From the IMG/VR virus record IMGVR_UViG_3300038393_000804, positions 83,598-147,597 of that record: a stretch of 64,000 bases of DNA. One strand, written 5' to 3'. The position numbers and the translations under genes were made by a program. Shown here piece by piece: positions 1 to 64,000 of the stretch. The notes below the pieces were generated by a model. It saw only the letters and a list, made by a program, of their open reading frames with translations, was not told the origin of the DNA and ran no database searches. How positions within the stretch are numbered: position 1 is the first letter of the stretch; every line of letters starts with the position of its first letter. The DNA is from a virus (lineage: Duplodnaviria; Heunggongvirae; Uroviricota; Caudoviricetes).

Positions 1-159
1 AGCCTCCTGCTCCACTTCCAGACCCCTTGATTGCTTGACCTACTTTCTTAATGGCCGTTTTCTTGGGGTCACGAGCGGCAGCTTCTTCTACCTGCATCTT
101 TTTCTTAAGCCCGATGGCTTCTTTAAACGAATCCCACATACCCAAGTGGAGCCACCTCC

Positions 160-1032
160 TTATACTGTTACTCTAATATCTTTATAGTCTGGACGTAGTT
201 CAACGCGAACCAATCCAGTAGCGCTTGGCGCTAAACCTTTCATCTCTGGATAAGCATCCCAATATTCTACAAATGAACCACCGACTACATAAGTACGTTT
301 ATGCGGTACAAGCTCCCCTGATTCATTGTCGAACATAAATACAACATCATGATGAGATTGCTTTCCATGTGTGTGACCGCTAAAGTAAAGGTCAGCATTT
401 GGTACAACTTTATTAATCTTCTCTGCTGTATTTGCCTTAGAGCCAGTTGTAGCTCCGCCGCCAGCACCGTGGAAGAATGCACAGTTGTAATTGATATGGT
501 TTACCTGAATACGGAAGTATCCTTGATAACCAAAGTAAGGAACACCCAGTTTCTCTGCTAAAATTTCCATTGGGTTTAAGCCAATCATATTGGCAATACG
601 TTCTTCGTGGTTTCCTGGGCCGACACCAAGAATCTTCCCTGCCTTAGCAAGAGGCAATAGGATTTCGTGCAATGCTTTTAATTGCTCTGGGAAGTTCATG
701 TTTTCCTCGAACATGGCCTTTCCTACAGACACTTTCGTTGCCGTTTCTGCAAGGTCGCCGTTTAGCACTGTTACTGCATTTGGTACTTTCAAGATATAGT
801 CAACGAATGCTTTGAAGTAAGGAATGTTGGCTTGCTTATTCCCTAAATGAACATCCGTAATCGGCACCATAATAAGGCCATTTTGTACATAAATATCCTC
901 ATTGAAAGCATATTGGTGAATCTCCTTCCCCTTTTTAGGAGCTGAATCCCGAACCTTGTAAAAGTATTCTAATGAATCCCAGTTCTCTTCCTTTGCTGGT
1001 ACAGAATCAAAAGCTGATTTAACTTTCTTCAT
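160..1032 (-). CDS. calcineurin-like metallophosphoesterase (ORF-track start 1047; the second ATG at 1032 has better SD spacing)
   Basis: Motifs in order: DVHLG (DxH), NGDL (GDxx), GNHE, GHTHG. GAGGAGAGA RBS before MKKVK. Confidence 0.7.
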   Translation of the reverse strand: MKKVKSAFDSVPAKEENWDSLEYFYKVRDSAPKKGKEIHQYAFNEDIYVQNGLIMVPITDVHLGNKQANIPYFKAFVDYILKVPNAVTVLNGDLAETATKVSVGKAMFEENMNFPEQLKALHEILLPLAKAGKILGVGPGNHEERIANMIGLNPMEILAEKLGVPYFGYQGYFRIQVNHINYNCAFFHGAGGGATTGSKANTAEKINKVVPNADLYFSGHTHGKQSHHDVVFMFDNESGELVPHKRTYVVGGSFVEYWDAYPEMKGLAPSATGLVRVELRPDYKDIRVTV

Positions 1033-1064
1033 TCTCTCCTCTAGCATTCTCCTAATCTCTCCCT

Positions 1065-2519
1065 TTAGCTAATATTGTTTTGTGACATAAAATCATGAAG
1101 CCACGTCGAAAGGCTAGCTTCATCAGGCCATGTTGTATTTGTGTTTTGTGTGTATTTCAAAACCATTTCCATTAGCTTATAAGTGCTGCGTGCAGCATCC
1201 TTATCAATGACAGAGCGTATCTTGTTCAAGCGAACATTGGTATCCATCACATGCATCTTATAAAAGTCGCCTGCTTGTTGGTTGTACATTCTCTCTGATT
1301 GTTTAACAGCATCGGAGATATGACCAGCAAGAACATCAAAACTAGGATTGTTTGGAATCCCGTCCAGGTTATTCATGATGTCATACACATCGTTGCTTAT
1401 CTCGTTACGGAGATGAACACCATTTACAAGCATCTTATTTATCTTCCGCTTGTTTGTACCGCCTGCCATTCCCCTTAGTGTTTCTCTCATGGATTTGGTA
1501 TCTACTTTCTTGCCATCAACAGACAATTTTAATAGGGCCTTCATCTTCTTGAATCCATTTAGCATGGCATCCCTTGTAGGGAATTGTTTCAACAGCCCAT
1601 ATAATAATTCATATTTATCGTCTTCAAATGGGTCGAAATCTACTGTATTGGCTAATAATGTAATAGTATCATTTGTATCAGAAGCTTTTCTGCCTACTAA
1701 GTCAACTATTTCTGCCTTGGTAAATAATTTCTTCTCAAGGTTTTCAATACGACGCTGTACATCTTCATACTGATGCAGTGCATCATAGTATTGTTGGGAG
1801 CCGTAGTCTGTTGCCGCCATCTCTTCATAGATTTGTTTGTTTACATTTAAAATCATTAAGAGCTGCGCGTACTGGGCGTCCAGTGATTTCTCCGCGTCAT
1901 TAATAACTATCAGCTTTGTGTCGTCCGTAGTGTATTCAGTTGGCGCTTGGTCTACAGTCACGAGTTGGGCGAATAATCCCTTCTGAATGAAATCCTTCAT
2001 ATCTACCCAATCATTCTGCATCTCCATAACGTCCGTGAAGATTTCCCCGTTCAAAATACCATCCACATCTGCCATATAGTCTTCATATGTATCCTGTATC
2101 GCAATGGCTGGAGGACTTGTAGGATTCTTGAACGTTTCTTTATATAAACTAAAAGGGATACTATCCGTAATCCCTTGAACTCCTAACTCTTCTGCAGCTT
2201 TTTGAATCACTGTTTGCGAAGAAGCAGGAATCGGAACGGATATGTCCTTCAGCTTGTCGCTCAATGTATCTACGAGTTGGTTAATACTATTCACTGTGTC
2301 TACTACGTTTTGCCATACAGTTATGGCAGAAGAACCACTAACACTATCGGTTAATCCACCCTGGCTTTGATTGGCAGTATCAACGGGCAAGCCTTGACCA
2401 CTAACAACAGGCTGAGTGTATTCTATCTTAGGCCGATAATTAATGTAGTCCCGCTCATACTGAGTATCAATACCAGAACCACCAATTTCAAATTCTTCAT
2501 CAAGTGGCATATAATTCAC
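1065..2519 (-). CDS. hypothetical protein, 484 aa, immediately downstream of TerL; possibly structural or portal-associated, but no recognisable motif
   Basis: Long ORF co-oriented with TerL, 167-nt gap, coding-like composition. Confidence 0.55.
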   Translation of the reverse strand: MNYMPLDEEFEIGGSGIDTQYERDYINYRPKIEYTQPVVSGQGLPVDTANQSQGGLTDSVSGSSAITVWQNVVDTVNSINQLVDTLSDKLKDISVPIPASSQTVIQKAAEELGVQGITDSIPFSLYKETFKNPTSPPAIAIQDTYEDYMADVDGILNGEIFTDVMEMQNDWVDMKDFIQKGLFAQLVTVDQAPTEYTTDDTKLIVINDAEKSLDAQYAQLLMILNVNKQIYEEMAATDYGSQQYYDALHQYEDVQRRIENLEKKLFTKAEIVDLVGRKASDTNDTITLLANTVDFDPFEDDKYELLYGLLKQFPTRDAMLNGFKKMKALLKLSVDGKKVDTKSMRETLRGMAGGTNKRKINKMLVNGVHLRNEISNDVYDIMNNLDGIPNNPSFDVLAGHISDAVKQSERMYNQQAGDFYKMHVMDTNVRLNKIRSVIDKDAARSTYKLMEMVLKYTQNTNTTWPDEASLSTWLHDFMSQNNIS

Positions 2520-2685
2520 CCTCTTTTTCTATTAATTTAAAAAGGACAACCAGCAGGGCAAGGGGAGGGGGAACCCCACTGGTTGCCATCAAAAAGGGAG
2601 AGGGAGGGAAAATGACTTGCAAAGCAAGCCTAGGGATTATGTGAAAGGGAGGAGGGGGACCTCCCGTGTCACCAAAGTTGGTTGG

Positions 2686-5670
2686 TTACCAGCGACTTCT
2701 TGACGGCATTCCGCTTCTTCCGCCGCCCGAACCTCTAGCACCCCAGCCCAATGAAGTTCCGCGCTTTCCTACGCTTGTTTTGCGTGGTGGCGGAGGAGTA
2801 GGTTCATCCCATTTCTGGATGTACTCTTGTTTCTCCTGTTGGGTTCTGTCAGTACCTCTATAGATTCGTCCAAGCGGGTCAACGAACTTAACGTCCGCAA
2901 CCGCTACGGTTCTAGCTGGCTGTGAATCCTCAATGGTCTTAGCAATGTCAGGCATTTGGTCAATGAATGCAAAGATACCCAACATCATCGCATCGAGTGC
3001 GTGCTCATCAACATTGGTGTAAGTCGGTTCGCCAGTCTTCGGAGAAATACGTTCTACTGTGTAGTTCGTCATCTGTCTGAAGATAACTTCGTCAACATCC
3101 TTGTTAGGAATCATCAACTGACCACGTTCCAATATGAGTGTCGTTTGGTTAACCATGAACGGCTTTAACGGCTTGTTATCAAACTCACGACTATATGGGT
3201 CACGTACTAGATAAGAGCTGCCAAGTGCAATACCCTTAACGACATCGCCCAATGTCTTACGCAACATTTCGACCTGATATTCACCTGAGCCTCTGTCGGC
3301 ATAAATGGCGAATGGTCTGTAAATGTTATTGAGTTCAATAATCTTCCGAACCGCGTTATCATAGGTAAATTCGCCCTTTGGTATTTCTACACGATTGATG
3401 ACTTGGAATCGTCCATATTTGACTACTCCTGGCCCATCAACCTCTGGGCGTGGTCGCCTTTCTAAGAATGGATTCCATTGAGTAACAACGATTTGAGTCG
3501 CTGCACCCATCTTATCCCAGTCAACGCCAATGGCGATTGGGCTGTCCATCCTAGGCTGGCTGAGTAAAGCGTAACCATTAGACGCTGCCTCGTCAATATA
3601 ATCTTTGTTAAATACCCCCACTAATTCTGTACCGAAGTTCGCCATAACCTCATGGTCGTAAGCCACGTCACTGTAAAGGTTGCGTAATTCCCTTTCCATC
3701 TTCGGTGACCAGCCTGGGTTAACCATCGTTGGGAAGTAGAACTCCGCCCATCCTTCAGCTAGTTTTCGGTCATAAGTGCGGATATCAAATTGATTTGCCA
3801 GCTTACCTTCTACATCAGGGCCACCTTTAAATAGTCTTACATCTTGATTTAGCTTTTCCTGAGTACAGATTTGCCAGAATTTGCCCCGTCGTCCAGTCGG
3901 TGTAGATGCAACCATTACGCCGATTTCATCTGGTCTTTCAAGGGTAATCGCGAAGATAGCTTCAAAGTCTTTGTCGCCAAGGTAGTCAACCTCATCCATG
4001 TATAGCCAAGATGCTTTCTGACCACGGAGAGAACCACCCTCTGTACCACTACGAGTACCAGCTGTGTACAGCTTAATACGAGATTTATTCTTGAAGACAA
4101 TCTCATATGGAGAACGACGGATACTAGCAACCGCTGCTTGAAGCACTGGATTATTGTTAATGAAGTTGTTTAACTGGTCAAATATCTCACGGGCCTGTGT
4201 ATCGTATGGTGTTGCAACCAGACATGTAGCACCTTTCTTCAGCTCTGTACCACCATTACATGTAAAGGCAACCCAAAGCATATGCGCTGTCATTGTCCAT
4301 GTGTTATGCACCAATACATCTTCTACTACTAGGTTGTGAGTCTCTGGAACGAATACGTCATAAGTCTGACGCTTACCCAGTGGCTCAATCGCCGTCACTT
4401 CTTCCCAGATAACATCAGCACGAGCCAAGTCATAAAGGAATGCGGACTCAAGATTGTCAGCATACTTACGAATCTTAGAAATAGTCGGAGCTACGCCAGG
4501 ACGAAGACGTTCGTCTTTGCCGCCAGCTACCTGAGCTTTCGACATTTTCTTCTCTTTACGCTCTTGGTCAATATGCTTCCACACTTCAATAGGAACAGTG
4601 TGTTCTACTACTTCTGTCTTCTCTGCTTGCTCCACAATACCTTTCATTGTGTATTCAGAGCCAAGAATATTAATGTCCATGCCGAAAAGCATTAAGCTTT
4701 CGCGTCTATGAATCATCAATTGATAGATAAAGCTGACGTTGTCCTTGTACTTCTGCCTCTTTGTTTGGAGATTTGTCTGGATACCGAAGCGAAGCAATAG
4801 GTGCTTAACATCCTGTGCAAGCTTCTTAGATACTGTTGCAAATCCAATCTCTGGACGTGTGCCATTATAAACCCATCCACTTACTGCATATAAGCAATTT
4901 AGGAAGATAGATATTTGCTCTTTCTTCAATCCATAAATGAAACTAGGAATCTTTCTTTCTATTACTGCCATAAGGATGTCTTCATCAATAGAAGAAGCAA
5001 TGACACATGTATTCTCCTTATGAGCTTGGCGAATAACCTTTAGTCCATACTTCTCTGCATTATAGATGAAATCTTTCATAACAGTCTGAGACTTAGTACT
5101 GAATGTTAATTGGCTTCCGTTGTAATGTCCGCCTGCAATCAAATAAGCAATAAGCTTTACCTTTTCATAGAGCGTTAATCCGTTCCCGAAATAAGGCATA
5201 GCTGATGGTGTTGCAATGCGCATTCCCTTTTGAAGAGCATCCACTTCCACCCAACCATCTAATGTTAATACAGGATGATTGCCAGTCAGGATAACTTCTG
5301 CCCCGTATTTAGTGCGCACAAGAAATGTTTCCTTTACCCCATTGTCCTCTACAAAGAAAGCTTCACTTGGTTCTAAGTGATACTTCTCGTTTAATGTGAT
5401 GAGTGACGGTTTGCCGCCATCTTTCTGCATTTGGAATAGCTCTTCTACTGACCAGTACTCTCCTGTTACTGGGTCTAATACACGTTGGGTTTCCTCAATA
5501 CATTTTCCGATACGTCGTCCGCATCGAAGAACTTTACGGTGGTGAGGATGTCTTAAGATTTGCTCTTGATACCAACGAGGGGCCTCACCTAAATGGTGAG
5601 CTGCCCACTTCGCTGGGTCACGCATAATCTCAATCATTTCCCTATCGTGATTAGTAAATTGTTTTGCCAT
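2686..5670 (-). CDS. terL: terminase large subunit, interrupted in-frame by an intein
   Basis: Exteins join as CGRRIGK|TWT, giving a Walker A GxxxxGKT. Walker B LYMDEVD follows. A C-terminal nuclease-like region is present. Intein blocks: CIEET (A), GNHPVLT (B), LIAYLIAGGHY and FLNCLYAVSGWV (LAGLIDADG), VLVHN|T (G). Confidence 0.85.
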   Translation of the reverse strand: MAKQFTNHDREMIEIMRDPAKWAAHHLGEAPRWYQEQILRHPHHRKVLRCGRRIGKCIEETQRVLDPVTGEYWSVEELFQMQKDGGKPSLITLNEKYHLEPSEAFFVEDNGVKETFLVRTKYGAEVILTGNHPVLTLDGWVEVDALQKGMRIATPSAMPYFGNGLTLYEKVKLIAYLIAGGHYNGSQLTFSTKSQTVMKDFIYNAEKYGLKVIRQAHKENTCVIASSIDEDILMAVIERKIPSFIYGLKKEQISIFLNCLYAVSGWVYNGTRPEIGFATVSKKLAQDVKHLLLRFGIQTNLQTKRQKYKDNVSFIYQLMIHRRESLMLFGMDINILGSEYTMKGIVEQAEKTEVVEHTVPIEVWKHIDQERKEKKMSKAQVAGGKDERLRPGVAPTISKIRKYADNLESAFLYDLARADVIWEEVTAIEPLGKRQTYDVFVPETHNLVVEDVLVHNTWTMTAHMLWVAFTCNGGTELKKGATCLVATPYDTQAREIFDQLNNFINNNPVLQAAVASIRRSPYEIVFKNKSRIKLYTAGTRSGTEGGSLRGQKASWLYMDEVDYLGDKDFEAIFAITLERPDEIGVMVASTPTGRRGKFWQICTQEKLNQDVRLFKGGPDVEGKLANQFDIRTYDRKLAEGWAEFYFPTMVNPGWSPKMERELRNLYSDVAYDHEVMANFGTELVGVFNKDYIDEAASNGYALLSQPRMDSPIAIGVDWDKMGAATQIVVTQWNPFLERRPRPEVDGPGVVKYGRFQVINRVEIPKGEFTYDNAVRKIIELNNIYRPFAIYADRGSGEYQVEMLRKTLGDVVKGIALGSSYLVRDPYSREFDNKPLKPFMVNQTTLILERGQLMIPNKDVDEVIFRQMTNYTVERISPKTGEPTYTNVDEHALDAMMLGIFAFIDQMPDIAKTIEDSQPARTVAVADVKFVDPLGRIYRGTDRTQQEKQEYIQKWDEPTPPPPRKTSVGKRGTSLGWGARGSGGGRSGMPSRSRW
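4303..5502 (-). mobile_element. Intein of about 400 aa (TerL residues about 57-456) with a LAGLIDADG homing endonuclease domain, inserted in the TerL P-loop
   Basis: Starts with Cys right after GRRIGK and ends in HN followed by Thr. Two LAGLIDADG-like motifs lie between the splicing blocks. Confidence 0.7.
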
Positions 5671-6134
5671 TAAGTACGAGTCCAGTTTTGGTTCAGGATT
5701 TGAGCCTCTCCACCTAGAGCGCTCCGTGCGTTTAACTTACTTCCTTGAATGGCTTGTACAGCAGCCTGACGCATTGTTAAGGCTTTCTGTGTATCGTGGT
5801 AATTGCCTCCAACTTGACCATTCAAGTGCATATTGTTGAACCATTGTTTTTGTTGATTGTACCATGTATAAGCAGCTTGGCCTGCCGCTGGAAGACCAGT
5901 AGCTAATTGATAGCCCATCATAGCTGGCATGTAGTTTGTCCATAGAACAGAGTCTACTACACCTTTCATAGCAGCTGTTCCGAAGTCATCTCCACCAGCC
6001 ATATTACTAGCTGTTTCAAAGACTGACCATCCCACCATACCTTTAGTTAATAGGCCTGGGCCTTTACCAGCCGCAGCGCCTGCTGCATTTCCGCCTCTGT
6101 TTAAAAACTTCAGCGCATTCATTGGATTAGGCAT
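5670..6134 (-). CDS. Gly/Ala-rich hypothetical protein, 154 aa; possible virion internal or ejection protein
   Basis: ORF in a tight array upstream of TerL with low-complexity G/A composition. The start overlaps the upstream stop. Confidence 0.5.
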   Translation of the reverse strand: MPNPMNALKFLNRGGNAAGAAAGKGPGLLTKGMVGWSVFETASNMAGGDDFGTAAMKGVVDSVLWTNYMPAMMGYQLATGLPAAGQAAYTWYNQQKQWFNNMHLNGQVGGNYHDTQKALTMRQAAVQAIQGSKLNARSALGGEAQILNQNWTRT

Positions 6135-6139
6135 CTATA

Positions 6140-6607
6140 TTACCCCTTTCTTGCATTGTGTAGTCCGAATACCATATTACCTGTTGCATTCAGCGTAGGT
6201 GCATTTGTTGTGTTGCTTACACCATCAGCAGCGAATACTGGAGCCTCACTGCCATAGCTGACTGTACCAGGTTTAGGCGCGAACGCTGTATTCTTTACAA
6301 ACATCCCATATCCAACAGCAGCTCCAGCTACAGGCATCGCAACTTTACTAAATGCACTAAGGTCACGCCCTGTATAGAAGTTCATTAGACTTGGGTCTGT
6401 TTTCTTTGTTAATAGTTTACCAGTAAGCTTGGCACCCTTAACAGTACCATCAGCAGCTTTATCAGCTATATAATCAAGAGGCTTCTGAACAGTGTGCAAA
6501 GCATCAACAGCTTCTTTACCTGTAGCCTTCGTCGTGTCAGCTACAAACTTTGCACTCTTCTTACCAAACTTCAAAGCGCTTTTCAGTATTCTATCTTCAA
6601 GTCCCAC
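6140..6607 (-). CDS. Gly/Ala-rich hypothetical protein, 155 aa
   Basis: Co-oriented tight array, 5-nt gap to next gene. Confidence 0.5.
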   Translation of the reverse strand: MGLEDRILKSALKFGKKSAKFVADTTKATGKEAVDALHTVQKPLDYIADKAADGTVKGAKLTGKLLTKKTDPSLMNFYTGRDLSAFSKVAMPVAGAAVGYGMFVKNTAFAPKPGTVSYGSEAPVFAADGVSNTTNAPTLNATGNMVFGLHNARKG

Positions 6608-6616
6608 TCATATCAC

Positions 6617-7165
6617 CTACTTACTGTATAGATTGTTAACACCACGAACAAGACCATCGCCTTGGCGCTGAGCAAGAATCTTGGCAGCCTGCTTACTTAC
6701 CTTTACATTCTTACCGCCTGTTAAAGAATGAATGTTTAATGCACTAGATAGTGCTCCCTTACCTTTACCAGCAAACGGGTTAAGGCTTGTAGCGCCTGTT
6801 GCAGCTTGACCCATTCTTAGTCCACCATAGATAGTAGCACCTTTGAATGCTCCAGCCTTTGCTCCATCCCAGAAGCTTCCGCCGTTTAATGCAGAAGTTG
6901 TACCACCGATAGCACCACCGACTACTGCACCACGAACAGCATGATGCCCAGCCATTGTCCATGCACTAGAGAATCCGCCTTTTTCAACAGCTTCTTCCAT
7001 ATAGCCAGACATAATATGCCCAGTTTCTTTCCAGCGGTCCATACCTTTTTTGTCCTTAAATGCACCACTAGCAGCATCTCTAAGGTAGCGGTTCTTTGCT
7101 GCTGTATGTGCTCCTCCTTCAAAGACTCTTTCAGCGCCTTTTACTGTTGATTCTAATATAGTCAC
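6617..7165 (-). CDS. Gly-rich hypothetical protein, 182 aa
   Basis: Co-oriented array; GGAIGGTTSALNGG low-complexity tract. Confidence 0.5.
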   Translation of the reverse strand: MTILESTVKGAERVFEGGAHTAAKNRYLRDAASGAFKDKKGMDRWKETGHIMSGYMEEAVEKGGFSSAWTMAGHHAVRGAVVGGAIGGTTSALNGGSFWDGAKAGAFKGATIYGGLRMGQAATGATSLNPFAGKGKGALSSALNIHSLTGGKNVKVSKQAAKILAQRQGDGLVRGVNNLYSK

Positions 7166-7178
7166 TTAAATCACTCCT

Positions 7179-8990
7179 CTAAAATGTGTATGTTTGTCCT
7201 TGAATCATCATCTGATTACTTCCAAACTTGGCATTACCCATTTTGTGATGACCAATGCGGTCTTGGAACATTTGAGTAACCATATCACCCATATTAATAG
7301 CTCCATAGGCTTGTTGATGGTACTTTCGTTCCATGTCGCGCTGTTTCTTGTCCTTCATCTGCTTTTCAGCATTCACCATTTTAGATGTCTCTGTTTGATG
7401 GTCTAATCTATCAGATGCATCCATGACAGTAGCAACAGCAAACGCTCCGATTCCGATAGCGCCCAGCATCTTGCCTTTTTCAAACCAGTTGGTGATTTTC
7501 TTCTGGCTGGCAATATTCTTCATACTGGTAATGTGCTTCTCTTTTGCAAGCTGTTCTTCAACCTTGCTTACGGTAACCTGCTCATGAGCTGGCTCATTGT
7601 GAGCGAATTCCTCAGAGACCTCTTTTGCCTTGGTCTTCCTCTGGTCAACAATTGTATCTTCGCCCGTGTCTAAGCCCTTTGGTCCGTGAGTAGGGCCGCC
7701 CATGTCACCATCTAAGACTCCTTGAGAGACAATGTCGTCAAGCCCTTTCGCTATCTTGGATAAGCCGCCCGTCATGAAGTTATGTATATCCTGCATTTCA
7801 TGTGGCTTGAAGAAATGACTTAAACCTTTCTGAATCATTTCATGGTTATCCTCATAGAACTTATTGGCACCGCCGACTCCATTACGGAGCTTACTCATGT
7901 GACTCTTGAAGAAATCCAAGAAGTCTTCCCTTGATGCTCTCACAAGGTCTTTCTTGTTAATGTCAAATTCAACATTTGCTTCCTTATATAAGCTGTTAAG
8001 AGCACCCTTACCTTCTGGACTATCCATGTAGGCACGAACATAATCCCGTGTCTTATTTACATTCTCCATAAAGGCATCAGGATTCTGAGCTATCTTGGTA
8101 ATGCCTTCCCAGTCAGAGTTCATGATGCTTTCAAAAGCACCTTTTACTGCCTGACCATGTTCAGTCTTGAGGATATTGTCCATTGCATCCTTCACATGCT
8201 TAGCGGCAGAAGAATCCATCACTTCTCCGTACATCTCTTTCCAGAGAGCACCTGTTTTCGTGTCCGTAAACTTGTTAAGGCTCTTTTCAGCAATGTCCTT
8301 AACGGTCTTTGTGCCTTTCGCCGCTTTCTCCGCTTCCTTAATGGATTTATTTTGGAAGTGACCATAGAGTTCATGGCCCATCATCGCAAGACCAGCACCA
8401 CCAAGAAGGTTGAAGGCTGTACTTCCAGCGCCATCCTTCTCACCATTCATCATAGTATAGAGAAGACCAGCCGCCATACCAGCACCACCAAAGGCTAAAC
8501 GACCCATATTAACAGGCTTCACGAACTTCCTCATGCTATTGCCGACAAGCTTACCGACAGTGAGTTTCTCTTCTCCCATGACAAAGTTTGGATTAGACTG
8601 ATGAGGAACGATACCGCCAGCTCCTGCTTTAGGTGCCTTCATCTTATTAATGGTCTTATCTATCGCGTTGCCAACAAGATTAGAGCCATACTCTGTTCGG
8701 GCTAGACCTTGAAGAGCCATCTTCGTTAGAGCACCACCAGCGTAAGCCATTCCAGCCATGCCTACAGCGTCTCCAGCAAGTTCCCCTACTGTTTCATGCT
8801 TGTCATTAATCATGTCCAGTGCAACCGCGTGTGTGGCTGCTGTAGCGGCCTCTATGCCTAGCGCAAAGACAGGGTCAGTGGCATATTTGTAGAGACCTTT
8901 ACCAGCTTTCACACCAAGGTTTACAGCTGTCTCATGTTGGCTGAGCTTTGCTGCTTGCTCAATGATGGAATCCATATTGAATGACGGCAT
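7179..8990 (-). CDS. hypothetical protein, 603 aa, Gly/Ala/Met-rich; possible virion protein
   Basis: Long ORF whose stop/start overlaps the upstream gene at 8990. Confidence 0.55.
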   Translation of the reverse strand: MPSFNMDSIIEQAAKLSQHETAVNLGVKAGKGLYKYATDPVFALGIEAATAATHAVALDMINDKHETVGELAGDAVGMAGMAYAGGALTKMALQGLARTEYGSNLVGNAIDKTINKMKAPKAGAGGIVPHQSNPNFVMGEEKLTVGKLVGNSMRKFVKPVNMGRLAFGGAGMAAGLLYTMMNGEKDGAGSTAFNLLGGAGLAMMGHELYGHFQNKSIKEAEKAAKGTKTVKDIAEKSLNKFTDTKTGALWKEMYGEVMDSSAAKHVKDAMDNILKTEHGQAVKGAFESIMNSDWEGITKIAQNPDAFMENVNKTRDYVRAYMDSPEGKGALNSLYKEANVEFDINKKDLVRASREDFLDFFKSHMSKLRNGVGGANKFYEDNHEMIQKGLSHFFKPHEMQDIHNFMTGGLSKIAKGLDDIVSQGVLDGDMGGPTHGPKGLDTGEDTIVDQRKTKAKEVSEEFAHNEPAHEQVTVSKVEEQLAKEKHITSMKNIASQKKITNWFEKGKMLGAIGIGAFAVATVMDASDRLDHQTETSKMVNAEKQMKDKKQRDMERKYHQQAYGAINMGDMVTQMFQDRIGHHKMGNAKFGSNQMMIQGQTYTF

Positions 8991-9682
8991 TATTCCTCAC
9001 CGTCTTCAAGCTCATCATAATCAACATCAATGATTTGACCAGGTTTCATTCCACCTGCAATCTGAGACATCAATTGTGAAGCGTAAGAAGATGGGTCAAG
9101 CGAGATAGTCATCTTATCTCCTGCTTTATCCTTACGAGTAGAGTTCATCAACTCAAGGACTTTAAAGCGCTTCGTCATAATCTTGTCTTTGTATTCAGTA
9201 GCCTTAGAAAGCTGTGGAGCAGTGATAGCCTCGCCGCCTTCAGTTACCGTTACAACGACATCTTCAACGAAGTCACCTTGAACAGCTATCTTATTCTCTG
9301 CACGGAATAACTGAACGTCATAGTCAATTAAGTCTTTTACTAAGCTCATATCAACAACATTGGATTCATCAATACCAAACTCACGACTATACTCTTCGTA
9401 TTTTCTTAGTATCATGGCAATCTCCAATGGACATCTCTCAGCCTTCGGTGCTTTACCCATTTCAACAAGCGGACATACTGCCGCATATGGGCACTCCTCT
9501 GCCTTACATAGCATTGGAATAGATGCGTACAAACCATGTTTCGTATGGGACATTCCCACCGCTAGTTGGATTGCTTCACGTCCTTTATCGGATAACTTCC
9601 ATGACGCGGGCATTTCCACCTCAGTAAGGGATTGTACTTGCTGCATCTTCATTAGTTCTGCTTTACGATTATTGGCAGACAT
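8990..9682 (-). CDS. hypothetical protein, 230 aa, with a Cys cluster (C-x4-C-x..-C) and acidic C-terminus; possibly a DNA-binding or packaging accessory protein
   Basis: ORF at the head of the leftward operon. The MLCKAEECPYAAVCPL...C motif and DYDELEDGEE tail are visible. Confidence 0.5.
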   Translation of the reverse strand: MSANNRKAELMKMQQVQSLTEVEMPASWKLSDKGREAIQLAVGMSHTKHGLYASIPMLCKAEECPYAAVCPLVEMGKAPKAERCPLEIAMILRKYEEYSREFGIDESNVVDMSLVKDLIDYDVQLFRAENKIAVQGDFVEDVVVTVTEGGEAITAPQLSKATEYKDKIMTKRFKVLELMNSTRKDKAGDKMTISLDPSSYASQLMSQIAGGMKPGQIIDVDYDELEDGEE

Positions 9683-9839
9683 AATTTCACTTCCTTTCAG
9701 GCATAATAAAACCAGGACACCTGAACCTACGTCTGAAGCACCCTGGAATGGTATGGTAGGTCAGGTATCGCCTTATGGACACCGTAACCACTTAGTATCA
9801 AGTTTGTAAATAGGTTTGATAAAGAATGGAGATGATATT

Positions 9840-10094
9840 ATGGACATAAGAGGGACTGTGGCATCGTGGCATATTGTCAGTACGATTATAGCCGCCACCA
9901 TCTCTGCTGCCCAAACAGCAAGGATAAGGAAATCTATAAGAGAGCACAATAGGACTTCTGTTAGCGTTATGATTGTTGGAGGTATTATTGCTCTCTTTGG
10001 TACTATTACCATTATGATTAGGGCAAAGAAAAGCGCCCATTTCATAGAGGAGAACAACAAAATGCTAAAGGGAATAAAAAGATGGGGAATTTGA
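9840..10094 (+). CDS. small membrane protein with two predicted TM helices
   Basis: GGAG RBS 8 nt upstream of the ATG at 9840. The hydrophobic segments are read from the sequence; it is followed by the terminator at 10334. An overlapping minus-strand ORF (9773-10183) is the alternative. Confidence 0.35.
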   Translation: MDIRGTVASWHIVSTIIAATISAAQTARIRKSIREHNRTSVSVMIVGGIIALFGTITIMIRAKKSAHFIEENNKMLKGIKRWGI

Positions 10095-10333
10095 AAAAGA
10101 AGCCGTTCCTTGTTGCACCCCCATGGATGATATTTTTCTTCTTTATATCTCATACCGCAATGTGGTTTGTTTCTTTTGGTCAAACGATTTGGATTGTTAG
10201 GGAAGTAAGAAAAGAAATTCGCGTTTTATATAATAAATTAAAATAATAACAAAAAAGGTATCCTTCTCTGACGGCTCCCATTTCACTGAATGTTTAATAG
10301 CCCGTAGAAGATACCTTTTATTGCCGAAGGCTC

Positions 10334-10354
10334 CGCGCCGCTGCGCGTTTTTTA
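10334..10354 (+). terminator. Rho-independent terminator (cgcgc-cgct-gcgcg plus T7)
   Basis: 5-bp all-GC stem followed by TTTTTTT. Confidence 0.45.
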
Positions 10355-10423
10355 TACCTAACTTATGTCCGATATATTCCCTTCTGCTTACATATAAACC
10401 TTTTTACTGAAATATTGCAAGAG

Positions 10424-10458
10424 AAAAATAAAAAAGCCCTATAGCTGACGCTATGGGC
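10424..10458 (-). terminator. Rho-independent terminator on the minus strand (GCCCATAGC-gtca-GCTATAGGGC followed by a T-run on the minus strand)
   Basis: Reverse complement of 10424-10458 gives a 9-10 bp stem followed by TTTTTTATTTTT. It sits downstream of the minus gene 10682-10888. Confidence 0.55.
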
Positions 10459-10681
10459 ATGGTTCGTTTACCTAGCTTAACATGGAGTAATGTAGTGTGT
10501 GTGCTTGTGTTGTATCCTTATTATAGGTTTCGCGTTTTATATTAACAACAAGTATATATTACCTCTTTACTCTTCCCTCTCTATGTGCTTCCCTATGTCT
10601 TTCCCTATAGCTACTCTCTATACTCTTATAGGACATATCAATAGGAGGCTTCGCCTCCATGTGACTCTCCTAATCCATTAA

Positions 10682-10888
10682 TTAATTGCCCCGCCCCTGT
10701 TTCTCTATACGCTCATTACGCTCTATCATGATATAAGTTACAAATATACATACAGAAACAAAACATATAGGACCAACCATAAATAATAAAAGAAAAATAA
10801 GATTACCTACGCCGCCCGCTATTGTCATTTGATGCATACCTGCAATGAATGTACCTATGGAGAAGAATAACCCATTCATTCTATTCAT
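10682..10888 (-). CDS. small membrane protein, 68 aa, two TM helices
   Basis: AGAGGGTGA RBS upstream of the ATG (minus strand); a minus-strand terminator lies downstream. Confidence 0.45.
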   Translation of the reverse strand: MNRMNGLFFSIGTFIAGMHQMTIAGGVGNLIFLLLFMVGPICFVSVCIFVTYIMIERNERIEKQGRGN

Positions 10889-11024
10889 CAGCTCTCACCC
10901 TCTGTTCTATATAAAGAAGACCCACCGCCATTAGCTGATAAAGAATGGAGATTCTTTTATAACTTAACCTTATGTGAAAGGTGATTCGGCGGCCACCGTT
11001 AGGTGGAATGGGTCTGTTTTTAAT

Positions 11025-11062
11025 ATGCATAAATGCATTCATTATTATACATTTCAATGAAT
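11025..11062 (-). promoter_or_regulatory. candidate minus-strand extended -10 promoter (TGTATAAT) embedded in inverted repeats (ATGCAT-AA-ATGCAT and ATTCATT-N14-AATGAAT)
   Basis: Reverse complement of 11043-11050 is TGTATAAT. Palindromes are read directly. Confidence 0.35.
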
Positions 11063-11078
11063 ATTGGGTATATTTTTT

Positions 11079-11093
11079 GTTACCTTAAGGTTA
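11079..11093. promoter_or_regulatory. operator-like 15-mer GTTACCTTAAGGTTA (near-palindrome), with a second partial copy GTTACCTTAAC at 11100
   Basis: The same 15-mer recurs in inverted orientation at 27697-27712. Confidence 0.4.
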
Positions 11094-11130
11094 TTGCAGT
11101 TACCTTAACTTTATGATATACTCTGTTTAA
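11094..11130 (+). promoter_or_regulatory. sigma-A-like promoter TTGCAG-N17-TATACT driving the rightward early block
   Basis: -35 at 11094-11099, 17-nt spacer, -10 at 11117-11122. Confidence 0.5.
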
Positions 11131-11156
11131 TCAATAATTAATCGGGAGAAAAGACA

Positions 11157-11309
11157 ATGGTTGAGTATTATGTAGAGCATGTGAAGTGTTCTTATTGGAT
11201 TATGAGAAGAGACAAACGATTCTGGAAGCTAGGTCCATTTCATGACCAAGGTGATGCAACAATGTTGTTGGAATTATTAACGAGCGGAAAGCTAAGAGAG
11301 GGAGTTTAA
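11157..11309 (+). CDS. small protein (50 aa), tandem paralog of the next gene
   Basis: GGGAG RBS. Shares the pattern YY.E......W......D..F..GPF..QGDA.....L....KL with 11313-11519. Confidence 0.45.
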   Translation: MVEYYVEHVKCSYWIMRRDKRFWKLGPFHDQGDATMLLELLTSGKLREGV

Positions 11310-11312
11310 ATA

Positions 11313-11519
11313 ATGTATTATATTGAAGCATATCTTAACGCATGGTTGATTAAAAAACAGTACGATGATGTATTTACTTTCGGCCCATTTGAAAGCCAAG
11401 GAGACGCCTGGTTTGTGTGTGAAATGCTAAACAATGATAAGTTGAGATTCGAGGTTGGTACTGGTTATGGCAAAGAGGCCCTTAAAGAATCGTATCCAGT
11501 TTACAAGCACGTTGACTAA
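11313..11519 (+). CDS. small protein (68 aa), paralog of 11157-11309
   Basis: GGGAG RBS; sequence similarity to the upstream ORF. Confidence 0.55.
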   Translation: MYYIEAYLNAWLIKKQYDDVFTFGPFESQGDAWFVCEMLNNDKLRFEVGTGYGKEALKESYPVYKHVD

Positions 11520-11622
11520 AGAGAATTTCGCCGCCTTAAAGGAGCTGTCAGACACCACAAAGGTTCCACTATCCAAGCTAATGGATGAAGCAGTCGAGCT
11601 TCTCTTAGCAAAAAGAAATTGA
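11467..11622 (+). CDS. candidate ribbon-helix-helix (Arc/CopG-like) DNA-binding protein, 51 aa, overlapping the 3' end of the previous gene out of frame
   Basis: Pattern of a beta-strand (RIQFTSTL), helix (KENFAALKELSDTT) and helix (PLSKLMDEAVELLLA). The RBS is weak and the overlap unusual. Confidence 0.35.
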   Translation: MAKRPLKNRIQFTSTLTKENFAALKELSDTTKVPLSKLMDEAVELLLAKRN

Positions 11623-11869
11623 TTTGGGAGTAAAGCTAAAAAACGCGGCACACTGGGGTATAAGACAAATAAGTACAGTCTATAATATAGATAGCAAACA
11701 TTCTTACTGGCATTCCTCCAGTAGGTATATGTTTTACCATTAATATGTTTTGGCATAGGTTCTCTCCTATGGAAAGAGGCTTCTCTAGCGGAAAATAGAG
11801 AGGTCTTTTTTTATGGTCTCTTTTAGAACGTATGTTCTCTTATATAGAGAAAAAATGGTGTAATTTATT

Positions 11870-11896
11870 TTGCAGAGTGTTCCTTTGATATAAAAT
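11870..11896 (+). promoter_or_regulatory. candidate promoter (TTGCAG ... TGaTATAAA extended -10) upstream of 12080
   Basis: Hexamers read from the sequence; the spacer is suboptimal. Confidence 0.3.
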
Positions 11897-12079
11897 GATG
11901 GCTTCATTCTTTCGCCCACCCCCTTCCTACCTCTGAGTTCCTCCCAATGTGTGCTCCCTTTATAGGTGAAAAAGAATAAAATTTTTCAGCGACAAGGTAT
12001 ATTTATGAAGTTTGGTCAGTGAAACGTTTCATGCCCACCCCTTACTTCAAATACAACTAACCTATTGGAGGAATGTAAA

Positions 12080-12601
12080 ATGGCAAAAGTATATCGTTAC
12101 ATGAGTGTAAAGGAATTAAAGATGATTATGAATGGAGAAACAGTTGTAGGTCAATTGCAAGAAGATGTACGTTCAAGCACTGATAATAAAGCAAATGTAT
12201 GTTTCTTATCTCAACAAACAAAGTTTAAGGCCATTGGAGAAGACCATGTATATACTCCTGAACAATGCTATGAGTTCTTAGGTGGTATTGTATCAGATGA
12301 AATACTAGTTGAATTCGAAACAAGTGCTGCTTTTGAGTATGGCTATGGTAGATACGCTAGTCCATATGGATTTGGTTCTTCATCTATTTATATTAATGAA
12401 TACTATGTACCTGAGTATAGCTCAAAGGACTTCACTATATTGAGATATGGTACACCAGGCTATGACTTTAAATGGAATAAGTACAGCCGCCTAGCTATCG
12501 CACTACGTCCATTAACAATGAAGGTAGCTAAATGGTTCAAGCATATGAAGAGTAAAAGAGAATATAAGAAGCTTTGTAAAGCTGCTGGTATTAATGACTA
12601 A
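12080..12601 (+). CDS. hypothetical protein, 173 aa
   Basis: TTGGAGGAATG RBS 6 nt upstream of the ATG at 12080. Confidence 0.6.
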   Translation: MAKVYRYMSVKELKMIMNGETVVGQLQEDVRSSTDNKANVCFLSQQTKFKAIGEDHVYTPEQCYEFLGGIVSDEILVEFETSAAFEYGYGRYASPYGFGSSSIYINEYYVPEYSSKDFTILRYGTPGYDFKWNKYSRLAIALRPLTMKVAKWFKHMKSKREYKKLCKAAGIND

Positions 12602-12708
12602 GGGCCTCTATACAGAGGTCTTTATATGGGTACATAGTGTAGCCTCCTCGTGGCGTACCTGGATAACCAACCAATACACTAATACTAATATAAAGGTGGA
12701 ATATAAGA

Positions 12709-12875
12709 TGAACAAAACATTAACAGTAATTGAGAAATGCGAAAGAATGGATGCACATGCACCTAAATGGGAGATTTGGATTGGACAAGAACTAGTACAA
12801 ACTGTTGTATTCAGACAGTACTTAGAGGCTACTGTGGCCTACTACAAGAAGCAGCTAGCAAAGGGTGCTATATAG
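12709..12875 (+). CDS. hypothetical small protein, 55 aa
   Basis: AAGGTGG RBS before the ATG at 12709. Confidence 0.45.
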
Positions 12876-12965
12876 TAGGGCCTCTATATAAGGGGTGCTA
12901 TATAAGGGGCCTTCCTATAAGGGGGGTCTATATAAGGGGGGGTCCTATATAGGGCCTCCTATATT
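12866..12965. repeat. array of about 7 direct repeats of CTATATA(A)GGGG with 14-17 bp periodicity
   Basis: Read directly: gctatatagtaggg / ctctatataagggg / tgctatataagggg / ccttcctataagggggg / tctatataaggggggg / tcctatataggg / cctcctatattt. Confidence 0.6.
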
Positions 12966-13009
12966 TGTGTTTACATAAAAAACCTACAACTAGAAAAGAG
13001 GAAAAGAAA

Positions 13010-13207
13010 ATGAAAAACGAACTTCTAAGAAAACGCATTGAAAAAATGTACCAAGATTACTACTCAGATTCTTCAAGCAAAATCAAGCAAGTTAATTTCG
13101 AAAAAAGAAAAGAATCAAAAATCGAAGGTTTAATTTCTTGGGTAGAATTGCCCGCTGATTCTGAAATGTACAAACAAAATATTTTAATTGGAAAGGAAGT
13201 TTTATAA
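13010..13207 (+). CDS. hypothetical small protein, 65 aa
   Basis: AAGAGGAAAAG RBS before the ATG at 13010. Confidence 0.5.
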   Translation: MKNELLRKRIEKMYQDYYSDSSSKIKQVNFEKRKESKIEGLISWVELPADSEMYKQNILIGKEVL

Positions 13208-13710
13208 TGTTAAAAGTTTTAGATAAACCATCTGCTGAATTAATGCTTTCTACTGAACCTGTTTACACTGTTGATTCTGAAGGCTGGTATGTTTTCGATA
13301 TCTTCCGTGGTTCTGATACTGATAATCTTGAAGGTATTTCTTGGTTTTCTACATCTTATGCTACTGCTCTTGTTTATGCAAATAACACAAATGGTTTTAT
13401 CCAGCACCGCCGTATTCGTATTCCTGCAGAAAATGGTTTCCTAGTAAACCCTAATGATTACTTGCTTGGTGGAAGGTCACGAGCTAGAGGATATAAAGCT
13501 GGTCAAGTAGATACTGACATTGATACTTACTACTATGGCTTAAGTGAAGACATCTATGTGGAAGAAGAGATTAACTGGCACTTTGATATGAGCATTCATG
13601 AAAGTATGCTTAAAGCCATGTCTTATGAGGTTGCTAGATACGAGCGTACTCAGCTCCCGTCTAGTCCTCGCAGCATTACCTTTAATTTCAATTGGGACGG
13701 GGATTCTTAA
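13207..13710 (+). CDS. hypothetical protein, 167 aa
   Basis: ATG overlaps the upstream stop (TAATG). GGAAGGAAG RBS. Confidence 0.6.
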   Translation: MLKVLDKPSAELMLSTEPVYTVDSEGWYVFDIFRGSDTDNLEGISWFSTSYATALVYANNTNGFIQHRRIRIPAENGFLVNPNDYLLGGRSRARGYKAGQVDTDIDTYYYGLSEDIYVEEEINWHFDMSIHESMLKAMSYEVARYERTQLPSSPRSITFNFNWDGDS

Positions 13711-13814
13711 TATAGCCAGGTAGTTAGGCTATATGTGATTCGCCGTTCCCTTTATATCATGGCCCTTGTGGTCACCAATTAATAGTCGTGGGACTTTAAC
13801 CCTGGAGGACAAAC

Positions 13815-14048
13815 ATGTCAGAATTAACTATCATTGCGAACCTATTAAGAAAGGACATTGAAATGTACCACGGTTTATTGGAAGAAGCCATTCGCAACAG
13901 AAACCTTCGTTTACAAGAAGAGCTTACTGCCGAACTTACCGAAATGAAAGACATCTTGAATCACATCGAAAAACCTGAATTTACTCGTAAACTTCGCCTT
14001 GTGCAAAACGAAGCTTGGAGAGAATTTAACAATGGAGGTAGAAACTAA
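13815..14048 (+). CDS. hypothetical protein, 77 aa
   Basis: CTGGAGG RBS. Confidence 0.55.
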   Translation: MSELTIIANLLRKDIEMYHGLLEEAIRNRNLRLQEELTAELTEMKDILNHIEKPEFTRKLRLVQNEAWREFNNGGRN

Positions 14049-14302
14049 TGAACTTAGAATTCGATATTTTAACTGCTGAAATGGTAGATTTACAGATTCA
14101 ATCTTTAAACGCAGCACTTAGGGTTTGGAACACAAACATTGATTCTTATTTAGAAACTTATTCAATGATGATTAAAGCACCTGAAACATTTAATCAAAAT
14201 GATATTGATTGGATTAAAGGCTTACTAGAAACAGCGCAGTACCAGAAGGAAAAGACTTTAGCGGAAATTGAAGTTAAGAAATCCGTTAAATCTTTCTTAT
14301 AA
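14048..14302 (+). CDS. hypothetical protein, 84 aa
   Basis: GGAGGT RBS; start overlaps the upstream stop. Confidence 0.55.
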   Translation: MNLEFDILTAEMVDLQIQSLNAALRVWNTNIDSYLETYSMMIKAPETFNQNDIDWIKGLLETAQYQKEKTLAEIEVKKSVKSFL

Positions 14303-14334
14303 AAAATACTTTTAACTAGCAGGAGGAAACTAGA

Positions 14335-15213
14335 ATGGCAAGAAATTGGGGAAAGAAATACGAAGAAGTTAGCAAAAGAATGAGCAAGAAAGGTAAATTA
14401 GCAGCAGAAGGTCATCATTTAAAGCAGCAAGCTGATAAGAAACTAGCTACAGAATCACTAGAAGATAAAATGAAACGTACTGGTGTTACTAATTTTGAAA
14501 CTGAAGAAGTTGTAGATTACAACGTAGCAAATGCAGATGATGATGTTTGGGGTTTCATGAACAAAAGCTTTTACAATAAATTAATCGCAGATACTAAATT
14601 ACAAGCAGAGAAAGAGGTAGAGGAAATGATGATGGAACAATTTAAAGCAATGTTAAACGAGGTATTAGATGCAAGAGAAAGCAACAAGCGTGCAGAGGAA
14701 ATCAAATTGGCTGAACTACGTATCAGAGAATTAGAGCTTCAAGTTGAATTAGCTAAGCTGCAATCTGCTCCAGTTGAATTTGAATTAACTCCAATGGTTC
14801 CTGTTACTCATGGCAAGTTAGAAGAAGTAATCGAAGAGCATAGTACAGCTGTGAATACTATTTTGGATGCTATTGAGGTTACTGAAAAGCCTGCTAAGAA
14901 ACAACGTAAAGCTACTATTAAGAAGAAAGGTAGCAGCAGGCTTACTCTTAGCACTATTTGTACTCCACTTAATAAGGGTAGAAGTGGGTACTCTGTGGCT
15001 TGGTCTAAGGTGCCTAGTGATGAAGCTGGATTCTTAAATGTCATTATCCCTATTGTTGAATTTGCTATTGATAATGGGATTAATGTTAATGACACTAATG
15101 AGTTCCGTAAGTTCCATCCTGTATGTCAGGGTGCTTACATGCAATACACTAAGAAGTATCCTGGTCAAAAGGGCGTTTGGAAAGCATTTATTGCTGAACA
15201 CTTCAATAAGTAA
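14335..15213 (+). CDS. hypothetical protein, 292 aa, with a central coiled-coil
   Basis: AGGAGGAAAC RBS; terminator immediately downstream. Confidence 0.65.
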   Translation: MARNWGKKYEEVSKRMSKKGKLAAEGHHLKQQADKKLATESLEDKMKRTGVTNFETEEVVDYNVANADDDVWGFMNKSFYNKLIADTKLQAEKEVEEMMMEQFKAMLNEVLDARESNKRAEEIKLAELRIRELELQVELAKLQSAPVEFELTPMVPVTHGKLEEVIEEHSTAVNTILDAIEVTEKPAKKQRKATIKKKGSSRLTLSTICTPLNKGRSGYSVAWSKVPSDEAGFLNVIIPIVEFAIDNGINVNDTNEFRKFHPVCQGAYMQYTKKYPGQKGVWKAFIAEHFNK

Positions 15214-15220
15214 AAACAAT

Positions 15221-15250
15221 GGGAGGTCTTCGGGCCTCTCTTTATTTATA
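15221..15250 (+). terminator. UUCG-tetraloop terminator (GGGAGGTC-TTCG-GGCCTCTC plus TTTATTTAT)
   Basis: 8-bp stem with two G-U wobbles and a T-rich tail. Confidence 0.65.
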
Positions 15251-15283
15251 TAAAAAACTAAACTAGCAAAGGTGGAGTCTATA

Positions 15284-15631
15284 ATGGAAAAGGTTTTAGG
15301 AATGGTTGGTAAAGGTGTAGTTAAGAATGGCGTTATGACTTTTGTGGATGCTTCAGGTAAAGGATTTGCTAAGCACGTTAGTAAGCCTGCTGTTGCTCCT
15401 GTTGTTCGTCGTGAACCTGCTGTTACTTATGGTGTAAGCATGATTAAGGAAGAATCTATTGATGTTCCTAGCTTCATGAAGAACCGTAAGCCTGCGCCTG
15501 TTGAGACTATCATTGAAGAGCCTGCAGATAAAGTTGTTTACCTTAATAATGGATACAAGGGCGAGTCTAAACGTACTCTTCGCAGTGATGCAAAGAAAGT
15601 TTGGAATTGGCTCTGGGACTTGGAGGACTAA
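15284..15631 (+). CDS. hypothetical protein, 115 aa
   Basis: AAAGGTGGAG RBS before the ATG at 15284. Confidence 0.55.
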   Translation: MEKVLGMVGKGVVKNGVMTFVDASGKGFAKHVSKPAVAPVVRREPAVTYGVSMIKEESIDVPSFMKNRKPAPVETIIEEPADKVVYLNNGYKGESKRTLRSDAKKVWNWLWDLED

Positions 15632-15632
15632 T

Positions 15633-15965
15633 ATGAAGCGTGTCGGTAGAGTAACTCTAAAGGATAAACAGATTCAGATTGCACGTATTGGCATCGAGAG
15701 CGTTATTGCACATTGTATTGCACAAAACCTTAAGATTGACCCTGGCTTTCCTGTTCATTGGTATATTGAACAATGTGAAGCCGTGCTTAGTAGAACTAAC
15801 ATCCCAGATTACTTAATTATCGACATCTTAGACGAGGCAGAAGATAAAGGAATGAATGAGGAGCCGCCTGCCAGTGGTGGTGCCTCTCAGCTACACCCTG
15901 AAAACAACAGTCAGTTAATTGAAGCTATTGAAAACTTAAATAAACTATTTTTGGAGGTAATGTAA
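15633..15965 (+). CDS. hypothetical protein, 110 aa
   Basis: GGAGGACTAAT RBS before the ATG at 15633. Confidence 0.5.
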   Translation: MKRVGRVTLKDKQIQIARIGIESVIAHCIAQNLKIDPGFPVHWYIEQCEAVLSRTNIPDYLIIDILDEAEDKGMNEEPPASGGASQLHPENNSQLIEAIENLNKLFLEVM

Positions 15966-15966
15966 A

Positions 15967-16149
15967 ATGAAAGATTTAGCGAAAGTTATTAAATGGGCTA
16001 TTGTTGTTACTGTATTAGGTGTAATTGCTTTTATTATCGTGTCTATGAACAACCCATTCGCATTTGATGGTAGGTCTCAGAAGGATATTGAGAAAGAATG
16101 GAATCAGCCTATCACTCCTAGTGAGTGCTATCACGAAGATTGCCGTTAA
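15967..16149 (+). CDS. small membrane protein, 60 aa, one TM helix
   Basis: GGAGGT RBS; hydrophobic core IVVTVLGVIAFIIV. Confidence 0.5.
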   Translation: MKDLAKVIKWAIVVTVLGVIAFIIVSMNNPFAFDGRSQKDIEKEWNQPITPSECYHEDCR

Positions 16150-16161
16150 TAATTCCTATGA

Positions 16162-16187
16162 GGAGGCTTTCGGGCCTTCTCTTTTTA
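16162..16187 (+). terminator. UUCG-loop terminator (GAGGAGGC-TTTCG-GGCCTTCTC plus T5)
   Basis: Stem-loop followed by TTTTTAT. Confidence 0.6.
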
Positions 16188-16246
16188 TCGTGTCTGGATT
16201 GGGTAGCCATTCCCATGAAGGACAATAAACCAAAGGAGGAGTTCAG

Positions 16247-16615
16247 ATGACTATCATGAACCCACTAGAACACCTTATATACCAATTAGAGGAGGTGAGA
16301 CAAAGCGAAGTTGACTACGAGTTAAACTATGACTCAGAAACAAACCGTTACTTTATTGACCTTGAGTACAAGAAGATTAATGAAATCAGTAAACTGGCTT
16401 CTTGGGAATTGTTTAGTGAAAGAGGTAGATTGCAGTTTGCGGCTAAAGCAGCTCTTCAGCGTGCTGGTTTTACAGTCATTCAGGTTAGGGCAAGTAAAGA
16501 AGGTTGGCTAATTGCTGGTATTGTCATTCCAACCAAAGGTGTTATTGCATTTGAGAACGACTATCTAATGGAACAAAAAGAAATTCAAGAAAAACAAAAT
16601 CGGGAGGGAATCTAG
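16247..16615 (+). CDS. hypothetical protein, 122 aa
   Basis: AAAGGAGGAG RBS. Confidence 0.6.
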   Translation: MTIMNPLEHLIYQLEEVRQSEVDYELNYDSETNRYFIDLEYKKINEISKLASWELFSERGRLQFAAKAALQRAGFTVIQVRASKEGWLIAGIVIPTKGVIAFENDYLMEQKEIQEKQNREGI

Positions 16616-16616
16616 C

Positions 16617-17117
16617 ATGATTATTGATATCAAGAAATTTTTACTTGGGAAGAACAAGAAGCGTAACTCTGAGGTTTTGGCTACTTTCAAGAAAGAGCGT
16701 GAAATGATTCGTCGTGCTATGGAAGAGCAGGCTGCTGGTAAATCAATCTCTGGTGAAGCAAAAGAAATTCTTACTGCTGAGGAAATTGCTGCACTACTGC
16801 AGGACATGTCTCCATCTGGTTTTGTTTACAGAGTCAATCTTCCTGGTGCTAAAGAAGTTTATCGTTTCATTACTCTTAGCAATTACCAGGGTCTTATTGA
16901 TGTACTTGGTCATATGGAAAAGGAGCATGAATTCCTTAGAGCAATGTGCTTAATTGATAAGTGTGAGGAATTTGCTGATTATGATTATATGGCTAAAGGC
17001 TTTAAGATTTTCGAGTATGTGGTGCGTCATAATAAAACCAATGCTCCTACTATTGCCTATGCTCGTCAATTCATCATTGAAATGCGTAGATATTTAGAAG
17101 AATTAAATCTGCTTTAA
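16617..17117 (+). CDS. hypothetical protein, 166 aa
   Basis: GGGAGGGAAT RBS. Confidence 0.6.
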   Translation: MIIDIKKFLLGKNKKRNSEVLATFKKEREMIRRAMEEQAAGKSISGEAKEILTAEEIAALLQDMSPSGFVYRVNLPGAKEVYRFITLSNYQGLIDVLGHMEKEHEFLRAMCLIDKCEEFADYDYMAKGFKIFEYVVRHNKTNAPTIAYARQFIIEMRRYLEELNLL

Positions 17118-17123
17118 AACAAT

Positions 17124-17150
17124 GGGAGGGGTCTTCGGGCCTCTCCTTTT
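17124..17150 (+). terminator. UUCG-loop terminator (GGGAGGGGTC-TTCG-GGCCTCTCC plus T4)
   Basis: Read directly. Confidence 0.65.
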
Positions 17151-17185
17151 AAAATAAAATTAAACTATCATTGGAGGAATCTAGA

Positions 17186-18100
17186 ATGTTTGAAGCTACT
17201 ATTATTTTATCTGTTGTTGTTGTTGCTGCGTTGGTTGCTGTTATTGTTGCTATGGTCATGAAAGGTAAGAAGTCTAAGTCTGAAGCTGCTCCTGTGTCTC
17301 TCTATGAAAAGCTTGAAGCTAAGGCAATGAAACTTGCTGATGAAATGTCCGCTGAGGAAAAGAACCGTCTTGTTGGTAAATTTGGCACTGGCTCTTATGA
17401 CTCTGAAACTGCTCCACGTATCACGACAAAGATTGACAGCTTGAATGTACTATACGTTACTGCTTATGGTGTTCGCTATGAATCAGTAAGGGATGCTATT
17501 GAGCGCTCTGCTGAAATGAGTGAAGAAACAGCTTTACGTCTGCTTACTCTTGAGAAGGAGCTATATATTCTTCGTAAAGAGAAGTTTAATGCAAGCCGCC
17601 ACTATAAGACTGTCAAATCTCCTCTATTTGGCACGATTTACTCTTACAATGCTTGTACTATCGGCATTGAAACAAAGACTGGTGCATGGGCAGATAAGGC
17701 TCCTCGTATGGCTATGGTGATTGAGCGTAAAGAGAATGGCTCAGTTAGAGCTATGGACATTTACCTTGCAGATGAAGATATTGCTACAGCTAGTAGTTAC
17801 CTTCACTTTGATTTACGCAAAGAGGAGAATGTTAAACGCTTTGAAGAGCTTATCTGTAAGCAAGAGAAAGAATACGGTGAAGAGATTGAAGTTATTCAAA
17901 CAATCCTAAGCCGTGTAGAGAAATACAATTTTCTTATTGAGGAAAAGCTCCTGAAGGTTGAAGCTGGTAGATTTGTATTCAATATTCCTACTGATAAGCA
18001 GCTTAAGGAATTAAAGAAGTTTGATACTGATGTTCAAGAGCATGAGTCTAACCCTAAAGTAGTAAACATCTTTGAATTCATGCACAGCTCTCAGGAGTAA
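17186..18100 (+). CDS. membrane-anchored hypothetical protein, 304 aa
   Basis: TTGGAGGAATC RBS; N-terminal TM segment IILSVVVVAALVAVIVAMV. Confidence 0.6.
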   Translation: MFEATIILSVVVVAALVAVIVAMVMKGKKSKSEAAPVSLYEKLEAKAMKLADEMSAEEKNRLVGKFGTGSYDSETAPRITTKIDSLNVLYVTAYGVRYESVRDAIERSAEMSEETALRLLTLEKELYILRKEKFNASRHYKTVKSPLFGTIYSYNACTIGIETKTGAWADKAPRMAMVIERKENGSVRAMDIYLADEDIATASSYLHFDLRKEENVKRFEELICKQEKEYGEEIEVIQTILSRVEKYNFLIEEKLLKVEAGRFVFNIPTDKQLKELKKFDTDVQEHESNPKVVNIFEFMHSSQE

Positions 18101-18214
18101 TATCTCCCGCCCTGGACAAGGCGTTAAACTGTCCAGAAAGGAGCTTGTATTGTAAGGTCGTCCGTCCCTAAGTCCAGCGAGTAAAAACTATACTATTAAA
18201 AGGTGGTAATTAAT

Positions 18215-19543
18215 TTGGCTAATCGTCGTGGAAAAGTAACTTGTGAAGCAATCAAGAAGAATGGAGAACGCTGCAAGCAAACTGTTGGTTTGGTTAACGG
18301 ATTCTGTGCTTCTCACCGTCCTGCTGTTGAAGAGTCTAATGTTTTAGTTATCTGCTCTTATGTTTGGCCTAATGGACGTAAGTGTGAAGAAGTGGCTGTG
18401 AAAGATGGTCTTTGCCAATTGCACCGTCATGACAATTTCGATACTCCTCCAGTGCATTCTGAAGCTGATTTAACAATCCCTTCTGACCTAGGTGATTTGG
18501 TTAATGAAATCAATAGCTTTATTCCTGGGGATGATGCGGTGATTGATTTACCAGTAGGAAGCTACAGTGTTGAGAATGCGGAGGAGCGCCCAGTCCAAGA
18601 TGCTCTTGATTATTTTCACCAACAACAGCAAGAGTCTGAATATGACTTTGACCTTAGTCGTGTTGTGGACACTGGTGACATTGTGAATCCAGAAGATGTA
18701 TTTGCTAAGTATAGCTATTTAATGGAGCATGTTGCTCTAGAGGCAGTTGCTAACAAAGATTTATTTGCTGCTTATATAATCAAGGTTGCAGGCATGACCT
18801 ATCTTCAAGCTGGACTAGAATTTAAGTTCCTTAAAGCTCAGGAAGATGAACTATCTGCAAAATCAAAGAGCATGACGGAGGATGCTCACAATGAATACGG
18901 TCAACATATCCCACTAGATATCCGTATGGATATTGATGCTATTCTTGCAGAGGTAATTGACTACAAGAATAAGCGTGCGGTAGTTATGGCTCAGATTGAA
19001 ATGTACGAAGCTCAAATGAATACAGATGAGCCTAAAGAAGAAAAGCCTGCTTTTGAAGATGCAGTTGCCGCCTTCTTCGGCAGTATCTGGGCTAAGATTA
19101 AGAAGTTTGGCCCTAAAGCGCTGATTACTGCTGGTGCATTAATGGTGCTGTTTGCTGTTGTCTCTATGTTTAACATGGGTGTTGATAAAGCTCCTTCTCC
19201 TAAGGTGCATCCTGAGGCTTCTCACAAGGCCACAGAGCAGTCTAAGCCTAAGGAGAATAGTCCAGCCCCTGTTGTTGACAACAAGCCTTCAGAGCCTTCT
19301 GATGCTGTTTCTGTCGATGGTCATGAAGACATTGTCCCTGTTCAAGTGGACACTGCTATTGTCCATGATGGTGATACACTGTGGGATATTGCTGTTGCTG
19401 TCTATGGTGACGGTAATCAATGGCATCGAATCTGGGAAGCTAACAAAGACAGACTGATGCATGACGATGTTCGCAATGCAACAGATGCAGGTCACTGGAT
19501 TCACGCAGGTCAAACTCTAGACATCCCAGGAGATGCAGAATAA
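18215..19543 (+). CDS. membrane protein with duplicated N-terminal Cys/His motifs, a TM segment, a Pro-rich linker and a C-terminal LysM domain
   Basis: AAGGTGG RBS and TTG start. The LysM-like segment is VHDGDTLWDIAVAVYGDGNQWHRIWEANKD...GQTLDIP. Confidence 0.6.
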   Translation: MANRRGKVTCEAIKKNGERCKQTVGLVNGFCASHRPAVEESNVLVICSYVWPNGRKCEEVAVKDGLCQLHRHDNFDTPPVHSEADLTIPSDLGDLVNEINSFIPGDDAVIDLPVGSYSVENAEERPVQDALDYFHQQQQESEYDFDLSRVVDTGDIVNPEDVFAKYSYLMEHVALEAVANKDLFAAYIIKVAGMTYLQAGLEFKFLKAQEDELSAKSKSMTEDAHNEYGQHIPLDIRMDIDAILAEVIDYKNKRAVVMAQIEMYEAQMNTDEPKEEKPAFEDAVAAFFGSIWAKIKKFGPKALITAGALMVLFAVVSMFNMGVDKAPSPKVHPEASHKATEQSKPKENSPAPVVDNKPSEPSDAVSVDGHEDIVPVQVDTAIVHDGDTLWDIAVAVYGDGNQWHRIWEANKDRLMHDDVRNATDAGHWIHAGQTLDIPGDAE

Positions 19544-19761
19544 TGATGACTATTGATGAAGCAATCCGTGCTGAATTAACCGAAGCCGTTCAGGATGTTT
19601 TACTTCTTGGCAATGCTGAAAGTTTCTTCTCTATTGAAGAAGTTCTTTCTATTGTATTTAAGTTTTACGGGGCCGTTACCCAAGCTGTACAATTCTGCGT
19701 CATTACGCCTGAGCAAGCTCATGAGTTACACTGCTGGCTTGTTGCAATGTTCGAACTATAA
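19543..19761 (+). CDS. hypothetical small protein, 72 aa
   Basis: Start overlaps the upstream stop (TAATGATG). Confidence 0.45.
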   Translation: MMTIDEAIRAELTEAVQDVLLLGNAESFFSIEEVLSIVFKFYGAVTQAVQFCVITPEQAHELHCWLVAMFEL

Positions 19762-19778
19762 TAAGGGAGGAACCTATC

Positions 19779-20159
19779 ATGGCTAAAACTAGAATCAGTT
19801 TATGGGAAAAAGTTAAACGTATTGTTGCTCACGCATTTGAACTTGAGACTAGACTGGAGCGCGAAGAAAAGCGTCAGGCAAAATTACGCCTTGAGCACGA
19901 GCAGCACATTGCCAAATTAATTGAAGAAAACCATGCAGCTATCCTGGCTTGGAATGAGGAAAAGAAAAGACTCAAAGATGAGCTGGCTGAAATTGAAAGA
20001 CAACGCAAGCTTCAGGCACAGTGGGAAGCTGAGCAAGCAGAGAAGGTTCGTCTGTTTAAAGACAATCGCGCATTACAAGAAAGACACCTTTGGAAATCTA
20101 CTCAAGACATCATTGATGCGGAAGTGGTAGAAGAAGTAGCCGCATCAGAAGAAGAATAA
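19779..20159 (+). CDS. coiled-coil hypothetical protein, 126 aa
   Basis: GGGAGGAAC RBS; heptad-rich ERE repeats. Confidence 0.55.
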   Translation: MAKTRISLWEKVKRIVAHAFELETRLEREEKRQAKLRLEHEQHIAKLIEENHAAILAWNEEKKRLKDELAEIERQRKLQAQWEAEQAEKVRLFKDNRALQERHLWKSTQDIIDAEVVEEVAASEEE

Positions 20160-20193
20160 TCATAATTCAAAACTTACAGGAGTGAAACTATCA

Positions 20194-20673
20194 ATGGAAA
20201 CACTATTAATCATCTTATTGGCTTTAGCATCAATTGCCGTTACTATGGGCATCGCTATCTATGGACTAGCAGGACACTGTGGACATCAACACATCAACTT
20301 AGCACCAAAGACTTTGCACAATTTAGAAGACTTTGAAGAAGCAAGAAGGTATGCGGCCATCTTTGGTTTGACCAATGACGCTCATGATTTGAACATTCAA
20401 GAGCTATTGGAGATGGGTCGTAAATATGAAGCTTTCTTGGGTTCTGAAGCAATTGACAATATCGTTGAGCAACATGAAGCTTTCTATGCACCTTGTAATA
20501 CTGTTAACATTAAAGAACGCATTAATGCTCGCCGCCACTATGTTAATCGAGTGGTTAAAGAGAGCAATATTGTAGCACACATCAATGGGTTGGCACATAC
20601 GATTTTCATTCAAATCATTACTGGAGGTAATAAGGATGGAGAACCGTCAATTAATGCTAACATGGGAATTTGA
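20194..20673 (+). CDS. hypothetical protein with an N-terminal TM helix, about 160 aa
   Basis: AGGAG RBS (long spacer); the alternative GTG start is at 20182. Confidence 0.5.
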   Translation: METLLIILLALASIAVTMGIAIYGLAGHCGHQHINLAPKTLHNLEDFEEARRYAAIFGLTNDAHDLNIQELLEMGRKYEAFLGSEAIDNIVEQHEAFYAPCNTVNIKERINARRHYVNRVVKESNIVAHINGLAHTIFIQIITGGNKDGEPSINANMGI

Positions 20674-21100
20674 GAAATACAATCGCTCTTACCACATTGA
20701 AGTCCATAAAGGCTTGGTAAATATCGAGGGCGTTGTGCAGTTTGAGGGGCAAACGTACAGAAAAGTCGTTGCTACAAAATCTTTCAGTCTTGTCGTTCGC
20801 GAAACAAGCATCAATGCATTGGGTAATGAAGAAATCAAAACTGAATACTTCATGGATTTATGTGCCCGTGCAGGTGAGTTTAAGTACGCTATCACAAAGA
20901 TGGAAAGAGATTGTAAAGACCTAAAGGAAATCCGAGCTTTAGTGTCTAGCCTTAGACCGTTATTCTCAGTTGCCATCAAGAAGGATGCAGCTGCATTAGT
21001 CCGTAGAGCTTTTCGATTATTTGATGACGCACCTATGTATGATATAACAGCACGTACTAAAAAGGTAAAACCTCTTCCCCCAAATTACTATCAGAGATAG
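20635..21100 (+). CDS. hypothetical protein, 155 aa
   Basis: GGAGGT RBS before the ATG at 20635; overlaps the upstream gene 3' end. Confidence 0.5.
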
Positions 21101-21609
21101 GGAAGTTGTCATCTAGTCGCATTTGCCACGGATTAATTAAAGCACAGTAGCCAGTTACCGAAGAACTGGTGAGGGGCATGTTGGTAACAGCATGCATTGG
21201 TTGGAGGGTGCTAGTAAGATTGCCAGGGTGGTATGGGTCCCTGAGCATAGTATGAAAGGAGTTGGTAAAAGTGCAAGGCCCGCCTAAGTTTGTCCTCGAT
21301 GTATACAGACAGAGTTACACTAGGGAGAGGAGAAATGGTTGGCGGGGGTTTACTGGGGAAGCAACACAAGCAATGGAGATGGAAACTATCATGAAACAAC
21401 ACGTACAAACATCTGAAGCAACAGCAATCAACAGCAAGTACCCAGGTCGTCTGTCTTTTACTCACCTACCGAAAGGGGGTGGGAGCCTAACGTAGTTAGA
21501 AACACCCGTCGCGGGGTTTCTTAAATGACGGGGAGAGTTTGTTCTGTTTCCTGCTCGATTCGCAGTTCCCTTTATTATGTTACTAAATTTTAAATTGGAG
21601 GAATTAATC

Positions 21610-22032
21610 ATGTCAAAAGAAATCAATTTACTAGGTTCAGAGTTTGTAAGCTTCACGGAGGAAAGACTAATGAAACGCATTACTATTCTTAATGATATCA
21701 TTGCTGACCCTGATGCATTAGATGAAGAAATTGCTGGTGCTGCTATGAAGCGTAAAGAGGTTAAAGAACTATTGTCTGTATTCGCTATGGTAAAGCAGGT
21801 TGGTATGGACCCATCTGGTATGAGTGCATATGACGTTTTAGATATTGTTATCCAAGCTAGTACTGGTAAGACTGCTGACCAAGTGGCTAAGCAAACGAGT
21901 GGTGGTGCTTTAGCTCAGAGTCTTGGTGAAAGGACAGCTAAGGCAATTGATACCACTAAGAAGGTTACAAAGAAAGGTGCTGGCGGCCTTGGCTCTTGGT
22001 TAACTAAATGGGCCTATGGTGACATAAAGTAA
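21610..22032 (+). CDS. hypothetical protein, 140 aa
   Basis: ATTGGAGGAATT RBS. Confidence 0.6.
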   Translation: MSKEINLLGSEFVSFTEERLMKRITILNDIIADPDALDEEIAGAAMKRKEVKELLSVFAMVKQVGMDPSGMSAYDVLDIVIQASTGKTADQVAKQTSGGALAQSLGERTAKAIDTTKKVTKKGAGGLGSWLTKWAYGDIK

Positions 22033-22036
22033 TGAC

Positions 22037-22062
22037 AGGGGGAGCTTCGGCTCTCCTTTTTG
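22037..22062 (+). terminator. UUCG-loop terminator (GGGGGAGC-TTCG-GCTCTCC plus T5)
   Basis: Read directly. Confidence 0.65.
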
Positions 22063-22177
22063 TATGGCGTAGGAGGTGACCGTCATTGTTGTTGGGATAA
22101 ATCTGTCTATCCCTGTCACTTAGTCATTGGTACGTCTGGCAGCCCAAAAAGGGGCGGGACGAAAGGAGAAAATAATC

Positions 22178-22798
22178 ATGGCATTCACATTATCACAATT
22201 CAAATCAGCACTAGGAAATAACGGAGGTGCTGCTGTTGAAGCTACAACTCAATTCGCTAACAAGGCTTGGGATACTACTAAGTCTACTGCTGCAACTGTT
22301 GGCTCTACTGTTAAAGGAGTTATGCCTGCAACTAATAAGAAAGTTGATGGTATTGCTGCCAAGTTCAACACTCGTTTGAATAACGTTGAAATGCAACAAC
22401 GTGTTGACGCAGTTAAGATTTCAATGATTGCTCAGGCTACTGGTGTGAATCTTCCAACTGATGAAGAAATCGTTGAGGCTATCCTTGAGGATGACCGTTT
22501 GGAAGCTCAGGCTAAGAAAGATGAAGAAGTGGCAAAGAAAGTAGCAGCTGTTGCTGATGTTGTTGTGAATCCTGAGGTAACTCAGATGTTGGGCATGTTA
22601 GCTCAGAAGTTATTCGGTACAAATCCATTTGGTGAAGTGGAAGAAGATGAAGAGGAAGAAATCATCGAGATTAAACAGCCTGAACCAAAGAAAGAAGAAA
22701 ACGTGGTGAAGATGGAGACTAAGAAAGATGAAGGTGTTGCTGCTCCACTTAAAGGTGGTCGTCGTAAGTTAGGCCGCCAAGCACCACTAGCAGATTAA
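22178..22798 (+). CDS. hypothetical protein, 206 aa, Ala/Glu-rich with an acidic C-terminal tract; scaffold-like composition
   Basis: AAAGGAGAAAAT RBS. Confidence 0.55.
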   Translation: MAFTLSQFKSALGNNGGAAVEATTQFANKAWDTTKSTAATVGSTVKGVMPATNKKVDGIAAKFNTRLNNVEMQQRVDAVKISMIAQATGVNLPTDEEIVEAILEDDRLEAQAKKDEEVAKKVAAVADVVVNPEVTQMLGMLAQKLFGTNPFGEVEEDEEEEIIEIKQPEPKKEENVVKMETKKDEGVAAPLKGGRRKLGRQAPLAD

Positions 22799-22909
22799 TA
22801 GATAAATAATTGTCGTTGTCGGGAGAGTCAATGGTTGGTTTAACAGTGAGGACACAGATGGGTGAGAGGCCATCATAAAAAACTAACAATCAAAAGGGGA
22901 TAATTTAAA

Positions 22910-25423
22910 ATGACAAACACTACTATCGCAACTGTAATCGAAATGGTAATCAACGCTGGAGTTAAAACTGCTACTGAAATCGAAGCTTTCGTAACTGGTC
23001 TTGGACGTAATGTAACTGTTGCTATGCTTGACGAAGCTCTTGATTCATTAATGGTTGCTCACACTACTCGTATGACTAAAGCAGTTAAGATTAACCTTTT
23101 CGCTCGTGCTCTTGAAATGGATATTGACGATGAAGATTTCGCGGCTGATATGGAATCTCTTCGTGGTCCTGTTGCTGAAACTGTAGAAGTTGAAGGTGAA
23201 GTTGGTCAATTATCTGCTGCTAGTGAGACTCTAGTGGCAGAAACAAATCAAAAGGAGGAAGTTCAAACTATGACTGAACAAGAACAAGTAAACTACCGTA
23301 ATCAAAAGGCAATCAACAACTCTAAGCACTTAGAGAAAGGTGCATTCAATGAGTTTAACGTATCTCATACTGGTGGATTGTCAAATGAGATTCAAGCTAT
23401 GCTGGACAACGTGAACAATTCTAAGAATGAATACTTCCGTAGCATTGGTGACTTTGGTGTGCGTGTGGAAAACATCTGGTTCTATGCTGAGAAAGCAGAA
23501 GCAACTCGTGAAGAGATTCGTAGCCGTAAGTATGTTCGTCACAGTGAAGGTGTGAACAAGAATGGTGAGAAGTGGGAGCAAACAATTATCGGTGAAGTAA
23601 CTGTGCGTATTCCTAAGGATTATATGCAAATCAAGTTCTTCAACCGTAAGTTGCCAAATCCAAACACTGGTCGCATGGGTATGGTTGAATGGTTAGACTT
23701 CAATGGCTATGATGCTGAAGGTAATCGTGTTGCTTATGATGCTGACTTCACTAAGCCACGTAACAACTCTATGAAACCAGCTGAAGGTAAAGGCTATATT
23801 GTACTACCAATCAAATTAGGTAAAGACGGTAAGCCAAGAGTTAACCTTCCAGTTGATGCTGATAAGAATGGTGGACGCCCATGGCCTGTATTCAAGACTG
23901 CTGATGTACGTTATATCAACAGCAAGAATGCACGTTTCAAAGATGAGTCTATGTATGTAGCTGATAACAACTCTTGGTTCAATGCTCAGGTAACTGCGTA
24001 TATCCAAGTGTTCACTGGTGAGTTTGCTCAACAAGATGTGCGTAATATCCATGCCATCAATAAGCTTTGTACTACTTGTGCTCACAGTGTACGTTTGTTC
24101 CAACGTGATGAAGTAAACGGTGATTTGGATACTTCAAGAAAGTCTCGTTCTGTGTTGAATCCATTAAGCATCCTTGAATTGGCTCAAGTGGGTAGCAACC
24201 TGCCGTCCGTTGTTTGTGGTCTTTCTCAGAAGTTTGTGGATGTTGAAGCAACACTTGCATTAAACGAAGCTGAGCAATTCGAGAAAACAGACTATCGTGA
24301 TGCAGAAGGAAGAATCCGTTATGTTGGTCACAATCAAATCCTAATGAAAGGTGAAGCAATCAACAAGTTTGAATTCCGTGCTGAAGGTACAAGAGGTGCG
24401 GCTGAAGATTGTGTTCACTACCATGGCAACACTCCTAAGTCTGAAGGTAAGGTAGCAGCTGAACGTGCATCATTACGTGAGCAAGGTAAGTCTGATTATG
24501 TTTCTCCATTCTACAAAGAGCTTCCACAAGTTGAGCGTCAATTCGTTCAAACATATGTTGAAGTAGAAGGTAAGAAACTATGGGTGCCTAAGTTCCCTGG
24601 TGAAGTTGAGAAGCCATTAGCTGTTCGTGTTAAATCTGCTGGATTAACTGTATACGGAGCACCACACGTATTCAAATACTCAGATAAAGGATTTGTTGCG
24701 CCAACTATGCCAGAAGATGTTCGTCACAATGATGTAATGAAGAAAATCAACCAAATCTTCTTTGCTGCATTCAACATGTGGAAACTTGATGAAGCTCAAG
24801 CAGAAGCAATCTTCGAATTAGCTGATAACAAGCCTGAAGGTTTAACTGATGCTGAGAACGATAAGTGGGACCTTGCTGTGTACTGGTTAGCTCAAGCCAT
24901 CGTTCGTGCTCAAGAGCGTGAAGAGTCTAAGAAGATTCCAGCATTCGCACCATACTTCTTCGATACTACTAATGTGGTTCTTGAAGTAGAGCAAGAAGAT
25001 GGGACTGTAATCGAAGCTCCAGCTCACTTAGAAGAAATCAAAGTGGAGTGGGTTATGGGTGAGACTATGGACCGTGAAGATGAAATCGGTTATGGTATGG
25101 GTTACAAAGATTTAATGCCAACTGAGTTCACTCGTTACTTGAATGACAAGGCTATGGACTATGTCTACCGTGTCATCGAAAGCGGTCAACGTTTCGTTCT
25201 TGTTGGTGATGACGCTAAAGATGTGGAGCTTGCTACTGGTGCATTACAGCATATGCTTCAAATCGAATTAACAAACAACTACTATGTGTTTGCTGATGGT
25301 TCTCGCCGCGATGCTTCTCTTGTAAGCAATGTGAAACGTGATGCTGACCCTAAAGCTGCACTAGAAGCCTTGAATGTTTGTGATGATGTGAAGTTCTACA
25401 TCGCTGACCTTCTAGGACTATAA
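22910..25423 (+). CDS. large hypothetical protein, 837 aa, bracketed by strong terminators and therefore likely abundant; possibly structural
   Basis: AAAGGGGATAAT RBS; no catalytic motif recognised. Confidence 0.65.
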   Translation: MTNTTIATVIEMVINAGVKTATEIEAFVTGLGRNVTVAMLDEALDSLMVAHTTRMTKAVKINLFARALEMDIDDEDFAADMESLRGPVAETVEVEGEVGQLSAASETLVAETNQKEEVQTMTEQEQVNYRNQKAINNSKHLEKGAFNEFNVSHTGGLSNEIQAMLDNVNNSKNEYFRSIGDFGVRVENIWFYAEKAEATREEIRSRKYVRHSEGVNKNGEKWEQTIIGEVTVRIPKDYMQIKFFNRKLPNPNTGRMGMVEWLDFNGYDAEGNRVAYDADFTKPRNNSMKPAEGKGYIVLPIKLGKDGKPRVNLPVDADKNGGRPWPVFKTADVRYINSKNARFKDESMYVADNNSWFNAQVTAYIQVFTGEFAQQDVRNIHAINKLCTTCAHSVRLFQRDEVNGDLDTSRKSRSVLNPLSILELAQVGSNLPSVVCGLSQKFVDVEATLALNEAEQFEKTDYRDAEGRIRYVGHNQILMKGEAINKFEFRAEGTRGAAEDCVHYHGNTPKSEGKVAAERASLREQGKSDYVSPFYKELPQVERQFVQTYVEVEGKKLWVPKFPGEVEKPLAVRVKSAGLTVYGAPHVFKYSDKGFVAPTMPEDVRHNDVMKKINQIFFAAFNMWKLDEAQAEAIFELADNKPEGLTDAENDKWDLAVYWLAQAIVRAQEREESKKIPAFAPYFFDTTNVVLEVEQEDGTVIEAPAHLEEIKVEWVMGETMDREDEIGYGMGYKDLMPTEFTRYLNDKAMDYVYRVIESGQRFVLVGDDAKDVELATGALQHMLQIELTNNYYVFADGSRRDASLVSNVKRDADPKAALEALNVCDDVKFYIADLLGL

Positions 25424-25434
25424 GCAATACCACA

Positions 25435-25463
25435 GGGGAGTCTTCGGGCTTCCCTTTATTTAT
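25435..25463 (+). terminator. UUCG-loop terminator (GGGGAGTC-TTCG-GGCTTCCC plus TTTATTTATTT)
   Basis: Read directly. Confidence 0.65.
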
Positions 25464-25506
25464 TTAACCAAAAAACTATAACTAATAATAAGGATGGTAA
25501 TTAATC

Positions 25507-26727
25507 ATGACTAAATTTGTAAAATTCGTAGCAACTACTGAAGATGTTAAAGCTGGTGTTGATGTTCTTGTTGAAGACTTCCAAATGACTGTTAACAACT
25601 TTACTGCTGAGGGCAAGAACGGACTTGAAGAAGCTGTTGATATGTATGTGATGGAAGCTATCAACGGCGGAGAGAAGTCCATCGCTGTAGTATCTGATGA
25701 TATCAATGTTGCTAATGCAATCGCTGCTGTACTAAACCAAGCATACACTAAGGAGATGGAATTAATGAAAACTACTAAAACTGCTGAAATCACTGTATCT
25801 GTTGAATCTACACCTGAAGAAAAGAAAGCTGCTACTATCGCTAAATCATCTGCTGCACAAAAGTTCTTGGCTAAACATGCAAACAAAGTTGAAAACACTA
25901 AGGAGGAAGTTGAAATGAAACAAGAAGAAAAGAAGGTTGCTGGTCGTCGTCGTTTAAATACTGGTGCTGCTACACAAGAAGAAAAGAAAGCTGAAGTAAA
26001 AGAAACTAAAACTACAACTAATGAAAAGGTGGAAACTGAAATGAATAAACCAAACCGTAAATCTACTAGCCGTGTACTAAAGAATACTAAGCCTGCTGCT
26101 GCTGAAGGTCGTCGTCGTCTAGGTCGCTCTGAATCAATCAAGAATGAATTCAAGAAGTTTGAAGGCCCTTGGTACTTGAATGCTGAACTATACCCTGTAT
26201 TAAACCGATTAGAAGGAATCCTTGAAACATTGTCTGATGCTGAACTAGGTATTGAGCAAATCGTATTGGTTGACCCAAGTGAAGTGTCTCGTACTCGTAA
26301 CAACCCAGACATCACTGTGGTAATCCAAATCAAAGCTAATGGTAACATCTTGGAGTTCCCAATCAAGAATGCATCTGCTAACTCTAGCTCTGACCTTGCA
26401 TCTACTTCTATTGGATGGGTGGATACAAAGAACGGCCTTCGTCCTGCATTCGGTTTCTGGAGACCTAATGAAATCAATGTGAAAGCTACTTGTACTTGCG
26501 GTAAAGAATTCAAAGGCAACACTGGTAACCTATACTGCACAAGCTGCAAGAAGAAACATGCTGACGCTGAAGTATCTGTATCACACGCTTTGGATATGGA
26601 GTTTGATGGCAACTGGGTATTCCAAACTGTTCCTAACTTGGTTGTACCTCGTGAAACTCTTGCATTAATCATGGCTATTGCTCAGTATGATGCTGGTCTT
26701 GACATGTGGGGAGTTGTAGCAGAGTAA
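25507..26727 (+). CDS. hypothetical protein, 406 aa, with a Lys/Glu-rich basic middle segment (repeated GRRRL)
   Basis: AAGGATGGTAAT RBS; terminator downstream. Confidence 0.65.
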   Translation: MTKFVKFVATTEDVKAGVDVLVEDFQMTVNNFTAEGKNGLEEAVDMYVMEAINGGEKSIAVVSDDINVANAIAAVLNQAYTKEMELMKTTKTAEITVSVESTPEEKKAATIAKSSAAQKFLAKHANKVENTKEEVEMKQEEKKVAGRRRLNTGAATQEEKKAEVKETKTTTNEKVETEMNKPNRKSTSRVLKNTKPAAAEGRRRLGRSESIKNEFKKFEGPWYLNAELYPVLNRLEGILETLSDAELGIEQIVLVDPSEVSRTRNNPDITVVIQIKANGNILEFPIKNASANSSSDLASTSIGWVDTKNGLRPAFGFWRPNEINVKATCTCGKEFKGNTGNLYCTSCKKKHADAEVSVSHALDMEFDGNWVFQTVPNLVVPRETLALIMAIAQYDAGLDMWGVVAE

Positions 26728-26736
26728 TTGTCACCA

Positions 26737-26760
26737 TGGGGGCTTCGGCCTCCTTTATTA
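26737..26760 (+). terminator. UUCG-loop terminator (GGGGGC-TTCG-GCCTCC plus TTTATT)
   Basis: Read directly. Confidence 0.6.
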
Positions 26761-27402
26761 CTATATAGGGAGATGATTACTTGTATGGGCTGCTAGTTTT
26801 ATACATTATCTATATACGCTGGAGAATATACCCGCCCGATACGCCGAGCGAAGCGAGGCCAAGCTTGACTGGTAGGAGGCGCGTTACAAGTTCAAGTGAA
26901 TGGGGGGAAGCTGTCACGGAGTTTACGCATGGGAAGGGGACCCTTAAGATTCGAACTTGTTGCGCCGACGCACGCGGGGAGCGTTTAGCTATAGAGGCCC
27001 CGTTCTTTATCGGACCCTGCGGTAGCAGGTGCAAGCCCGATGGCGAGCGATGAGCGAGCCATATGCAAATAGGGTGTGGGAGTCCCTATATAGGAGGACC
27101 TGCCTTCGGCTGACTATTCGCCTTCGGCTGGTTGAAGTTGTGGGGGGACCCCTTTAGAGGAGGCTTTCGCTGGTGGGCGTATTACGCCTGATTAATTGAA
27201 TTGAATTAATAGGTAGGATGTATATAGAGAGTATCATGTACTATATAGGTATATGGTATATATAGCAGGAACTATATAGGGAGAGGAAGACTATATAGAA
27301 TAGAGTGTTATACGTGGCGGCATTGTTTTTCATATGTGGTGTCATAATGCTATATGATTTAGCTAATAGGCATAAGTAGTACTATATAGGAGGAATGGTA
27401 GA

Positions 27403-27651
27403 ATGGAAGAGTTTATTGATAAGTGTATGTATGTATTAAAGGAAGGGATGACACTGGGCACCGACGGGCTATTCATCTCTTATATAGGCAATGATATCTA
27501 TATAGTACAGGACCCTGTATTACCAGAGTGTGATACCGAAGAAGGTCCAGTGGAGATACGCCGCCGCTTGGAGGAATACTATATAAGCCATCCTATGGAG
27601 ATGGAGATGGACAGAGACTATATAGAGGAACGCATAGGGAGCGCCGTGTAG
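27403..27651 (+). CDS. hypothetical acidic protein, 82 aa
   Basis: TAGGAGGAATGG RBS; contains CTATATAG motifs within the coding sequence. Confidence 0.5.
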   Translation: MEEFIDKCMYVLKEGMTLGTDGLFISYIGNDIYIVQDPVLPECDTEEGPVEIRRRLEEYYISHPMEMEMDRDYIEERIGSAV

Positions 27652-27696
27652 GTGACTCCCTTTCTCTCTGGATGTCATAAAGTCATGGTAACTTAC

Positions 27697-27712
27697 TTAA
27701 CCTTAAGGTAAC
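27697..27712. promoter_or_regulatory. operator-like motif TTAACCTTAAGGTAAC (reverse complement GTTACCTTAAGGTTAA), the inverted copy of the 11079 motif
   Basis: 15/16-nt identity with 11079-11093 in the opposite orientation. Confidence 0.4.
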
Positions 27713-28115
27713 AAATGGACACACTAAAAGTGGGCCTAGGTAAGACACAATGAATGTTTGAGGGTACTGGTAGTAAAAAGTCCTTGCGTACCAAGGGTTT
27801 GAGAGGTTATGTTTATTTATTTGTACCTTGTGCCTATATTATGGGTGACTAATGACTAAAGTCATAAGTACTATAATAAGAGGTAAAAGTGGAAAATACA
27901 CCTATGAAAGGAAAGTTGTATGGATAATTATAATAAATGTGCTATATGGTTTTGTTTAGGTATAGGTACTTCTATGTGGTTAGGTGTTCTATTAGCTTAT
28001 CTTGTATGGGGTAATGCTATATGGTCTATCTCTATATAGTTGTCTATGTCTTATTGTACTATATAGTGATGTTGTAATCATAAGGTAATCCCGCCCGCCA
28101 TTAGGAGGTGATGTT

Positions 28116-28319
28116 GTGGATAGACAGTCGGTAAGTGTTGGTGCTAAGTCATGGATGGTTATGTCGTTCTTGATTGAATCATGTATGGCATTTACTATGT
28201 GGTCTGTTATACCATGGTTCTTTAAGCTATGGACTGTATTCTGTTTGATGATAGATTTATTCTTAATAAGCAGGGAGTTTATCCTGCACCCGATTAGTAG
28301 GAGGAATGTATATGTTTAG
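28116..28319 (+). CDS. small membrane protein (67 aa), paralog of 43265-43504
   Basis: AGGAGG RBS and GTG start. Alignment: SVGAKSWMVMSFLIESCMAFTMWSVIPWFFKLWTVFCLMIDLFLISREF against SIGAKTWMVCSLLIETTMTIVTWAAIPLFFKIWSVVCLMIDAFLILREF. Confidence 0.55.
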   Translation: MDRQSVSVGAKSWMVMSFLIESCMAFTMWSVIPWFFKLWTVFCLMIDLFLISREFILHPISRRNVYV

Positions 28320-28566
28320 TATTGGTAATGCTAATTTAGTTGTAGAGGAACCTACGGATGATTTATTTGAGAGTGGTGTTGTTGCCGTCGTTACTGTTAC
28401 TGTTCCTGATGGTGATGAGGCTACGATTCATATAGTTGATTCTCAGGGTGAAGAGCCTACGTTAGAGATTGATTATTTGGATAGTCCTTACCGCGGCTAT
28501 ATTGAGGAGGTTTTATCCGAGCCGTTGTTAGATTTAATGTATTCCCTTACGGAGGTTGTTGAATAA
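28312..28566 (+). CDS. acidic hypothetical protein, about 84 aa
   Basis: TAGGAGGAATGTAT RBS before the second ATG. Confidence 0.5.
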   Translation: MFSIGNANLVVEEPTDDLFESGVVAVVTVTVPDGDEATIHIVDSQGEEPTLEIDYLDSPYRGYIEEVLSEPLLDLMYSLTEVVE

Positions 28567-28730
28567 TGAGAGAAATGCAGAGTCATCCAATCATTGATGA
28601 AATGGAAGGCAGTGCTTGTTGTTTACTATGTGGTACATTGGAAGACCCGTTTGCTGGATGTGCGCATAAGCAGGATATGTTATTCGCTTCTATGGAAGGT
28701 AAAAGTGTGATAGAATATAAGTTAAAGTAG
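28566..28730 (+). CDS. small Cys-rich protein, 54 aa (CCLLC...C)
   Basis: ATG overlaps the upstream stop (TAATG); below the ORF-track size cutoff. Confidence 0.35.
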   Translation: MREMQSHPIIDEMEGSACCLLCGTLEDPFAGCAHKQDMLFASMEGKSVIEYKLK

Positions 28731-28799
28731 GGAGGTGCCGCGCTGGTATCTCCCTTTAGTCATGTGAAATTTATTATAAAACTTTGGAGGTATGTTGAC

Positions 28800-29327
28800 A
28801 TGAACATGAATTTTAAATTAGGTAAAGTGATGATTCCAGTACCACAATTAGCTGATGGTATTATTATTGAAGGCTTAGAGGTTTCTGTTTCTGATTATAA
28901 CTTAATGGAAGGTTTGAAAGTATTAAAGGAGCTTCCTGGTATTCTATTTGAACTACGTCAGGTAATGGAAGTAGATTTGGATGAGGCTATGGCGTCCGCC
29001 GCTGATGAGCAGGATGAGAAGGATTTTATGCAAGGCATGCTGGATGACCTTATGAAGAAGACTGGTGCTATTCCTGTTAATCATCCTATTCATGGTAAAG
29101 GCATGGCTATTCCAAAGGATAATCCGTTATTGAAGGCGTTCTTGAAGCATGAGGAGGCAAAGAATGGTGGCGAACTGCCTAAGGATTTGAAAGATATGAT
29201 GGGTGGCAAGTTACCATGGGAAAAGCCAGAGCTTAAAGAGGTTAGCCTGGGTGATTTATTAGGAAAGCTTGGCGGTGGCAAGATGGATTTAGGTCCGCTA
29301 GGAAAGTTATTTGATAAGGAAGCTTAA
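28800..29327 (+). CDS. hypothetical protein, 175 aa
   Basis: TGGAGGT RBS; flanked by two similar GGGAGG...TCTCCCTTT..CATGTGAAA elements. Confidence 0.5.
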   Translation: MNMNFKLGKVMIPVPQLADGIIIEGLEVSVSDYNLMEGLKVLKELPGILFELRQVMEVDLDEAMASAADEQDEKDFMQGMLDDLMKKTGAIPVNHPIHGKGMAIPKDNPLLKAFLKHEEAKNGGELPKDLKDMMGGKLPWEKPELKEVSLGDLLGKLGGGKMDLGPLGKLFDKEA

Positions 29328-29387
29328 TATATGGGGAGGCGGTCTTGGTACTGTCTCCCTTTTCGCATGTGAAAGGAAGTGATACAT

Positions 29388-29564
29388 ATGGCTCTGATAA
29401 GGAGTCTGATTTTCATATGTGGCTTTTTGTTCTTAGGCTTTACGGTATTACCCGCCGTGGTTGCATTCTTGGTTCCCGTTCTAGGTGGACTAGGGATTAT
29501 CTTGGTGGTGATTGGTTGTTTGTGGTTTGTAGGTAAGATGATATTTAAAGGTGGTGAGAGTTAA
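29388..29564 (+). CDS. small membrane protein, 58 aa
   Basis: AAGGAAG RBS; two hydrophobic helices. Confidence 0.45.
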   Translation: MALIRSLIFICGFLFLGFTVLPAVVAFLVPVLGGLGIILVVIGCLWFVGKMIFKGGES

Positions 29565-29650
29565 AAGGTAAGGGTAAGGTTTATTGTATGTTGCTAATCG
29601 CCGTGTGAATAAAATTAATTGGCCCAAAGAGGCATAGGAGGAAATTTATT

Positions 29651-30211
29651 ATGACAACAAAAGTATCAGTAAAGGTTCCAGCAAGAAAATCTACAGCTAA
29701 GGAAAACATCCAAGCGAAAGCTCAGGTTGAAACAAAGAAGGAGGAAAATCAAGTGGCAGAAACTAAAACTACTACACGTAAATCTACACGCCAGTCTACT
29801 GGTTCAAATGCACCAAAGGTTCAGGAGCGTCCTGCTACAAAGCGTAGATTAGGTGCCCAAGCTGTATCTAGTAATGGTATGTGGTATCTTCAGGATTCAG
29901 CAGAGACTGAAGGTGTAACGGCGGATTCTTTCAACGACGCGTTGGGTATTCGTGAAATCAAGGTATACGAGCCTAGTGAGGCACAGTGGAACAATGGTAC
30001 TGTAGCGACGATTACGCTAGAAACCATTATTGGTCAAGTTAAAGGTATTGCCGTGGTTGAGTCTAACCGTGACGACAGTCTTTATGTTCGTATGCAACGT
30101 CGTAGCTACGAGCGTGAAGGTCAGACTCAGTACGTTAGTGATTTGACTCTTGACCGCAAGGTTCAGGCGCAAATCCTACGCTATGTGGACAGCCTATTGG
30201 TTGACGCATAG
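29651..30211 (+). CDS. hypothetical protein with a basic Thr/Lys-rich N-terminus (186 aa), paralog of 43563-44042
   Basis: ATAGGAGGAAAT RBS. The C-terminal AQILRYVDSLLV matches AQILSYVHTLLV in the paralog. Confidence 0.6.
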   Translation: MTTKVSVKVPARKSTAKENIQAKAQVETKKEENQVAETKTTTRKSTRQSTGSNAPKVQERPATKRRLGAQAVSSNGMWYLQDSAETEGVTADSFNDALGIREIKVYEPSEAQWNNGTVATITLETIIGQVKGIAVVESNRDDSLYVRMQRRSYEREGQTQYVSDLTLDRKVQAQILRYVDSLLVDA

Positions 30212-30223
30212 GAAGTTAGGGAA

Positions 30224-30257
30224 GGGATGGTTCTTTTAGAGCTGTCCCTTTTTTTAT
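30224..30257 (+). terminator. Rho-independent terminator (GGGATGG...CTGTCCC plus T7)
   Basis: Stem with wobble pairs and a long T-run. Confidence 0.5.
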
Positions 30258-30390
30258 GTTAAGGGGAGAGTTTCTGGTTGTGCTCTTTCCTTAACAACAG
30301 AGTATAGGTATGGCGGCGTCCTCTTTTTTATACTTGGATATTTTTAACCGAGCGGGATATTCGCCGTTGCACGACGGAAGGAGTGGTTTT

Positions 30391-30708
30391 ATGCATGTAA
30401 AATTAACGAGTGAATTACGCGGTCCAGAAGGAGAGATTCGAGAAGTATTGGTCAAGGTGCAAGGAAATCATGGCAATGGTTCTGTATGGTATATTATTCG
30501 CCCTACGGAAGGCTATGAAACCGATGGTTCTCCTATTGAGCGTGATGACAAGATTCACTATATGCATCCTGAAGTAGAAGGTATTCTTAAGCCTCATGAT
30601 GAATTAGATGTGAGGAAGTACACGTTTATTCCGCATGACCATGTGAAGGAAGTGACAGTCTTCGAGAAGAATACTCAAGCAAAAAGTTTACTGTCGAAGG
30701 AGTGGTAG
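30391..30708 (+). CDS. hypothetical protein, 105 aa
   Basis: GGAAGGAGTGG RBS before the ATG at 30391; the ORF track extends to 30310 with a weak RBS. Confidence 0.5.
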   Translation: MHVKLTSELRGPEGEIREVLVKVQGNHGNGSVWYIIRPTEGYETDGSPIERDDKIHYMHPEVEGILKPHDELDVRKYTFIPHDHVKEVTVFEKNTQAKSLLSKEW

Positions 30709-30710
30709 TC

Positions 30711-30962
30711 GTGGAGATAGAAATTGGTCGTGAATATAATTTTTACAGCCAGCATCGCTCAAGAAATGATGACAGTTATATCTTCAGAGGTATTGTTACA
30801 GAGCATCGACACAGCGATGTATGGTCAGTTAGAATTACTGAGTTTACTGTATCGAAAGGGCATGACCCTGGAGATGTAATTGGCATTGATGAATCACGAT
30901 TTAAATCGTTGGTTGCTCGAACTAATAGGGAAGCAAAAAGATTATTACAGGGGGAATTTTAA
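30711..30962 (+). CDS. hypothetical protein, about 83 aa
   Basis: GAAGGAG RBS, GTG start. Confidence 0.4.
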   Translation: MEIEIGREYNFYSQHRSRNDDSYIFRGIVTEHRHSDVWSVRITEFTVSKGHDPGDVIGIDESRFKSLVARTNREAKRLLQGEF

Positions 30963-31220
30963 ATGACAAGCGAACTAATGAATATGGTATCACCAAAGCA
31001 ATTGTATAAAGTGGTTGGTATTGCAATACATCCTGAAGCAGGAGTTCACGTTGATGAAGGTAGATTATACGCCGCTCATTCAGCACTTGAAGCAGTTGTA
31101 CTGGCACAGAAGTTCTGGACAGAACAAATGGGCTTCACATCGTTTAATGGGTATGGAAAATTAATTGACCGCGTCGATGGCTACAAGATTGTGCTAGTTG
31201 ATGACGGAATGGAGGCTTAA
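30963..31220 (+). CDS. hypothetical protein, 85 aa
   Basis: GGGGGAAT RBS. Confidence 0.5.
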   Translation: MTSELMNMVSPKQLYKVVGIAIHPEAGVHVDEGRLYAAHSALEAVVLAQKFWTEQMGFTSFNGYGKLIDRVDGYKIVLVDDGMEA

Positions 31221-31364
31221 ATGTACGCATTATTTTTGGCAGTCTTTGCCTGTTTTGTAATTGGAATTCTGGACAAAAGATGGGGCATGGTTTTAGGAGG
31301 CATTGTCCTCCTTTTAGTTTTCTTGGTAGGTGGATTTTTTACACTACTTACCATGATGCATTGA
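31221..31364 (+). CDS. small membrane peptide, 47 aa
   Basis: GGAGG RBS; single TM helix; below the ORF-track cutoff. Confidence 0.35.
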   Translation: MYALFLAVFACFVIGILDKRWGMVLGGIVLLLVFLVGGFFTLLTMMH

Positions 31365-31373
31365 GGTGATTGT

Positions 31374-31493
31374 ATGTTAATGTATTATGCGCTAGTACTT
31401 ATTACAATGATTGGCGCAGGATTTTTCTACGGCCCGATTCTAGCGAAGTGGGCTGTTAAGTTATGGCGAATCTTTTTCGGAGGTACTAAGTAA
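31374..31493 (+). CDS. small membrane peptide, 39 aa
   Basis: GAGGTGA RBS; hydrophobic. Confidence 0.3.
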   Translation: MLMYYALVLITMIGAGFFYGPILAKWAVKLWRIFFGGTK

Positions 31494-32515
31494 TGGATGA
31501 TAAGGATTTACAGCGCTTGTTAAACGAGGGCTTAAATAGAATACAACAACAAAAACAAACTAGGAGTGAAAGAAGCATGAACTTAAATATCGAAGAGAAA
31601 GAATTATACACAAAGTACAAGAAGAAAGCTGTTAAAATTGGTGGGTTTGTTGTAGCTGCTATTATTGCTGGAACGATTATTGGTCAAAGCTCTGATATTA
31701 TTCAACCTGGATACAAAGGCGTCCAGTTCAGTTTGTCTGGCGGCTTAAAGAAAGAAGTTCTTAACCAAGGGTTACGCTGGCATGCACCATGGGTAGATGT
31801 GACGCAGTACCCTGTATCAACTGAAACGGTTTATCTTACTAAGAAGGAAACAAAGAACTCTCCAGGGAATGAAGATTTCGACATCAATACTTCTGATGGT
31901 AAGTCAGTGAATGTTGACGTAGTTTATTCTTACCACATGGAAGATGATAAGCTTCCACATATCTTTACCAAGTTCCGTCGTAAAGAGGCTCCAGAAATTG
32001 AAGAGAGCTACATTAAGACCCAGATTAAAACAGTTATGCAGGAAGTTTCTACTCGTTACGGAGTGTTAGCAATGTATGCTGAACAACGTGACAAGGCTAC
32101 AAAAGAAATGGAGTCTGAACTTGCTAAGATTCTAGCGAAAGATGGCATCATGCTTGAAAGTTTCGCATTATCTGATGTTCGTCCTGATAAGACAACATTG
32201 AAATCCTTACAGCAAATTGCTGATGCACAGAACCGTAATGAGTTCTTAAAGCGTGAGCAACGCAACAAAGAGCAAGAGATGATTAACGATAAGATTGACG
32301 CCGACAACAAGGCTCAGGTTCAAGTTATTCAGGCTCAAGCTGCTGCTAAAGAAGTACAAATCAAGGCTGATGCACAAGCTAAGGCGAATGCTAAGCTGGA
32401 ACAATCATTAACTCCTGCTATCATTCAAGATAACTGGATTAAGAAATGGAATGGTTCTGTTCCTCAGGTTCAAGGTGGCAACACACCAATGATTCAATTA
32501 CCAGCATCTAAATAA
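31493..32515 (+). CDS. SPFH/band-7 (prohibitin/HflK-like) membrane protein, 340 aa
   Basis: N-terminal TM helix followed by an SPFH-like core (TSDGKSVNVDVVYSYHMEDD, coiled-coil QAQAAAKEVQIKADAQAKA, IQDNWIKKWNG). Confidence 0.65.
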   Translation: MDDKDLQRLLNEGLNRIQQQKQTRSERSMNLNIEEKELYTKYKKKAVKIGGFVVAAIIAGTIIGQSSDIIQPGYKGVQFSLSGGLKKEVLNQGLRWHAPWVDVTQYPVSTETVYLTKKETKNSPGNEDFDINTSDGKSVNVDVVYSYHMEDDKLPHIFTKFRRKEAPEIEESYIKTQIKTVMQEVSTRYGVLAMYAEQRDKATKEMESELAKILAKDGIMLESFALSDVRPDKTTLKSLQQIADAQNRNEFLKREQRNKEQEMINDKIDADNKAQVQVIQAQAAAKEVQIKADAQAKANAKLEQSLTPAIIQDNWIKKWNGSVPQVQGGNTPMIQLPASK

Positions 32516-32523
32516 TTAAACTA

Positions 32524-32551
32524 GGGTTGTCCTTCGGGGCAGCCCTTTTTT
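32524..32551 (+). terminator. UUCG-loop terminator (GGGTTGTCC-TTCG-GGGCAGCCC plus T7)
   Basis: Read directly; followed by the conserved GTGTGAAGGGGAGGGA RBS element. Confidence 0.7.
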
Positions 32552-32572
32552 TGTGTGAAGGGGAGGGAATTT

Positions 32573-32707
32573 TATGTTGCTTACAACGATTATCTTATTG
32601 TTTCTTTGTTATCTTATTTTCTGGGGACCAGGCAGAGAATGGGGATGCCTTGGCATTGCTTTTCTAATTGTTTTTGTAATGATGACCATTGCGTCATGTT
32701 CAATGTA
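32573..32707 (+). CDS. small membrane peptide, 44 aa
   Basis: GGGGAGGGAAT RBS. Confidence 0.35.
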
Positions 32708-32722
32708 GAGGGGGAAATCGTA

Positions 32723-33166
32723 ATGAAATTTGGGGATAAAGTTTCTTATCGTAATCGTACTTTTTATTTTGTGGACATCATGTTTGATGCCAATATGGTT
32801 GCTCTGTCACCACGTAAGATGAAAGCAATTGGTGAAGTTCCATTTAGTGAATTTGTTTTCGCTAAGATTAGTGATGTGTTATCAGAAGGAGGAGATGCAA
32901 GATTGAATTTTGATGTTCAGAATTACAAGGGCATTCCGATTCGACTGATTGATAGAAGTTATAAAGGCTACAATGCTAAGCGCTATGTGATTATCAGCAG
33001 CGCTGACGGATTCCAAACCAATCAGAATATATGGATTCCATGTAAGCATCTTGAAGAAGATGGAACAATTAAGTTGGGTGAGAATCTCGACTACATATTT
33101 TTGAAAGCTAAGCGTCAGCTTGAATTAGCTGGCTGGATGATGTATTTTAAACCGATTGGAGGCTAG
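32723..33166 (+). CDS. hypothetical protein, 147 aa
   Basis: GAGGGGGAAAT RBS; the ORF-track N-terminal extension lacks an RBS. Confidence 0.55.
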   Translation: MKFGDKVSYRNRTFYFVDIMFDANMVALSPRKMKAIGEVPFSEFVFAKISDVLSEGGDARLNFDVQNYKGIPIRLIDRSYKGYNAKRYVIISSADGFQTNQNIWIPCKHLEEDGTIKLGENLDYIFLKAKRQLELAGWMMYFKPIGG

Positions 33167-33168
33167 TC

Positions 33169-33303
33169 ATGCATTTACATTGGTGGTGGTATTTAATTGC
33201 CGCATGCATAGCTTACTTTGCTACTTTTATTTTTGACCAGTTTAAAGAAGCACCAATGGAGGAGGAGAATCACAATGCCGAAGATAAATACAAAGGTAAA
33301 TGA
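33169..33303 (+). CDS. small membrane peptide, 44 aa
   Basis: GGAGGCTAGTC RBS. Confidence 0.3.
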   Translation: MHLHWWWYLIAACIAYFATFIFDQFKEAPMEEENHNAEDKYKGK

Positions 33304-33424
33304 AAAAGGATTATCGCATTTAACCCAGCAATACTTAAATAAAATTATCGTAAAGGAGAATGAGAATGGACCCGTTAGAACTGTTGAAGCCGTCAATGCC
33401 ACCAGCAAGAAAGCTGTTAGTTGA
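33275..33424 (+). CDS. hypothetical small protein, 49 aa
   Basis: GGAGGAGGAG RBS. Confidence 0.35.
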   Translation: MPKINTKVNEKGLSHLTQQYLNKIIVKENENGPVRTVEAVNATSKKAVS

Positions 33425-33542
33425 AACGTTCGTATTTGCTCATGGATATGAAAGCTTTATTGATAGGAACCCGTACATTGAACCAATCAGTCTGATTGTA
33501 TTTGATGGCAAGCTAGTACTAACTTATAAGGAGCCGTTCTGA
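33366..33542 (+). CDS. hypothetical small protein, 58 aa
   Basis: AAAGGAGAATGAGA RBS. Confidence 0.45.
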   Translation: MDPLELLKPSMPPARKLLVETFVFAHGYESFIDRNPYIEPISLIVFDGKLVLTYKEPF

Positions 33543-33724
33543 TGACAAATCCAAATGAAGAAAAGGAATATCCTACCCGTCGCTTTATTCAAGCTGAAGA
33601 AGGCATCTGTCGAGATGCTTTTCATAATATCGTGGTTCTAGGTTCTTTGCCTGCTACAGAAGATGTGGGCAGCATTGATGAATTCTATTGTCCAACGTGC
33701 AATAAATTTTGGAGGGAAGCGTGA
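33542..33724 (+). CDS. small zinc-ribbon-like protein, 60 aa (C...H...CPTC)
   Basis: Cys/His spacing read from the translation. Confidence 0.45.
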   Translation: MTNPNEEKEYPTRRFIQAEEGICRDAFHNIVVLGSLPATEDVGSIDEFYCPTCNKFWREA

Positions 33725-33933
33725 TGGCAAAAATTAAAATTGAAGTTGAAGTACAAGACCATGGCACTGGCAATCACGATGGCATACAAACAAACGTTGC
33801 CTTAGAGGAGTCTTCTCATTATAGAGACTCTGTTGAACTTTATATATATGGCTCTTATGGTGAAACAGAAAGCCGCGTTATTCATATTAACAAGGCTGAA
33901 CTAAAAAAGGCTGTTCAATTATTATGTGACTAG
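33724..33933 (+). CDS. hypothetical small protein, 69 aa
   Basis: TTGGAGGGAAG RBS. Confidence 0.45.
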   Translation: MAKIKIEVEVQDHGTGNHDGIQTNVALEESSHYRDSVELYIYGSYGETESRVIHINKAELKKAVQLLCD

Positions 33934-33943
33934 GAGTGATTAG

Positions 33944-35197
33944 ATGAACGAAATGGAATTTGCTAATGCAGTGCATGAAGCTGGGGGTATTGCTTACCGT
34001 GTGGGTGGCAGCATCCGTAATAAAATCTTGGGCATTCCCGTTCATGATAATGATTATTGTGTTACTGGTTTAACAGGAGAACAATTTGAAAGATTATTTC
34101 CTCGTGCTTATTCTGTTGGGCTTAGCTTTCATGTATATCTTCTAGAAATCGGAGAAGAAATATGTGAGGTAGCTTTTGCTAGGAGAGAAAAGAAAGTGGG
34201 CGAAGGACACAGAGGATTTGAAATAGATTCTAGTCCCGACATTACGATTGAAGAAGACTTATCTCGTCGTGATTTTACAATGAATGCGATTGCTTATAAC
34301 ATTCTTCGAGATGAGCTTTATGACCCATTTAGCGGTCAGAGAGACATTAAGAATAAAATAATCAATGCAACAACAGAAGCGTTTAAAGAAGACCCATTAA
34401 GGGTTTATCGGGCCGCACGATTTGCTGCTCAATTAGGATTTGATGTACATCCGAATACATTAGAAATGATGAAGGATGAAACTCTACAAGAGGAGATGAA
34501 GTCATTATCGGTTGAACGTGTTTATCTTGAACTAGAAAAAGCTTTAGAGTCTGACCACCCAGAAAAGTTTTTTGAAGTACTGAAAAATGGGCAGTGCCTA
34601 CAGGTTCACTTCAAAGAAGTTTATGACTTAATTGGTGTGGAGCAACATCCTGAACATCATCCAGAGGGTGATGCGTATAATCATACGATGCAGGTTTTGT
34701 CTGAGATGTGCAAGCTAACAGACCAAGTTGAAAGGAGATTTACTGCTCTTTGTCATGACTTTGGTAAGGCTCGTACTCCTAAAGAGTTGTGGCCTAAGCA
34801 TCATGGTCATGAAGAAGCTGGTGTAGCACCGCTAGAAGAAATATGTATTCGTTTGAAGCTTCCGAAAAAATGGTTTAATGCCGCTCATTTTGGCGTTCTT
34901 AATCATATGAGATTTCATCGTGTTCATGAAATGAGGGACGTGAAGAAAGTCGATATGATTGAAGGAGCTAGAAAAAGTGCATTGGGTGTTGAAGGTCTTG
35001 CTCAATTAGGATTAGCAGATGCTCGTGGTCGGAATGGATTACATGAAGGACATTCTAATTACGGGCCATTTCTATTCTGGGCTAATGAGATTTCTAAAGT
35101 TAAAGGTAATAAGGAACTTGAAGGCATGAAAGCGTGGGATGACAAAAGAAAGAGACAGGCTGCTCTTATAAAACAAATCAAAGGAGAGAGCAAATGA
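33944..35197 (+). CDS. cca: CCA-adding tRNA nucleotidyltransferase / poly(A) polymerase family enzyme with a C-terminal HD domain
   Basis: Head domain GGSIRN...HDNDY (GGxxR[DN]...DxD), RRDFTMNAIAY, and an HD domain (HDFGK, HGHEEAG). Confidence 0.8.
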   Translation: MNEMEFANAVHEAGGIAYRVGGSIRNKILGIPVHDNDYCVTGLTGEQFERLFPRAYSVGLSFHVYLLEIGEEICEVAFARREKKVGEGHRGFEIDSSPDITIEEDLSRRDFTMNAIAYNILRDELYDPFSGQRDIKNKIINATTEAFKEDPLRVYRAARFAAQLGFDVHPNTLEMMKDETLQEEMKSLSVERVYLELEKALESDHPEKFFEVLKNGQCLQVHFKEVYDLIGVEQHPEHHPEGDAYNHTMQVLSEMCKLTDQVERRFTALCHDFGKARTPKELWPKHHGHEEAGVAPLEEICIRLKLPKKWFNAAHFGVLNHMRFHRVHEMRDVKKVDMIEGARKSALGVEGLAQLGLADARGRNGLHEGHSNYGPFLFWANEISKVKGNKELEGMKAWDDKRKRQAALIKQIKGESK

Positions 35198-35658
35198 TTA
35201 ATATAGGGCAAAAGTCAGTCGAACTTTACGAGATGCTGAAATCTGGCAAGAAAGTAACGACTGTTAGTGAAAATGGTTTGAAGTACAACGAAGATTGGAA
35301 CAACCCTGATTCAGGATGTTGGTCAAGTACAAATACTCGGCTGACTCCTGTTCTTTATTTCTGGTGTAATCCACAGATGAATCGGATGATAGGCAGGCTA
35401 GCCGATGGCAGGGAGAAAGATATCTCGCTTGGATTTCTGGATTTATATTCTCATAAGTTCATGGAATATATTGAAGAGCCAAAGCCAAATGGCTGGAGGG
35501 ATGTGTTTGACGCAAAGAGGATGATGCCAAAATCCTGGCGGGAATGTATACACACAGCAAAGGACCTTAAATACAACTACATCTGTTGGAATGGCAGAGT
35601 GTTCTCTACTAGAGATGATTATCAAGCTTTTCCAGTATGCAATGAGGATGAGCTTTGA
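35194..35658 (+). CDS. hypothetical protein, 154 aa
   Basis: Overlapping ATGA start/stop junction. Confidence 0.5.
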   Translation: MINIGQKSVELYEMLKSGKKVTTVSENGLKYNEDWNNPDSGCWSSTNTRLTPVLYFWCNPQMNRMIGRLADGREKDISLGFLDLYSHKFMEYIEEPKPNGWRDVFDAKRMMPKSWRECIHTAKDLKYNYICWNGRVFSTRDDYQAFPVCNEDEL

Positions 35659-35794
35659 TGAATAGTTTCTTTCATGATTGGTGGCAATTGGAGCTTCAGA
35701 AACTTCACTTTATAGGGCATTATTGGCCCGCTATTATACCTATTGTTATTCTTTATTTTGCTTTACGATACTGGTTTGCGAAGGAGTAGATAAT

Positions 35795-36055
35795 ATGGCT
35801 AGTCAATTAACTTGGGGACAAATGAAAGAAAAATTTAAGGATGCGCCCGACAATGCTTTAATCGTGGCTCATACTCACAACAGCATGGAGATGGGTAACG
35901 CTACCGTTAATGCTTATGCTTCACAGCGCAAGATGGTATTGGAGCGTCGTGATTTTGTTGATGCATTTGATTATACTCGTTACAGCAGCGATGTTTATAC
36001 ATCTGCTAAAGAAGATGACAAAGATGCTGTTGATGTAATTTACGTAGGAGGCTGA
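35795..36055 (+). CDS. hypothetical protein, 86 aa
   Basis: GAAGGAGTAG RBS before the ATG at 35795. Confidence 0.5.
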   Translation: MASQLTWGQMKEKFKDAPDNALIVAHTHNSMEMGNATVNAYASQRKMVLERRDFVDAFDYTRYSSDVYTSAKEDDKDAVDVIYVGG

Positions 36056-36059
36056 TATA

Positions 36060-36344
36060 ATGGATGTCCATATTAATGAAAATCCAGAAGTAGGAGAAGG
36101 GGATTTAATATTTGTTGACGATATGATGCGCGGCAGACAGTACATGGTTGTTGCTCTTAATCTCACTAAAATTGTCGATGATAGTGGGAAAAAAGTATCC
36201 TATCGTTATGGCTTAGTTGATTTAGCATGGGGTAAGTTAATAGCCATGTTTGAAACAAGCTCTCACTTGCAACGACAAGTTGATAACTGGATGTGTAGTG
36301 TTCATAAGTCCAGGGATTATACGATGAATCTAAGGAGGAAATAA
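36060..36344 (+). CDS. hypothetical protein, 94 aa
   Basis: TAGGAGGCTG RBS. Confidence 0.5.
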   Translation: MDVHINENPEVGEGDLIFVDDMMRGRQYMVVALNLTKIVDDSGKKVSYRYGLVDLAWGKLIAMFETSSHLQRQVDNWMCSVHKSRDYTMNLRRK

Positions 36345-36345
36345 G

Positions 36346-36540
36346 ATGAGGATGCAAGACATCGCGGTCATGTTCATTTTGGCTGACGTTGCGCTCAGCG
36401 CCGTAGGCAAATTAGGAGACAAGACATGTGAATCTTTAGGGTATGTTTACAACAATGTTGCTGGTTTAAATGCAAGAGAATTCATTGATGAAGTCGTACC
36501 AACTGTTATGAATTACATCAATGCAAGGGTAATTAACTAA
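36346..36540 (+). CDS. hypothetical small protein, 64 aa
   Basis: AAGGAGGAAAT RBS. Confidence 0.45.
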   Translation: MRMQDIAVMFILADVALSAVGKLGDKTCESLGYVYNNVAGLNAREFIDEVVPTVMNYINARVIN

Positions 36541-36592
36541 TTGTTATTGGTTTGCTAACAAAAATTCGGATGTAAAAAAGGAGACGATTTTA

Positions 36593-38674
36593 ATGACTAA
36601 CTTATTCAATGTTTACACTAACGAGGATTCTGTACGTGATGGTTACCCACAATTTGAGGCTGCTGTTCAGGCTCATTTCGATAAGATGATTGATGGCGGC
36701 AAGCAATTGTTCACGACTACTGCAAGAGAAGAGTTGTACGAGTTGTACTTGGCAAACCTTCCAGAGCACAAAGAGGGAACACGCCAGCATTATACTTGTC
36801 ATGGTTGCCGTCAATTCTGGACTCGTTATGGCGGTCTTGTAACGATTGATGCTGATGGAAACCAACGCTCTGCTATTCTTGATTTTGCAAGTGTACCAAC
36901 ATTCTTCGGGCCAGCAGTAGCAGCGATGCAACAAGCTGTACAAAATGCCCGTGTTGATGGTGTATTTATTCCTGATGCTCGTGTATTAGGTACTCCTAAG
37001 ACTGGTGAGTGGACACACGTTCACGTTCGTCTACCAGAAGGAATGGCTAACCGTAGCGTTCTTCGTACTGCTTATCAAGTATCTGCTGCAAAGCGTGAGG
37101 ACTACAATGTTCTACGTCGTGTGTCTTCTCAGCACAATGTTGAAACGGTTGAATCTGTTATTGCTTTATTAAAATCTGAAACGGTTTACCGTGGTGAGCG
37201 TTATGTTCCAGCTGCTGAATGGTTCCGCAATGTGCTAGTTAAGCTTGATACATTTGCAGACCGTAAGCAGAAGGAAAACTTCCTATGGTTAGCAGCAGTA
37301 GGCGCACCAACTGGATTCATTCCATCTAACAGCTCTAACGTTGGTCAAACATTGAATGATATCAATGGCGGCGCATCATTGGCTGAAGCTGGTCGCGCAT
37401 TAGCACAGCGTTTAAATCCAGCAACATTCATGCGTGCTCAGTCTGCTCCAACAGCTAATAAGATTCGTGAAGATGAAAAGATTTTTGCGAAGTTTGTAGA
37501 AGCTGGCCTTGTAAGTGCTGACTCATTAAAGCGTCGTTATGCAAAGATTGAAGAAGTGCCAGCCATGTTCTGGTGGCCTAAGGCAGTAGAGCAAGCTGCA
37601 GCACCAAAAACTACAGGCGGTGTATTCGGTCATTTGACTCCAAAGGATACAAAGCCTAAGCAAGGAAACGTCAGCAATCTTCCATCAACTGTTATGACAT
37701 GGGCTAAGTTCCAAAGAACTGTATTGCCTACGGCTGACAAGATTGAAGCATTGATTGACAATCCTGACCGCTTCATGGCATTGGTTACAGCTGCTGTCGA
37801 AGGCGCACCAAACATGTTGCGTTGGGATAACACATTCAGCTGGTATTATCATGGTGGTGTGGATGCTGAAATCAAAGAGCGTGTTGAAGCAGCGGGCGGA
37901 CGTTATGAAAATAACGACATTCGTGTGTCTCTAGCATGGGAAGGATTTACTGACTTAGACTTGCATGGTGAAACACCATACGGTGAACACATTTACTGGA
38001 GTGACAAGCGTGGTCGTCGAAGCGGCGGTTACCTTGACATTGATATGAATGGCGGTGGTCATCGCAATCCACATCCAGTAGAAAACATTCGCTTTGCAAC
38101 TGGCGCTCCTAACGGACGTTATCGCTTCTATGTTCATAACTTCTGCGAGCGTGGAACTGGTAAGACGGCATTTAAAGTCGAACTTGCATTACGTAATGGC
38201 AAGAAATTCACTTACAACGGCGTATCTGGCTCAACTGGATACCAAGTTGATGTATTTGAATTTGATTATGTCAACGGTGAAGTAAGTCACATTCGTCATG
38301 CAGCTATCACATCTGATGAAAGCTGGACTGCTGGACAAAACACATTCGTTGAAGTAACGGGTATTACCACTTCTCCAAATCTTTGGGGTGAGAAGCAGGC
38401 TCCTGAAGCTGGTAACCACACATTCTTCTTATTGAAAGATGTGAAGGATACATCTGAAGGTGCAGGCCGTGGATTCTTCAACGAGCATTTGATTTCAGAG
38501 CTTCGTGAAATTCGTAGAACGCTTGAGCACTTTGCGGCGAATGCGACAATCGAAGGTGCTGATGAAGCAAGTGCATGTGGTATTGGATTCAATAAAGACC
38601 AAGACTGGAATGTGACACTGAAAGTTACAACTGGTGCCACTACTCAGCTTGTGAAGATTGACCGTTGGGATTAA
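36593..38674 (+). CDS. large hypothetical protein, 693 aa, paired with the downstream AAA+ ATPase
   Basis: AAAAGGAGACG RBS; no motif recognised with confidence. Confidence 0.65.
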   Translation: MTNLFNVYTNEDSVRDGYPQFEAAVQAHFDKMIDGGKQLFTTTAREELYELYLANLPEHKEGTRQHYTCHGCRQFWTRYGGLVTIDADGNQRSAILDFASVPTFFGPAVAAMQQAVQNARVDGVFIPDARVLGTPKTGEWTHVHVRLPEGMANRSVLRTAYQVSAAKREDYNVLRRVSSQHNVETVESVIALLKSETVYRGERYVPAAEWFRNVLVKLDTFADRKQKENFLWLAAVGAPTGFIPSNSSNVGQTLNDINGGASLAEAGRALAQRLNPATFMRAQSAPTANKIREDEKIFAKFVEAGLVSADSLKRRYAKIEEVPAMFWWPKAVEQAAAPKTTGGVFGHLTPKDTKPKQGNVSNLPSTVMTWAKFQRTVLPTADKIEALIDNPDRFMALVTAAVEGAPNMLRWDNTFSWYYHGGVDAEIKERVEAAGGRYENNDIRVSLAWEGFTDLDLHGETPYGEHIYWSDKRGRRSGGYLDIDMNGGGHRNPHPVENIRFATGAPNGRYRFYVHNFCERGTGKTAFKVELALRNGKKFTYNGVSGSTGYQVDVFEFDYVNGEVSHIRHAAITSDESWTAGQNTFVEVTGITTSPNLWGEKQAPEAGNHTFFLLKDVKDTSEGAGRGFFNEHLISELREIRRTLEHFAANATIEGADEASACGIGFNKDQDWNVTLKVTTGATTQLVKIDRWD

Positions 38675-38677
38675 GTC

Positions 38678-38884
38678 ATGGAACTAAAAGTTGGCATGGA
38701 AATCGAAAGCTTCTGCGATGGAAGATTCGGACGAGATGGTTACGGCCCTCATGTGATTGTTGCATGGGGCTGGAACTGGCTCTTAGTTCGAGTGAACAAC
38801 AGTTGGTTGGATGTAACAGAGTTTGATAGCAATGAAGAAATGCTAGAGTTAGTGAAGACATGGATGGAAGAAGAAAACTATTAA
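38678..38884 (+). CDS. hypothetical small protein, 68 aa
   Basis: Tightly coupled to the upstream gene. Confidence 0.45.
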   Translation: MELKVGMEIESFCDGRFGRDGYGPHVIVAWGWNWLLVRVNNSWLDVTEFDSNEEMLELVKTWMEEENY

Positions 38885-38906
38885 AAACAAACTGGAGGAA
38901 TTAATT

Positions 38907-40025
38907 ATGAAAATCGTCGGTACTGGTAAAACATTTAGAATTTATGGTGATGACCTTAAAACTTACAACGAACTTCCAGCAGCTACATACAAGGTGGAGT
39001 TCCATCCAATGATGGGCTTTTATTTGACAGAGGTAACAAGCTTTGAAACTACTGAGGAGAAAATCTATGGCTCTCATGCTGAGAAGATTACAAAAGTTTT
39101 GAAATCTTACGAGAAGTTTAATCGTAGCATGGGTATTATCCTTTCTGGTAAAAAAGGCATGGGTAAATCAATGTTCGTTCAATTGATTGCAGAAGCAGTT
39201 GTTGCGAAGGGTATTCCAGTTGTCATGGTTACGAAGGCATTCCCAGGCATTGCTGATTTCATTGAGGAGATTGAACAAGAATGCTTAGTTATCTTTGATG
39301 AATTCGAGAAGATGTTTGCTTCTAATCGTGGTCATCAATTTGGCGGTGGCGGTAATCAACAACAGAATCCTAATGTTGAGAATCAAGACAATCTATTGGG
39401 TCTGTTCGATGGTACATCTCAACAGAAGAGATTGTATGCTATCACTGTTAATGATTTGAATCGAGTAAATGAGTTCATGTTGAGCCGCCCTGGTCGCTTC
39501 CATTATCACATTCGCTTTGACTATCCATCATCTGCTGAGATTCAAGAGTATTTAGGAGATAAGGTTGCTCCAGAATATCATGGCGAAATCAACCATGTTG
39601 TATCATTTGCAAATCGTGTGAAGCTTAACTACGACAGTCTACGTGCAATCGCGTTTGAATTAAATGAAGGGTATTCGTTCAAGGAGGCTATTGGTGACCT
39701 GAACATCTTGAATACAGATGACCAACGTTACAATGTAAAAGTTGTATTCTCTGATGGTAAGTCACATGACCTAAAGAGTCAGCGTTTAGACTTATTCTCT
39801 GAAGAGATTCGATTGGATGGCTATATGGGCAGTGGCAAATACTTCTCATTGAGCTTTAATCCAGCTACGATTGTCGAAGAGGTAACTCAAATGACTGTTC
39901 CTGCTGATGCTATCACGGTGAATGTAACAGATGAAGAGGGAGACCCAACAGAAGAAGTTCAAGTAAGTGGTATTGTTATCAAACAACAATATGATACTGG
40001 TGTGAACTACAAATTAGCATATTAA
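38907..40025 (+). CDS. AAA+ family ATPase, 372 aa
   Basis: Walker A GKKGMGKS and Walker B LVIFDEFE. ACTGGAGGAATT RBS. Confidence 0.7.
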   Translation: MKIVGTGKTFRIYGDDLKTYNELPAATYKVEFHPMMGFYLTEVTSFETTEEKIYGSHAEKITKVLKSYEKFNRSMGIILSGKKGMGKSMFVQLIAEAVVAKGIPVVMVTKAFPGIADFIEEIEQECLVIFDEFEKMFASNRGHQFGGGGNQQQNPNVENQDNLLGLFDGTSQQKRLYAITVNDLNRVNEFMLSRPGRFHYHIRFDYPSSAEIQEYLGDKVAPEYHGEINHVVSFANRVKLNYDSLRAIAFELNEGYSFKEAIGDLNILNTDDQRYNVKVVFSDGKSHDLKSQRLDLFSEEIRLDGYMGSGKYFSLSFNPATIVEEVTQMTVPADAITVNVTDEEGDPTEEVQVSGIVIKQQYDTGVNYKLAY

Positions 40026-40032
40026 TAAATTA

Positions 40033-40061
40033 GGAGAGGGCTTCGGTCTTCTCCTTTTTTT
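40033..40061 (+). terminator. UUCG-loop terminator (GGAGAGGGC-TTCG-GTCTTCTCC plus T7)
   Basis: Read directly; followed by the GTGTGAAGTGGAGGGA element. Confidence 0.7.
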
Positions 40062-40082
40062 GTGTGAAGTGGAGGGATGAGA

Positions 40083-40388
40083 ATGTTCGTTCAAATAATA
40101 GAAGATGGATTTAGCGGCCACTGGTATGATAAAAAGAGGTCTGCCATAGGGAGAGTCTTTGAAGTATGTGACCCAGGAGACCAGTTCTTTAGCGCTTACT
40201 ATTTAGCAACTAGTCCGCATAATGACCAGCAGTTTTCAGAGATGAGAGGAAGAAAGTATACTAATGGCGGAACAGGTTATGGTCAGAGCTATGTTAGCTG
40301 TTGGATTGAGCGAGGGCACGCTGTCCCAGTTGAGAAGGGTGAGACCAGCAATAAGGCCGCAGCCCGAATGTTAGATAAGGAGTGGTGA
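40083..40388 (+). CDS. hypothetical protein, about 101 aa
   Basis: GTGGAGGGATGAGA RBS. Confidence 0.5.
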   Translation: MFVQIIEDGFSGHWYDKKRSAIGRVFEVCDPGDQFFSAYYLATSPHNDQQFSEMRGRKYTNGGTGYGQSYVSCWIERGHAVPVEKGETSNKAAARMLDKEW

Positions 40389-40389
40389 T

Positions 40390-40614
40390 ATGCAAGCTGC
40401 ACAGTACAAAGTTCATGCTAAGTTTCCTGGGCAAGTCATTAGTCATGGTTCTTATGAATGCAAAGATATTGACGAAATCCATGACATCATGTTCATTGTT
40501 GCTGAGAATAACGGAAAGATTACCTGGATTGGTGAGAAGCATTACATAGGGGCTACACCAAATGGTAAGAATATGATGTATGAATACCGCGAAATAAGGG
40601 AGGCATACAAATGA
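40390..40614 (+). CDS. hypothetical protein, 74 aa
   Basis: Tightly coupled. Confidence 0.5.
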   Translation: MQAAQYKVHAKFPGQVISHGSYECKDIDEIHDIMFIVAENNGKITWIGEKHYIGATPNGKNMMYEYREIREAYK

Positions 40615-40892
40615 GACGTTCATCATTGGGTGGTCATATTGCGGGCACTGGAATCGTAGGCCCGACTAGTAAAGAGTTTGATGATTTTACGGTAGAACGT
40701 GGTGTTAAAGTTAGAAGACCTGGCATGTTTGATACTGATAAGTTCAAAGACAAAAAGGAATTTGAAAAGTATGTCAGAGAAATGTCGGGTGATGTGAAGA
40801 TATACAATTTGAAGAAGGATGTCCTTGGCACCTCTACAAAAGATGTATTAGAAGCAAGTAAAAAATTAATTGATGAAAGGACTCCTGAATAG
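40611..40892 (+). CDS. hypothetical protein, 93 aa
   Basis: Overlapping ATGA coupling. Confidence 0.5.
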   Translation: MRRSSLGGHIAGTGIVGPTSKEFDDFTVERGVKVRRPGMFDTDKFKDKKEFEKYVREMSGDVKIYNLKKDVLGTSTKDVLEASKKLIDERTPE

Positions 40893-40912
40893 GGGTCTTT
40901 TTTGATTCCTGG
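40880..40912 (+). terminator. Rho-independent terminator (GACTCC-TGAATA-GGGGTC plus T6)
   Basis: Stem with one wobble pair followed by TTTTTTG. Confidence 0.5.
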
Positions 40913-40926
40913 GGAGGAATGGAGAA

Positions 40927-41430
40927 ATGATTCGAGTTTTTATACTGTCATCGAATCCGTCATCTAGAAAAGCTGTTGCTCATTTACAGGCAGTTGGGCA
41001 AGAATTTGAGGTTCGCAATATGGGGACAGAGCCGTTAACATTTGAGGAACTGAAAGATATCCTAAGCTACACAGAGAACGGAACAGACGACATCATTGCT
41101 AAGAATGGCAAAGTCTATAAGGAATTGTTGGCACGCGGCATTGATGTAGAGTCACTTCCATTATCTAAGCTTTATTTGTATGTCAAATGCAATCCACGTT
41201 TGATTAAAGCACCACTAATCATAGGTAAGGGAATCATGCAGATTGGCTATAATGTGGAAGACTTTAGTGAATTCTATCCTCGTGGAATGCGTTTAAGAGA
41301 ACGGTTATCCAAACTAAAAGCGTTGAGAAGGGAGGACATGGCAAAGATAGCAGCAGGAAAAGAAATTCCTACGGGATACTGGGGGTCAGACAATTGGATT
41401 TCGACATCTTTGGTTTCTGCATCGCAATGA
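40927..41430 (+). CDS. Spx/ArsC-family protein with both redox Cys of the CxxC replaced (SSNPSSRKA), plus a roughly 40-aa C-terminal extension
   Basis: Strong similarity to B. subtilis Spx across EPL..E.K.IL..TE.GTD.II......K.......VES.PL..LY........L..P.II....MQIGYN.ED. Confidence 0.7.
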   Translation: MIRVFILSSNPSSRKAVAHLQAVGQEFEVRNMGTEPLTFEELKDILSYTENGTDDIIAKNGKVYKELLARGIDVESLPLSKLYLYVKCNPRLIKAPLIIGKGIMQIGYNVEDFSEFYPRGMRLRERLSKLKALRREDMAKIAAGKEIPTGYWGSDNWISTSLVSASQ

Positions 41431-41489
41431 TTTGTACTATCGGTATGGTTGTTATGGTTGTTGGTTCTCTACTAACATTGATTTAAGGA

Positions 41490-41675
41490 GTGAAGGATAT
41501 GAAATCAGGTGCTGATATTATTACTATCGGATTAATGGAGCTAGCTTTGATGTGTGGATGCAAGATATCTACTGAAGGAGAAGCATTCATTAATAAAACT
41601 TATACTCAAGCCAGCGAAGAAGATAAGCGTTGGATTGATGAATCATGCACAGAAGTATCCAAAAGGAGGATTTAA
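41490..41675 (+). CDS. hypothetical small protein, 61 aa
   Basis: AAGGAGTGAAGGAT RBS. Confidence 0.45.
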   Translation: MKDMKSGADIITIGLMELALMCGCKISTEGEAFINKTYTQASEEDKRWIDESCTEVSKRRI

Positions 41676-41677
41676 CT

Positions 41678-42394
41678 ATGAAACAAGTACAATATGTAAC
41701 CATTGGTGATGAGTATGCAAAGCGCCTGGGTTATGAAGAACTGGTTGGCTCAATGGCTGTCGTAGACAACGTCTTGAAGGCATTGGTAGGTGTAACGGTT
41801 CTATCGGGCCATCCTGCGATGATAGGCAAGCAGGTAGACATTCATAAGGGTGATGCCATATTGATGCAAGATGAGGCTCCTGAGAAGTTTTATGCGGTGG
41901 CTGATTTCGTAAATGGCACTATCTATTATTCAGGAGATATGGATTTCACAATGAAAGTATCTGAATATGTTGGTATAAATCAGACTCAGATATTCAAAGA
42001 CTTTAAATATATCCATGAACTGCTCGATGAATTGCATGGAACATATCCATTTAAACGTCGTCCAAGTATCTTTGGTTATCAGGAAACAAGAGAGCCAATG
42101 AATTGGGTAGCACTACCATTGGATGATGAATCATGTGAAGTAACAAAGAAATTTCGTGATACTTATATCAGTCAGAAGGCGGCGTATGAAGCCCGTGCTA
42201 AGCGTACAGTAGAGATTGATGCAGAGAAGAAGGCAAAGGTACAAAGCCTGACTGATTCATTCAAGTCTCAGTTAACGGCTCACTTGGCTGATGCACCAGC
42301 AATGATTGATTGGAATCCAGATGATGCAGCTGCTGACTGGGTGGACGCGCACGAACTGTCCGATACAGATGATGATGGCTTGAGTGCAGTGTAG
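41678..42394 (+). CDS. hypothetical protein, about 238 aa
   Basis: AAAAGGAGGAT RBS before the ATG at 41678; the ORF track extends to 41645. Confidence 0.55.
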   Translation: MKQVQYVTIGDEYAKRLGYEELVGSMAVVDNVLKALVGVTVLSGHPAMIGKQVDIHKGDAILMQDEAPEKFYAVADFVNGTIYYSGDMDFTMKVSEYVGINQTQIFKDFKYIHELLDELHGTYPFKRRPSIFGYQETREPMNWVALPLDDESCEVTKKFRDTYISQKAAYEARAKRTVEIDAEKKAKVQSLTDSFKSQLTAHLADAPAMIDWNPDDAAADWVDAHELSDTDDDGLSAV

Positions 42395-42727
42395 GTACAT
42401 TACTACCCATATGGATATACTGGGTCAAGGGTCCAGCCCCCTTAGACCCCCATCTTATAAAGTATATATTGTACGCTATCGTTTCTGCGTGGTCATGCTT
42501 CGCACTCCACGCTAACTCTGTACGCACGCTGTACCTTTTTGGTGGTGGTTTTTCTTTTCTTCCATTTTCTGTAGAATGTAACTCTCTACATCATGCGTCG
42601 TAGAAAAGTCACTCTATATATACTAATAAAGGTTTTTAGAGAAAATTACACCTCGGAAAAAGAAGAAAGTTTATTATGAATATTCTGTGAATTTTCTATC
42701 CCTTGGTACGAAAGGAGTTGAGGCCAT

Positions 42728-42985
42728 TTGCTAGATAGAAAAAATTTACCGTCACAATGGAAGCAAGCTGAGGAAATATTGCGAAAAGAAGGAATTGTCA
42801 GTCTCTATACTGGTGGAGGTGAGAGGTGGAGCAAGGAAGTTGCAACACGATTAGGCAACGCGATTGGTCAGCCTGTAGTCTTTCTTGGAAAGCATCCAGA
42901 AGACAGTGAGGTTTATCAATTCAGTATGAATCTTGGTAATAACAAAGATGCTAAAGTGCTATTAGCAAAAGATGATATTCGCTAG
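42728..42985 (+). CDS. hypothetical protein, 85 aa (TTG start)
   Basis: AAAGGAG RBS. Confidence 0.4.
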   Translation: MLDRKNLPSQWKQAEEILRKEGIVSLYTGGGERWSKEVATRLGNAIGQPVVFLGKHPEDSEVYQFSMNLGNNKDAKVLLAKDDIR

Positions 42986-42997
42986 GAGGTGATTCAG

Positions 42998-43261
42998 ATG
43001 ACGGCAGGTGTTGCCTATAAAGAAGTAGATGTGGCAATTGTATCAGAACATTATTGGTCAAATGATACATGTTGTCCGCACTGTAAGAATTATGCGGCTC
43101 CCGAACTGATTGATGTGATTGATTCTCGTGAAACCCATTTGATTGCAGAAATGAATCTATGTACAGATTGTCATGGTTTATTTTTCGTAGTCGAATTTCC
43201 ATACATCTTGCATCCAATACCAATCATGACTCGGTGGAAAATCCCCGACACGATTAGATAG
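42998..43261 (+). CDS. Cys-rich hypothetical protein (CCPHC...C..CH)
   Basis: TAGGAGGTGAT RBS. Confidence 0.5.
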   Translation: MTAGVAYKEVDVAIVSEHYWSNDTCCPHCKNYAAPELIDVIDSRETHLIAEMNLCTDCHGLFFVVEFPYILHPIPIMTRWKIPDTIR

Positions 43262-43264
43262 GAG

Positions 43265-43504
43265 ATGAGATGGTTGGATACCAAGAAGATAGTGTCAGCA
43301 AGAAAAACATCAATTGGTGCGAAGACATGGATGGTATGCAGTCTATTGATTGAAACAACGATGACCATTGTAACTTGGGCAGCAATCCCATTGTTCTTTA
43401 AGATATGGTCAGTGGTATGTTTGATGATTGATGCATTCTTAATACTCCGTGAATTTGTATTGAATCCAGTAAGACAAAGAAGAGCAATTGGAATTTATGT
43501 GTAA
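43265..43504 (+). CDS. small membrane protein (79 aa), paralog of 28116-28319
   Basis: See the paralog alignment in feature 28116. Confidence 0.55.
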   Translation: MRWLDTKKIVSARKTSIGAKTWMVCSLLIETTMTIVTWAAIPLFFKIWSVVCLMIDAFLILREFVLNPVRQRRAIGIYV

Positions 43505-43508
43505 GGCG

Positions 43509-43536
43509 GCCCCAGCAATGGGGTCTTTTAAATATA
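43509..43536 (+). terminator. Rho-independent terminator (GCCCCA-GCAA-TGGGGT plus CTTTTAAAT)
   Basis: GNRA loop; short stem. Confidence 0.4.
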
Positions 43537-43562
43537 TTAACTATTCGAAGGAGGTTGTCACA

Positions 43563-44042
43563 ATGACAACAAAAACAACTACTCGTAAATCAACTAAGGC
43601 TCCAGCAGCTAAGAAAGAAACTAAGCAAGTTAGTCCACGTATTGCGTTTGACCAAGCTGATAACAATACTCGTCGTGCCACTGGCAGCGGTGCAAAACCA
43701 TTCTGGTACTTGAACCGTAAAGGCGACTTATCTATTGTTACTGATGAGTCAAGCAATGAAGTACTAGGCATTAAGATGATTGATATCTTTGAACCAACTG
43801 AAAATCAAGTGAAGGCTGGTATCCTTTGTAAGGTTCGTCTTCAAACACATGCCGCTACAATTGATAACATCAGCATATTTGCCTCTGATTTTGCAGAGGG
43901 TGATATCTATATGCAGATGGGCGGAGGACGCAACATCGGCTCAGATGAGGCTCCTAAATGGGTGCGTGACTGCAAGTTAACAGCACATGCTAAGGCACAG
44001 ATTCTTAGCTATGTTCATACGTTGCTTGTAATCGAAGAATAA
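43563..44042 (+). CDS. hypothetical protein with a basic Thr/Lys-rich N-terminus (159 aa), paralog of 29651-30211
   Basis: GAAGGAGGTTG RBS; paralogy with 29651. Confidence 0.6.
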   Translation: MTTKTTTRKSTKAPAAKKETKQVSPRIAFDQADNNTRRATGSGAKPFWYLNRKGDLSIVTDESSNEVLGIKMIDIFEPTENQVKAGILCKVRLQTHAATIDNISIFASDFAEGDIYMQMGGGRNIGSDEAPKWVRDCKLTAHAKAQILSYVHTLLVIEE

Positions 44043-44143
44043 AATAGCGGGAGGCCTTCGGGCTTCTCCTGCATAGAGGATACCAGATTTGTTTTCAACT
44101 ACCTCCTTTTGTTGTACCTGGTATCTTCCATGGAGGTGAAGCA

Positions 44144-45574
44144 ATGTCGATGATGGATTTGCCACCACCGCTAAAACCTACAGAAACATTAGAGCTGCTT
44201 AGAGCATACAAGGCGGGGGATGAGGAAGCTAAAGAGAAAGTAATTGAAGGTAATCTCAGGTTGGTAGTGCATATTGCAAAAAAGTATGACAACACAGGAC
44301 TAGACATAGAGGATTTGTTTAGTATTGGATTAATCGGTATGATTAAAGCTGTTCATACTTTTAACACAGAGAAGGAAGTCAAGTTTGCTACATACGCTTC
44401 ACGATGCATCGACAACGAAATCTTGATGTTCCTTCGGAAAGGTAAGAAAATCAAAGCTGAAACGTCCATTGACAGCCCGATAACGACGGATATAGATGGA
44501 CATGAATTAACTTTGATGGATGTCACGCCTGATAAGAACATCCAACATTTCTCAGAAGTGTTTGAATGGAACGATACCATGGCTGAAGTACGAGCTGCAT
44601 TGGAAGGCTTGTCGCCACGGGATAAAGATATTATTCTTATGCGTTACTTTCAAAATCAAACACAACGGGAAGTGTCGGCGGCACTCGATATCTCTCAGTC
44701 CTACATATCAAGGATAGAGAAAAAGATATTGAAGAAAATAAAAAAGACCATTGAGTCTAATCAAGCTAAGGCAGAAAGGAATGAAGAGAAAATGGCTAGA
44801 GGAATTGCACCAGCCAATAAGAAAGAAGTTATTCACTTGTTAAAGACAACGACGATGTCTTACAAAGAAATCAATGAAAAGACAGGCGTACCTTACAGCA
44901 CTATTGCAACGTATGCTCAGAAGCACCGTCCAAAAGAAGTGCGGAAGGAAAAGATGACTAATCATCCAGGCATGGTTCGTGAACATAGCGGGGACACCGA
45001 TAAAGCGGTCCAGTTGTTGGCAGAAGGTAAATATACCTATGCAGAGATATCAAAACAAACAGGTGTCCCAACAGGTAGTCTAACCAGATTACGTCGTTTA
45101 TATGAGAAAGGCGATTACAAATGGGTCAATGAACCTAAGAAACGGGTGGAGATTGAAGTACCAGTTGAAACGCCAGTGATTAATCATCCAGCTTTCATGG
45201 GTGAAAAAGACAAGGAAAGGTTGGTAGAACAAGTGCCTGTTGTAAAACATGAAGTTGAGCAAGTGGAAATCAAGAAGCCTGAACAGCCTGTTGTGAATAT
45301 GGCAGAAGCAATCGAAGAGTTCAAGGCTGAAATCAAAGCCGAGCTTCGTGCAGAAGTTGAAGCAGAGGTTCGCAAGGAGATGGCTGCTGAAAGCGTTGCT
45401 ACAGAGACATCACCAATGGGTAAGATTCAAAAGCTTCTAACATTTAAGTATCATGCTTCGGGCGGGAACGTTCCAACTGAAGATTTCGTAGCTGAAATGA
45501 AAGAGCTGATTAGCATGCTTGAAGAAAGCAATAACGGTTCTATCACATTCACATTAAATGTAGAAGCTGAGTAG
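44144..45574 (+). CDS. sigma-70 family sigma factor resembling sporulation SigF/SigG (regions 2-4), fused to a roughly 270-aa C-terminal extension carrying two extra HTH-like repeats
   Basis: Region 2 IEGNLRLVVHIAKKYDNTGLDIEDLFSIGLIGMIKAVHTFN...KFATYASRCIDNEILMFLRK. Region 4 LSPRDKDIILMRYFQNQTQREVSAALDISQSYISRIEKKILKKIKK. Confidence 0.8.
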   Translation: MSMMDLPPPLKPTETLELLRAYKAGDEEAKEKVIEGNLRLVVHIAKKYDNTGLDIEDLFSIGLIGMIKAVHTFNTEKEVKFATYASRCIDNEILMFLRKGKKIKAETSIDSPITTDIDGHELTLMDVTPDKNIQHFSEVFEWNDTMAEVRAALEGLSPRDKDIILMRYFQNQTQREVSAALDISQSYISRIEKKILKKIKKTIESNQAKAERNEEKMARGIAPANKKEVIHLLKTTTMSYKEINEKTGVPYSTIATYAQKHRPKEVRKEKMTNHPGMVREHSGDTDKAVQLLAEGKYTYAEISKQTGVPTGSLTRLRRLYEKGDYKWVNEPKKRVEIEVPVETPVINHPAFMGEKDKERLVEQVPVVKHEVEQVEIKKPEQPVVNMAEAIEEFKAEIKAELRAEVEAEVRKEMAAESVATETSPMGKIQKLLTFKYHASGGNVPTEDFVAEMKELISMLEESNNGSITFTLNVEAE

Positions 45575-45575
45575 G

Positions 45576-45600
45576 CCCTTCGGGGCCTTCTGCTTTCTGG
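45576..45600 (+). terminator. UUCG-loop terminator (GGCCC-TTCG-GGGCC plus a T-rich tail)
   Basis: Read directly. Confidence 0.5.
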
Positions 45601-45611
45601 GGGGTTAGCAG

Positions 45612-45734
45612 ATGTATGAAGGCAAGACGTTAACAATGTGGGATACATTACAAGCATATTTTTATTTCTTCAGTATCCCAGTTGCACTTATGATTGTACT
45701 TATTTTTATAGCAGTTTGGATATGGAAAAAGTGA
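45612..45734 (+). CDS. small membrane peptide, 40 aa
   Basis: GGGGGG RBS; hydrophobic. Confidence 0.3.
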   Translation: MYEGKTLTMWDTLQAYFYFFSIPVALMIVLIFIAVWIWKK

Positions 45735-45743
45735 GGTGTCGCT

Positions 45744-46139
45744 ATGACATTTAGGGCAGGTGATATTATTGAAATGAGAGACCCTGATGATGTGGAGTAC
45801 GCGGTCACAAAGCCAGGGACAAAATGGATGGCTTACTTTAATGTAGAAGGAGATGCTGCCGAACATTTAATTCGTGTTGGAACCCTATCGCACGATGGCA
45901 TGACACCCGAAGAAATGATTGCGAGGTATGGTAGGGAACACAATCATATTCATCGCACTAGGCGTGTGCAAGATAATATTAAAATCTTTACTGTTCGTAT
46001 TAAAGACTGTCAGCCAGTTGGTAATAATGCCATCTTTAAAAACAAACTTCTTCAAGGTGACATGTGGGAGTACGATGAGCAAAAGAAAAGGGCAGAAGAA
46101 TTGTTTAAGAAGTTTAATAGCTTTAGAATACCATTTTAG
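45744..46139 (+). CDS. hypothetical protein, 131 aa
   Basis: GTGAGGTG RBS. Confidence 0.55.
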   Translation: MTFRAGDIIEMRDPDDVEYAVTKPGTKWMAYFNVEGDAAEHLIRVGTLSHDGMTPEEMIARYGREHNHIHRTRRVQDNIKIFTVRIKDCQPVGNNAIFKNKLLQGDMWEYDEQKKRAEELFKKFNSFRIPF

Positions 46140-46151
46140 GGGAGTGGTTAA

Positions 46152-46556
46152 GTGAGAGACGCAACACAGGACAAGCTGATTAATTATCTGATGGACAGAA
46201 CAGATAGAATTGGTGATGTCGTTAAGGAAGTAGCAAAACAATTAGGTGTAGCAGCCGAGCATGTTTACATAGCGGTTGTTCAAAAAGAAATGATGTATGG
46301 AGTAGCGGAGCTGGTAGTAACAGTTCCGTTATTGTTTGTGTTTCTATGGGCTGCAAGACACTTTCTCAAGCGAGAAAAAGAAGAGTTCAAAGGCGGCTAT
46401 TATGGCGGCTTCGGCTATTTCATTTCTTTTCTTATGTTAGCTTTGATGATTATTGATTTAGTAGTATTAGCAAACGGTATTATGCATGTCTTTGCTCCTG
46501 AGTACTATGCACTAAAAGATATCATGGAATTAATCAAGGGTAATACAAATGATTGA
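46152..46556 (+). CDS. membrane protein, 134 aa (GTG start)
   Basis: TTAGGGGAGTGG RBS; two TM helices. Confidence 0.5.
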   Translation: MRDATQDKLINYLMDRTDRIGDVVKEVAKQLGVAAEHVYIAVVQKEMMYGVAELVVTVPLLFVFLWAARHFLKREKEEFKGGYYGGFGYFISFLMLALMIIDLVVLANGIMHVFAPEYYALKDIMELIKGNTND

Positions 46557-46634
46557 TTTTATCTTTATGTGTATTGATATTGTTACAGCCATTGGAGAGT
46601 GGCTATTAAAACCATTGAAAAGGGGAAACAACAA

Positions 46635-46811
46635 ATGACAACTTTAAAAGAAATCAGTGTGGAACGCGCAGCATTATTAGCAGCAGCAGGTGAACTTGAT
46701 AAGCTTTTCTTTGAGAATGCTACAAATGGGGATTTGCATTGTGTAAATCATACTGGTGTTAAGCTAGTTAATCTTCGTGAGAAAAAATGGTTCGAAAAAT
46801 CAAATGATTAA
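46635..46811 (+). CDS. hypothetical small protein, about 58 aa
   Basis: AAAGGGGAAAC RBS. Confidence 0.4.
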   Translation: MTTLKEISVERAALLAAAGELDKLFFENATNGDLHCVNHTGVKLVNLREKKWFEKSND

Positions 46812-46962
46812 TTGTGCTTGTTGTAGTAATACCCGAAAGGTCATGTACGAGGGCGAAGAAATCATTTGCCCCGTATGTGAGGATTATGTAGAAGATAAAA
46901 CTAAAATAGATACCATAGGGAGAGATGGCAATGTTAGCGACAGGAATCATCAGAAAGATTGA
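46804..46962 (+). CDS. small zinc-ribbon protein, 52 aa (CACC...CPVC)
   Basis: Overlapping ATGATTAA coupling; Cys pairs. Confidence 0.4.
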   Translation: MINCACCSNTRKVMYEGEEIICPVCEDYVEDKTKIDTIGRDGNVSDRNHQKD

Positions 46963-47179
46963 TAGCTTAGGACGTATCGTAATACCAAAAGAAATGCGTA
47001 GAGCAATGGGTTGCGAGGATGACCAAGCAATGGAATTCTTTAAAGATGGGGAAAACATTGTTCTTCGCAAGTACAATCCAGGTTGTGCAGAATGCGGTAC
47101 AGTAGTAGCTATTCATGAATTACATGGCAAGACAGGTATTTGCCCAACATGCATTGCAAAATTAGTAGAGTCACTTTAG
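46931..47179 (+). CDS. AbrB/SpoVT-N (swapped-hairpin) domain protein with a C-terminal CxxC...CxxC zinc ribbon
   Basis: TGIIRKIDSLGRIVIPKEMRRAMG closely matches the AbrB N-domain TGIVRKVDELGRVVIPIELRRTLG. C-terminus is CAEC...CPTC. Confidence 0.7.
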   Translation: MLATGIIRKIDSLGRIVIPKEMRRAMGCEDDQAMEFFKDGENIVLRKYNPGCAECGTVVAIHELHGKTGICPTCIAKLVESL

Positions 47180-47191
47180 GAGGATGATTGG

Positions 47192-47488
47192 ATGCTAGAA
47201 AAAATTAAGCAAATCAAAGATGCACTACCATTGCAATTTAAAGATACACCGCACTTCGCTCATCATGTTATTACAAAGATTGATGAATTTGAAGAGCAGG
47301 AGCGCAGGCTATCGGCATCCAATGCATTAGCTGGCATCAAACAAAACCCTGTTGAAGAATCAGTAAGAAGGGAAACACTAAGAGTTGTGAGAGCTATCAT
47401 CATGAAGGAACTTGCGGACACTGTCGAAGATATGCTTCATTTAGGTGATAAGTATCATGAGGTCAAACATAAGGATGGGATTCGATGA
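47192..47488 (+). CDS. hypothetical protein, 98 aa
   Basis: TTAGGAGGATGATTGG RBS. Confidence 0.5.
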   Translation: MLEKIKQIKDALPLQFKDTPHFAHHVITKIDEFEEQERRLSASNALAGIKQNPVEESVRRETLRVVRAIIMKELADTVEDMLHLGDKYHEVKHKDGIR

Positions 47489-48225
47489 AGAAGCATGACA
47501 GACATGTTGTTGCTATGATAAATGGCGGCAGTCATATGCGTAATTTAAATGATGAACAATCAGATGTGGATTTGAAATACTTTGTTCTTCCAACCTTTGA
47601 TGATTTATATGAAGGCAAGAAGCATGCAAAGCAAACAACTTCGGATGAAGTGGATGAAGATGTTCAGGATGTAAGACGGCTTGAGACTTTATTGTTCAAA
47701 GCGAATCCTGCTTATCTTGATTTATTATTTAGCCCAGGCATTGAAACATTCGGATGCCAGAAGATGGATGAAATCATTGCGATGAGAGATGACATAGCCA
47801 ATATGAATCTCTCCAATCTTTACAGTGCTACGATGGGTACGGTTCAGCGGAACATCAATGACCTTCAGAATCCAACTTCGGAGAAGACACGGGCACTGAT
47901 TGAACGACATGCTTACAATCCAAAGAAAGCAATGTTGGCTGTTCATCTTTGCAAAGTACTGGTTAAGTTTCATGCAAATGGCTTTACGGACTACAAGAAA
48001 GCTATCTGGTATGAAGGTGAAGAACGCCAGTTCATGATAGATATCAAACGTGGTAAGTTTACATTTGATGAAATCAGAATGCTGATTAAGGATTGGGAAA
48101 CAGCAGCACAAGAATTAAAAGATGTTTACAAATCAAAAGAAATTCGTGTCGAAGTAAACAATCAGCTTCAGGAGAAGCTAAGAGATTTAATCTTTGATGC
48201 GACTTTAGATGGGTGGATAATATGA
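47485..48225 (+). CDS. Pol-beta-superfamily nucleotidyltransferase-like protein, 246 aa
   Basis: GGSHMRNLNDEQSDVDL fits GS-x9-11-DxD. Confidence 0.5.
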   Translation: MKKHDRHVVAMINGGSHMRNLNDEQSDVDLKYFVLPTFDDLYEGKKHAKQTTSDEVDEDVQDVRRLETLLFKANPAYLDLLFSPGIETFGCQKMDEIIAMRDDIANMNLSNLYSATMGTVQRNINDLQNPTSEKTRALIERHAYNPKKAMLAVHLCKVLVKFHANGFTDYKKAIWYEGEERQFMIDIKRGKFTFDEIRMLIKDWETAAQELKDVYKSKEIRVEVNNQLQEKLRDLIFDATLDGWII

Positions 48226-48452
48226 TATTTTACAATGATACAAACAAGGAGTATGTGATTCATCCAGCAACAGCGATTCATGGGATTGAATGCGATATGA
48301 GTCCCATCCCGCCACGCACAACACGTAAGTTTAAGGCTCCAAAAGGCATTGACCCATTCGTGAAAGTTTGGGAGTACGACAACAGCAATACGATTCTTGT
48401 ATCGGCAGCATTCGGTGAACCATTAGAAGAAGAAGTGGAGGAGTCAAAATGA
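48222..48452 (+). CDS. hypothetical small protein, 76 aa
   Basis: GGGTGG RBS before the ATG at 48222. Confidence 0.45.
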   Translation: MIFYNDTNKEYVIHPATAIHGIECDMSPIPPRTTRKFKAPKGIDPFVKVWEYDNSNTILVSAAFGEPLEEEVEESK

Positions 48453-49327
48453 TTTTATTAAATGGCAAAGAAGTTCCGTTCGGTAGATTTCCTAATGGCG
48501 AAACACATGTGATTACAACAATTGAAGCAACGGAGGAGCATCCAGCGCTCAATTTCTTCAAACAAAATATGGAGCAGGTAAATATCCTATCATTTAAGTA
48601 CGAAGATGATGCGGATTTAATCAAGCTGATGTTTGTTAAGAATCACATGGACTTGATTGCAACAGTTCCTTGTTATCTGCTTGTTTATTACATGCCTTAT
48701 TCACGCATGGACAGAAGCGAAGGCGGCAGCGTATTTACTTTAAAATATGTTTCTGCTTTTATTAACAGCCTTTATTTCGATAAAGTGTTTGTGATTGAAC
48801 CACATTCAGATGTAACATGTGCATTGCTTGACCGTTCAAAACCATTAATGGTAAATCAATTCTTAGTGAACTATGTTATGAATGAAATTGATTTTGATTT
48901 CGACAATGATTTCCTTGTTTATCCTGATGCTGGTGCGGAGAAACGTTACGAGAAAATGTTTGACCTTCAAGCAATCGTTGGTTTGAAACATCGTGATTTC
49001 CAAACAGGTTACATAACGAAACTTGATTTGGTTACACCAGGCATTGGTAAGAAAGCGATTATCGTTGATGACTTATCCAGTAAGGGTGGTACGTTTATCA
49101 TGGCTGCTGATGAGTTGAAGAAGCGTGGCTTTGAAGAAATCTATCTTTGTGTGGCTCACGCAGAAGACACTATCTTCAAGGGTAAAATATTTACGGAAAG
49201 TCCAATCAACAAAGTGTTTACAACCAACTCTATCTTATCTGACCAAGCTCAACATGATTGGGCAAATCAGCTATATAAAGATAAGATTGATGTGACGGAT
49301 GTCGAGGAGCTGATTGTTCTTGACTGA
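48449..49327 (+). CDS. ribose-phosphate pyrophosphokinase (PRPP synthetase, Prs) homolog; a candidate ADPR-PP synthetase (Adps) of a NARP1-type pathway
   Basis: Prs signatures RFPNGE, MPYSRMDR, IEPHSD and the PRPP-binding loop IIVDDLSSKGGT. Confidence 0.75.
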   Translation: MILLNGKEVPFGRFPNGETHVITTIEATEEHPALNFFKQNMEQVNILSFKYEDDADLIKLMFVKNHMDLIATVPCYLLVYYMPYSRMDRSEGGSVFTLKYVSAFINSLYFDKVFVIEPHSDVTCALLDRSKPLMVNQFLVNYVMNEIDFDFDNDFLVYPDAGAEKRYEKMFDLQAIVGLKHRDFQTGYITKLDLVTPGIGKKAIIVDDLSSKGGTFIMAADELKKRGFEEIYLCVAHAEDTIFKGKIFTESPINKVFTTNSILSDQAQHDWANQLYKDKIDVTDVEELIVLD

Positions 49328-49742
49328 CCCGTACCTATTGCCAGGTGCTGCAACCCTTCGTTTAATTAAGGAGTGGGAGCAGCACGGGAAGTTAATCGTT
49401 GCTTATGACTTTGATGGAACGGTTCATGACTACCACAAGGAAGGCAACAAGTACGACCAAGTCATTGAACTTCTTCGGGAGTGCAAGAAGCTTGGCTGTT
49501 ACTTGATTGTCTTTAGTACAAGTGAACCAGAACGACATGATTTCATTAAGAATTATCTTGATAGATGGGATATTCCTTATGACGCAGTCAATGAAAACAT
49601 GCCAGGTCTTCCGTTTAAAGGCGGCAAGATTTATTACAACATCCTGCTGGACGACAGAGCAGGATTAGAGTCAGCTTATTATTCATTAAAGCAAGCTAGC
49701 AGTTATATTAAATTGAAACGGGAGGAAACAAATAATGACTAA
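49314..49742 (+). CDS. HAD-superfamily phosphatase-like protein
   Basis: DxDGT motif (YDFDGTV) near the N-terminus; TTG start with GAGGAG. Confidence 0.55.
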   Translation: MFLTDPYLLPGAATLRLIKEWEQHGKLIVAYDFDGTVHDYHKEGNKYDQVIELLRECKKLGCYLIVFSTSEPERHDFIKNYLDRWDIPYDAVNENMPGLPFKGGKIYYNILLDDRAGLESAYYSLKQASSYIKLKREETNND

Positions 49743-51264
49743 AACTATTTTTCCAGCTACATTGTTGTGTGATTTTTACAAGGTGTCTCACCGTGAGCAG
49801 TATCCAAAGAAAACAAATAAGGTTTTCAGCACATGGATTGCACGAGGCAACAAGTACTTCCCGAAAGCAAAGAAAGTTGTAGCGTTTAACTTCCAAGGAT
49901 TAACCAAGAAATACTTTGTTGATTACTTCAATGAGCATTTCTTTAGCCGTCCAAAGGATGAAGTGGTATTTGAATACCAACGTGTTATCTACTTTACATT
50001 AATCAATCCTGGCAATGTTCAGGGTGTTGCAGACCCATTAATGGAAGCATCAAAGGTCGATGCGGAGCACATTGCAGCTCTTCATGATTTAGGTTATCTT
50101 CCAGTTCGTGTAAGAGCTGTGAAAGAAGGTACGTTGGTTCCAATGCGTGTTCCAATGTTGGTCATCGAAAATACAGTGGATGAATTCTACTGGGTAACAA
50201 ATTATCTTGAAACCATTATGTCAGCTGAGCTTTGGCAGCCAACAACATCTGCAACGATTGCTTACACGTACCGTCAGATTCTTGATGCGTATGCGATGGA
50301 AACAACAGGTTCTACAGCAGGTGTTGAATTCCAGGGTCATGATTTCTCTATGCGCGGTATGGCTGGCAAGGATGCGGCGGCAGCAAGTGGTGCTGGTCAC
50401 TTACTAAGTTTTGTTGGTACAGATACAATCCCAGCTATCAATTATCTTGAAGCTTATTACAATGCAAACATCGAGAAAGAATTGGTGGCAACTTCAATAC
50501 CTGCGACTGAACATTCAGTGATGTGCGCATACGGTCAAACAGATGAGTATGAATTATTCAAATCACTGATGACTGAAAAGTATCCAACAGGTTTCTTCAG
50601 CGTAGTATCTGATACTTGGGACTTCTGGAAAGTGGTTGGTGAATACTTACCGAAGCTGAAAGAAGAAATCCTTGGTCGTGATGGTCGCGTGGTTATTCGT
50701 CCTGACAGTGGTGACCCAGTTAAGATTCTTTGTGGTGACCCGAATGCAGAAGAAGAATTGGTGCGTAAAGGTTTAATTGAGAGCCTCTACGACATCATTG
50801 GCGGCACAGTAAATGATTTAGGGTACAAAGTATTAGACCCTCACATCGGAGCTATCTACGGCGATTCTATTACGCTAGAGAGAGCTGATTTGATTTGTGC
50901 TTTGTTAAAAGAAAAAGGCTTTGCTTCAACAAACGTGGTATTTGGTATCGGAAGCTTTACCTATCAGTATACAACGCGTGATACATTTGCACATGCGATG
51001 AAAGCAACCTTTGCTGAAGTGGATGGAGAAGAGCGCTTCTTATTGAAAGACCCTAAGACAGATGATGGTACAAAGAAATCATTAACTGGATTAGTGGCAG
51101 TTGTAAAAGTCGGTGGTGAATTAGTAGCCACTGATAATCTGGATACGAAAACTTATGAAGCAAACTTTGCAAACATTGACCTTCTTGAAGTTATCTTTGA
51201 GAACGGTGAAATCAAACGTGAAGAAAGCTTATCTGAAATTCGTGAAAGATTGGCGGCCCAATAA
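49735..51264 (+). CDS. nadV: nicotinamide phosphoribosyltransferase (NAMPT/NadV) family enzyme; alternatively a Namat-type nicotinamide ADPR transferase
   Basis: N-terminal DFYKVSHREQYP matches the NadV D.YK.SH..QYP signature; GGGAGGAAAC RBS. Confidence 0.8.
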   Translation: MTKTIFPATLLCDFYKVSHREQYPKKTNKVFSTWIARGNKYFPKAKKVVAFNFQGLTKKYFVDYFNEHFFSRPKDEVVFEYQRVIYFTLINPGNVQGVADPLMEASKVDAEHIAALHDLGYLPVRVRAVKEGTLVPMRVPMLVIENTVDEFYWVTNYLETIMSAELWQPTTSATIAYTYRQILDAYAMETTGSTAGVEFQGHDFSMRGMAGKDAAAASGAGHLLSFVGTDTIPAINYLEAYYNANIEKELVATSIPATEHSVMCAYGQTDEYELFKSLMTEKYPTGFFSVVSDTWDFWKVVGEYLPKLKEEILGRDGRVVIRPDSGDPVKILCGDPNAEEELVRKGLIESLYDIIGGTVNDLGYKVLDPHIGAIYGDSITLERADLICALLKEKGFASTNVVFGIGSFTYQYTTRDTFAHAMKATFAEVDGEERFLLKDPKTDDGTKKSLTGLVAVVKVGGELVATDNLDTKTYEANFANIDLLEVIFENGEIKREESLSEIRERLAAQ

Positions 51265-51537
51265 GATGGGTTGGTTTGATATTGAAGGCTCTGTCGGTGT
51301 CACGGTTGATGAAGAAACATTCACGAACGAATTCTTAGCATGGATGCAATCAAATGGCTGGACATTCTTAGGAGTGATTCAGCCAGCCAAACATACAAAG
51401 TAGGTGACGCTAGTGATTCGAATGAGAGAAATCGAATGTGGCAACTGCGGCTTTGATTATGATGATTGTGAAATCATTACAAACAAATGTCCAATGTGTC
51501 GTAGTGGTAAGAATCAAATTCCCAAGTAGGTGATAAA

Positions 51538-51930
51538 GTGGACGGTATTTCATTATTAAGAGAGTTTGCAAAGAAGGAAGGCATTGACTTAAAACGAGTC
51601 GATGCTTTCTTAAGGAAGTTTAACAATCCGCAAACATTGGAAGAACTAATGGAACTTCCAGATGCGATGTTGAAACACTTTGATTATATCGGTGATGTGA
51701 AAGACCCATTGTATTCTTTTATCAAAGAAGAATTTGAATTGAATCGACGCGAGGTTCTTGACCTTGAAAGAATTGCCGACAGCATACTGGATAATAAATA
51801 TTATTATGAAAGTAAGTTGGAGGAAGGCAAGATGACAGAGAATCAAGTGAGATTAAAACTTGATAAGTATGATGCGGTCATCAAGCAATTGATTGAAATC
51901 AAGTTTGGTAGTATTGAATACGACTGGTAG
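51538..51930 (+). CDS. hypothetical protein, 130 aa (GTG start)
   Basis: AGGTGATAAA RBS. Confidence 0.5.
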   Translation: MDGISLLREFAKKEGIDLKRVDAFLRKFNNPQTLEELMELPDAMLKHFDYIGDVKDPLYSFIKEEFELNRREVLDLERIADSILDNKYYYESKLEEGKMTENQVRLKLDKYDAVIKQLIEIKFGSIEYDW

Positions 51931-51936
51931 GCTTCG

Positions 51937-51960
51937 GGCGAAAGATATTCTTTCGTCTTT
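51937..51960 (+). terminator. candidate terminator (CGAAAGA-TAT-TCTTTCG plus TCTTT)
   Basis: 7-bp stem; modest T tail. Confidence 0.35.
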
Positions 51961-52170
51961 GAGGGTACGAGGCAGGTTTCCTTTTCGGTTCCTTTCCCCT
52001 GCTTCGTATTTTCAAAGATGTAAGAATGCCAAGGTTAGGGTGGACAGCACTAGTGAGTGGAAACCAATTCCTGTTTGAAACCGAAGTTCTTGCGTTCCAC
52101 ATAGATATTAAGTTAGTGATGGGATGGAAACTCATAGCGAGCCAACAAACTCTTCACACCGCGACACTGA

Positions 52171-52251
52171 ACTCTATGTGGTTCTATTTATCCTAGAGGG
52201 TATAACGAGCTTGACCAGCTCACAACTTATGTGTTGTACCTTCTAAGATAA
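52171..52251 (+). repeat. hairpin unit A (about 20-bp imperfect stem, about 34-nt loop containing a GAGCT/AGCTC sub-hairpin)
   Basis: Left GGTTCTATTTATCCTAGAGGGTA is the complement of right TACCTTCTAAGATAAATAGAAATT. Confidence 0.5.
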
Positions 52252-52412
52252 ATAGAAATTAAGATGAGTGCCGCGGCCTTCTAAGCCGCCTTGCACATCT
52301 ATTGATTCTGAAATCTGTTTATTACCATGTGTATATTAAGCTAGGGTGATGGAGCTTTGACGAAGTTTAAATGTCACGCAGCGTGGCAGCCTGTTGACGT
52401 TGAATTACACAT

Positions 52413-52509
52413 GGTTCTATTTATCTTGGAGGATGCAATGATATGACCGCGGATTATGCCCGATTGTAGGCCCCGCCTTTGCATCTTCCCAGATGAATAG
52501 AAATTAAGG
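52413..52509 (+). repeat. hairpin unit B
   Basis: Left GGTTCTATTTATCTTGGAGGA pairs with right TCTTCCCAGATGAATAGAAATT. Confidence 0.45.
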
Positions 52510-52677
52510 ACACATGGACCCCGCTAATAGCGTAAGCGGTCTACTGAAATCTGTTTATCCCACATCAATGCCAAGGATTAAATATGGGCTGCGGACTTCC
52601 TACGCCTTCGTGATTGATTCAAGGAGTGGTCAACATCGAAGGAAGGGGGATTATGGTACACCGTCCGAAGTTGATGT

Positions 52678-52831
52678 GGTTCTATTTGTCTTAGACAGTA
52701 TGATGGTAGGTAGGTTTTTTAGGTTATCTCCAACCAGTATTTTTTACTACCTAAGTGAGTTGACTTCTTGGGAGCAGCTACACTTCAGTGACGATTGACA
52801 TCGTGCTGTCTAAGATGAATAGAAATTAAGG
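52678..52831 (+). repeat. hairpin unit C (longer loop, about 107 nt)
   Basis: Left GGTTCTATTTGTCTTAGACAG pairs with right CTGTCTAAGATGAATAGAA. The two mismatches are both G-U-compatible. Confidence 0.5.
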
Positions 52832-53056
52832 TTGCCTAAGAATAGGGTTACGGCGATGACAACGCTGGTAATTAATGTCCTCATAGCGAGTAAAAGCGAG
52901 ATTCCCGCCATACCGTTTTAGGTGAAGGTCTTAGGATTAATCTGAAATCTATATGTCACATCCAGTTATTAAGCTAGTGGCAGGCTACTGCGCGAGCACG
53001 GGGCCGTGAAACGATGATGCTGAACGCTGGATGTTTTGTTTAATGAAAGGAGGTAA

Positions 53057-53836
53057 ATGATGCACCCGACTGAAGTTGAATACGAAAGACGACCTTATGA
53101 AGGTCAGATTGATGCAGGCATGAAAACATTCATGGATATAATGGATTCAGTTGCAATGGAACATGGAACACAATGGTCATTTGCAGGTGGGTTTCCTAGG
53201 GATTTATACAAGGGAAAGCACTGGAATGATTATGATGTTTGTATTCGTGATGTTCCTTATGCAAGAGACATCTTAGAAAAGACAGGAGTGTTAGCACTTG
53301 GGCAGCAGGATGGAACAGAGATTCCTCATGACATCTATTGCGACCCCTACACATTCACGAAATCAGAAATACCTGTTCATTGGATTAATGCAGATGATGA
53401 GTGGGCATTCGCTCCCGTTCGTTTTGACTTTAGTATTAATCAGATATGTTTGAAGTCAGATGGTTTTTTCTATGCTCCGAAGTATGCATGGCGTGACCTT
53501 GATAGAGGAATCATTAGAAAAACAACGGACAGGATGACAACAAACTTAGCAACACGGGCGATTCGGTTCGCTGCCAAGTATGGATTCACCATTGATACTC
53601 CATTGAATGCTGAAATAAAAGAAGCAGTTAAGGAGCCAATGGGCACAGATATTCTTCTTCGTAATTGCTTAAAGATGGTTGAAGATGAAGTTGGTGATAC
53701 ATGCTTTAAGATAATGAAGAACCGTGGATTTCCTCACATGGAAGAATGCAAAACAATGGGTGATTATATTAGAAAGTTAAACAACATGATTGTCAGTGGG
53801 CAAGGACACCGCGAAGAAAGTCCAGGCGGATATTAA
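53057..53836 (+). CDS. minimal nucleotidyltransferase resembling the head domain of CCA-adding/polyA-polymerase enzymes, 259 aa
   Basis: GGFPRDLYKGKHWNDYDVCIRD fits GGxxRD...DxD; AAAGGAGGTAA RBS. Confidence 0.55.
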   Translation: MMHPTEVEYERRPYEGQIDAGMKTFMDIMDSVAMEHGTQWSFAGGFPRDLYKGKHWNDYDVCIRDVPYARDILEKTGVLALGQQDGTEIPHDIYCDPYTFTKSEIPVHWINADDEWAFAPVRFDFSINQICLKSDGFFYAPKYAWRDLDRGIIRKTTDRMTTNLATRAIRFAAKYGFTIDTPLNAEIKEAVKEPMGTDILLRNCLKMVEDEVGDTCFKIMKNRGFPHMEECKTMGDYIRKLNNMIVSGQGHREESPGGY

Positions 53837-53849
53837 AGGAGATGATGAA

Positions 53850-54704
53850 ATGGGATTGAGTTTAACAAAAGGTTCAGAAGGAATGTTCGTTGAACTTGAG
53901 CAAGAAAATGTGGTGAAAAGATTTGTTATTCCAGCCATGGAGGAATTAGAAGGTAAGCTTCAATCATTCGTAAAGAAGCATCCAGGTCTTATCTTAGTTC
54001 GATTCGGCAAAGCCATCGTTGCATCTCAGGATGGAGCGGCAGGATTAAGAGATGGATTAGATAATGTTCCTTCGGCTGTTGTTAGTTCTTGTATGGTTGA
54101 TTTATGCGGCGGTCATCCAGTGTTAAACATTGGGCCTGCTCGGTATTCATTGGATTTGATTAAAGAAATTAATGAATGTGAAACAGAAACGGTTGCCCAG
54201 GAAGAAGTCGAGAAAGGTCAGTTAACTATTCACGATGTACCAGCTCCTGAACTTCCGAAACCTGATTTGGCTGCAAGCTTACGTGCTCAACTTCAACAGA
54301 AGAAGGAGGAGCCGAAGGTTGAAACATTGCAGGATAAGTTAAATGCAAAGCTGGCTGAACAGAAATCAAAACCAGTTGCTGAGAAGAGCGAGTTGATTCT
54401 TACTACCTCTGAAGATTTAAAACTTCTTAAACATGAAGAGCAGAAGGGGGAAACGCCAGCTCAGAAAGCAACACGCGAATACTTTGCGAATCATAAGAAC
54501 GCAGAGATAATCGTAAGAGAAGGACGTTCGCCTAGTAAGATTGATATGATTCTTATGAAACTGGACAACATTGAAGGTCTACTTGGAGGCGACCTTGAAA
54601 GTGAGATGACTGGTAAGGATTTAGCTGAATGGTTCTGGCAACACTTAGAAAACATTGGTGAAGAAAAAACATTTTCCATCTTGGCAAGTAGGCTAACTAA
54701 ATGA
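53850..54704 (+). CDS. hypothetical protein, about 284 aa
   Basis: AAAGGAGATGATGAA RBS before the ATG at 53850. Confidence 0.55.
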   Translation: MGLSLTKGSEGMFVELEQENVVKRFVIPAMEELEGKLQSFVKKHPGLILVRFGKAIVASQDGAAGLRDGLDNVPSAVVSSCMVDLCGGHPVLNIGPARYSLDLIKEINECETETVAQEEVEKGQLTIHDVPAPELPKPDLAASLRAQLQQKKEEPKVETLQDKLNAKLAEQKSKPVAEKSELILTTSEDLKLLKHEEQKGETPAQKATREYFANHKNAEIIVREGRSPSKIDMILMKLDNIEGLLGGDLESEMTGKDLAEWFWQHLENIGEEKTFSILASRLTK

Positions 54705-54841
54705 TATTATCTCCTTGCGAAGCAATGGAAAAGTTATTACTAGGTGAGAAACTAGAGTATTACGATGAAATCTGGATGACGATGGATAAAGACCAGCCGA
54801 TTCGCATACTATGGGAGTATCAAATAAGAATGAAAGAGTGA
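54701..54841 (+). CDS. hypothetical small protein, 46 aa
   Basis: Overlapping TAAATGA coupling. Confidence 0.3.
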   Translation: MILSPCEAMEKLLLGEKLEYYDEIWMTMDKDQPIRILWEYQIRMKE

Positions 54842-55019
54842 TAGATATCATTTGGAATATCGTTGCTGAAGTCATTGGAGAAATACTTGCACGATGCATT
54901 TACAAGGGTCGGGACCGATAAAGGTTCTGGCTCTTATTTATTATAGTGGCTGTCATAAGCCCTCTAACTTCGGGAGTTGGTTGGCTTAAACATTCATTAT
55001 TATGAAGGAGGTTGACACA

Positions 55020-63806: not shown

Positions 63807-63823
63807 GCGGTAGTCTTTTTTTA
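63796..63823 (+). terminator. Rho-independent terminator (CTACTGC-GTAA-GCGGTAG plus TCTTTTTTTAT)
   Basis: GNRA loop followed by a T7 run. Confidence 0.6.
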
Positions 63824-63835
63824 TGAGGTGATAAC

Positions 63836-64000
63836 ATGAAGGTTCGCGTAAAGGTTCAGAATCATTGGAGCAGTGATATTCGAGATAGCCTTAATCAGAA
63901 TCCTATTCGAGAAGTCTACATTGAAGAACACGAACACGACAGCGACCCAAAGTACGGCTGGTACTTGGTTCATACAGGAGTTGAAACTACTGGCACTTTT
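63836..64000 (+). CDS. hypothetical protein, 5' partial in this window (continues beyond the window end)
   Basis: GAGGTGATAAC RBS; ATG at 63836. Confidence 0.4.
   Translation, partial: MKVRVKVQNHWSSDIRDSLNQNPIREVYIEEHEHDSDPKYGWYLVHTGVETTGTF

Follow-up and report, generated by a model that had tools for sequence, protein, structure and literature searches.

A class-1 intein splits the Walker A P-loop of a metagenomic phage terminase and carries a LAGLIDADG endonuclease domain that is probably inactive

The gene for the large terminase subunit (TerL) in the window, by which we mean the whole 64,000-nucleotide stretch of phage DNA analyzed herein, is interrupted within the Walker A P-loop by a class-1 intein (Cys1 ... 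His-Asn, followed by a +1 Thr) that has a Hint fold, carries a LAGLIDADG-type insert, and occupies a classic P-loop site. The host protein is a Terminase_6-type TerL, and the virus is a metagenomic phage related to the approximately 220-kb Bacillus phages KLEB27-3, WH1, Edson, and 0305phi8-36. Taken as a whole, the explanation that we regard as likely is that of a TerL intein that is nuclease-dead, is inherited mostly vertically, and has its endonuclease domain retained by selection.

Results

The TerL precursor is encoded on the minus strand, as are all of the features described below, at positions 2686..5670 (994 amino acids plus the stop codon), and was recognized from its match to PHROG phrog_2 'terminase large subunit' (E 8.5e-26 across precursor residues 457-968) and from its 58-77% identity to TerL from Bacillus phages and IMG/VR contigs. 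Its C-terminal half can be aligned with the annotated TerL of 0305phi8-36 and of a Moorella phage, and the gene lies upstream of the portal gene, which is its conserved position. The closest relatives of the window phage, which is distinct from KLEB27-3, WH1, and Edson, are the IMG/VR contigs L008 and L007 (~76% amino acid identity) and L103, whose TerL falls in the same 90%-identity protein cluster as that of the window. A megablast search of the TerL gene against the phage collection returned partial matches only (73-79%); 25 kb of the window gave no match to plasmids, and genome contigs scanned with the TerL precursor yielded no relative. The label that IMG attaches to exactly this protein is 'intein/homing endonuclease'.

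The preliminary description of this DNA had placed an insert at 4303-5502 of a 994-aa terminase ORF, coordinates that proved exact to the base. Specifically, the N-extein (residues 1-56; 5503..5670), which aligns with intein-free TerL, ends in the first part of the Walker A motif, G51-R-R-I-G-K56 (5503-5520). The intein (residues 57-456, 400 amino acids; 4303..5502), which was identified through Pfam, PDB, NCBIfam, and fold matches, begins with a Cys (residue 57, codon 5500-5502) and ends with an Asn (residue 456, codon 4303-4305). The C-extein (residues 457-994; 2689..4302) supplies the remainder of the ATPase domain and then the putative nuclease domain, with Walker B (WLYMDE) at 3991-4008, and opens with T457 (4300-4302), which doubles as the +1 nucleophile and the Walker A Thr. 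The junctions, GRRIGK|CIEETQ...VLVHN|TWTM, hence fall exactly between Walker A K56 and T457. As had been proposed, taking out residues 57-456 restores the P-loop and leaves a 594-aa protein that reads GRRIGKT, and the Walker A consensus GxxxxGK[T/S] is complete only after this excision. Terminase_6N (PF03237; cut-off 22) scores 18.6 bits on the precursor, below the cut-off, and 34.1 bits on the spliced sequence, above it, a gain that counts for an insertion over a native domain.

The alternative of a native terminase domain was ruled out by relatives in which the P-loop is uninterrupted, a comparison that had been advised at the outset. Close relatives (L021/L030 and L032) carry the empty-site allele CGRRIGKTWTM, and more distant ones have a continuous loop of slightly different sequence (MGRRTGKT in Moorella phage MTATph1, LGRRLGKT in Bacillus phage 0305phi8-36). 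The TerL of contig L041 is likewise uninterrupted at the intein site.

The profile matches of the 400-aa insert are far beyond chance. Both of the Pfam families suggested for checking it scored above their curated cut-offs, namely, Intein_splicing (PF14890; 57.4 bits, cut-off 35.8, E 2e-15) and LAGLIDADG_3 (PF14528; 50.7 bits, cut-off 22.5, E 2e-13). Further, NCBIfam intein_Nterm (TIGR01445) passes its cut-off, PRK07773, a model of intein-containing DnaB, covers intein residues 1-400 (E 3.7e-45), and phmmer against the PDB matched the insert to both halves of the Mtu RecA and Ssp/Npu DnaB mini-inteins. An AlphaFold (AF2) model of the intein reached a pLDDT of 96.9 and a pTM of 0.94, and its best Foldseek matches in the PDB were the TliVMA intein (7qss, E 5e-21), PI-PfuI (1dq3, 1e-20), PI-TkoII (2cw7), and PI-SceI.

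Blocks A, B, F, and G, all named in the preliminary description, were all located. The N-terminal half of the Hint splicing domain (5188..5502) contains block A, CIEETQRVLDP, which starts at C57, and downstream of it block B, LTGNHPVLT (5263-5289), with T129-G-N-H132. The C-terminal half (4303..4416) contains block F, QTYDVFVPETHNLVV (4324-4368; D438 and H445), and block G, EDVLVHN|T, with H455 and the terminal N456. In intein numbering, C1, T73, H76, D382, H389, H399, and N400 correspond to precursor C57, T129, H132, D438, H445, H455, and N456. Among 69 homologous TerL inteins, which range from 382 to 414 amino acids, C1, T73, H76, H399, and N400 are conserved in 69/69, and D382 and H389 in 67/69 each; the +1 residue is Thr in all of the sequences extracted. 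Since the splicing residues are all conserved in the 69 TerL inteins, we infer that the window intein splices to give a 594-aa terminase.

A splicing-dead pseudo-intein in a defunct terminase gene, with packaging left to another terminase outside the window, appears very improbable by comparison. The window shows 64 kb of a genome that probably exceeds 200 kb, where a second TerL is conceivable, and decayed copies do occur in Bacillus genomes (P0016, with a degenerate P-loop and the HN lost, and the truncated P0064). Against this, the 994-codon ORF of the window is intact, every splicing residue is present and invariant, the gene keeps its conserved place by the portal gene, and in the lineage of the window itself purifying selection acts strongly on both the exteins and the splicing halves.

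When an HMM of the intein family was run against all 289 window ORFs of >=60 aa, the TerL ORF was the sole match; Rfam models at gathering thresholds gave no match over the whole window, and a tRNA search of the window found none. Relatives have additional elements in the TerL gene, namely, a second P-loop intein and as many as two group I introns.

Between the two halves of the splicing domain lies a LAGLIDADG core (4711..5187), delimited with Pfam, the AF2 model, Foldseek, and alignments, in which KHLLLRFGI (4780-4806) is conserved. The preliminary description had counted two LAGLIDADG motifs. Both LAGLIDADG-type helices are indeed present, but the motifs are degenerate and have lost their metal-binding acids: motif 1, LIAYLIAGG (5128-5154), has G180 (5131-5133) in the catalytic position, and motif 2, FLNCLYAVSG (4876-4905), has S264 (4879-4881). 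In the model, helices 112-124 and 194-208 terminate at G124 and S208 (intein numbering), and a strand follows each. A profile alignment puts the G180 and S264 columns on the catalytic E of PI-PfuI (FDAEG) and the catalytic D of the TliVMA intein (IADG, VCDG). The penultimate acidic residues of LAGLIDADG motifs are metal ligands essential to catalysis (PMC3384342). In the clade of 69 sequences, D or E occupies this position 0/69 times in motif 1 and 1/69 times in motif 2, the exception being the Asp of P0003. Outgroups of the same intein family retain both Asp (the DnaB P-loop inteins P0058 and P0059, as well as P0060, P0067, and the TerL intein L056) and are placed outside the acid-less clade in a neighbor-joining tree without bootstrap. 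Because the acids are missing from essentially the whole clade while the outgroups keep both Asp, the endonuclease of the TerL intein is probably dead, although activity through a non-canonical site is conceivable. Both acids were apparently lost in a single event, before a large group of Bacillus-type large phages radiated. Close to where Lys usually stands, basic residues are still partly present.

Selection on the endonuclease was estimated over precursor residues 162-411, which comprise the LAGLIDADG core and most of the helical linker that follows it. Because synonymous sites were saturated in all other comparisons, including those of the window with ten other TerL genes (three from GenBank phages, seven from IMG/VR contigs), dN/dS was taken from three close pairs only. 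It was 0.051 for the window versus L103 (Nd 28.8/592, Sd 87.2/158; Fisher p 2e-44), 0.028 for WH1 versus Edson, and 0.032 for L014 versus L015. In the close pairs, the splicing halves had values of 0-0.04 and the exteins 0.05-0.16, with the C-extein of the window at 0.08 versus L103. These substitution patterns point to an endonuclease domain that is under purifying selection.

Intein and extein pairwise identities were correlated (r = 0.87 over 66 pairs, which are not independent of one another), and GC3 was similar in the intein parts (0.37-0.45) and the exteins (0.36-0.43). Foreign composition was considered for the LAGLIDADG core, which has a GC content of 0.375 compared with 0.43-0.46, yet its GC3 equals that of the exteins and therefore gives no evidence of recent import. 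A co-conversion tract was likewise considered, given that the first ~50 C-extein codons have 85-90% DNA identity even with distant relatives. The proportion of synonymous change was, however, 0.75 in the first 50 C-extein codons and 0.68 in the next 94, which is no co-conversion signature, and the high DNA identity beside the insertion site follows from 100% amino acid conservation there. The most likely history is that the intein has mostly descended vertically together with the terminase gene and has occasionally been lost precisely. Empty-site alleles are nested within the intein-bearing clade (neighbor-joining tree, no bootstrap), and the same intein family occupies the same site in TerL that are only 32% identical (L056-L059). 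Gain or loss therefore does occur, and vertical descent tells only part of the story. The endonuclease segment was more divergent at synonymous sites than its flanks in two independent close pairs (0.99 versus 0.10-0.61 and 0.67 versus 0.03-0.19), an excess that may reflect the exchange of intein alleles by recombination.

These data bear on whether the element could still be a fully active homing intein, as the preliminary description implied, which would cut intein-free terminase alleles during coinfection and copy itself into them. Such activity would accord with a complete fold and a LAGLIDADG_3 score above the Pfam cut-off, with the purifying selection on the domain, with a sporadic distribution that includes empty sites in the close relatives L021 and L032, and with the spread of the family to both the 32%-identical TerL and the DnaB P-loops. 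We nevertheless consider it quite unlikely. The acids aligned to the catalytic D/E of known inteins and essential for catalysis (PMC3384342) are absent from the window and from 69/69 (motif 1) and 68/69 (motif 2) clade members, no co-conversion signature marks the insertion site, and the intein has diverged in step with its exteins. With both catalytic residues lost, the element is probably inherited and no longer mobile via its own nuclease. Its earlier designation as a mobile element thus needs one refinement, in that the window copy, from a clade that lacks the acids throughout, is probably not self-mobile.

A helical linker subdomain (residues 321-418; 4417..4710) separates the LAGLIDADG core from the C-terminal splicing region. 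Its region contains the conserved positions P304, W308, E312, V325, G327, Y347, N350, L356, and D358 (intein numbering). The linker was modeled with a pLDDT of 82, and a Foldseek search of it against the PDB found nothing significant, the best E being 0.57, with weak matches to Cro/C1-type helix-turn-helix (HTH) proteins.

Why an endonuclease domain should persist after losing its catalytic acids can be answered in two ways. Most likely, the LAGLIDADG domain has been retained since the precursor must fold in order to splice. Alternatively, the domain may have taken on a new role in DNA binding or regulation, which in its fullest form would make the element a domesticated intein, in which the dead LAGLIDADG domain and the linker have acquired a new selected role, such as a DNA-dependent gate on splicing, and through it on packaging, or a WhiA-like function of the free intein. 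Several observations lean in this direction: the acids were apparently lost a single time, in the ancestor of a large clade that then retained the domain at full length; dN/dS of 0.03-0.05 is as low as in the exteins; and WhiA, which sets a precedent by combining a LAGLIDADG domain that lacks the acids with a C-terminal HTH (PMC3384342), is among the Foldseek matches of the intein (3hyi, E 1.6e-5), while the weak matches of the linker are mostly to HTH proteins. However, those linker matches are non-significant, the beta-strand positions that would face DNA in the first LAGLIDADG half belong to the most variable in the family (entropy 2-3.5 bits), and conservation is centered on the core positions G209, W210, E218-G220, and H234-I241. 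Variable strands around a conserved core fit a folding constraint better than conserved target recognition, and we therefore hold domestication to be unlikely.

Discussion

In the mechanism that we propose, the 994-aa precursor would be translated with Walker A K56 and T457 400 residues apart and, as a consequence, would be unable to form the ATP-binding loop. Splicing would begin with an N-S acyl shift at K56-C57 and continue with transesterification onto the T457 side chain, cyclization of N456, in which H455 and residues of blocks B and F would assist, and finally an O-N shift. The expected products are a 594-aa TerL in which GRRIGKT is restored and a free 400-aa intein. Given that the P-loop would be functional only after splicing, DNA packaging would depend on it. 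The endonuclease part would play no catalytic role in this scheme, having kept the LAGLIDADG fold and lost the metal-binding carboxylates of both motifs.

The preliminary description regarded inteins of this kind as known but always noteworthy. They are of a known kind; the second half of that judgment is generous, since the K|T P-loop in TerL has been named a 'classic' intein site that is also used in bacterial and archaeal ATPases (PMC5050341). Specifically, K|T P-loop inteins have been described in mycobacteriophage terminases as TerL1-a (Kelley et al. 2016, mBio; PMC5050341), and for several mycobacteriophage TerL inteins both splicing and an active endonuclease have been demonstrated, while the Terminase_6-type TerL in that survey had inteins in the C-motif only (PMC5050341). 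The TerL1-a inteins, like the window intein, are class-1, and many have LAGLIDADG endonucleases. They differ in their host, which is a Terminase_1-type TerL of actinobacteriophages rather than a Terminase_6-type TerL of a 0305phi8-36-like phage, and in that several have demonstrated splicing and nuclease activity, whereas the window intein is known from sequence and lacks the catalytic acids.

Closer counterparts exist in the window's own phage group. Orthologous inteins of the same family occur at the same TerL site in vB_BauM_KLEB27-3 (OM634661; 58% intein identity), vB_BceM_WH1 (LC597490; 44%), and Edson (PV796108; 44%), all with the same acid-less motifs (AGG / VSG). Their records read only 'terminase large subunit' or 'hypothetical protein', with the intein unannotated, and a search of the available literature on phages KLEB27-3 and WH1 found no paper. 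Outside terminases, the closest relatives are the DnaB P-loop inteins (PRK07773; metagenomic P0058 and P0059), which are ~35% identical over the whole intein and also sit at GK|T of Walker A, though in a different host protein, and which, unlike the window intein, keep both Asp (LIGDG / FATDGW). Among solved endonuclease-bearing inteins, PI-PfuI (1dq3), TliVMA/PhoVMA (7qss/7qst), PI-TkoII (2cw7), and PI-SceI (1vde) share the layout, in which a LAGLIDADG double domain interrupts the Hint domain (Foldseek E 5e-21 to 1e-11), at 10-18% sequence identity. Within the coverage of the profile alignment, PI-PfuI motif 2 and TliVMA motifs 1 and 2 have D/E where the window intein has G and S. WhiA/DUF199 (3hyi) shares with the window intein a LAGLIDADG fold without catalytic acids that is followed by a helical, possibly HTH, region. 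WhiA is, however, a free-standing bacterial regulator outside any intein, and the resemblance is architectural only, the HTH of the window linker being putative.

These results bear on how the terminases of this phage group are read and on how inteins persist in them. In public records of the group, TerL is mis-sized or mislabeled as 'hypothetical protein', as 'LAGLIDADG family homing endonuclease', or as 'terminase' without an intein, while the true terminase would be the 594-aa spliced product. With packaging dependent on splicing inside the ATP-binding loop, the intein would offer a possible point of control and might also serve as a target. Further, the clade-wide loss of the carboxylates, combined with purifying selection, offers a clean natural case for the retention of an endonuclease domain after homing stops, and the TerL gene, with its stacked elements, is a good system for the accumulation of selfish elements in one essential ATPase. 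Were DNA-dependent gating of splicing to prove real, the packaging ATPase would mature only when appropriate.

An intein in the terminase P-loop

The large terminase (TerL) of the window is encoded on the minus strand as a 994-aa precursor (2686..5670), within which an intein of 400 aa occupies residues 57-456 (4303..5502, minus strand). The junctions read ...LRCGRRIGK|CIEETQRVLDP...EDVLVHN|TWTMTAH..., with the codon of C57 at 5500-5502 and that of N456 at 4303-4305, and therefore the position assigned to the insert in the preliminary description, 4303-5502, is exact to the base. Its 594-aa terminase with a restored P-loop was likewise recovered, as conceptual excision of residues 57-456 gives the Walker A motif GRRIGKT. 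Judged by profile matches, the exteins are evidently a large terminase: residues 457-968 match phrog_2 (E 8.5e-26), and the Pfam Terminase_6N score rises from 18.6 bits for the precursor, under the cut-off of 22, to 34.1 bits for the conceptually spliced protein.

The insert also exceeded the cut-offs of both Pfam families against which a search had been proposed (Intein_splicing, 57.4 bits, cut-off 35.8; LAGLIDADG_3, 50.7 bits, cut-off 22.5), as well as that of NCBIfam intein_Nterm. PRK07773, a model of intein-containing DnaB, covers its full length (E 3.7e-45), and each of its halves has matches among solved mini-inteins of RecA and DnaB. The alternative, that the insert is a native terminase domain, was decided by the many relatives gathered through tblastn and IMG/VR scans. 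Within the close clade, the site is empty in contigs L021/L030 and L032 (extein identity 60-61%) and in L041 (45%); L021 reads LRCGRRIGKTWTMCAHMLW across it and is colinear with the window exteins. The P-loop is equally uninterrupted in Moorella phage MTATph1 (MGRRTGKT), in gp117 of Bacillus phage 0305phi8-36 (LGRRLGKT) and in most relatives at 29-44% identity. Because close and distant relatives are colinear across the junction, the native-domain reading is ruled out, and the comparison with intein-free terminases identifies an insertion.

Among 69 aligned homologous TerL inteins, the splicing residues C1, T73, H76, H399 and N400 (intein numbering) are invariant, D382 and H389 are kept in 67, and the +1 residue is always Thr. 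In close pairs, dN/dS is 0-0.04 for the splicing halves and 0.05-0.16 for the exteins. From sequence, we infer that the window element is a working class-1 intein that splices. Class-1 splicing follows a standard four-step pathway; here, it would rejoin K56 to T457, a ligation that would create the ATP-binding loop of TerL.

P-loop TerL inteins are already known, and the window intein adds another example. TerL was the most intein-rich mycobacteriophage protein in the survey of Kelley et al. 2016 (PMC5050341), where the K|T site of Walker A (TerL1-a) is a "classic" P-loop insertion, frequent in ATPases of bacteria and archaea, and where Terminase_6-type TerL carried inteins in the C-motif only. 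The exact window protein is present in IMG, labeled "intein/homing endonuclease", on 10 metagenomic contigs; the records of the orthologous inteins of Bacillus phages KLEB27-3, WH1 and Edson lack intein annotation.

Genomic context and other terminase inserts

The window appears to derive from a large phage genome of the 0305phi8-36 / KLEB27-3 group. TerL adjoins conserved small Gly/Ala-rich ORFs, and a portal gene follows two genes downstream on the same contig (L026). Genes of the auxiliary kind typical of large phages encode a sigma-70 r2/r4 factor with extra C-terminal HTH regions (44144-45574, plus strand), a NAPRTase/NAMPT-family enzyme (49735-51264, plus), a CCA-adding/poly(A) polymerase-like enzyme with an HD domain (33944-35197, plus) and a JAB-domain protein (61532-62818, plus); a DNA-repair-exonuclease-like protein (phrog_7339) lies at 160-1047 (minus). 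No tRNA genes were found in the 64 kb. Two opposite-strand ORFs overlap almost completely (25482-26672, minus, 396 aa; 25507-26727, plus, 406 aa); neither matched anything in Pfam or PHROG, and likely at most one is real. A related viral contig carries a Pistol ribozyme (RF02679, 71 bits, gathering score 34.5; L023 300-369, minus) a few kb from TerL.

The window TerL gene has no intron, whereas group I introns (Rfam RF00028, 56-91 bits, over the gathering score; L022 7677-8266, L025 7671-8254 and 8751-9096, L023 9747-10100) further interrupt the gene in many relatives, one at Walker B directly behind LYMD and another around residue ~715. This accounts for the more than 50 database homologs (P0001-P0057) that stop shortly past LYMD as ~560-aa fragments and bear only the name "LAGLIDADG family homing endonuclease". 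Other inserts occupy the same loop. In contig L046 (1973-4120; also L045), a single P-loop holds two inteins separated by three residues, MGRR|C..371 aa with a DG-containing LAGLIDADG motif..VHN|TGK|C..252 aa..SHN|TWTM, with Intein_splicing at 121 bits over two stretches. The TerL of Acinetobacter phage vB_AbaM_ME3 (L006 649-2931), annotated just as "large terminase subunit", has, like L065, a ~144-aa mini-intein at GRR|C...HN|TGKT, three residues upstream of the window's site (Intein_splicing 55.6 bits). The L098 insert (2837-4100), at the GK| position used in the window, begins with Ala (GRRIGK|ALDINTPIPT...; LAGLIDADG_3 38.5 bits) and may be an intein of class 2 or class 3 that lacks an N-terminal nucleophile. 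Finally, Bacillus genomes, including B. thuringiensis israelensis ATCC 35646, hold decayed or truncated copies of intein-bearing TerL, P0016 (LHCGERAGK, terminal HN lost) and P0064 (starting within the intein), which suggest defective prophage or phage-plasmid remnants.

Evolutionary history

Pairwise identity of the inteins correlates with that of their exteins (r = 0.87, 66 non-independent pairs), L021's empty-site allele sits inside the intein-bearing clade in a neighbor-joining tree, intein and extein cannot be told apart by GC3, and a search for a deficit of synonymous changes beside the insertion site found none. Together, these results point to long residence with mostly vertical descent and occasional precise loss. 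The family also occurs in DnaB and in a distant TerL, which shows older transfers between P-loop sites, of the same kind as the "extein switching" via nucleotide-binding motifs that has been considered for inteins of actinophages (bioRxiv 10.1101/2025.01.02.630785). Synonymous divergence is higher in the endonuclease-domain segment than in its flanks, the adjacent splicing halves and exteins, in each of two independent close pairs: 0.99 versus 0.10-0.61 between the window (4711-5187 listed) and L103, an IMG/VR contig in the same 90%-identity TerL cluster, and 0.67 versus 0.03-0.19 for the equivalent segment of WH1 and Edson (L001/L002). Recombination between intein alleles or weaker codon constraint could possibly explain this excess.

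A LAGLIDADG domain without catalytic acids

An AlphaFold2 model of the intein, built with 58 homologs (pLDDT 96.9, pTM 0.94), has four parts, among them a beta-rich Hint domain (intein residues 1-~105 and ~363-400) and a helical linker (~265-362). The top Foldseek matches in the PDB are endonuclease-bearing inteins (TliVMA 7qss, 5e-21; PI-PfuI 1dq3, 1e-20; PI-TkoII 2cw7; PI-SceI), followed by mini-inteins, free LAGLIDADG enzymes and WhiA. The linker had no significant match in the fold search, its weak matches being Cro/C1-type HTH proteins.

The penultimate LAGLIDADG position is normally a metal-binding Asp/Glu that catalysis requires (Taylor and Stoddard 2012, PMC3384342). In the window motifs, LIAYLIAGG and FLNCLYAVSG, it is G180 and S264 (precursor numbering), which end the two LAGLIDADG helices of the model. 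In a domain profile aligned to PDB sequences, exactly the same columns hold PI-PfuI's catalytic E (FIAGLFDAEGH) and the TliVMA intein's D residues (YLIADGT, YIVCDGY). Across the 69 TerL inteins, D/E occupies this position in none of the first motifs and one of the second. The preliminary description, whose observation is confirmed, had treated the intein as a mobile element; with the acids replaced, it is unlikely to move by its own nuclease, and the rest of that interpretation is supported. Both Asp are kept in other members of the intein family: in DnaB P-loop inteins P0058 and P0059 (GRPSMGK|C...VHN|T; LIGDG / FATDGW), in P0060 and P0067, and in a related TerL intein at the same K|T site (L056-L059 2753-4000; YMIGDGN / YATDGW; extein 32% identical to the window TerL), which is therefore a candidate active relative. 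The Asp-keeping inteins fall outside the acid-less clade in a neighbor-joining tree, and the simplest reading of these sequences is that nuclease chemistry was lost once, at the base of that clade.

The domain is not decaying. Intein length stays within 382-414 aa across the 69, and over precursor residues 162-411 (the LAGLIDADG core and most of the linker) dN/dS is 0.051 between the window and L103 (Nd 28.8/592, Sd 87.2/158, p 2e-44), 0.028 between WH1 and Edson, and 0.032 between contigs L014 and L015. Conservation lies mainly in core positions (G209, W210, E218-G220, K233-I241 "KHLLLRFGI", Y259-L262), and the strands of the first LAGLIDADG half that would face DNA are very variable, a pattern that a constraint on precursor folding fits better than conserved target recognition. 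The less ordinary aspect of this intein is a LAGLIDADG domain that, clade-wide, is apparently nuclease-dead yet under selection.

Follow-up and report, generated by a model that had tools for sequence, protein, structure and literature searches.

Iterons are direct repeats at the replication origins of plasmids and phages, for example lambda ori, P1 oriR and the origins of theta plasmids. Arrays of short repeats in operators or centromeres are bound by ribbon-helix-helix (RHH) proteins, among them MetJ (metboxes), omega (heptads) and ParR (parC). The REP/BIME elements of enterobacteria are clustered, imperfect, hairpin-forming repeats in 3' untranslated regions, and they can stabilise the upstream mRNA. 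In T4-type phages, the conserved stem-loop modules of the PeSL (promoter-early stem-loop) cassettes, often polyG/polyC, flank ORFans, and recombination between modules is thought to add or remove genes in variable early regions, as described in two reports (PMC2839356, PMC4122927).

In this study, we analysed an array of CTATATA-G repeats in a stretch of phage DNA of 64,000 nucleotides (the window). Like the REP/BIME elements, the array consists of clustered imperfect hairpin-forming repeats in a 3' untranslated region. However, REPs are genome-wide dispersed families of alternating orientation, whereas the composite unit of the array is found at one place in 64 kb. The PeSL cassettes are similar in another respect, since two related stem-loop modules, a terminator designated T1 and the array itself, bracket a 55-aa ORFan that is missing from the relatives. 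In contrast to the PeSLs as far as the available text describes them, the array module gave no sigma-70-type promoter in the scan (+ strand, 12748-13583), the phage is unrelated to T4 with a Gram-positive-like host, and the modules stand in tandem, a word that occurs 0 times in the available text of PMC2839356. Gene exchange has been proposed for the T4-type modules, and here the likeness is one of sequence. A literature search with the motif string of the array returned nothing relevant. We give an even chance to the reading that the array is a tandem reiteration, in about three copies of ~30 nt, of the phage's intergenic intrinsic-terminator hairpin.

Results

Genomic setting of the array

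The source of the DNA is a very large, uncultivated phage with a Gram-positive-type host. Its RBS typically read AAAGGTGG or AGGAGG, and the proteins flanking the array were found on public contigs of up to 526,029 bp. Megablast of positions 12000-14000 against GenBank phages returned nothing, and protein matches to Bacillus jumbo phages were distant only. The window carries a large terminase gene with an intein (2686-5670, minus strand), about 7 kb from the array, and also encodes a sigma factor, a tRNA nucleotidyltransferase and NAD-salvage genes. No tRNA or tmRNA was found in the window.

The genes point leftward as far as ~10.2 kb and turn rightward at ~11.1 kb. The array sits 1.8 kb inside this rightward block, amid small genes without known homologues (Table 1). 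Among the ten ORFs around it (11157-15213), the only Pfam or PHROG match was that of an RHH_3/Arc-like protein, encoded at 11455-11622, 1.3 kb upstream of the array. The 55-aa ORFan had no Pfam or PHROG match, and a protein search with the 65-aa protein returned only the protein itself. A conserved 5' leader at 11900-12062 showed a weak consensus fold only.

Table 1. Features at and around the repeat array, with positions in the window.
Feature	Position	Strand	Remarks
Terminator T1	12601..12627	+	AGGGCCTCTATACAGAGGTC + TTTATAT; after gene 12065-12601; hairpin -12.4 to -15.5 kcal/mol
55-aa ORFan	12708..12875	+	RBS AAAGGTGG; also called by JGI
Repeat array	12861..12965	+	Seven units = about three 30-nt hairpin modules
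Hairpin H1	12880..12896	+	GCCUCU-AUAUA-AGGGGU; -10.0 kcal/mol; no U-tract after it
Hairpin H2	12907..12929	+	GGGCCUUCCU-AUA-AGGGGGGUCU; -13.6 kcal/mol; G.U-rich; no U-tract after it
G7 run	12936..12942	+	Length-polymorphic (G7/G8); 5' arm of H3; from contig comparison
Hairpin H3 with U-rich tail	12937..12972	+	GGGGGGUCCU-AUAU-AGGGCCUCCU (12937-12960) + AUAUUUGUGUUU; predicted intrinsic terminator
Cassette tail	12973..13009	+	ACATAAAAAACCTACAACTAGAAAAGAGG...; runs into the RBS of the next gene; layout as after other terminators
65-aa gene, downstream of array	13010..13207	+	Homologue in lineage A

Structure of the repeat array

By direct reading, the array consists of seven units that follow the pattern A-G(3-7)-N(2-4)-CTATATA(A/G). 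The TATA cores start at 12868, 12884, 12898, 12915, 12928, 12945 and 12959, and the spacing from core to core is irregular (16, 14, 17, 13, 17 and 14 nt). The G-runs start at 12863, 12878, 12892, 12906, 12921, 12936 and 12952, with lengths of 3, 3, 4, 4, 6, 7 and 3. Units 4 and 7 are degenerate (CCTATAA and CCTATAT). The 12-mer CTATATAAGGGG is present in three exact copies (12884, 12898 and 12928). With up to two mismatches it matched the window 12 times against 3.6 +/- 2.1 in shuffled sequence, and 0 of 100 shuffles reached 12. The composite motif GGG-N2-5-TATAWA was not found outside the array on either strand of the 64 kb, and the array ranked first among the non-coding tandem repeats of the window in TRF.

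The CTATATA-G array of the original prediction is therefore real, as confirmed by direct reading, TRF and shuffles. The spacing had been given as 14-17 bp; the seven units are spaced repeats, but the measured range is 13-17 nt and a period of 30 fits better. An increase in G-run length from GGGG to GGGGGGG had also been described. The runs do increase to 7, but the series starts at 3 and drops back to 3 in the last unit. The array had been placed downstream of a gene at 12709-12875. This gene starts at 12708, and its last codons and TAG stop (12873-12875) are formed by the first array unit; array and gene end therefore overlap. ORF 12767-12952, which had been called a translation artefact, shares sequence with the 55-aa ORF in another frame and continues through the repeats, so that this view is reasonable.

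TRF scored a period of 30 at 87-90 (83-84% matches) and a period of 14-15 at only 44-50 (67-71% matches). The segments between successive TATATA copies alternate between a GGGGGGTCC-like form (also GGGGTGC) and a GGGCCTCC-like form (also GGGCCTTCC). Each module of ~30 nt consists of arm, TATATA, arm, TATATA, with GGGGGGUCC-like and GGGCCUCC-like arms, and it is because these two arm types alternate that period 30 exceeds period 15. Both arm types have a G-rich 5' end and a pyrimidine-rich 3' end, and hence they appear as direct repeats in DNA. Conservation is best at TATATA and the first G's, as seen in the three exact copies of CTATATAAGGGG, and the arms vary. TATATA is retained in the 'loops' and the 'spacers' alike. 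The longest exact internal repeat found by direct reading is 12-13 nt.

Predicted hairpins in the sense RNA

In the sense RNA, the array arms pair through G-C and G.U pairs into three successive predicted hairpins (H1 to H3 in Table 1). The energy of H3, -17.0 kcal/mol, is at the level of the strongest terminators of the phage, whose clear terminators range from -11 to -17.5 kcal/mol. The terminator scan also picked H3 with ATATTTGTGT, on a stem of 10 pairs that includes 6 G-C pairs. Its tail has 5 U in the first 8 positions, which is sufficient for the scan rule; the tract is interrupted, so its efficiency is uncertain.

Folding was strand-specific. When the array was folded as two halves, the H1+H2 region gave -26.6 kcal/mol on the + strand (z -2.85) and -12.7 kcal/mol on the - strand (z -0.87). 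The H3 region gave -19.1 kcal/mol (z -2.43) and -11.6 kcal/mol (z -0.74), respectively. The antisense folds were thus weaker than the sense folds by 13.9 kcal/mol and 7.5 kcal/mol. Because the folding is sense-only and built on G.U pairs, it points to an RNA signal rather than to a double-stranded DNA site.

We then compared H3 with the clear terminators of the phage. These have the same arms as H3, GGGAGGTC ... GGCCTCTC, usually with a UUCG loop. Their tails read, for example, TTTATTTAT or TTTTTTGTGT, and tails rich in TATAT often follow terminators of this phage. The clear terminators belong to a recurrent intergenic cassette made of a hairpin, a T-rich tail (TTTAT...), AAAAAAC-TA-AACTAG and the next RBS. 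The end of the array, H3 with its downstream tail, aligns with the cassettes at 15219, 17121 and 25432, and the same cassette-tail layout was found after the hairpins of the relatives. The array begins at the stop codon of the co-oriented ORF 12708-12875, a terminator-type location. The scan of the + strand from 12748 to 13583 found no sigma-A-like promoter in the array or after it. The window had no Rfam match at the gathering threshold, and near the array and near the cluster at 26.7-28.1 kb the Rfam matches were at chance level only.

Like intrinsic terminators, the array has sense-strand G/C-rich stem-loops just past a stop codon, and its last hairpin matches the other terminators of the phage in energy and arms and has a U-rich, though interrupted, tract after it. 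It differs in having three hairpins from one reiterated module, TATATA loops instead of the usual UUCG loop, inner hairpins without U-tracts, an interrupted final U-tract, and long homopolymeric G arms that vary in length. These results suggest that H3 with its U-rich tail is most likely a terminator of the phage's ordinary intergenic type, as predicted from its sequence.

Relationship between T1 and the array

A further stem-loop, T1, lies 276 nt upstream of the array, so that the two bracket the 55-aa ORFan. T1 (12601-12627, AGGGCCTCTATACAGAGGTCTTTATAT) and the array unit at 12877-12903 are 74% identical over 27 nt. The 12-mer AGGGCCTCTATA occurs exactly at 12601 and 12877 and nowhere else in the window, and the repeat search placed T1 in the same families as the array units (D1 and D12).

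The array position in related phages

The original prediction had proposed a comparison with related phages. The protein database contained two relatives of the downstream 167-aa protein at ~60% identity, here called lineages A and B, and both keep the downstream gene order. In lineage A (contig L057), the homologue of the 65-aa protein is preceded by a single hairpin, GAGACTTGCCATTATTGGTGAGTCTC + TTTAT, of -17.1 kcal/mol. In lineage B (L065), a single hairpin, GGTCCC-TTTA-TGGGGCC + TTTTGTTTTACATAAAAAG, of -14.5 kcal/mol occupies the array position, and its tail matches TTTGTGTTTACATAAAAAA of the window. The CTATATA array is absent from both lineages within the ~10 kb read on each side. These results showed that the array is not conserved in the two lineages at ~60% identity, which have one plain terminator hairpin in its place. 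The genes upstream of the hairpin differ among all three lineages, and the 55-aa ORF is present in the window phage only.

This comparison covers lineages A and B, at ~60% protein identity. The contigs of two closer relatives of ~77% nucleotide identity, L076 and L077, begin ~2.7 kb and ~11.5 kb downstream of the array position, respectively. The relatives were obtained solely from the protein database and contig look-ups; searches with the flanking proteins or their alignment found none in IMG/VR, JGI metagenome contigs or GTDB genomes, and the exact flank pattern had 0 matches in metagenome contigs. The array locus is a variable region of early genes, and by analogy with what has been described for the T4-type PeSLs, terminator-bounded gene cassettes are probably exchanged there.

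Length variation of the G-run and G-quadruplex potential

Contigs from other samples were identical across the array except at the G-run position. The run at 12936-12942 is G8 in L002 and G7 in the window, L001, L003 and L073-L075. In JGI 3300037467, the G7 version is on contig ...0000076 (134,964 bp), which ends ~120 nt beyond the run, and the G8 version is on contig ...0000084 (128,508 bp), which begins 110 nt ahead of it. Their overlap is ~235 nt long, and G7 versus G8 is the sole difference within it. Three further contigs start inside the array or just after it. Since the longest internal repeat is 12-13 nt, we attribute these assembly breaks to run-length heterogeneity, either true heteroplasmy or homopolymer error. 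For the same reason, repeated k-mers or repeat collapse were rejected as their cause. A genome terminus at the array was also rejected, because overlapping contigs read through it. The G7 and G8 contigs of the one sample support the earlier suggestion of a slippage-prone G-tract.

The stretch with the G7 run has a G4Hunter score of 2.04, the maximum of the window. Predicted G4 motifs at 12863-12909 and 12921-12954, defined as at least four runs of at least three G with loops of up to 12 nt, make up two of the three extended G4 motifs in the window.

The CTATATA cluster at 26.7-28.1 kb

The sequence CTATATAG occurs in 12 exact copies in the window against 0.68 expected, and all of them lie in the array or at 26761-28066. 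L076 and L077 retain 10 and 11 exact copies, respectively, at the equivalent of this second cluster, which is a real, conserved feature. In 31 pooled sites from three lineages, its motif, (T)A-CTATATAG-R, proved directional. At position -1, 21 sites carry A and none carries G, position -2 is T in 17, G is strongly preferred at position 8, and the 3' flank is purine-rich and almost C-free. Several copies lie 15-25 nt before the start codons of small ORFs. A near-palindrome centred on TATATAG, TCTCTTATATAGAGA, adjoins an early promoter and is conserved in lineage B.

The original prediction had noted that the array shares its CTATATA core with this cluster. This is literally correct, yet the array units depart from the extended directional consensus. 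In the five full units, position -1 is G, T, G, T and C, and position 8 is A in three, with G only in units 1 and 6. Because they miss the A at -1 and mostly the G at position 8, the array units are not canonical copies of the second-cluster motif. From the sequence comparison, a link between the array and the second cluster would be suggestive at most.

Discussion

The reading of the array as a reiterated terminator module is based on its anatomy, the strand-specific folding, the equivalent terminators of the relatives, the kinship with T1 and the G-run polymorphism. In this reading, the array would lie in the untranslated 3' end of the transcript of a small early ORFan, and transcription from the left would give three consecutive hairpins in the RNA. 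H3, the sole hairpin followed by a U-rich tract, would release the polymerase. H1 and H2 would only act as a pause or as a structure protecting the 3' end, or have no effect. The copies most probably arose by slippage or by unequal recombination between related terminator modules such as T1 and the array, and the long G-runs would continue slipping between G7 and G8. We infer three of these points, namely termination at H3, the lack of much independent function in the inner copies, and how the duplication occurred. In L017, a contig of another, unrelated source, GGGGCTTATATAA units form a much longer array that starts right after a terminator, AGCCTCCTT-ATTA-AAGGGGGCT + T7, whose loop and 3' arm resemble the repeat unit. 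This suggests that the L017 array may have been seeded from a terminator in a similar way.

Several observations speak against a reiterated terminator. A conserved core with variable arms is also expected of a protein-binding core with variable spacers, TATATA is kept in both 'loops' and 'spacers', the U-tract of H3 is interrupted, and the strong, conserved clustering of CTATATAG at one other place hints at a factor that reads it. The main rival is accordingly an array of double-stranded DNA sites to which a phage regulator binds (an operator, a silencer or a centromere-like site) with dimers on the CTATATA(A/G) cores; we consider it unlikely, and less well supported than a terminator acting at the RNA level. 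The regulator could be the RHH protein encoded at 11455-11622 or the factor that would read the second cluster. Besides the conserved core with its three exact 12-mers, the excess of CTATATAG and the retention of the second cluster in two relatives, the near-palindrome by the early promoter and the nearby RHH_3 gene fit such a site, and the tandem, short, partly palindromic 8-mers resemble the arrays bound by RHH proteins. However, the palindrome is found in only two of the seven units, the spacing of 13-17 nt is irregular, and lineage B lacks the array although the RHH gene and the promoter-proximal palindrome are both present in it; the RHH likeness is again one of sequence. The units also misfit the second-cluster motif, where -1 is never G and G is preferred at position 8, and the directionality of that motif argues against a symmetric dimer site. 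Sense-strand-specific G.U pairing would be left unexplained. The array could instead be a dedicated, fast-evolving control element, in which a phage factor acting on DNA or RNA reads the CTATATA-G(n) sites and also the CTATATAG cluster, and slippage in the G6-G8 runs, possibly with G4 or R-loop formation, tunes the output. We hold this to be still less likely than the plain regulator array. A considerably more doubtful proposal is that the units are tandem compact promoters for phage-specific transcription machinery, with a CTATATA(A) core and a start in the next G-run, as in the T7-like TATA|GGG, jointly driving the downstream early genes. The units do resemble the second-cluster sites (T)A-CTATATAG-GGAGA, which are directional, purine-rich after the core and sometimes located 15-25 nt before start codons, and the downstream gene has no sigma-A-type promoter in the scan. 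Nevertheless, the window gave no evidence of a T7-like or other phage RNA polymerase. Its large ORFs have no Pfam or PHROG polymerase match, and an 837-aa protein has neither a DxDxD motif nor a PDB relative. The units lack the A at -1 and mostly the G at position 8, transcripts from units 1-5 would meet hairpin H3, and in the relatives the homologous downstream gene is not preceded by such a motif.

Equally doubtful as tandem promoters is a hypermutable element prone to G-quadruplexes or R-loops. Here the G-runs of the non-template strand, or of the RNA, would fold into G4 or make stable RNA:DNA hybrids, which would pause or terminate transcription or prime replication, with G-run slippage tuning the effect. 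The highest G4Hunter score in 64 kb, the two extended G4 motifs, the placement of every G-run on the sense strand and the G7/G8 heterogeneity within one sample agree with it. On the other hand, the loops, at 9-11 nt, are long, stable hairpins are predicted to take up the same G's, and the element is not conserved in the relatives; moreover, it is compatible with a terminator and does not exclude one. Iterons at a replication origin, as put forward in the original prediction, are highly improbable. The array shares with iterons several direct repeats with a conserved core in a non-coding stretch, and it lies within ~2 kb of the minimum of the cumulative GC skew and of the point where transcription diverges. 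The fine-scale skew minimum is ~1.9 kb off, however, and the skew switch coincides there with the switch in gene strand. No initiator, helicase-loader or Rep-like gene was found among the neighbours (Pfam and PHROGs, 11157-15213), and no DnaA-box-like site at 7854-15817, the window-wide count of such sites being that of chance. A distinct AT-rich unwinding stretch is also missing, the lowest-GC stretch nearby being coding sequence. In addition, the spacing is irregular and off the helical phase, the array is absent from this position in the relatives, and the RNA folding is strand-specific. Least probable of all is a packaging recognition site with terminase-binding repeats of the pac/cos type. 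It is suggested by arrays of TATA(TA)AGGGG units directly upstream of terminase genes in the unrelated viral contigs L010, L017 and L032, by the phage's own large terminase gene ~7 kb away, and by the several contigs that end at the array. Those contig ends are explained by G7/G8, and overlapping contigs read through the array, so there is no fixed genome end. Furthermore, the array lies in the + strand early-gene block and not beside the packaging operon, and it is not conserved in the relatives.

The array is most likely a minor curiosity and not a new kind of element, and reading it as a reiterated terminator opens no long-standing question. If this reading is true, the array would be a small example of how the regulatory punctuation of a phage evolves, in which a terminator module can copy in tandem and bracket newly gained ORFans. 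Arms that pair through G.U would mimic an 'iteron' array in DNA while acting in RNA, which would be a caution against annotating origins on direct repeats alone. In one metagenome, the G7/G8 run broke an assembly of the phage, of >250 kb, into two contigs, and polymorphic G-run sites are worth checking when the genomes of giant phages are closed.

Contigs Spanning the Array and Viral Contigs with Similar Arrays

Two contigs from one metagenome, Ga0395902_0000076 (~135 kb) and Ga0395902_0000084 (~128 kb), were found to overlap, and the overlap spans the array (Table). The only difference between them in the overlap was the length of the array's longest G-run, which is G7 in one variant and G8 in the other. 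These two contigs could be joined across the array.

Arrays of the TATA(TA)AGGGG type were also observed in unrelated viral contigs, three of which carry them immediately upstream of packaging genes. The genes 3' of the arrays are HNH/terS/terL in L010, terS/terL in L032, and terL in L017, and the L017 array has more than 20 units. Similar arrays are also present in two further contigs, L030 and L031.

Table. Positions of the features described in this part
Feature	Position	Strand	Remark
Contig overlap across array	window 12826-13060		JGI 3300037467 Ga0395902_0000076 and _0000084
TATA(TA)AGGGG-type arrays	L017 5100-5540; L010 5860-5990; L032 580-620		unrelated IMG/VR viral contigs
Large terminase subunit gene	2686-5670	-	split by intein
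Sigma-70-family protein, 476 aa	44144-45574	+	regions 2 and 4
171-nt repeat unit, three copies	57683-58193	+	76% matches
Non-coding leader, ~230 nt	window 11830-12065; L065 1190-1435; L057 790-965		nucleotide conservation
Recurrent intergenic cassette	window 15219-15289, 17121-17190, 25432-25509, 12935-13012		
(T)A-CTATATAG-R(R) motif, directional	window 26761-28066; L076 11211-12114; L077 2298-3777		exact copies

Elsewhere in the window, the terminase intein carries a LAGLIDADG endonuclease domain, and the sigma-70-family protein has extra helix-turn-helix domains at its C-terminal end. All three 171-nt copies lie within a 359-aa ORF (57318-58397).

Non-Coding Elements of the Window

The leader precedes the first rightward gene. 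Its nucleotide sequence is kept across the window phage and relative lineages A (L057) and B (L065), although the proteins are only ~60% identical. Inside it are a sigma-A-like promoter (11869-11896), two CCCACCCC boxes, and a near-palindrome, TCTCTTATATAGAGA (11836-11850), immediately past the ribbon-helix-helix (RHH_3) gene. The leader gave only a weak consensus RNA fold.

The cassette runs in the order hairpin GGGAGGTC-TTCG-GGCCTCTC, TTTATTTA, AAAAAAC-TA-AACTAG, and RBS. Its A-rich box lies directly 5' of the RBS and may act as a promoter of the phage or as a signal in the 5' UTR.

Two GC-rich, ORF-poor stretches, 21095-21580 and 26830-27180, look like putative structured RNAs. Neither matched Rfam, the latter even at a permissive threshold.

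The directional motif occurs in 10 exact copies within a 1.3-kb ORF-poor stretch of the window, and the equivalent stretches of the ~77%-identical relatives L076 and L077 have 10 and 11, respectively. Several copies lie 15-25 nt upstream of small-ORF start codons. The motif looks like a candidate compact phage-specific promoter or regulator site.

Follow-up and report, generated by a model that had tools for sequence, protein, structure and literature searches.

The locus raises a simple question: what is the role of the 8-bp palindrome CTATATAG, which recurs between and inside the small genes near 27 kb of the 64-kb stretch of phage DNA analysed here (the window)? The local enrichment proposed by the first-pass annotation was borne out. 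The window contains 12 exact copies against 0.68 expected from dinucleotide-preserving shuffles (shuffle maximum 3), and 50 one-mismatch copies against 25 expected. Ten exact copies (26761, 27086, 27241, 27272, 27291, 27382, 27498, 27618, 28032, and 28059) and eight one-mismatch copies (26810, 26989, 27220, 27258, 27480, 27579, 27942, and 28017) fall in one cluster. The remaining two exact copies (12868 and 12945) lie outside the interval first annotated, both within a 15-bp-period array at 12868-12966 that also has three one-mismatch copies. Local TA-richness does not explain the cluster, because segment 26728-28115 has 10 copies where shuffles preserving its own dinucleotide content give 0.18. 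The positions first reported were right to within 2-4 nt (27084 becomes 27086 and 27622 becomes 27618); the four copies assigned to 27222-27300 proved to be three exact and two one-mismatch copies, and the pair at 27483-27505 to be one exact copy plus TTATATAG at 27480. The extended forms were found as described, with GGGAG following the motif at 26761 and 27272, and GGAGG at 27086 and 27382.

About 60 kb of other sequence of the clade, outside the clusters, contains no CTATATAG. No copy was found beyond the window in the same phage, either in a 9.8-kb stretch of structural genes or in 2 kb on the opposite side, or across 27.6 kb of structural genes of the related phage L006; the structural (late) genes covered, about 48 kb, are without a single copy. 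Motif avoidance elsewhere was considered and rejected: coding sequence contains less TATAG than synonymous shuffles do, but the shortfall is as large for TATAA and TTATA, so that the effect is unspecific. The cluster DNA matched none of 50,697 phage records, IMG/VR searches seeded with the 406-aa and 82-aa proteins of the locus returned nothing, and a scan of a genome collection with the invariant doublet pattern gave one chance match, in an archaeal MAG. Literature searches found no report on CTATATAG in phages, on the cultured relative KLEB27-3 or on phage WH1.

The cluster begins just past an intrinsic terminator (GGGGGCTTCGGCCTCC then TTTATT, 26738-26753) that closes the 406-aa gene. Copy 1, aCTATATAGGGAGA (26761-26768), starts 8 nt past this terminator, upstream of a short hydrophobic leader ORF and a GC-rich element; copy 2, CCCTATATAGGAGG (27086-27093), lies within that element beside twin GCCTTCGGC hairpins. 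An AT-rich spacer (27220-27298) follows with five copies (GTATATAG at 27220; CTATATAG at 27241, 27272, and 27291; ATATATAG at 27258) and a block, GCAGGAACTATATAGGGAGAGGAAGACTATATAG, that is nearly invariant in four phages. After the spacer, a micro-ORF (27314-27379) would encode a 21-aa peptide, hydrophobic and ending in a basic tail. L006 and another relative, L007, conserve this micro-ORF, and there the preceding motif copy provides its Shine-Dalgarno sequence. Next comes CTATATAGGAGGAATGGTAGAATG (27382-27389), fused to the Shine-Dalgarno sequence of ORF 27403-27651. A downstream sub-cluster (27942-28066; CTATATGG at 27942 and 28017, CTATATAGT at 28032 and 28059) is in and after a 39-aa membrane ORF, upstream of ORF 28116-28319, and the 1.1-kb segment that carries it is missing in L006 and partly present in L007.

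All these sites are on the plus strand, as is the second array (array A, 12868-12966), which consists of seven head-to-tail CTATATA(A/G)GGGG units repeated roughly every 15 bp (unit starts 12868, 12884, 12898, 12913, 12928, 12945, and 12959). The stop codon of ORF 12708-12875 falls in the first unit. At the other end of the array, a hairpin (12937-12960) made by the last units runs into a T-rich tail; no hairpin in 20 kb looks more like a terminator. A shorter array occupies the homologous place in L006 (about 482-545). Two near-copies complete the set: TTATATAG at 11840-11847 (plus strand), 25-30 nt past a terminator in a non-coding stretch downstream of a gene for an RHH protein, and TTATATAGAacagagggtgagagctgATG at 10907-10914 (minus strand), upstream of the first minus-strand gene (10888-10682). 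The homologue of the former in phage L016 is an exact CTATATAG.

Four close metagenomic relatives, L006, L010, L015, and L007, whose proteins are 84, 81, 69, and 60% identical to the 837-aa protein neighboring the cluster, each have 5-13 motif copies directly downstream of the homologue of the 406-aa gene, and the 8-mer is palindromic in all five phages. More distant relatives retain GTATATAGGTA, CCTATGTAGAAGAGAGGAAGAG-ATG, and TATATATAGA with the palindromic ends lost; the forms in L031, L033, and KLEB27-3 are GTATATAGG, CTATGTAG, and TATATATAGA. Judging from these retained forms, the conserved core is TATATAG plus purines, not the palindrome. CTATATAG itself is not enriched in the whole KLEB27-3 genome (4 copies), which instead has one local TATATATA cluster and scattered sites where TATATAG adjoins a Shine-Dalgarno sequence, distributed cassette by cassette.

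The motif is directional. Its local consensus is (T)A-CTATATAG-GRRRA, with information only at the 8-mer, at A in position -1, and at G/G/G/G/A in positions +1 to +5; from -45 to -2 there is no conservation, and each position upstream of -1 carries <0.3 bit. A sigma-A promoter at the sites was rejected in that the -35 score equals background, and a T7-like promoter in that this low information content upstream of -1 leaves no specificity region. In all five phages and in KLEB27-3 the motif starts 1-22 nt past a terminator (in KLEB27-3 at 146303), so there is no space for a two-box promoter. The motif thus stands in sense orientation directly upstream of putative transcription units that lack a -35/-10 pair.

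It also keeps a single register with the following gene. In the arrangement CTATATAG/GAGG-N7-9-ATG, the motif lies 11-14 nt before the ATG at no fewer than four independent positions, and the same arrangement occurs in KLEB27-3; in at least nine sites the Shine-Dalgarno sequence starts at the motif's last base. The cassette form of motif plus Shine-Dalgarno sequence is CTATATAGGAGG-ATG. Overlap with ribosome-binding sites, noted at first sight of the sequence, was confirmed at 27382 (for ORF 27403-27651), 26761, and 27291. The fusion seen at 27382 recurs at 15388 in L007, and in L006 the copy at 14473 stands farther upstream of the homologous ORF. L007 has an additional, inserted gene, which carries its own motif and Shine-Dalgarno sequence.

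ORF 27403-27651 (plus strand, 82 aa) has, as was first proposed, copies of the motif within its coding sequence: four in-frame copies or near-copies at 27480 (TTATATAG), 27498, 27579 (CTATATAA), and 27618, all reading TAT-ATA for Tyr-Ile. Tyr-Ile pairs are encoded as TAT-ATA in 4 of 4 cases in this ORF, against 3 of 38 elsewhere. Among homologues of the ORF the Tyr residues are conserved, and the Ile residues and the motif sites turn over. The motif in this ORF is maintained by nucleotide-level selection, against codon usage. Because of this selection, and because the cluster positions are conserved in four related phages, CTATATAG is strongly supported as a functional phage cis-element.

The GC-rich element (26830-27200, plus strand) is a candidate structured RNA within the cluster, about 58% GC, conserved and non-coding; a coding role was rejected as its reading frames are not conserved between phages. 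Motif copies flank it and break it up, and all five close phages have the copy at 27086, which the short RNA forms of L031 and L033 lack. Covariation in the element was informative, and a thermodynamic test was not (z = -0.45). Rfam gave no match in the window at the gathering score, and within 26600-28200 at E<=10 only a chance snoRNA match; tRNA and tmRNA scans were negative. Pattern scans of IMG/VR with the element's invariant blocks returned nothing or unrelated GC-rich contigs, and a scan of a single metagenome only one unrelated organism, four times over.

The reading we tentatively prefer is that CTATATAG is the core of a compact, directional start signal for a phage-encoded, non-sigma RNA polymerase. 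A readily melted TATATA box would abut the start point, initiation would occur at or just past the final G, and transcripts would open with a purine-rich stretch that in several cassettes would be the Shine-Dalgarno sequence itself. Working without a -35/-10 promoter, such a signal would allow small gene cassettes and a structured RNA of roughly 350 nt to restart immediately after intrinsic terminators. A start at the G is favored because the Shine-Dalgarno sequence then stays in the transcript; a sigma-type -10 element would start transcription downstream of the ribosome-binding site. Some features fit a promoter poorly: array A, with seven units at 15-bp spacing, looks more like a homotypic protein-binding cluster, as do the four turning-over copies in the 82-aa ORF, and a promoter role does not account for the perfect C...G palindrome found in the close subgroup.

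A candidate for the enzyme comes from the structural module. The clade encodes an unannotated protein of ~2,450 aa in which a signature of the beta-prime active site, NRYPTI…Q…KADYDGD, is kept without exception. In KLEB27-3 gp034 ('structural protein') and 21 homologues of 2,366-2,546 aa, NRYPTI..Q...KAD(Y/F/N)DGD is invariant; the protein occurs in three cultured Bacillus phages (KLEB27-3, WH1, and Edson, labelled 'structural' or 'hypothetical'; the WH1 copy is annotated 'virion structural protein') and in at least 19 metagenomic relatives. Nine of 12 catalytic segments matched Pfam PF00623, the Rpb1 active-site domain (best E 2.3e-6), and hhalign aligned the motif with NRAPTLHRLGIQAF...NADFDGDQM of E. 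coli beta-prime; a search of PDB sequences with the giant-protein profile found no polymerase. The polymerase assignment draws on the Pfam matches, the hhalign alignment and the invariant motif. The gene is outside the window, and its presence in the window phage is deduced from the 84%-related phage L006, whose contig also carries the homologue P0023, and from the cultured relatives.

From the signature and from others' annotation, which are the grounds for both packaging and activity, we infer that the giant protein would be an active, virion-injected polymerase. Presumably delivered by the virion, it would start at the motif and serve a few (pre-)early regions. A fuller proposal, possible but rather doubtful, is of a clade (KLEB27-3, WH1, Edson, and uncultivated relatives including the window phage) that would combine a virion-borne, single-chain, two-barrel polymerase of ~2,450 aa with a minimal TATATA/G initiator, messages led by a Shine-Dalgarno sequence, and a new RNA of ~350 nt. 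The host polymerase may act earliest, since the early arm opens with a good promoter of sigma-A type (TTGCAG-17-TGaTATACT, about 11094-11125).

Other candidate polymerases were sought. The 837-aa neighbor was rejected: it had no Pfam, PHROG, or PDB match and no DxDGD motif, its AlphaFold model was mediocre (pLDDT 62), and Foldseek against the PDB gave nothing below E 0.2. Split beta/beta-prime genes were not seen (no DxDGD in the ORFs of the window), and no T7-like polymerase is annotated in KLEB27-3.

The first-pass annotation had also suggested sites for a dimeric RHH-type regulator. This remains a serious though unlikely alternative, in which a small dimeric phage regulator (RHH or similar) would bind the palindrome cooperatively in two control regions and switch the small-gene cassettes and the RNA on or off. 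The perfect palindromic core in the close subgroup is as expected for it, as are the very high local multiplicity at only two or three loci, the 15-bp period of array A with copy numbers that differ between phages, the recurring doublets at 18-20 bp spacing, and the in-ORF copies, constant in number and shifting in position. The phage also has a suitable gene, RHH_3 (11467-11622, E 9e-14), which is conserved in KLEB27-3 and L016, down to the same DNA-reading strand, QFTSTL. However, the flanks are asymmetric (A upstream, a G-run downstream), array A included; distant relatives lose the palindromic ends and keep TATATAG plus purines; there is no -35/-10 promoter at a fixed distance to occlude; and DNA binding leaves the fixed Shine-Dalgarno register unexplained. 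Moreover, a distinct palindrome, GTTACCTTAAGGTTA, sits at or flanks the RHH operon promoter and is the more natural RHH operator. A less probable reading still is that the signal acts as RNA: CUAUAUAG beside the Shine-Dalgarno sequence would serve in translational control, in processing or in pairing with its own complement, and a protein, a nuclease or the motif copy in the structured RNA would use it to control translation or stability of cassette mRNAs. Fusion to the ribosome-binding site in one register at four or more independent positions and in KLEB27-3 is consistent with this, as is a Shine-Dalgarno-like 3' flank even without a downstream ORF. So is the way in which copies bracket and interrupt a conserved RNA element, whose mid-RNA copy UCCCUAUAUAG is an 11-nt perfect complement of two CUAUAUAGGGA sites, and the capacity of the doublet to form an 8-bp stem displaying an invariant GGAGAGGAAGA loop. 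Yet L031 and L033 keep the RNA without the mid-RNA copy, the array A units CTATATAA cannot pair mutually and so leave no compensatory pattern, about 70% of copies are not beside a start codon, the stems are short and AU-rich, and no candidate RNA-binding protein or nuclease was found.

Promoter function through a sigma factor, the other form of the phage-specified promoter first suggested, is improbable: here host RNA polymerase, carrying the phage sigma encoded at 44144-45574, would recognize the motif as a lone -10-type element, in the manner of T4 late TATAAATA. That sigma is SigE/SigK-like (E 3e-66 and 2e-65), KLEB27-3 has two sigma genes, and the motif is an AT-rich element of 8-9 bp without a -35 partner. 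But the start would fall about 7 nt downstream, within or past the fused Shine-Dalgarno sequence, the roughly 48 kb of structural genes where a phage sigma is expected to act lack the motif, and the motif is unlike the SigE/SigK -10 consensus, CATA...TA. Neither a start about 7 nt downstream nor a spread over the genes of a class, as in T4-late-type promoters, was seen for CTATATAG. The RNA polymerase form of the suggestion leads instead, the sites being directional, post-terminator, abutting the ribosome-binding site and without a -35 element, and a protein with the beta-prime motif being at hand. The opposite function, a stop or pause signal for the phage polymerase beside host-type hairpin terminators, multiplied in array A for a tight stop, has slightly more to recommend it and is still improbable. 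Copies directly follow intrinsic terminators, array A lies at a gene's 3' end with its last units forming the terminator-like hairpin, and stop sites of the P23-45 virion polymerase carry a conserved 26-nt motif (PMC10770324). There is no reason, however, why a stop signal should hold a constant register to the Shine-Dalgarno sequence of the gene that follows or stand at the 5' end of inserted cassettes, and four of them in one small conserved ORF would cut short the very message that encodes it. Least probable of all is a replication origin (iterons or an unwinding element beside a structured primer RNA) or a packaging or nicking site (for terminase or a nickase). Repeat clusters in and beside an ORF, near an AT-rich stretch and a GC-rich structured transcript, would suit an origin, and the second array is 14 kb away; against this, GC skew does not turn at 27 kb, neither the replication-type genes (36-40 kb, with a loader-like gene at 38907-40025) nor the terminase gene (2686-5670) lie next to the cluster, and the link to ribosome-binding sites and the cassette-wise distribution in KLEB27-3 go unexplained. 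Nothing was found in support of the restriction, nicking or packaging signal raised at the outset.

To return to the start signal for a phage polymerase, its likeness to known elements is partial. T7/SP6-type promoters have start regions …CACTATAGGGAGA / …ACACTATAGAAGA, and the resemblance lies in a TATA melting box set against a G-rich start, as ACTATA(TA)G with GGGAGA or GAAGA after it; unlike those 18-23-bp promoters, the element here lacks the -5 to -17 specificity region. MetJ met-box arrays, the operators of ribbon-helix-helix repressors, are tandem 8-bp palindromes, and here too an 8-bp palindrome occurs in multiple adjacent copies in a phage with an RHH gene, but the spacing is 15-31 bp, not 8, the two flanks differ, distant relatives have lost the palindromy, and the sites have no overlapping sigma-type promoter. 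As in T4-type PeSL (promoter-early stem-loop) cassettes, a repeated expression signal and a terminator hairpin surround small variable ORFs in a plastic early region, and cassettes are gained and lost with their own signal; PeSL cassettes carry a full sigma-70-type early promoter, whereas only an 8-13-bp element is common to the cassettes here.

Virion polymerases offer the closer comparison. In Thermus phage P23-45, whose virion polymerase is fused to the tape measure, an AT-rich motif is restricted to the upstream regions of pre-early genes close to one end of the genome, and among relatives it occurs only in those having the polymerase fusion (PMC10770324). The present motif is likewise phage-specific, AT-rich, confined to a few early units with many repeats and conserved only among relatives, and the candidate reader, proposed from its signature, would likewise be a two-barrel polymerase in a giant virion or tail protein. 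It differs in host and lineage, these being relatives of Bacillus-type jumbo myoviruses, and in that the motif is 8-13 bp long, abuts the ribosome-binding site and also occurs as a 15-bp tandem array and in in-ORF clusters. Promoters of the AR9 virion polymerase read AAATATATATTAT-(6N)-G; late promoters of phiKZ read TATG, where transcription starts at the G (PMC5312081). These share with our element its richness in TA repeats, a nearby G start (proposed here), the lack of a -35 element and, if the promoter reading holds, a non-sigma phage polymerase as reader. AR9 and phiKZ have split multisubunit polymerases and 40-90 promoters genome-wide, in contrast to the two regions, and no split genes seen, here. 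Virion polymerases need not have an upstream motif at all, as that of the crAss-like phage phi14:2 shows no common one.

On present sequence evidence, CTATATAG most likely marks where a phage polymerase starts on a handful of small early genes and on a new structured RNA. If so, it would be a ready, testable promoter for an unannotated giant polymerase-like protein, and the first promoter class defined for that polymerase. The injected-polymerase strategy of N4, crAss-like phages, and P23-45 would then reach Gram-positive jumbo phages, and a promoter as compact as 8-13 bp, fused to a ribosome-binding site, would have practical appeal for expression tools in Bacillus. The motif would also mark the first-expressed small genes and the conserved structured RNA, and so point to takeover functions. 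Should it turn out to act as an operator or at the RNA level instead, the motif still defines a small regulon that is conserved among uncultivated phages.

The window contains 12 exact copies of the palindrome CTATATAG, where dinucleotide-preserving shuffles gave an expected 0.68 and never more than three; 10 of the 12 fall within 26761-28066. Shuffling this 1.4-kb stretch with its own dinucleotide content gave 0.18 copies, so local TA-richness is not the cause of the cluster; the same stretch holds eight further copies with one mismatch. The local enrichment near 26760-28100 described in the first-pass annotation was thus borne out, and its motif coordinates were right to within a few bases. 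The other two exact copies (12868 and 12945) had escaped it; they are part of a tandem array (array A, 12868-12966) of seven head-to-tail CTATATA(A/G)GGGG units with a period of ~15 bp, lying between two small genes.

The window, part of a large phage genome, matched none of 50,697 phage records at the DNA level; its nearest cultured relatives at the protein level are the Bacillus jumbo phages KLEB27-3, Edson, and WH1, and an 837-aa protein encoded beside the cluster is 33% identical to its KLEB27-3 homologue. Homologues of this protein led to four metagenomic relatives (L006, L010, L015, and L007, with 84, 81, 69, and 60% identity, respectively). Each has 5-13 exact copies of CTATATAG, by far the commonest 8-bp palindrome in each locus, directly downstream of the homologue of the 406-aa gene that also adjoins the cluster. 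Homologous positions recur across phages: just past the 406-aa gene terminator, adjoining twin GCCTTCGGC hairpins, in the nearly invariant block GCAGGAACTATATAGGGAGAGGAAGACTATATAG, and before a micro-ORF and the homologue of ORF 27403-27651 (ORF82). Array A has a counterpart at the homologous place in L006. The motif is absent from a further 9.8 kb of structural genes and 2 kb of the far end of the window's phage, and the L006 phage lacks it throughout 27.6 kb of its structural genes. A composition-level frequency without positional bias, which would have spoken against a functional motif, was therefore not what we found: with clusters conserved in place and none in other clade sequence, CTATATAG is an element under selection.

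More distant relatives carry variants: L031 (45%) has GTATATAGGTA twice, L033 (37%) has CCTATGTAGAAGAGAGGAAGAG immediately preceding an ATG, and in KLEB27-3 copies of TATATATAG(A) cluster locally. On this comparison the conserved core is TATATAG plus purines, the palindrome-making C...G ends being limited to the close subgroup. Dense local clusters of TATATA or TATATATA also lie among small ORFs in WH1 (L036, 22364-23500) and KLEB27-3 (L001, 16283-17142; 11 copies of TATATATA in 860 bp), similarly far into the early arm.

Within ORF 27403-27651, Tyr-Ile is written as TAT-ATA in each of four motif copies or near-copies; the rest of the window uses this codon pair in only 3 of 38 Tyr-Ile pairs, matching the 7.6% expected from codon usage. 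In an alignment of ORF82 homologues the tyrosines are kept, unlike the isoleucine after each; in the distant homologue from L033, which lacks the motif, the corresponding places read YS, YR, YT, and WI. The in-ORF sites differ among close phages, and their number stays at two to four. Selection on the motif in this ORF thus acts at the nucleotide level.

Information-content analysis of 47 motif sites in five phages limited the signal to the 8-mer, the A just before it (-1), and the five bases after it (+1 to +5: G, G, G, G, A). There was no conservation from -45 to -2 at these sites, and the best -35 match was no better than at random positions. The units of array A also carry the trailing G-run, though without a gene start after each unit, so the flanks are asymmetric and oriented as the genes are. 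In the five phages the first copy starts 1-22 nt past the intrinsic terminator of the upstream gene, an order also seen at KLEB27-3 146303. The motif end and the Shine-Dalgarno sequence merge in a single register (CTATATAG followed directly by GAGG), with ATG 11-14 nt after the motif. This fusion is found at four or more independent positions: before the leader ORF (L006 13820, L015 5668) and L007's own leader (14748), an ORF inserted in L007 (14058), the micro-ORF (L006 14386, L007 15300), ORF82 (window 27382, L007 15388), and in KLEB27-3 (192958, 146303). The L007 insertion, placed between terminator and RNA element, brings its own motif and Shine-Dalgarno sequence, and the window has a 1.1-kb segment, bearing two further copies, that L006 lacks. 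Because the motif follows terminators, abuts ribosome-binding sites, and travels with cassettes, the element behaves as the 5' signal of small gene cassettes. Products of the cluster include very small hydrophobic proteins of 21, 39, and 67 aa (27314-27379, 27920-28039, and 28116-28319, plus strand), which resemble small membrane toxins or takeover peptides; the 21-aa peptide is conserved in L006 and L007.

Inside the cluster lies a GC-rich (~58%) non-coding island of ~350 nt (26830-27200, plus strand), kept in all five close phages more tightly than neighbouring genes; its reading frames are not conserved among them. The consensus fold, derived from the same five sequences, has 18 pairs changed on both sides versus 8.7 ± 2.1 in shuffles and 0-5 in slid controls. 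L031, L033, and Bacillus phage WH1 have shortened versions that keep both ends (5' CCCGAUACGCCGAGCG..GCGAGGC; 3' twin GCCUUCGGC hairpins). The island has no Rfam match and is a candidate new structured RNA.

Structural genes occupy the minus strand at 1-10.9 kb, among them a large terminase gene (2686-5670, minus strand) split by an intein with a LAGLIDADG endonuclease domain; early and middle genes form a long plus-strand arm from ~11.1 kb. This arm is headed by a good sigma-A-type promoter (TTGCAG-17-TGaTATACT), and the KLEB27-3 arm has the same arrangement with a homologous ribbon-helix-helix (RHH) gene. A second palindrome, GTTACCTTAAGGTTA (11079-11113, plus strand; 27698-27712 and 28075-28089, minus strand), flanks the -35 box of this promoter and probably serves as operator for another regulator, which may be the RHH protein. 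A paralogous copy of the promoter region, GTTACCTTAAGGTTA…GTTACC…ACTTTATGA, is found on the minus strand immediately past ORF 27403-27651; two related copies occupy the homologous place in L006. The non-coding stretch past the RHH gene is conserved (window 11623-12060, KLEB27-3 L001 680-1185, WH1 L036 6215-6745), with pieces such as AAAATTTTTCAGCGACAAGGTATAT, then GCCCACCCC. The 19-mer GATTCGCNGTTCCCTTTAT, with two intergenic copies (13737-13755 and 21557-21575, plus strand; 0.02 expected), is possibly a further regulatory signal. TATAAAACGCGAA has two exact copies (10218-10230 and 10529-10541, minus strand) within the long stretch of non-coding DNA that heads the structural arm; the spacer of a promoter-like site (TTGTTA-17-TATAAT) contains one of them. 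Long non-coding stretches at 52197-53060 (plus strand) contain three AGATGAATAGAAATTAAGG-like motif copies and other repeats.

The window's large ORFs contain no DxDGD motif, and searches with the neighbouring 837-aa protein as a possible polymerase gave nothing. In the complete KLEB27-3 genome, gp034, a 2,434-aa 'structural protein' (OM634661 35003-42307), contains ADYDGD, with a weak Pfam PF00623 match over exactly that stretch. Related genes lie at L035 10001-17641, in WH1 (LC597490, ~95.8 kb), and in Edson (PV796108, ~94.4 kb), and the 88.7-kb contig that carries L006 encodes one homologue as well. A set of 22 homologues, 2,366-2,546 aa long, keeps GLYG.vNRYPTI...T.Q...GTA...KAD(Y/F/N)DGDF...HY, with three aspartates, the glycine, and R-P-I-T-Q invariant; PF00623 was matched by 9 of 12 catalytic segments (best E 2.3e-6). 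With hhalign, the catalytic stretch aligned with the E. coli beta-prime segment NRAPTLHRLGIQAF...NADFDGDQM. The giant-protein profile turned up no polymerase among PDB sequences, so the polymerase assignment rests on motif and Pfam. Only three cultured phages have the giant protein: KLEB27-3, WH1 ('virion structural protein'), and Edson ('hypothetical protein'), none with a polymerase annotation; this structural-module protein is a candidate virion RNA polymerase of the clade.

What reads the motif can be weighed against this background. The -10 box of a host holoenzyme must lie ~7 nt before the start; given the fusion of motif and Shine-Dalgarno sequence, a sigma-type start would fall inside or after the latter. 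This speaks against sigma-A as well as the phage's own 476-aa sigma factor (44144-45574, plus strand; closest to the sporulation sigmas SigE/SigK, with extra C-terminal helix-turn-helix domains), as do the absence of a -35 element, with no room for one after the terminators, and the lack of the motif in the structural genes. A sigma-dependent -10 box is thus very improbable. A T7-type enzyme is excluded, as the -5 to -17 specificity region is missing. With its seven units, array A resembles a homotypic cluster of binding sites, as do the in-ORF copies with their turnover, and this speaks against a promoter; an operator array, set beside the fusions to ribosome-binding sites, is possible if rather unlikely. 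Those fusions would suit an RNA-level signal adjoining the ribosome-binding site, which is nevertheless unlikely. A stop signal for the phage polymerase is improbable, and an origin or packaging site is the most improbable reading.

Published precedents make a motif-polymerase link plausible. In P23-45, the tape-measure-fused virion polymerase works from an AT-rich motif that is confined to sites ahead of pre-early genes near one end and to relatives sharing the fusion (PMC10770324); AR9 virion-polymerase promoters are AAATATATATTAT-(6N)-G, and late promoters of phiKZ read TATG, transcription starting at the G (PMC5312081). Against a promoter reading, no promoter motif is shared among the targets of the crAss-like virion polymerase, and it is a sigma-A promoter that heads the arm. 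The reading we favour, tentatively, is that CTATATAG may be a compact promoter of the initiator type, used by the giant polymerase-like protein of the clade, which would then be both an active polymerase and a delivered one.

Follow-up and report, generated by a model that had tools for sequence, protein, structure and literature searches.

Two class II nucleotidyltransferase paralogues are found in one genome where CCA addition is split between Aquifex-type CC-adding and A-adding enzymes (PDB 1vfg, 4wby and 3wfo), and body, tail and EDxxR template are all retained by both enzymes of such a pair. Viruses are also known to encode polycistronic arrays in which tRNAs or tRNA-like elements occur together with hairpin RNAs: the species 1 and 2 RNAs of T4 are stable RNAs encoded within a phage tRNA gene cluster, the TMERs of the herpesvirus MHV68 are tRNA-like/stem-loop units, and both mature through tRNA-processing enzymes and the addition of CCA. 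Pseudomonas phage LKD16, Caulobacter phage Cd1 and Pectobacterium phage PP2 encode truncated proteins of 170–230 aa with a pol-beta/class II head and no known function (PHROG 1614), and no RNA array has been reported with them. YrlA and YrlB are structured RNAs that lie in tandem and are processed out of a common precursor; each combines a long stem with a tRNA-like domain, and the YrlA of M. smegmatis receives CCA (PMC4201824). RlaP adds 1–2 NMPs onto damaged RNA 3' ends (PMC12776372). Repair of host tRNAs as a counter-defence has been proposed from jumbo-phage comparative genomics (PMC7824862), and the authors reporting on a defence that cleaves tRNA CCA tails concluded that viruses would need 'other, yet unknown' countermeasures (PMC12851939).

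The window, i.e. the whole 64-kb stretch of phage DNA analysed here, covers ~12% of the genome, which is at least 526 kb long, and a 526,029-bp contig from JGI samples 3300037312, 3300037420 and 3300038443 was found to carry an identical copy of the second nucleotidyltransferase described below (P2). No near-identical DNA was found among deposited phages. The first nucleotidyltransferase, P1 (33944–35197, + strand, ATG start; 417 aa), was identified in Pfam, PHROG and NCBIfam searches as a class II CCA-adding enzyme with a C-terminal HD phosphohydrolase. Its head domain (aa 17–140; 33992–34363, + strand), which includes motifs A and B, matched Pfam PF01743 PolyA_pol (E 1.9e-23), its body/tail RNA-binding region matched PolyA_pol_RNAbd (aa 165–226; E 4.6e-9), and its HD domain (aa 245–326, H...CHD...HHGH; 34676–34921, + strand) matched PF01966 (E 3.8e-6; 27.6 bits against a Pfam cutoff of 22), with a weak match to TIGR00277 HDIG. 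P1 also matched PHROG 2244 'tRNA nucleotidyltransferase' (1.1e-98) and NCBIfam PRK10885 'multifunctional CCA addition/repair protein' (6e-100, aa 17–373 aligned). As the PRK10885 score of 334.9 bits is below the curated equivalog cutoff of 451, P1 is a homologue and not a certified equivalog.

CCA-adding enzymes in the PDB matched P1 at 2.6e-26 with the motifs in register. In motif A, GGSIRN...HDNDY aligns with GGAVRD...HDVDV of 6ibp, with Asn replacing the Asp of 'RD', and motif B (RRDFTMNA) and motif D (EDxxR, EDPLRVYRAARF) are likewise in register with the solved enzyme. GGSIRN, D-N-D, RRDFTMNAIA, EDPLR and CHD can all be read in the translation, and P1, with none of its motifs damaged, is predicted to be a canonical HD-domain CCA-adding enzyme of class II. 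This is what the first-pass annotation, made from the sequence without database searches, had proposed, except that RRDFTMNAIA, which it took for the neck, lies in the head and is motif B. In the order of its domains (head, neck/body, HD), in motifs A, B and D and in its HD signature, P1 agrees with the Cca of Enterobacteria (PRK10885) and the phage proteins of PHROG 2244, and it is 38–42% identical to Salmonella Cca and to the enzymes of Cronobacter and Salmonella phages. The apparent differences from this group are the score under the equivalog cutoff and the reading of GGxxRD as GGSIRN. A homologue of P1 is encoded in ~499 deposited phage records. P1 is an ordinary gene, CCA-adding enzymes being common in large phages and the tRNA-repair reading having already been published.

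The first-pass annotation had also found no tRNA genes and took this to suggest that P1 serves the repair of host tRNAs. The observation holds for the 64-kb window, in which neither ARAGORN nor Rfam detected a tRNA gene. However, two tRNA-like genes without an encoded CCA are located 850–1060 nt past its right end (locus L003), and the argument does not hold, as the window is only ~12% of the genome and is flanked by these genes. CCA-less genes were also seen in the relatives L080 and L079, which carry tRNA-Lys(UUU) together with tRNA-like genes, and all tRNA or tRNA-like genes seen in the phage lineage are without an encoded CCA. Stop-codon recoding was considered as a cause of the odd tRNA-like genes and rejected, as TAA, TAG and TGA are all in use. 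Given CCA-less genes nearby and in relatives, it appears at least as likely that P1 completes the phage's own tRNAs, while host-tRNA repair as counter-defence is plausible.

The second nucleotidyltransferase, P2, is a 259-aa protein (53057–53836, + strand) preceded by a good match to a ribosome-binding site (AAGGAGG; 53047–53053, + strand). The motif GGFPRDL...DYDVCIRD reported earlier is present in the translation, but the description of P2 as a head domain alone has to be revised. The AlphaFold model (pLDDT 91.1, pTM 0.86) has both head and neck, ends after the neck helices and superposes over ~244 columns on the same two domains of class II CCA-adding enzymes, and no body or tail domain is present in the model or the structure alignments. 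The best Foldseek match was 3h39 (E 3.3e-10; TM 0.62 relative to the query), and the top 45 PDB matches were all CCA-, CC- or A-adding enzymes or PAP, the targets being 340–460 aa long and aligned over the head and neck only. P2 was related to P1 by hhalign with 93% probability and to PHROG 1614 with an E value of 2.8e-8.

Motif A of P2 (53186–53236, + strand) reads G44-G45-x-x-R48-D49...N57-D58-x-D60 and includes catalytic carboxylates. G44, G45, R48, D49, D58 and D60 occur without exception in 17 family members and line up with the motif in solved enzymes; across the broad family, G44, R48 and D60 never vary, and the conservation of G45 and D58 is 90% or more. Motifs B and D have changed. 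In motif B (F123-D124-F125-S-I127-N128; 53423–53440, + strand), V-R precedes instead of R-R, and with V-R-F-D in P2 and (H/R/N)-F-D in the family, RRD is reduced to its Asp. The E-D-x-x-R-x-x-R-A-x-R-F of motif D is replaced by M-T-T-N163-L-A-T-R167-A-I-R170-F171 (53534–53569, + strand), which places M-T-T-N-L where the base-templating Glu, Asp and Arg of EDxxR would align. Towards its C terminus P2 has a conserved stretch of the pattern G-x-G-x-R-E...Y. As modelled, P2 is a divergent class II enzyme with the catalytic head and neck, and without the body, the tail or the base-selecting residues. The split CC- and A-adding enzymes, which the P2 model matches nearly as well as full CCA enzymes, keep body, tail and EDxxR, whereas P2 has none of these. 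Proteins of PHROG 1614 resemble P2 in being truncated, but P2 is longer, its neck is complete and it falls into a sequence family of its own, and its structural matches to PHROG 1614-type proteins in BFVD have TM scores of only 0.4–0.6. An indexed search retrieved 18 close homologues of P2, and an exhaustive profile search returned 46 proteins at E<=1e-10, among which full-length class II enzymes already appear at the lower end. Protein-pattern scans of IMG/VR and JGI metagenome contigs for P2 relatives yielded no confirmed locus.

Directly upstream of P2, on the same strand, a 1.1-kb gene-free stretch (51931–53056, + strand) was found by repeats, a unit HMM and a covariance model (CM) to consist of a tandem array of four structured RNA units. 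Unit u0 (51937–52035; CM R1 67.3 bits, E 2.8e-13; alignment A5) has hairpin arms at 51956–51976 and 51998–52018, the mismatches of which are G.U on the + strand. Unit A (52165–52265; 75 bits, E 3e-15) has arms at 52182–52206 and 52233–52257 (inverted repeat I1; 25 nt, 88% complementary), and unit B (52398–52510; 68.6 bits, E 1.2e-13) has arms at about 52415–52438 and 52479–52503. Unit C (52663–52832; 65.6 bits, E 7.2e-13) has arms at 52680–52705 and 52799–52824 (inverted repeat I2; 26 nt, 85% complementary) and a 93-nt apical insert. All four are on the + strand. Array units are heterogeneous and 100–370 nt long, and are separated by conserved, purine-rich linkers that alternate between YYGAA and RAUNNYAAG, with variable hairpin slots between them. 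The last linker (GCUGAACGCUGGAU; 53019–53032, + strand) ends 14 nt before the ribosome-binding site of P2, and no terminator was found between the array and P2. A sigma-70 promoter scan of the same interval means little in a phage with its own sigma factor. By eye, a GNCGAAN0-1G Ro-binding motif, GGCGAAAG, can be seen at the 5' edge of u0, and is not claimed as a site.

The array units are covarying structured RNAs beyond shuffle controls. In the alignment, 94.1% of cells were paired, compared with 79.2% in shuffles (0/500) and 37–52% with slid partners, double changes were present in 18 of 26 pairs, and the covariation score was 0.571 against 0.279 (0/500 shuffles). G.U outnumbered A.C pairs by 43 to 11 (p 1.4e-5), an excess that places the RNA on the strand of P2 (+). 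The + strand gave folding z-scores of -3.9 and -2.2 and CM scores about double those of the - strand.

Besides the four units in this window, the CM identified 3–7 in every one of five relatives, without exception in the interval immediately preceding the P2 homologue, and none in ~600 kb of controls. The array precedes P2 homologues in all six lineages, which are syntenic relatives and do not represent six independent associations. The upstream neighbours vary by lineage (NamPT, NUDIX or small ORFs) while P2 is constant downstream, the last linker type lies 20–30 nt before the P2 ribosome-binding site in each of the six, and linkers and stems are conserved across lineages in which the P2 proteins are 40–56% identical. 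The slots of the relatives contain tRNA-Lys, a tRNA-like element or a Y-RNA-like domain, with tRNA genes detected by ARAGORN or Rfam in the homologous arrays of L080 and L079, tRNA or T-arm remnants in some arrays and two T-arm-like hairpins at the apex of one unit. No tRNA-like module was found in the array of this window. DNA-pattern scans with the RNA motif returned 70, 7 and 1 loci, all of which were chance matches with no unit-HMM match and no P2 homologue.

No known RNA family was found by Rfam in the window array even at E<=10, and a tandem array of folded RNAs upstream of P2 is apparently undescribed so far. A module of the L080 array in which a T-arm is followed by a D-arm matches YrlA (RF02553) at E 8e-4, though at 33.2 bits against a gathering score of 69, whereas YrlA does not match the window array even at E<=10, and the conserved stem sequence differs. 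A YrlA locus would be expected to adjoin a gene for Ro60 (TROVE); no TROVE protein was found among the window ORFs scanned and Ro60 was seen only at the distant locus L094. The array shares its polycistronic layout with the T4 clusters and the TMERs, but it repeats a conserved 22-bp covarying hairpin with fixed linkers, is attached to a divergent nucleotidyltransferase gene and, in this window, has no tRNA-like part.

That P2 follows the array directly in all close relatives examined hints at a dedicated RNA-tailing module. The first-pass annotation had suggested that the second protein might act on another substrate, and with P2 tied to a structured-RNA array that idea would fit. Alternatively, the array may serve as a long leader, or it may be a small-RNA locus in its own right with no more than a promoter in common with P2. 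The P2-array pairing is a more valuable result than P1. P2 could define a new specificity class in a well-studied enzyme family, with addition that does not use the EDxxR template, and the array may represent a small-RNA family new to phages.

The explanation that we favour, tentatively and at slightly less than an even chance, is that P1 mainly matures the phage's tRNAs and tRNA-like RNAs and P2 tails the RNAs derived from the array. With EDxxR as the protein template, the head of P1 would extend the 3' ends of tRNAs by C, C and A, and its HD domain may clear 2',3'-cyclic or 3'-phosphate blocks. Because every tRNA or tRNA-like gene of the lineage is without CCA, the main job of P1 would be the completion of the phage's own transcripts, and repair of nuclease-trimmed host tRNAs would be a compatible second role. 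P2 would be the last cistron of a + strand unit of which the array forms the first 1.1 kb. The array would be transcribed and then cut at the linkers or the 22–26-bp stems into small structured RNAs, and P2 would stabilise or activate these by lengthening their 3' ends by a nucleotide or a few, which need not be CCA. Substrates that are simple helices and not L-shaped tRNAs would explain why P2 needs no body or tail. Among the distant P2-like genes described below, the RNA-metabolism neighbours of P0023, P0031 and P0033 speak for this explanation, and the missing array at the three genes of 22–28% identity speaks against it.

A possible extension, which we place on the doubtful side, is that the array and P2 form an undescribed phage RNA system, a hairpin/linker cassette with interchangeable cargo and non-CCA or untemplated tailing. 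The conserved hairpins and linkers would frame the cargo, which would be plain hairpins here and tRNA-Lys, tRNA-like or Y-RNA-like modules in the relatives, and the products might occupy host tRNA-targeting nucleases as decoys or sponges, or take part in RNA quality control as Y-RNA-like adaptors. As the slots accept tRNA-Lys(UUU), a classic target of anticodon nucleases, together with tRNA-like and Y-RNA-like modules, the locus may show giant phages packaging and maturing counter-defence RNAs.

It is also conceivable, but unlikely, that P1 mainly repairs host tRNAs damaged at 3' ends or anticodon loops by defence nucleases and that P2 is a transferase unconnected with this, with a different molecule as its target. 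An HD domain combined with CCA addition fits the end-healing of trimmed tRNAs, the same role was proposed from the jumbo-phage comparisons (PMC7824862), and P1 has gained in interest for testing since the description of a defence that cleaves tRNA CCA tails and has no known viral countermeasure (PMC12851939). The window's third nucleotidyltransferase, a 246-aa pol-beta protein of the RlaP family (47485–48225, + strand; PF10127, 24.6 bits against a cutoff of 23; PHROG 388, 8e-26), would also be in keeping with end repair. The chemistry proposed for P2, addition of nucleotides onto an RNA 3'-OH without a CCA template, is that of RlaP, but RlaP is a different pol-beta family, related to P2 in neither sequence nor fold except at the level of the superfamily. 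However, no RNA ligase, kinase/phosphatase or RtcB was found near P1 (nor Ro60/TROVE, RNA ligase, RtcB or Pnk among the window ORFs scanned), the premise of a phage without tRNAs fails outside the window, and hosts have their own Cca. Cuts in the anticodon loop are beyond mending by CCA addition, and the linkage of P2 to the array would be left unexplained.

P2 might instead be an accessory to P1 in rebuilding tRNA 3' ends, for example by putting back a lost discriminator or further nucleotides that precede CCA, after which P1 would add CCA, with the array a neighbouring small-RNA or tRNA locus; this we judge quite unlikely. Such a division of work would be like that of the split CC- and A-adding enzymes or of RlaP, Cas12a3 takes off 2–4 nt including the discriminator, and a specificity other than CCA would agree with the missing EDxxR template. 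Distant P2-like genes also bear on this reading. No array was found at the three of these examined (22–28% identity), and two of them at independent loci (P0031 and P0033) are one gene away from a full-length CCA/HD enzyme, P0031 also adjoining RNase T. A full CCA enzyme beside two of the three array-less genes points to tRNA itself as the substrate. Another P2-like gene (P0023, 33% identity to P2; locus L094) lies among genes for Ro60 (5 kb away), RNA ligase and Thg1, and has one hairpin unit upstream. However, P2 is without the body and tail by which class II enzymes hold the tRNA acceptor and T-arm, P1 and P2 are 18 kb apart in the genome, and the array-P2 junction, conserved in six of six lineages despite changing upstream neighbours, would go unexplained.

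That the array is a DNA-level element (a replication origin, or repeats used in recombination or packaging) or a tRNA cluster in decay, with the adjacency of P2 incidental, is very improbable. Long inverted repeats in tandem, and the tRNA or T-arm remnants in some relatives, might be read in this way, but the compensatory changes keep pairing and not sequence, the four-fold excess of G.U over A.C means that only the + strand folds well, the CM scores that strand about twice as high, and linkers and stems have been conserved while the P2 proteins diverged. A toxin-like P2 that tails host RNAs or tRNA acceptor ends, likened to MenT, poly(A)-like destabilisation or type III toxin-antitoxin RNA repeats with the array as decoy or antidote, is scarcely credible: structured RNA repeats directly upstream of a protein gene resemble the ToxI-ToxN layout, motif A is intact with the specificity motifs altered, and nucleotidyltransferases that block tRNA acceptor ends exist (PMC7450476, PMC11541572), but ToxIN has short identical repeats, a terminator and an endoribonuclease, where the array has long heterogeneous units and no terminator was found before P2, the fold of which is that of class II CCA enzymes and not MenT/AbiEii, and the neighbours of P2 relatives are repair genes, not toxins.

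The sequence around the two tRNA-like genes past the right end of the window is no more than suggestive of a second array, and no hairpin unit was found near them using the CM. The spacer between the two genes is the best match of the linker HMM (E 0.11). Hairpins resembling anticodon stem-loops were counted in the slots nine times against three expected, those in the relatives having mostly T-arm-type loops; the sole example in this window is at 52273–52289, and mimicry is not relied on here.

Downstream of P2, a conserved ORF of ~300 aa (304 aa here; 53790–54704, + strand) overlaps the P2 stop codon and follows the P2 homologues in all loci. This 304-aa protein and a 595-aa protein also encoded downstream were considered as RNA-binding or Ro-like partners and rejected, as neither matched anything in Pfam, PHROG or the PDB. 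Coiled-coil and low-complexity repeats make up most of the 595-aa protein.

The interest of this region comes from a conserved array of tandem structured RNA units that lies just upstream of, and is tied to, the nucleotidyltransferase gene P2. The first-pass annotation had described P1 as a full CCA-adding enzyme with an HD domain and P2 as a second, head-only transferase, and was largely correct as an observation, but P1 is ordinary, the description of P2 was imprecise and the key inference rested on an accident of windowing. The reading preferred here, at somewhat less than an even chance, is that P1 is a standard CCA-adding/repair enzyme while P2 tails RNAs derived from the array; all functions proposed for P2 and the array are inferred.

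The P1 ORF (33944–35197, plus strand; 417 aa) was annotated with exact coordinates, and its product has Pfam matches to PolyA_pol, for both the head (E 1.9e-23) and the RNA-binding region (4.6e-9), and to HD (3.8e-6, over cutoff). It matches PHROG 2244 ('tRNA nucleotidyltransferase'; 1.1e-98), and the top NCBIfam model was PRK10885 ('multifunctional CCA addition/repair protein'; 6e-100), for which the 335 bits obtained are under the curated equivalog cutoff of 451. In a residue alignment with a solved CCA-adding enzyme, motifs A, B and D were matched in register by GGSIRN...DND, RRDFTMNA and EDPLRVYRAARF, and by these features P1 is an entirely typical class II CCA-adding enzyme. Homologues were found in 499 phage records using tblastn, the best, from approximately 145-kb phages of Cronobacter and Salmonella, being 42% identical. 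P1 is an already known kind of phage gene, as a survey of jumbo phages by Iyer et al. (PMC7824862) lists the CCA-adding enzyme among their commonest pol-beta RNA-repair enzymes and offers the same counter-defence rationale. P1 is flanked by genes for an SPFH/Band 7 protein, an AAA ATPase and unknowns, with no RNA-repair gene among its immediate neighbours.

The annotation had also argued from a lack of tRNA genes that P1 repairs host tRNAs. Neither ARAGORN nor Rfam found a tRNA in the window, but the argument is weak because CCA-less tRNA-derived genes lie just past its right end. Locus L003, which shares 3,865 identical nt with the window and continues it rightward, carries two tandem tRNA-derived genes (L003 coordinates 4715–4789 and 4843–4927, corresponding to 64850–64924 and 64978–65062) located 850–1060 nt beyond position 64000. 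One attains the Rfam tRNA gathering score (31.4 bits), and both have canonical T and D arms and abnormal anticodon loops, of 6 nt in one and, in the other, of 8 nt or drawn as a 7-bp stem with an AUAG tetraloop. CCA is encoded in neither, and the spacer between them is weakly similar to the short linker module of the array (linker HMM E 0.11). Related phages carry a canonical tRNA-Lys(UUU) (55.7 bits) and a tRNA-like gene (33.8 bits), again both without an encoded CCA. As the phage's own tRNA(-like) genes lack CCA, its addition is required for maturation, and P1 most likely matures these transcripts. Host-tRNA repair is no likelier than this conventional role but is compatible with it, and P1 may also repair trimmed host tRNAs. 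As put forward in the annotation, the host-repair reading, which is now topical and does not exclude the others, is possible but less likely.

The P2 ORF was likewise correctly placed (53057–53836, plus strand; 259 aa). Pfam gives no match for its product, PHROG and NCBIfam only weak ones, and a search of 5.8 billion proteins recovered just 18 homologues, every one metagenomic. In an exhaustive search by profile, 46 proteins reached E<=1e-10, a set whose lower end already takes in full-length class II enzymes of 340–440 aa, and weaker matches grade into canonical CCA enzymes. The AlphaFold model, built from the family alignment, was confident (pLDDT 91.1, pTM 0.86), and its top PDB matches were all class II CCA-, CC- or A-adding enzymes or poly(A) polymerase, the best being Thermotoga maritima 3h39 (E 3.3e-10; TM 0.62 relative to the query). 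As the model aligns over about 244 columns corresponding to both head and neck of these 340–460-aa targets, the label 'head-domain-only' was wrong; the body and tail are absent. Motif A is invariant in the family (G44 G45 x x R48 D49 ... N57 D58 x D60) and in register with solved enzymes, and P2 is probably a working nucleotidyltransferase. In motif B, RRD is cut down to (H/R/N)-F-D, and M-T-T-N-L stands in place of EDxxR, the CTP/ATP-selecting template; three defining features of a CCA-adding enzyme are missing from P2. Short class II-like phage nucleotidyltransferases (170–230 aa) are common, but none is structurally near P2.

No array was found near the more distant P2-like genes, which by gene content sit in RNA-end-metabolism contexts, except for P0040 (22% identity), around which no such context was seen. 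The genes for P0031 (28%) and P0033 (26%) are each one gene from a full-length CCA/HD enzyme, with an RNase T-like gene near P0031. P0023 (33%) has a Ro60 ortholog (TROVE and vWA_Ro60), an RNA ligase, Thg1 and a P-loop kinase as neighbours, in an RNA-repair island (locus L094, 1–12894) that further includes Apyc1-like metallo-beta-lactamase, NamPT, NMNAT and NUDIX genes. A single array-type hairpin (L094 5339–5407) in the gap upstream of P0023 aligns with a u0-type array unit and is a marginal covariance-model match (24 bits, E 0.03). A third nucleotidyltransferase of the window, of the RlaP family (PF10127; 47485–48225, plus strand; 24.6 bits against a cutoff of 23), heads the putative NAD+ salvage cluster; members of this family put one or two nucleotides on damaged RNA 3' ends (PMC12776372). 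The main rival for P2, that it helps P1 to rebuild tRNA 3' ends beyond CCA, is considered unlikely.

No genes were called in the array stretch (51931–53056), and relatives have a gene-free gap of 0.9–2.1 kb at the same position. The stretch contains three direct-repeat families spaced 233–398 nt and 21–26-nt inverted repeats, and within the window its motifs are confined to it (3 matches; 0.03 expected). Iterative nhmmer identified four units in the window and 3–7 per relative, and alignment of 16 units revealed a 22-bp hairpin and a 4-bp helix closing the next hairpin. Paired cells made up 94.1% in these helices versus 79.2% in shuffles (0/500 as high) and 37–52% in a slid-partner control, and 18 of 26 pairs had changes on both sides (9.3 expected; 0/500), giving strong covariation support. 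G.U pairs exceed A.C pairs (43 vs 11; p 1.4e-5), indicating that the helix works only as RNA of the plus strand, the strand of P2. Because the covariation is strand-specific, readings of the array as a decayed tRNA cluster or as an element acting at the DNA level are disfavoured.

A search with a covariance model from 13 units covered 830 kb, of which about 600 kb were unrelated control loci. It recovered units at 51937–52035, 52165–52265, 52398–52510 and 52663–52832 (plus strand; E 3e-15 to 7e-13) and, in five relatives, 3–7 units apiece, all of them in the gap preceding the P2 homologue, whereas minus-strand scores were about half those on the plus strand and the control loci gave no match at E below 0.4. 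The array matches no Rfam family, and no description was found in the literature searched.

Two purine-rich conserved linkers, YYGAA and RAUNNYAAG, alternate along every gap. YYGAA is followed by either a short conserved segment or a conserved long hairpin whose apex varies, and YAAG by a variable hairpin 'slot' closed by AG/CU of both linkers. In relatives, slots carry a genuine tRNA-Lys(UUU), a tRNA-like element, or a T-arm-then-D-arm domain matching the Y RNA-like YrlA (E 8e-4, under the gathering score), and the apex of one long hairpin includes two T-arm-like hairpins. Slots in the window are plain hairpins with no Rfam match even at E<=10. One of these (52273–52289, plus strand; GCGGC-CUUCUAA-GCCGC) is shaped like an anticodon stem-loop, with a 5-bp stem and a 7-nt loop in which U33 and A37 accompany a 'UCU' anticodon; the arrays are not convincingly enriched in hairpins of this shape. 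Analogues of the array include the tRNA cluster of phage T4, which contains additional stable RNAs, and, in murine gammaherpesvirus 68, tRNA-like/stem-loop units. Among the closest are Y RNA-like RNAs (PMC4201824), which are tandem, processed from one precursor and CCA-tailed. Membership tests did not place the array in any of these three systems.

The last linker (GCUGAACGCUGGAU; 53019–53032, plus strand) ends 14 nt before the P2 ribosome-binding site, an equivalent is present in 6/6 lineages, and no terminator was found between the array and P2, so that P2 looks like the final 'slot' of the array transcript. The array is directly upstream in each of the six lineages whose P2 homologue is at least 40% identical, though as these phages are syntenic relatives they are not six independent observations. 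Its upstream neighbour varies by lineage (NamPT, NUDIX or small ORFs), whereas P2 is constant downstream. P2 is a class II transferase shorn of its tRNA-holding domains and CCA template, and on the preferred reading it would tail small structured RNAs released from the array ahead of it; a toxin/antidote role for P2 and the array lacks support. Two ORFs directly downstream of P2 (53790–54704 and 55002–56789, plus strand) are conserved in all relatives and their products match nothing in the databases; the first shares 47 nt with P2 at its stop codon, and the second encodes a mostly coiled-coil protein (595 aa) with repeated GGFNP..LLALGDG motifs.

The window (G+C 41%; about 90 ORFs, most on the plus strand) encodes a large terminase, a sigma factor and many proteins of unknown function, and no close DNA relative was found among deposited phages. 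A protein identical to P2 is encoded on a 526,029-bp metagenomic contig, and the window is therefore roughly 12% of a huge phage. The terminase gene (2686–5670, minus strand; 994 aa) appears to be interrupted by an intein with a homing endonuclease, and the identical gene on a related contig has Intein_splicing and LAGLIDADG_3 Pfam matches. The phage encodes its own sigma-70-family factor (44144–45574, plus strand; 476 aa; PHROG 351 at 2.5e-78), whose gene also precedes the array/P2 region in relatives; scanning for sigma-70 consensus promoters is therefore uninformative here. Genes for a Prs-like ribose-phosphate pyrophosphokinase (48449–49327) and a NamPT-like phosphoribosyltransferase (49735–51264), both on the plus strand with a 142-aa ORF between, look like a phage pathway for NAD+ salvage/reconstitution, such as is used against NAD+-depleting defences. 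A ubiquitin-like conjugation cluster (57318–58397, 60731–61489, 61532–62818 and 62889–63806, plus strand) encodes a 359-aa protein in which Prok_Ub is repeated six times (E 5.9e-30) as well as JAB-domain and ThiF/E1-like proteins, together with a gene between (252–255 aa) that matches Prok-E2_D in one relative, and is kept across related huge phages.
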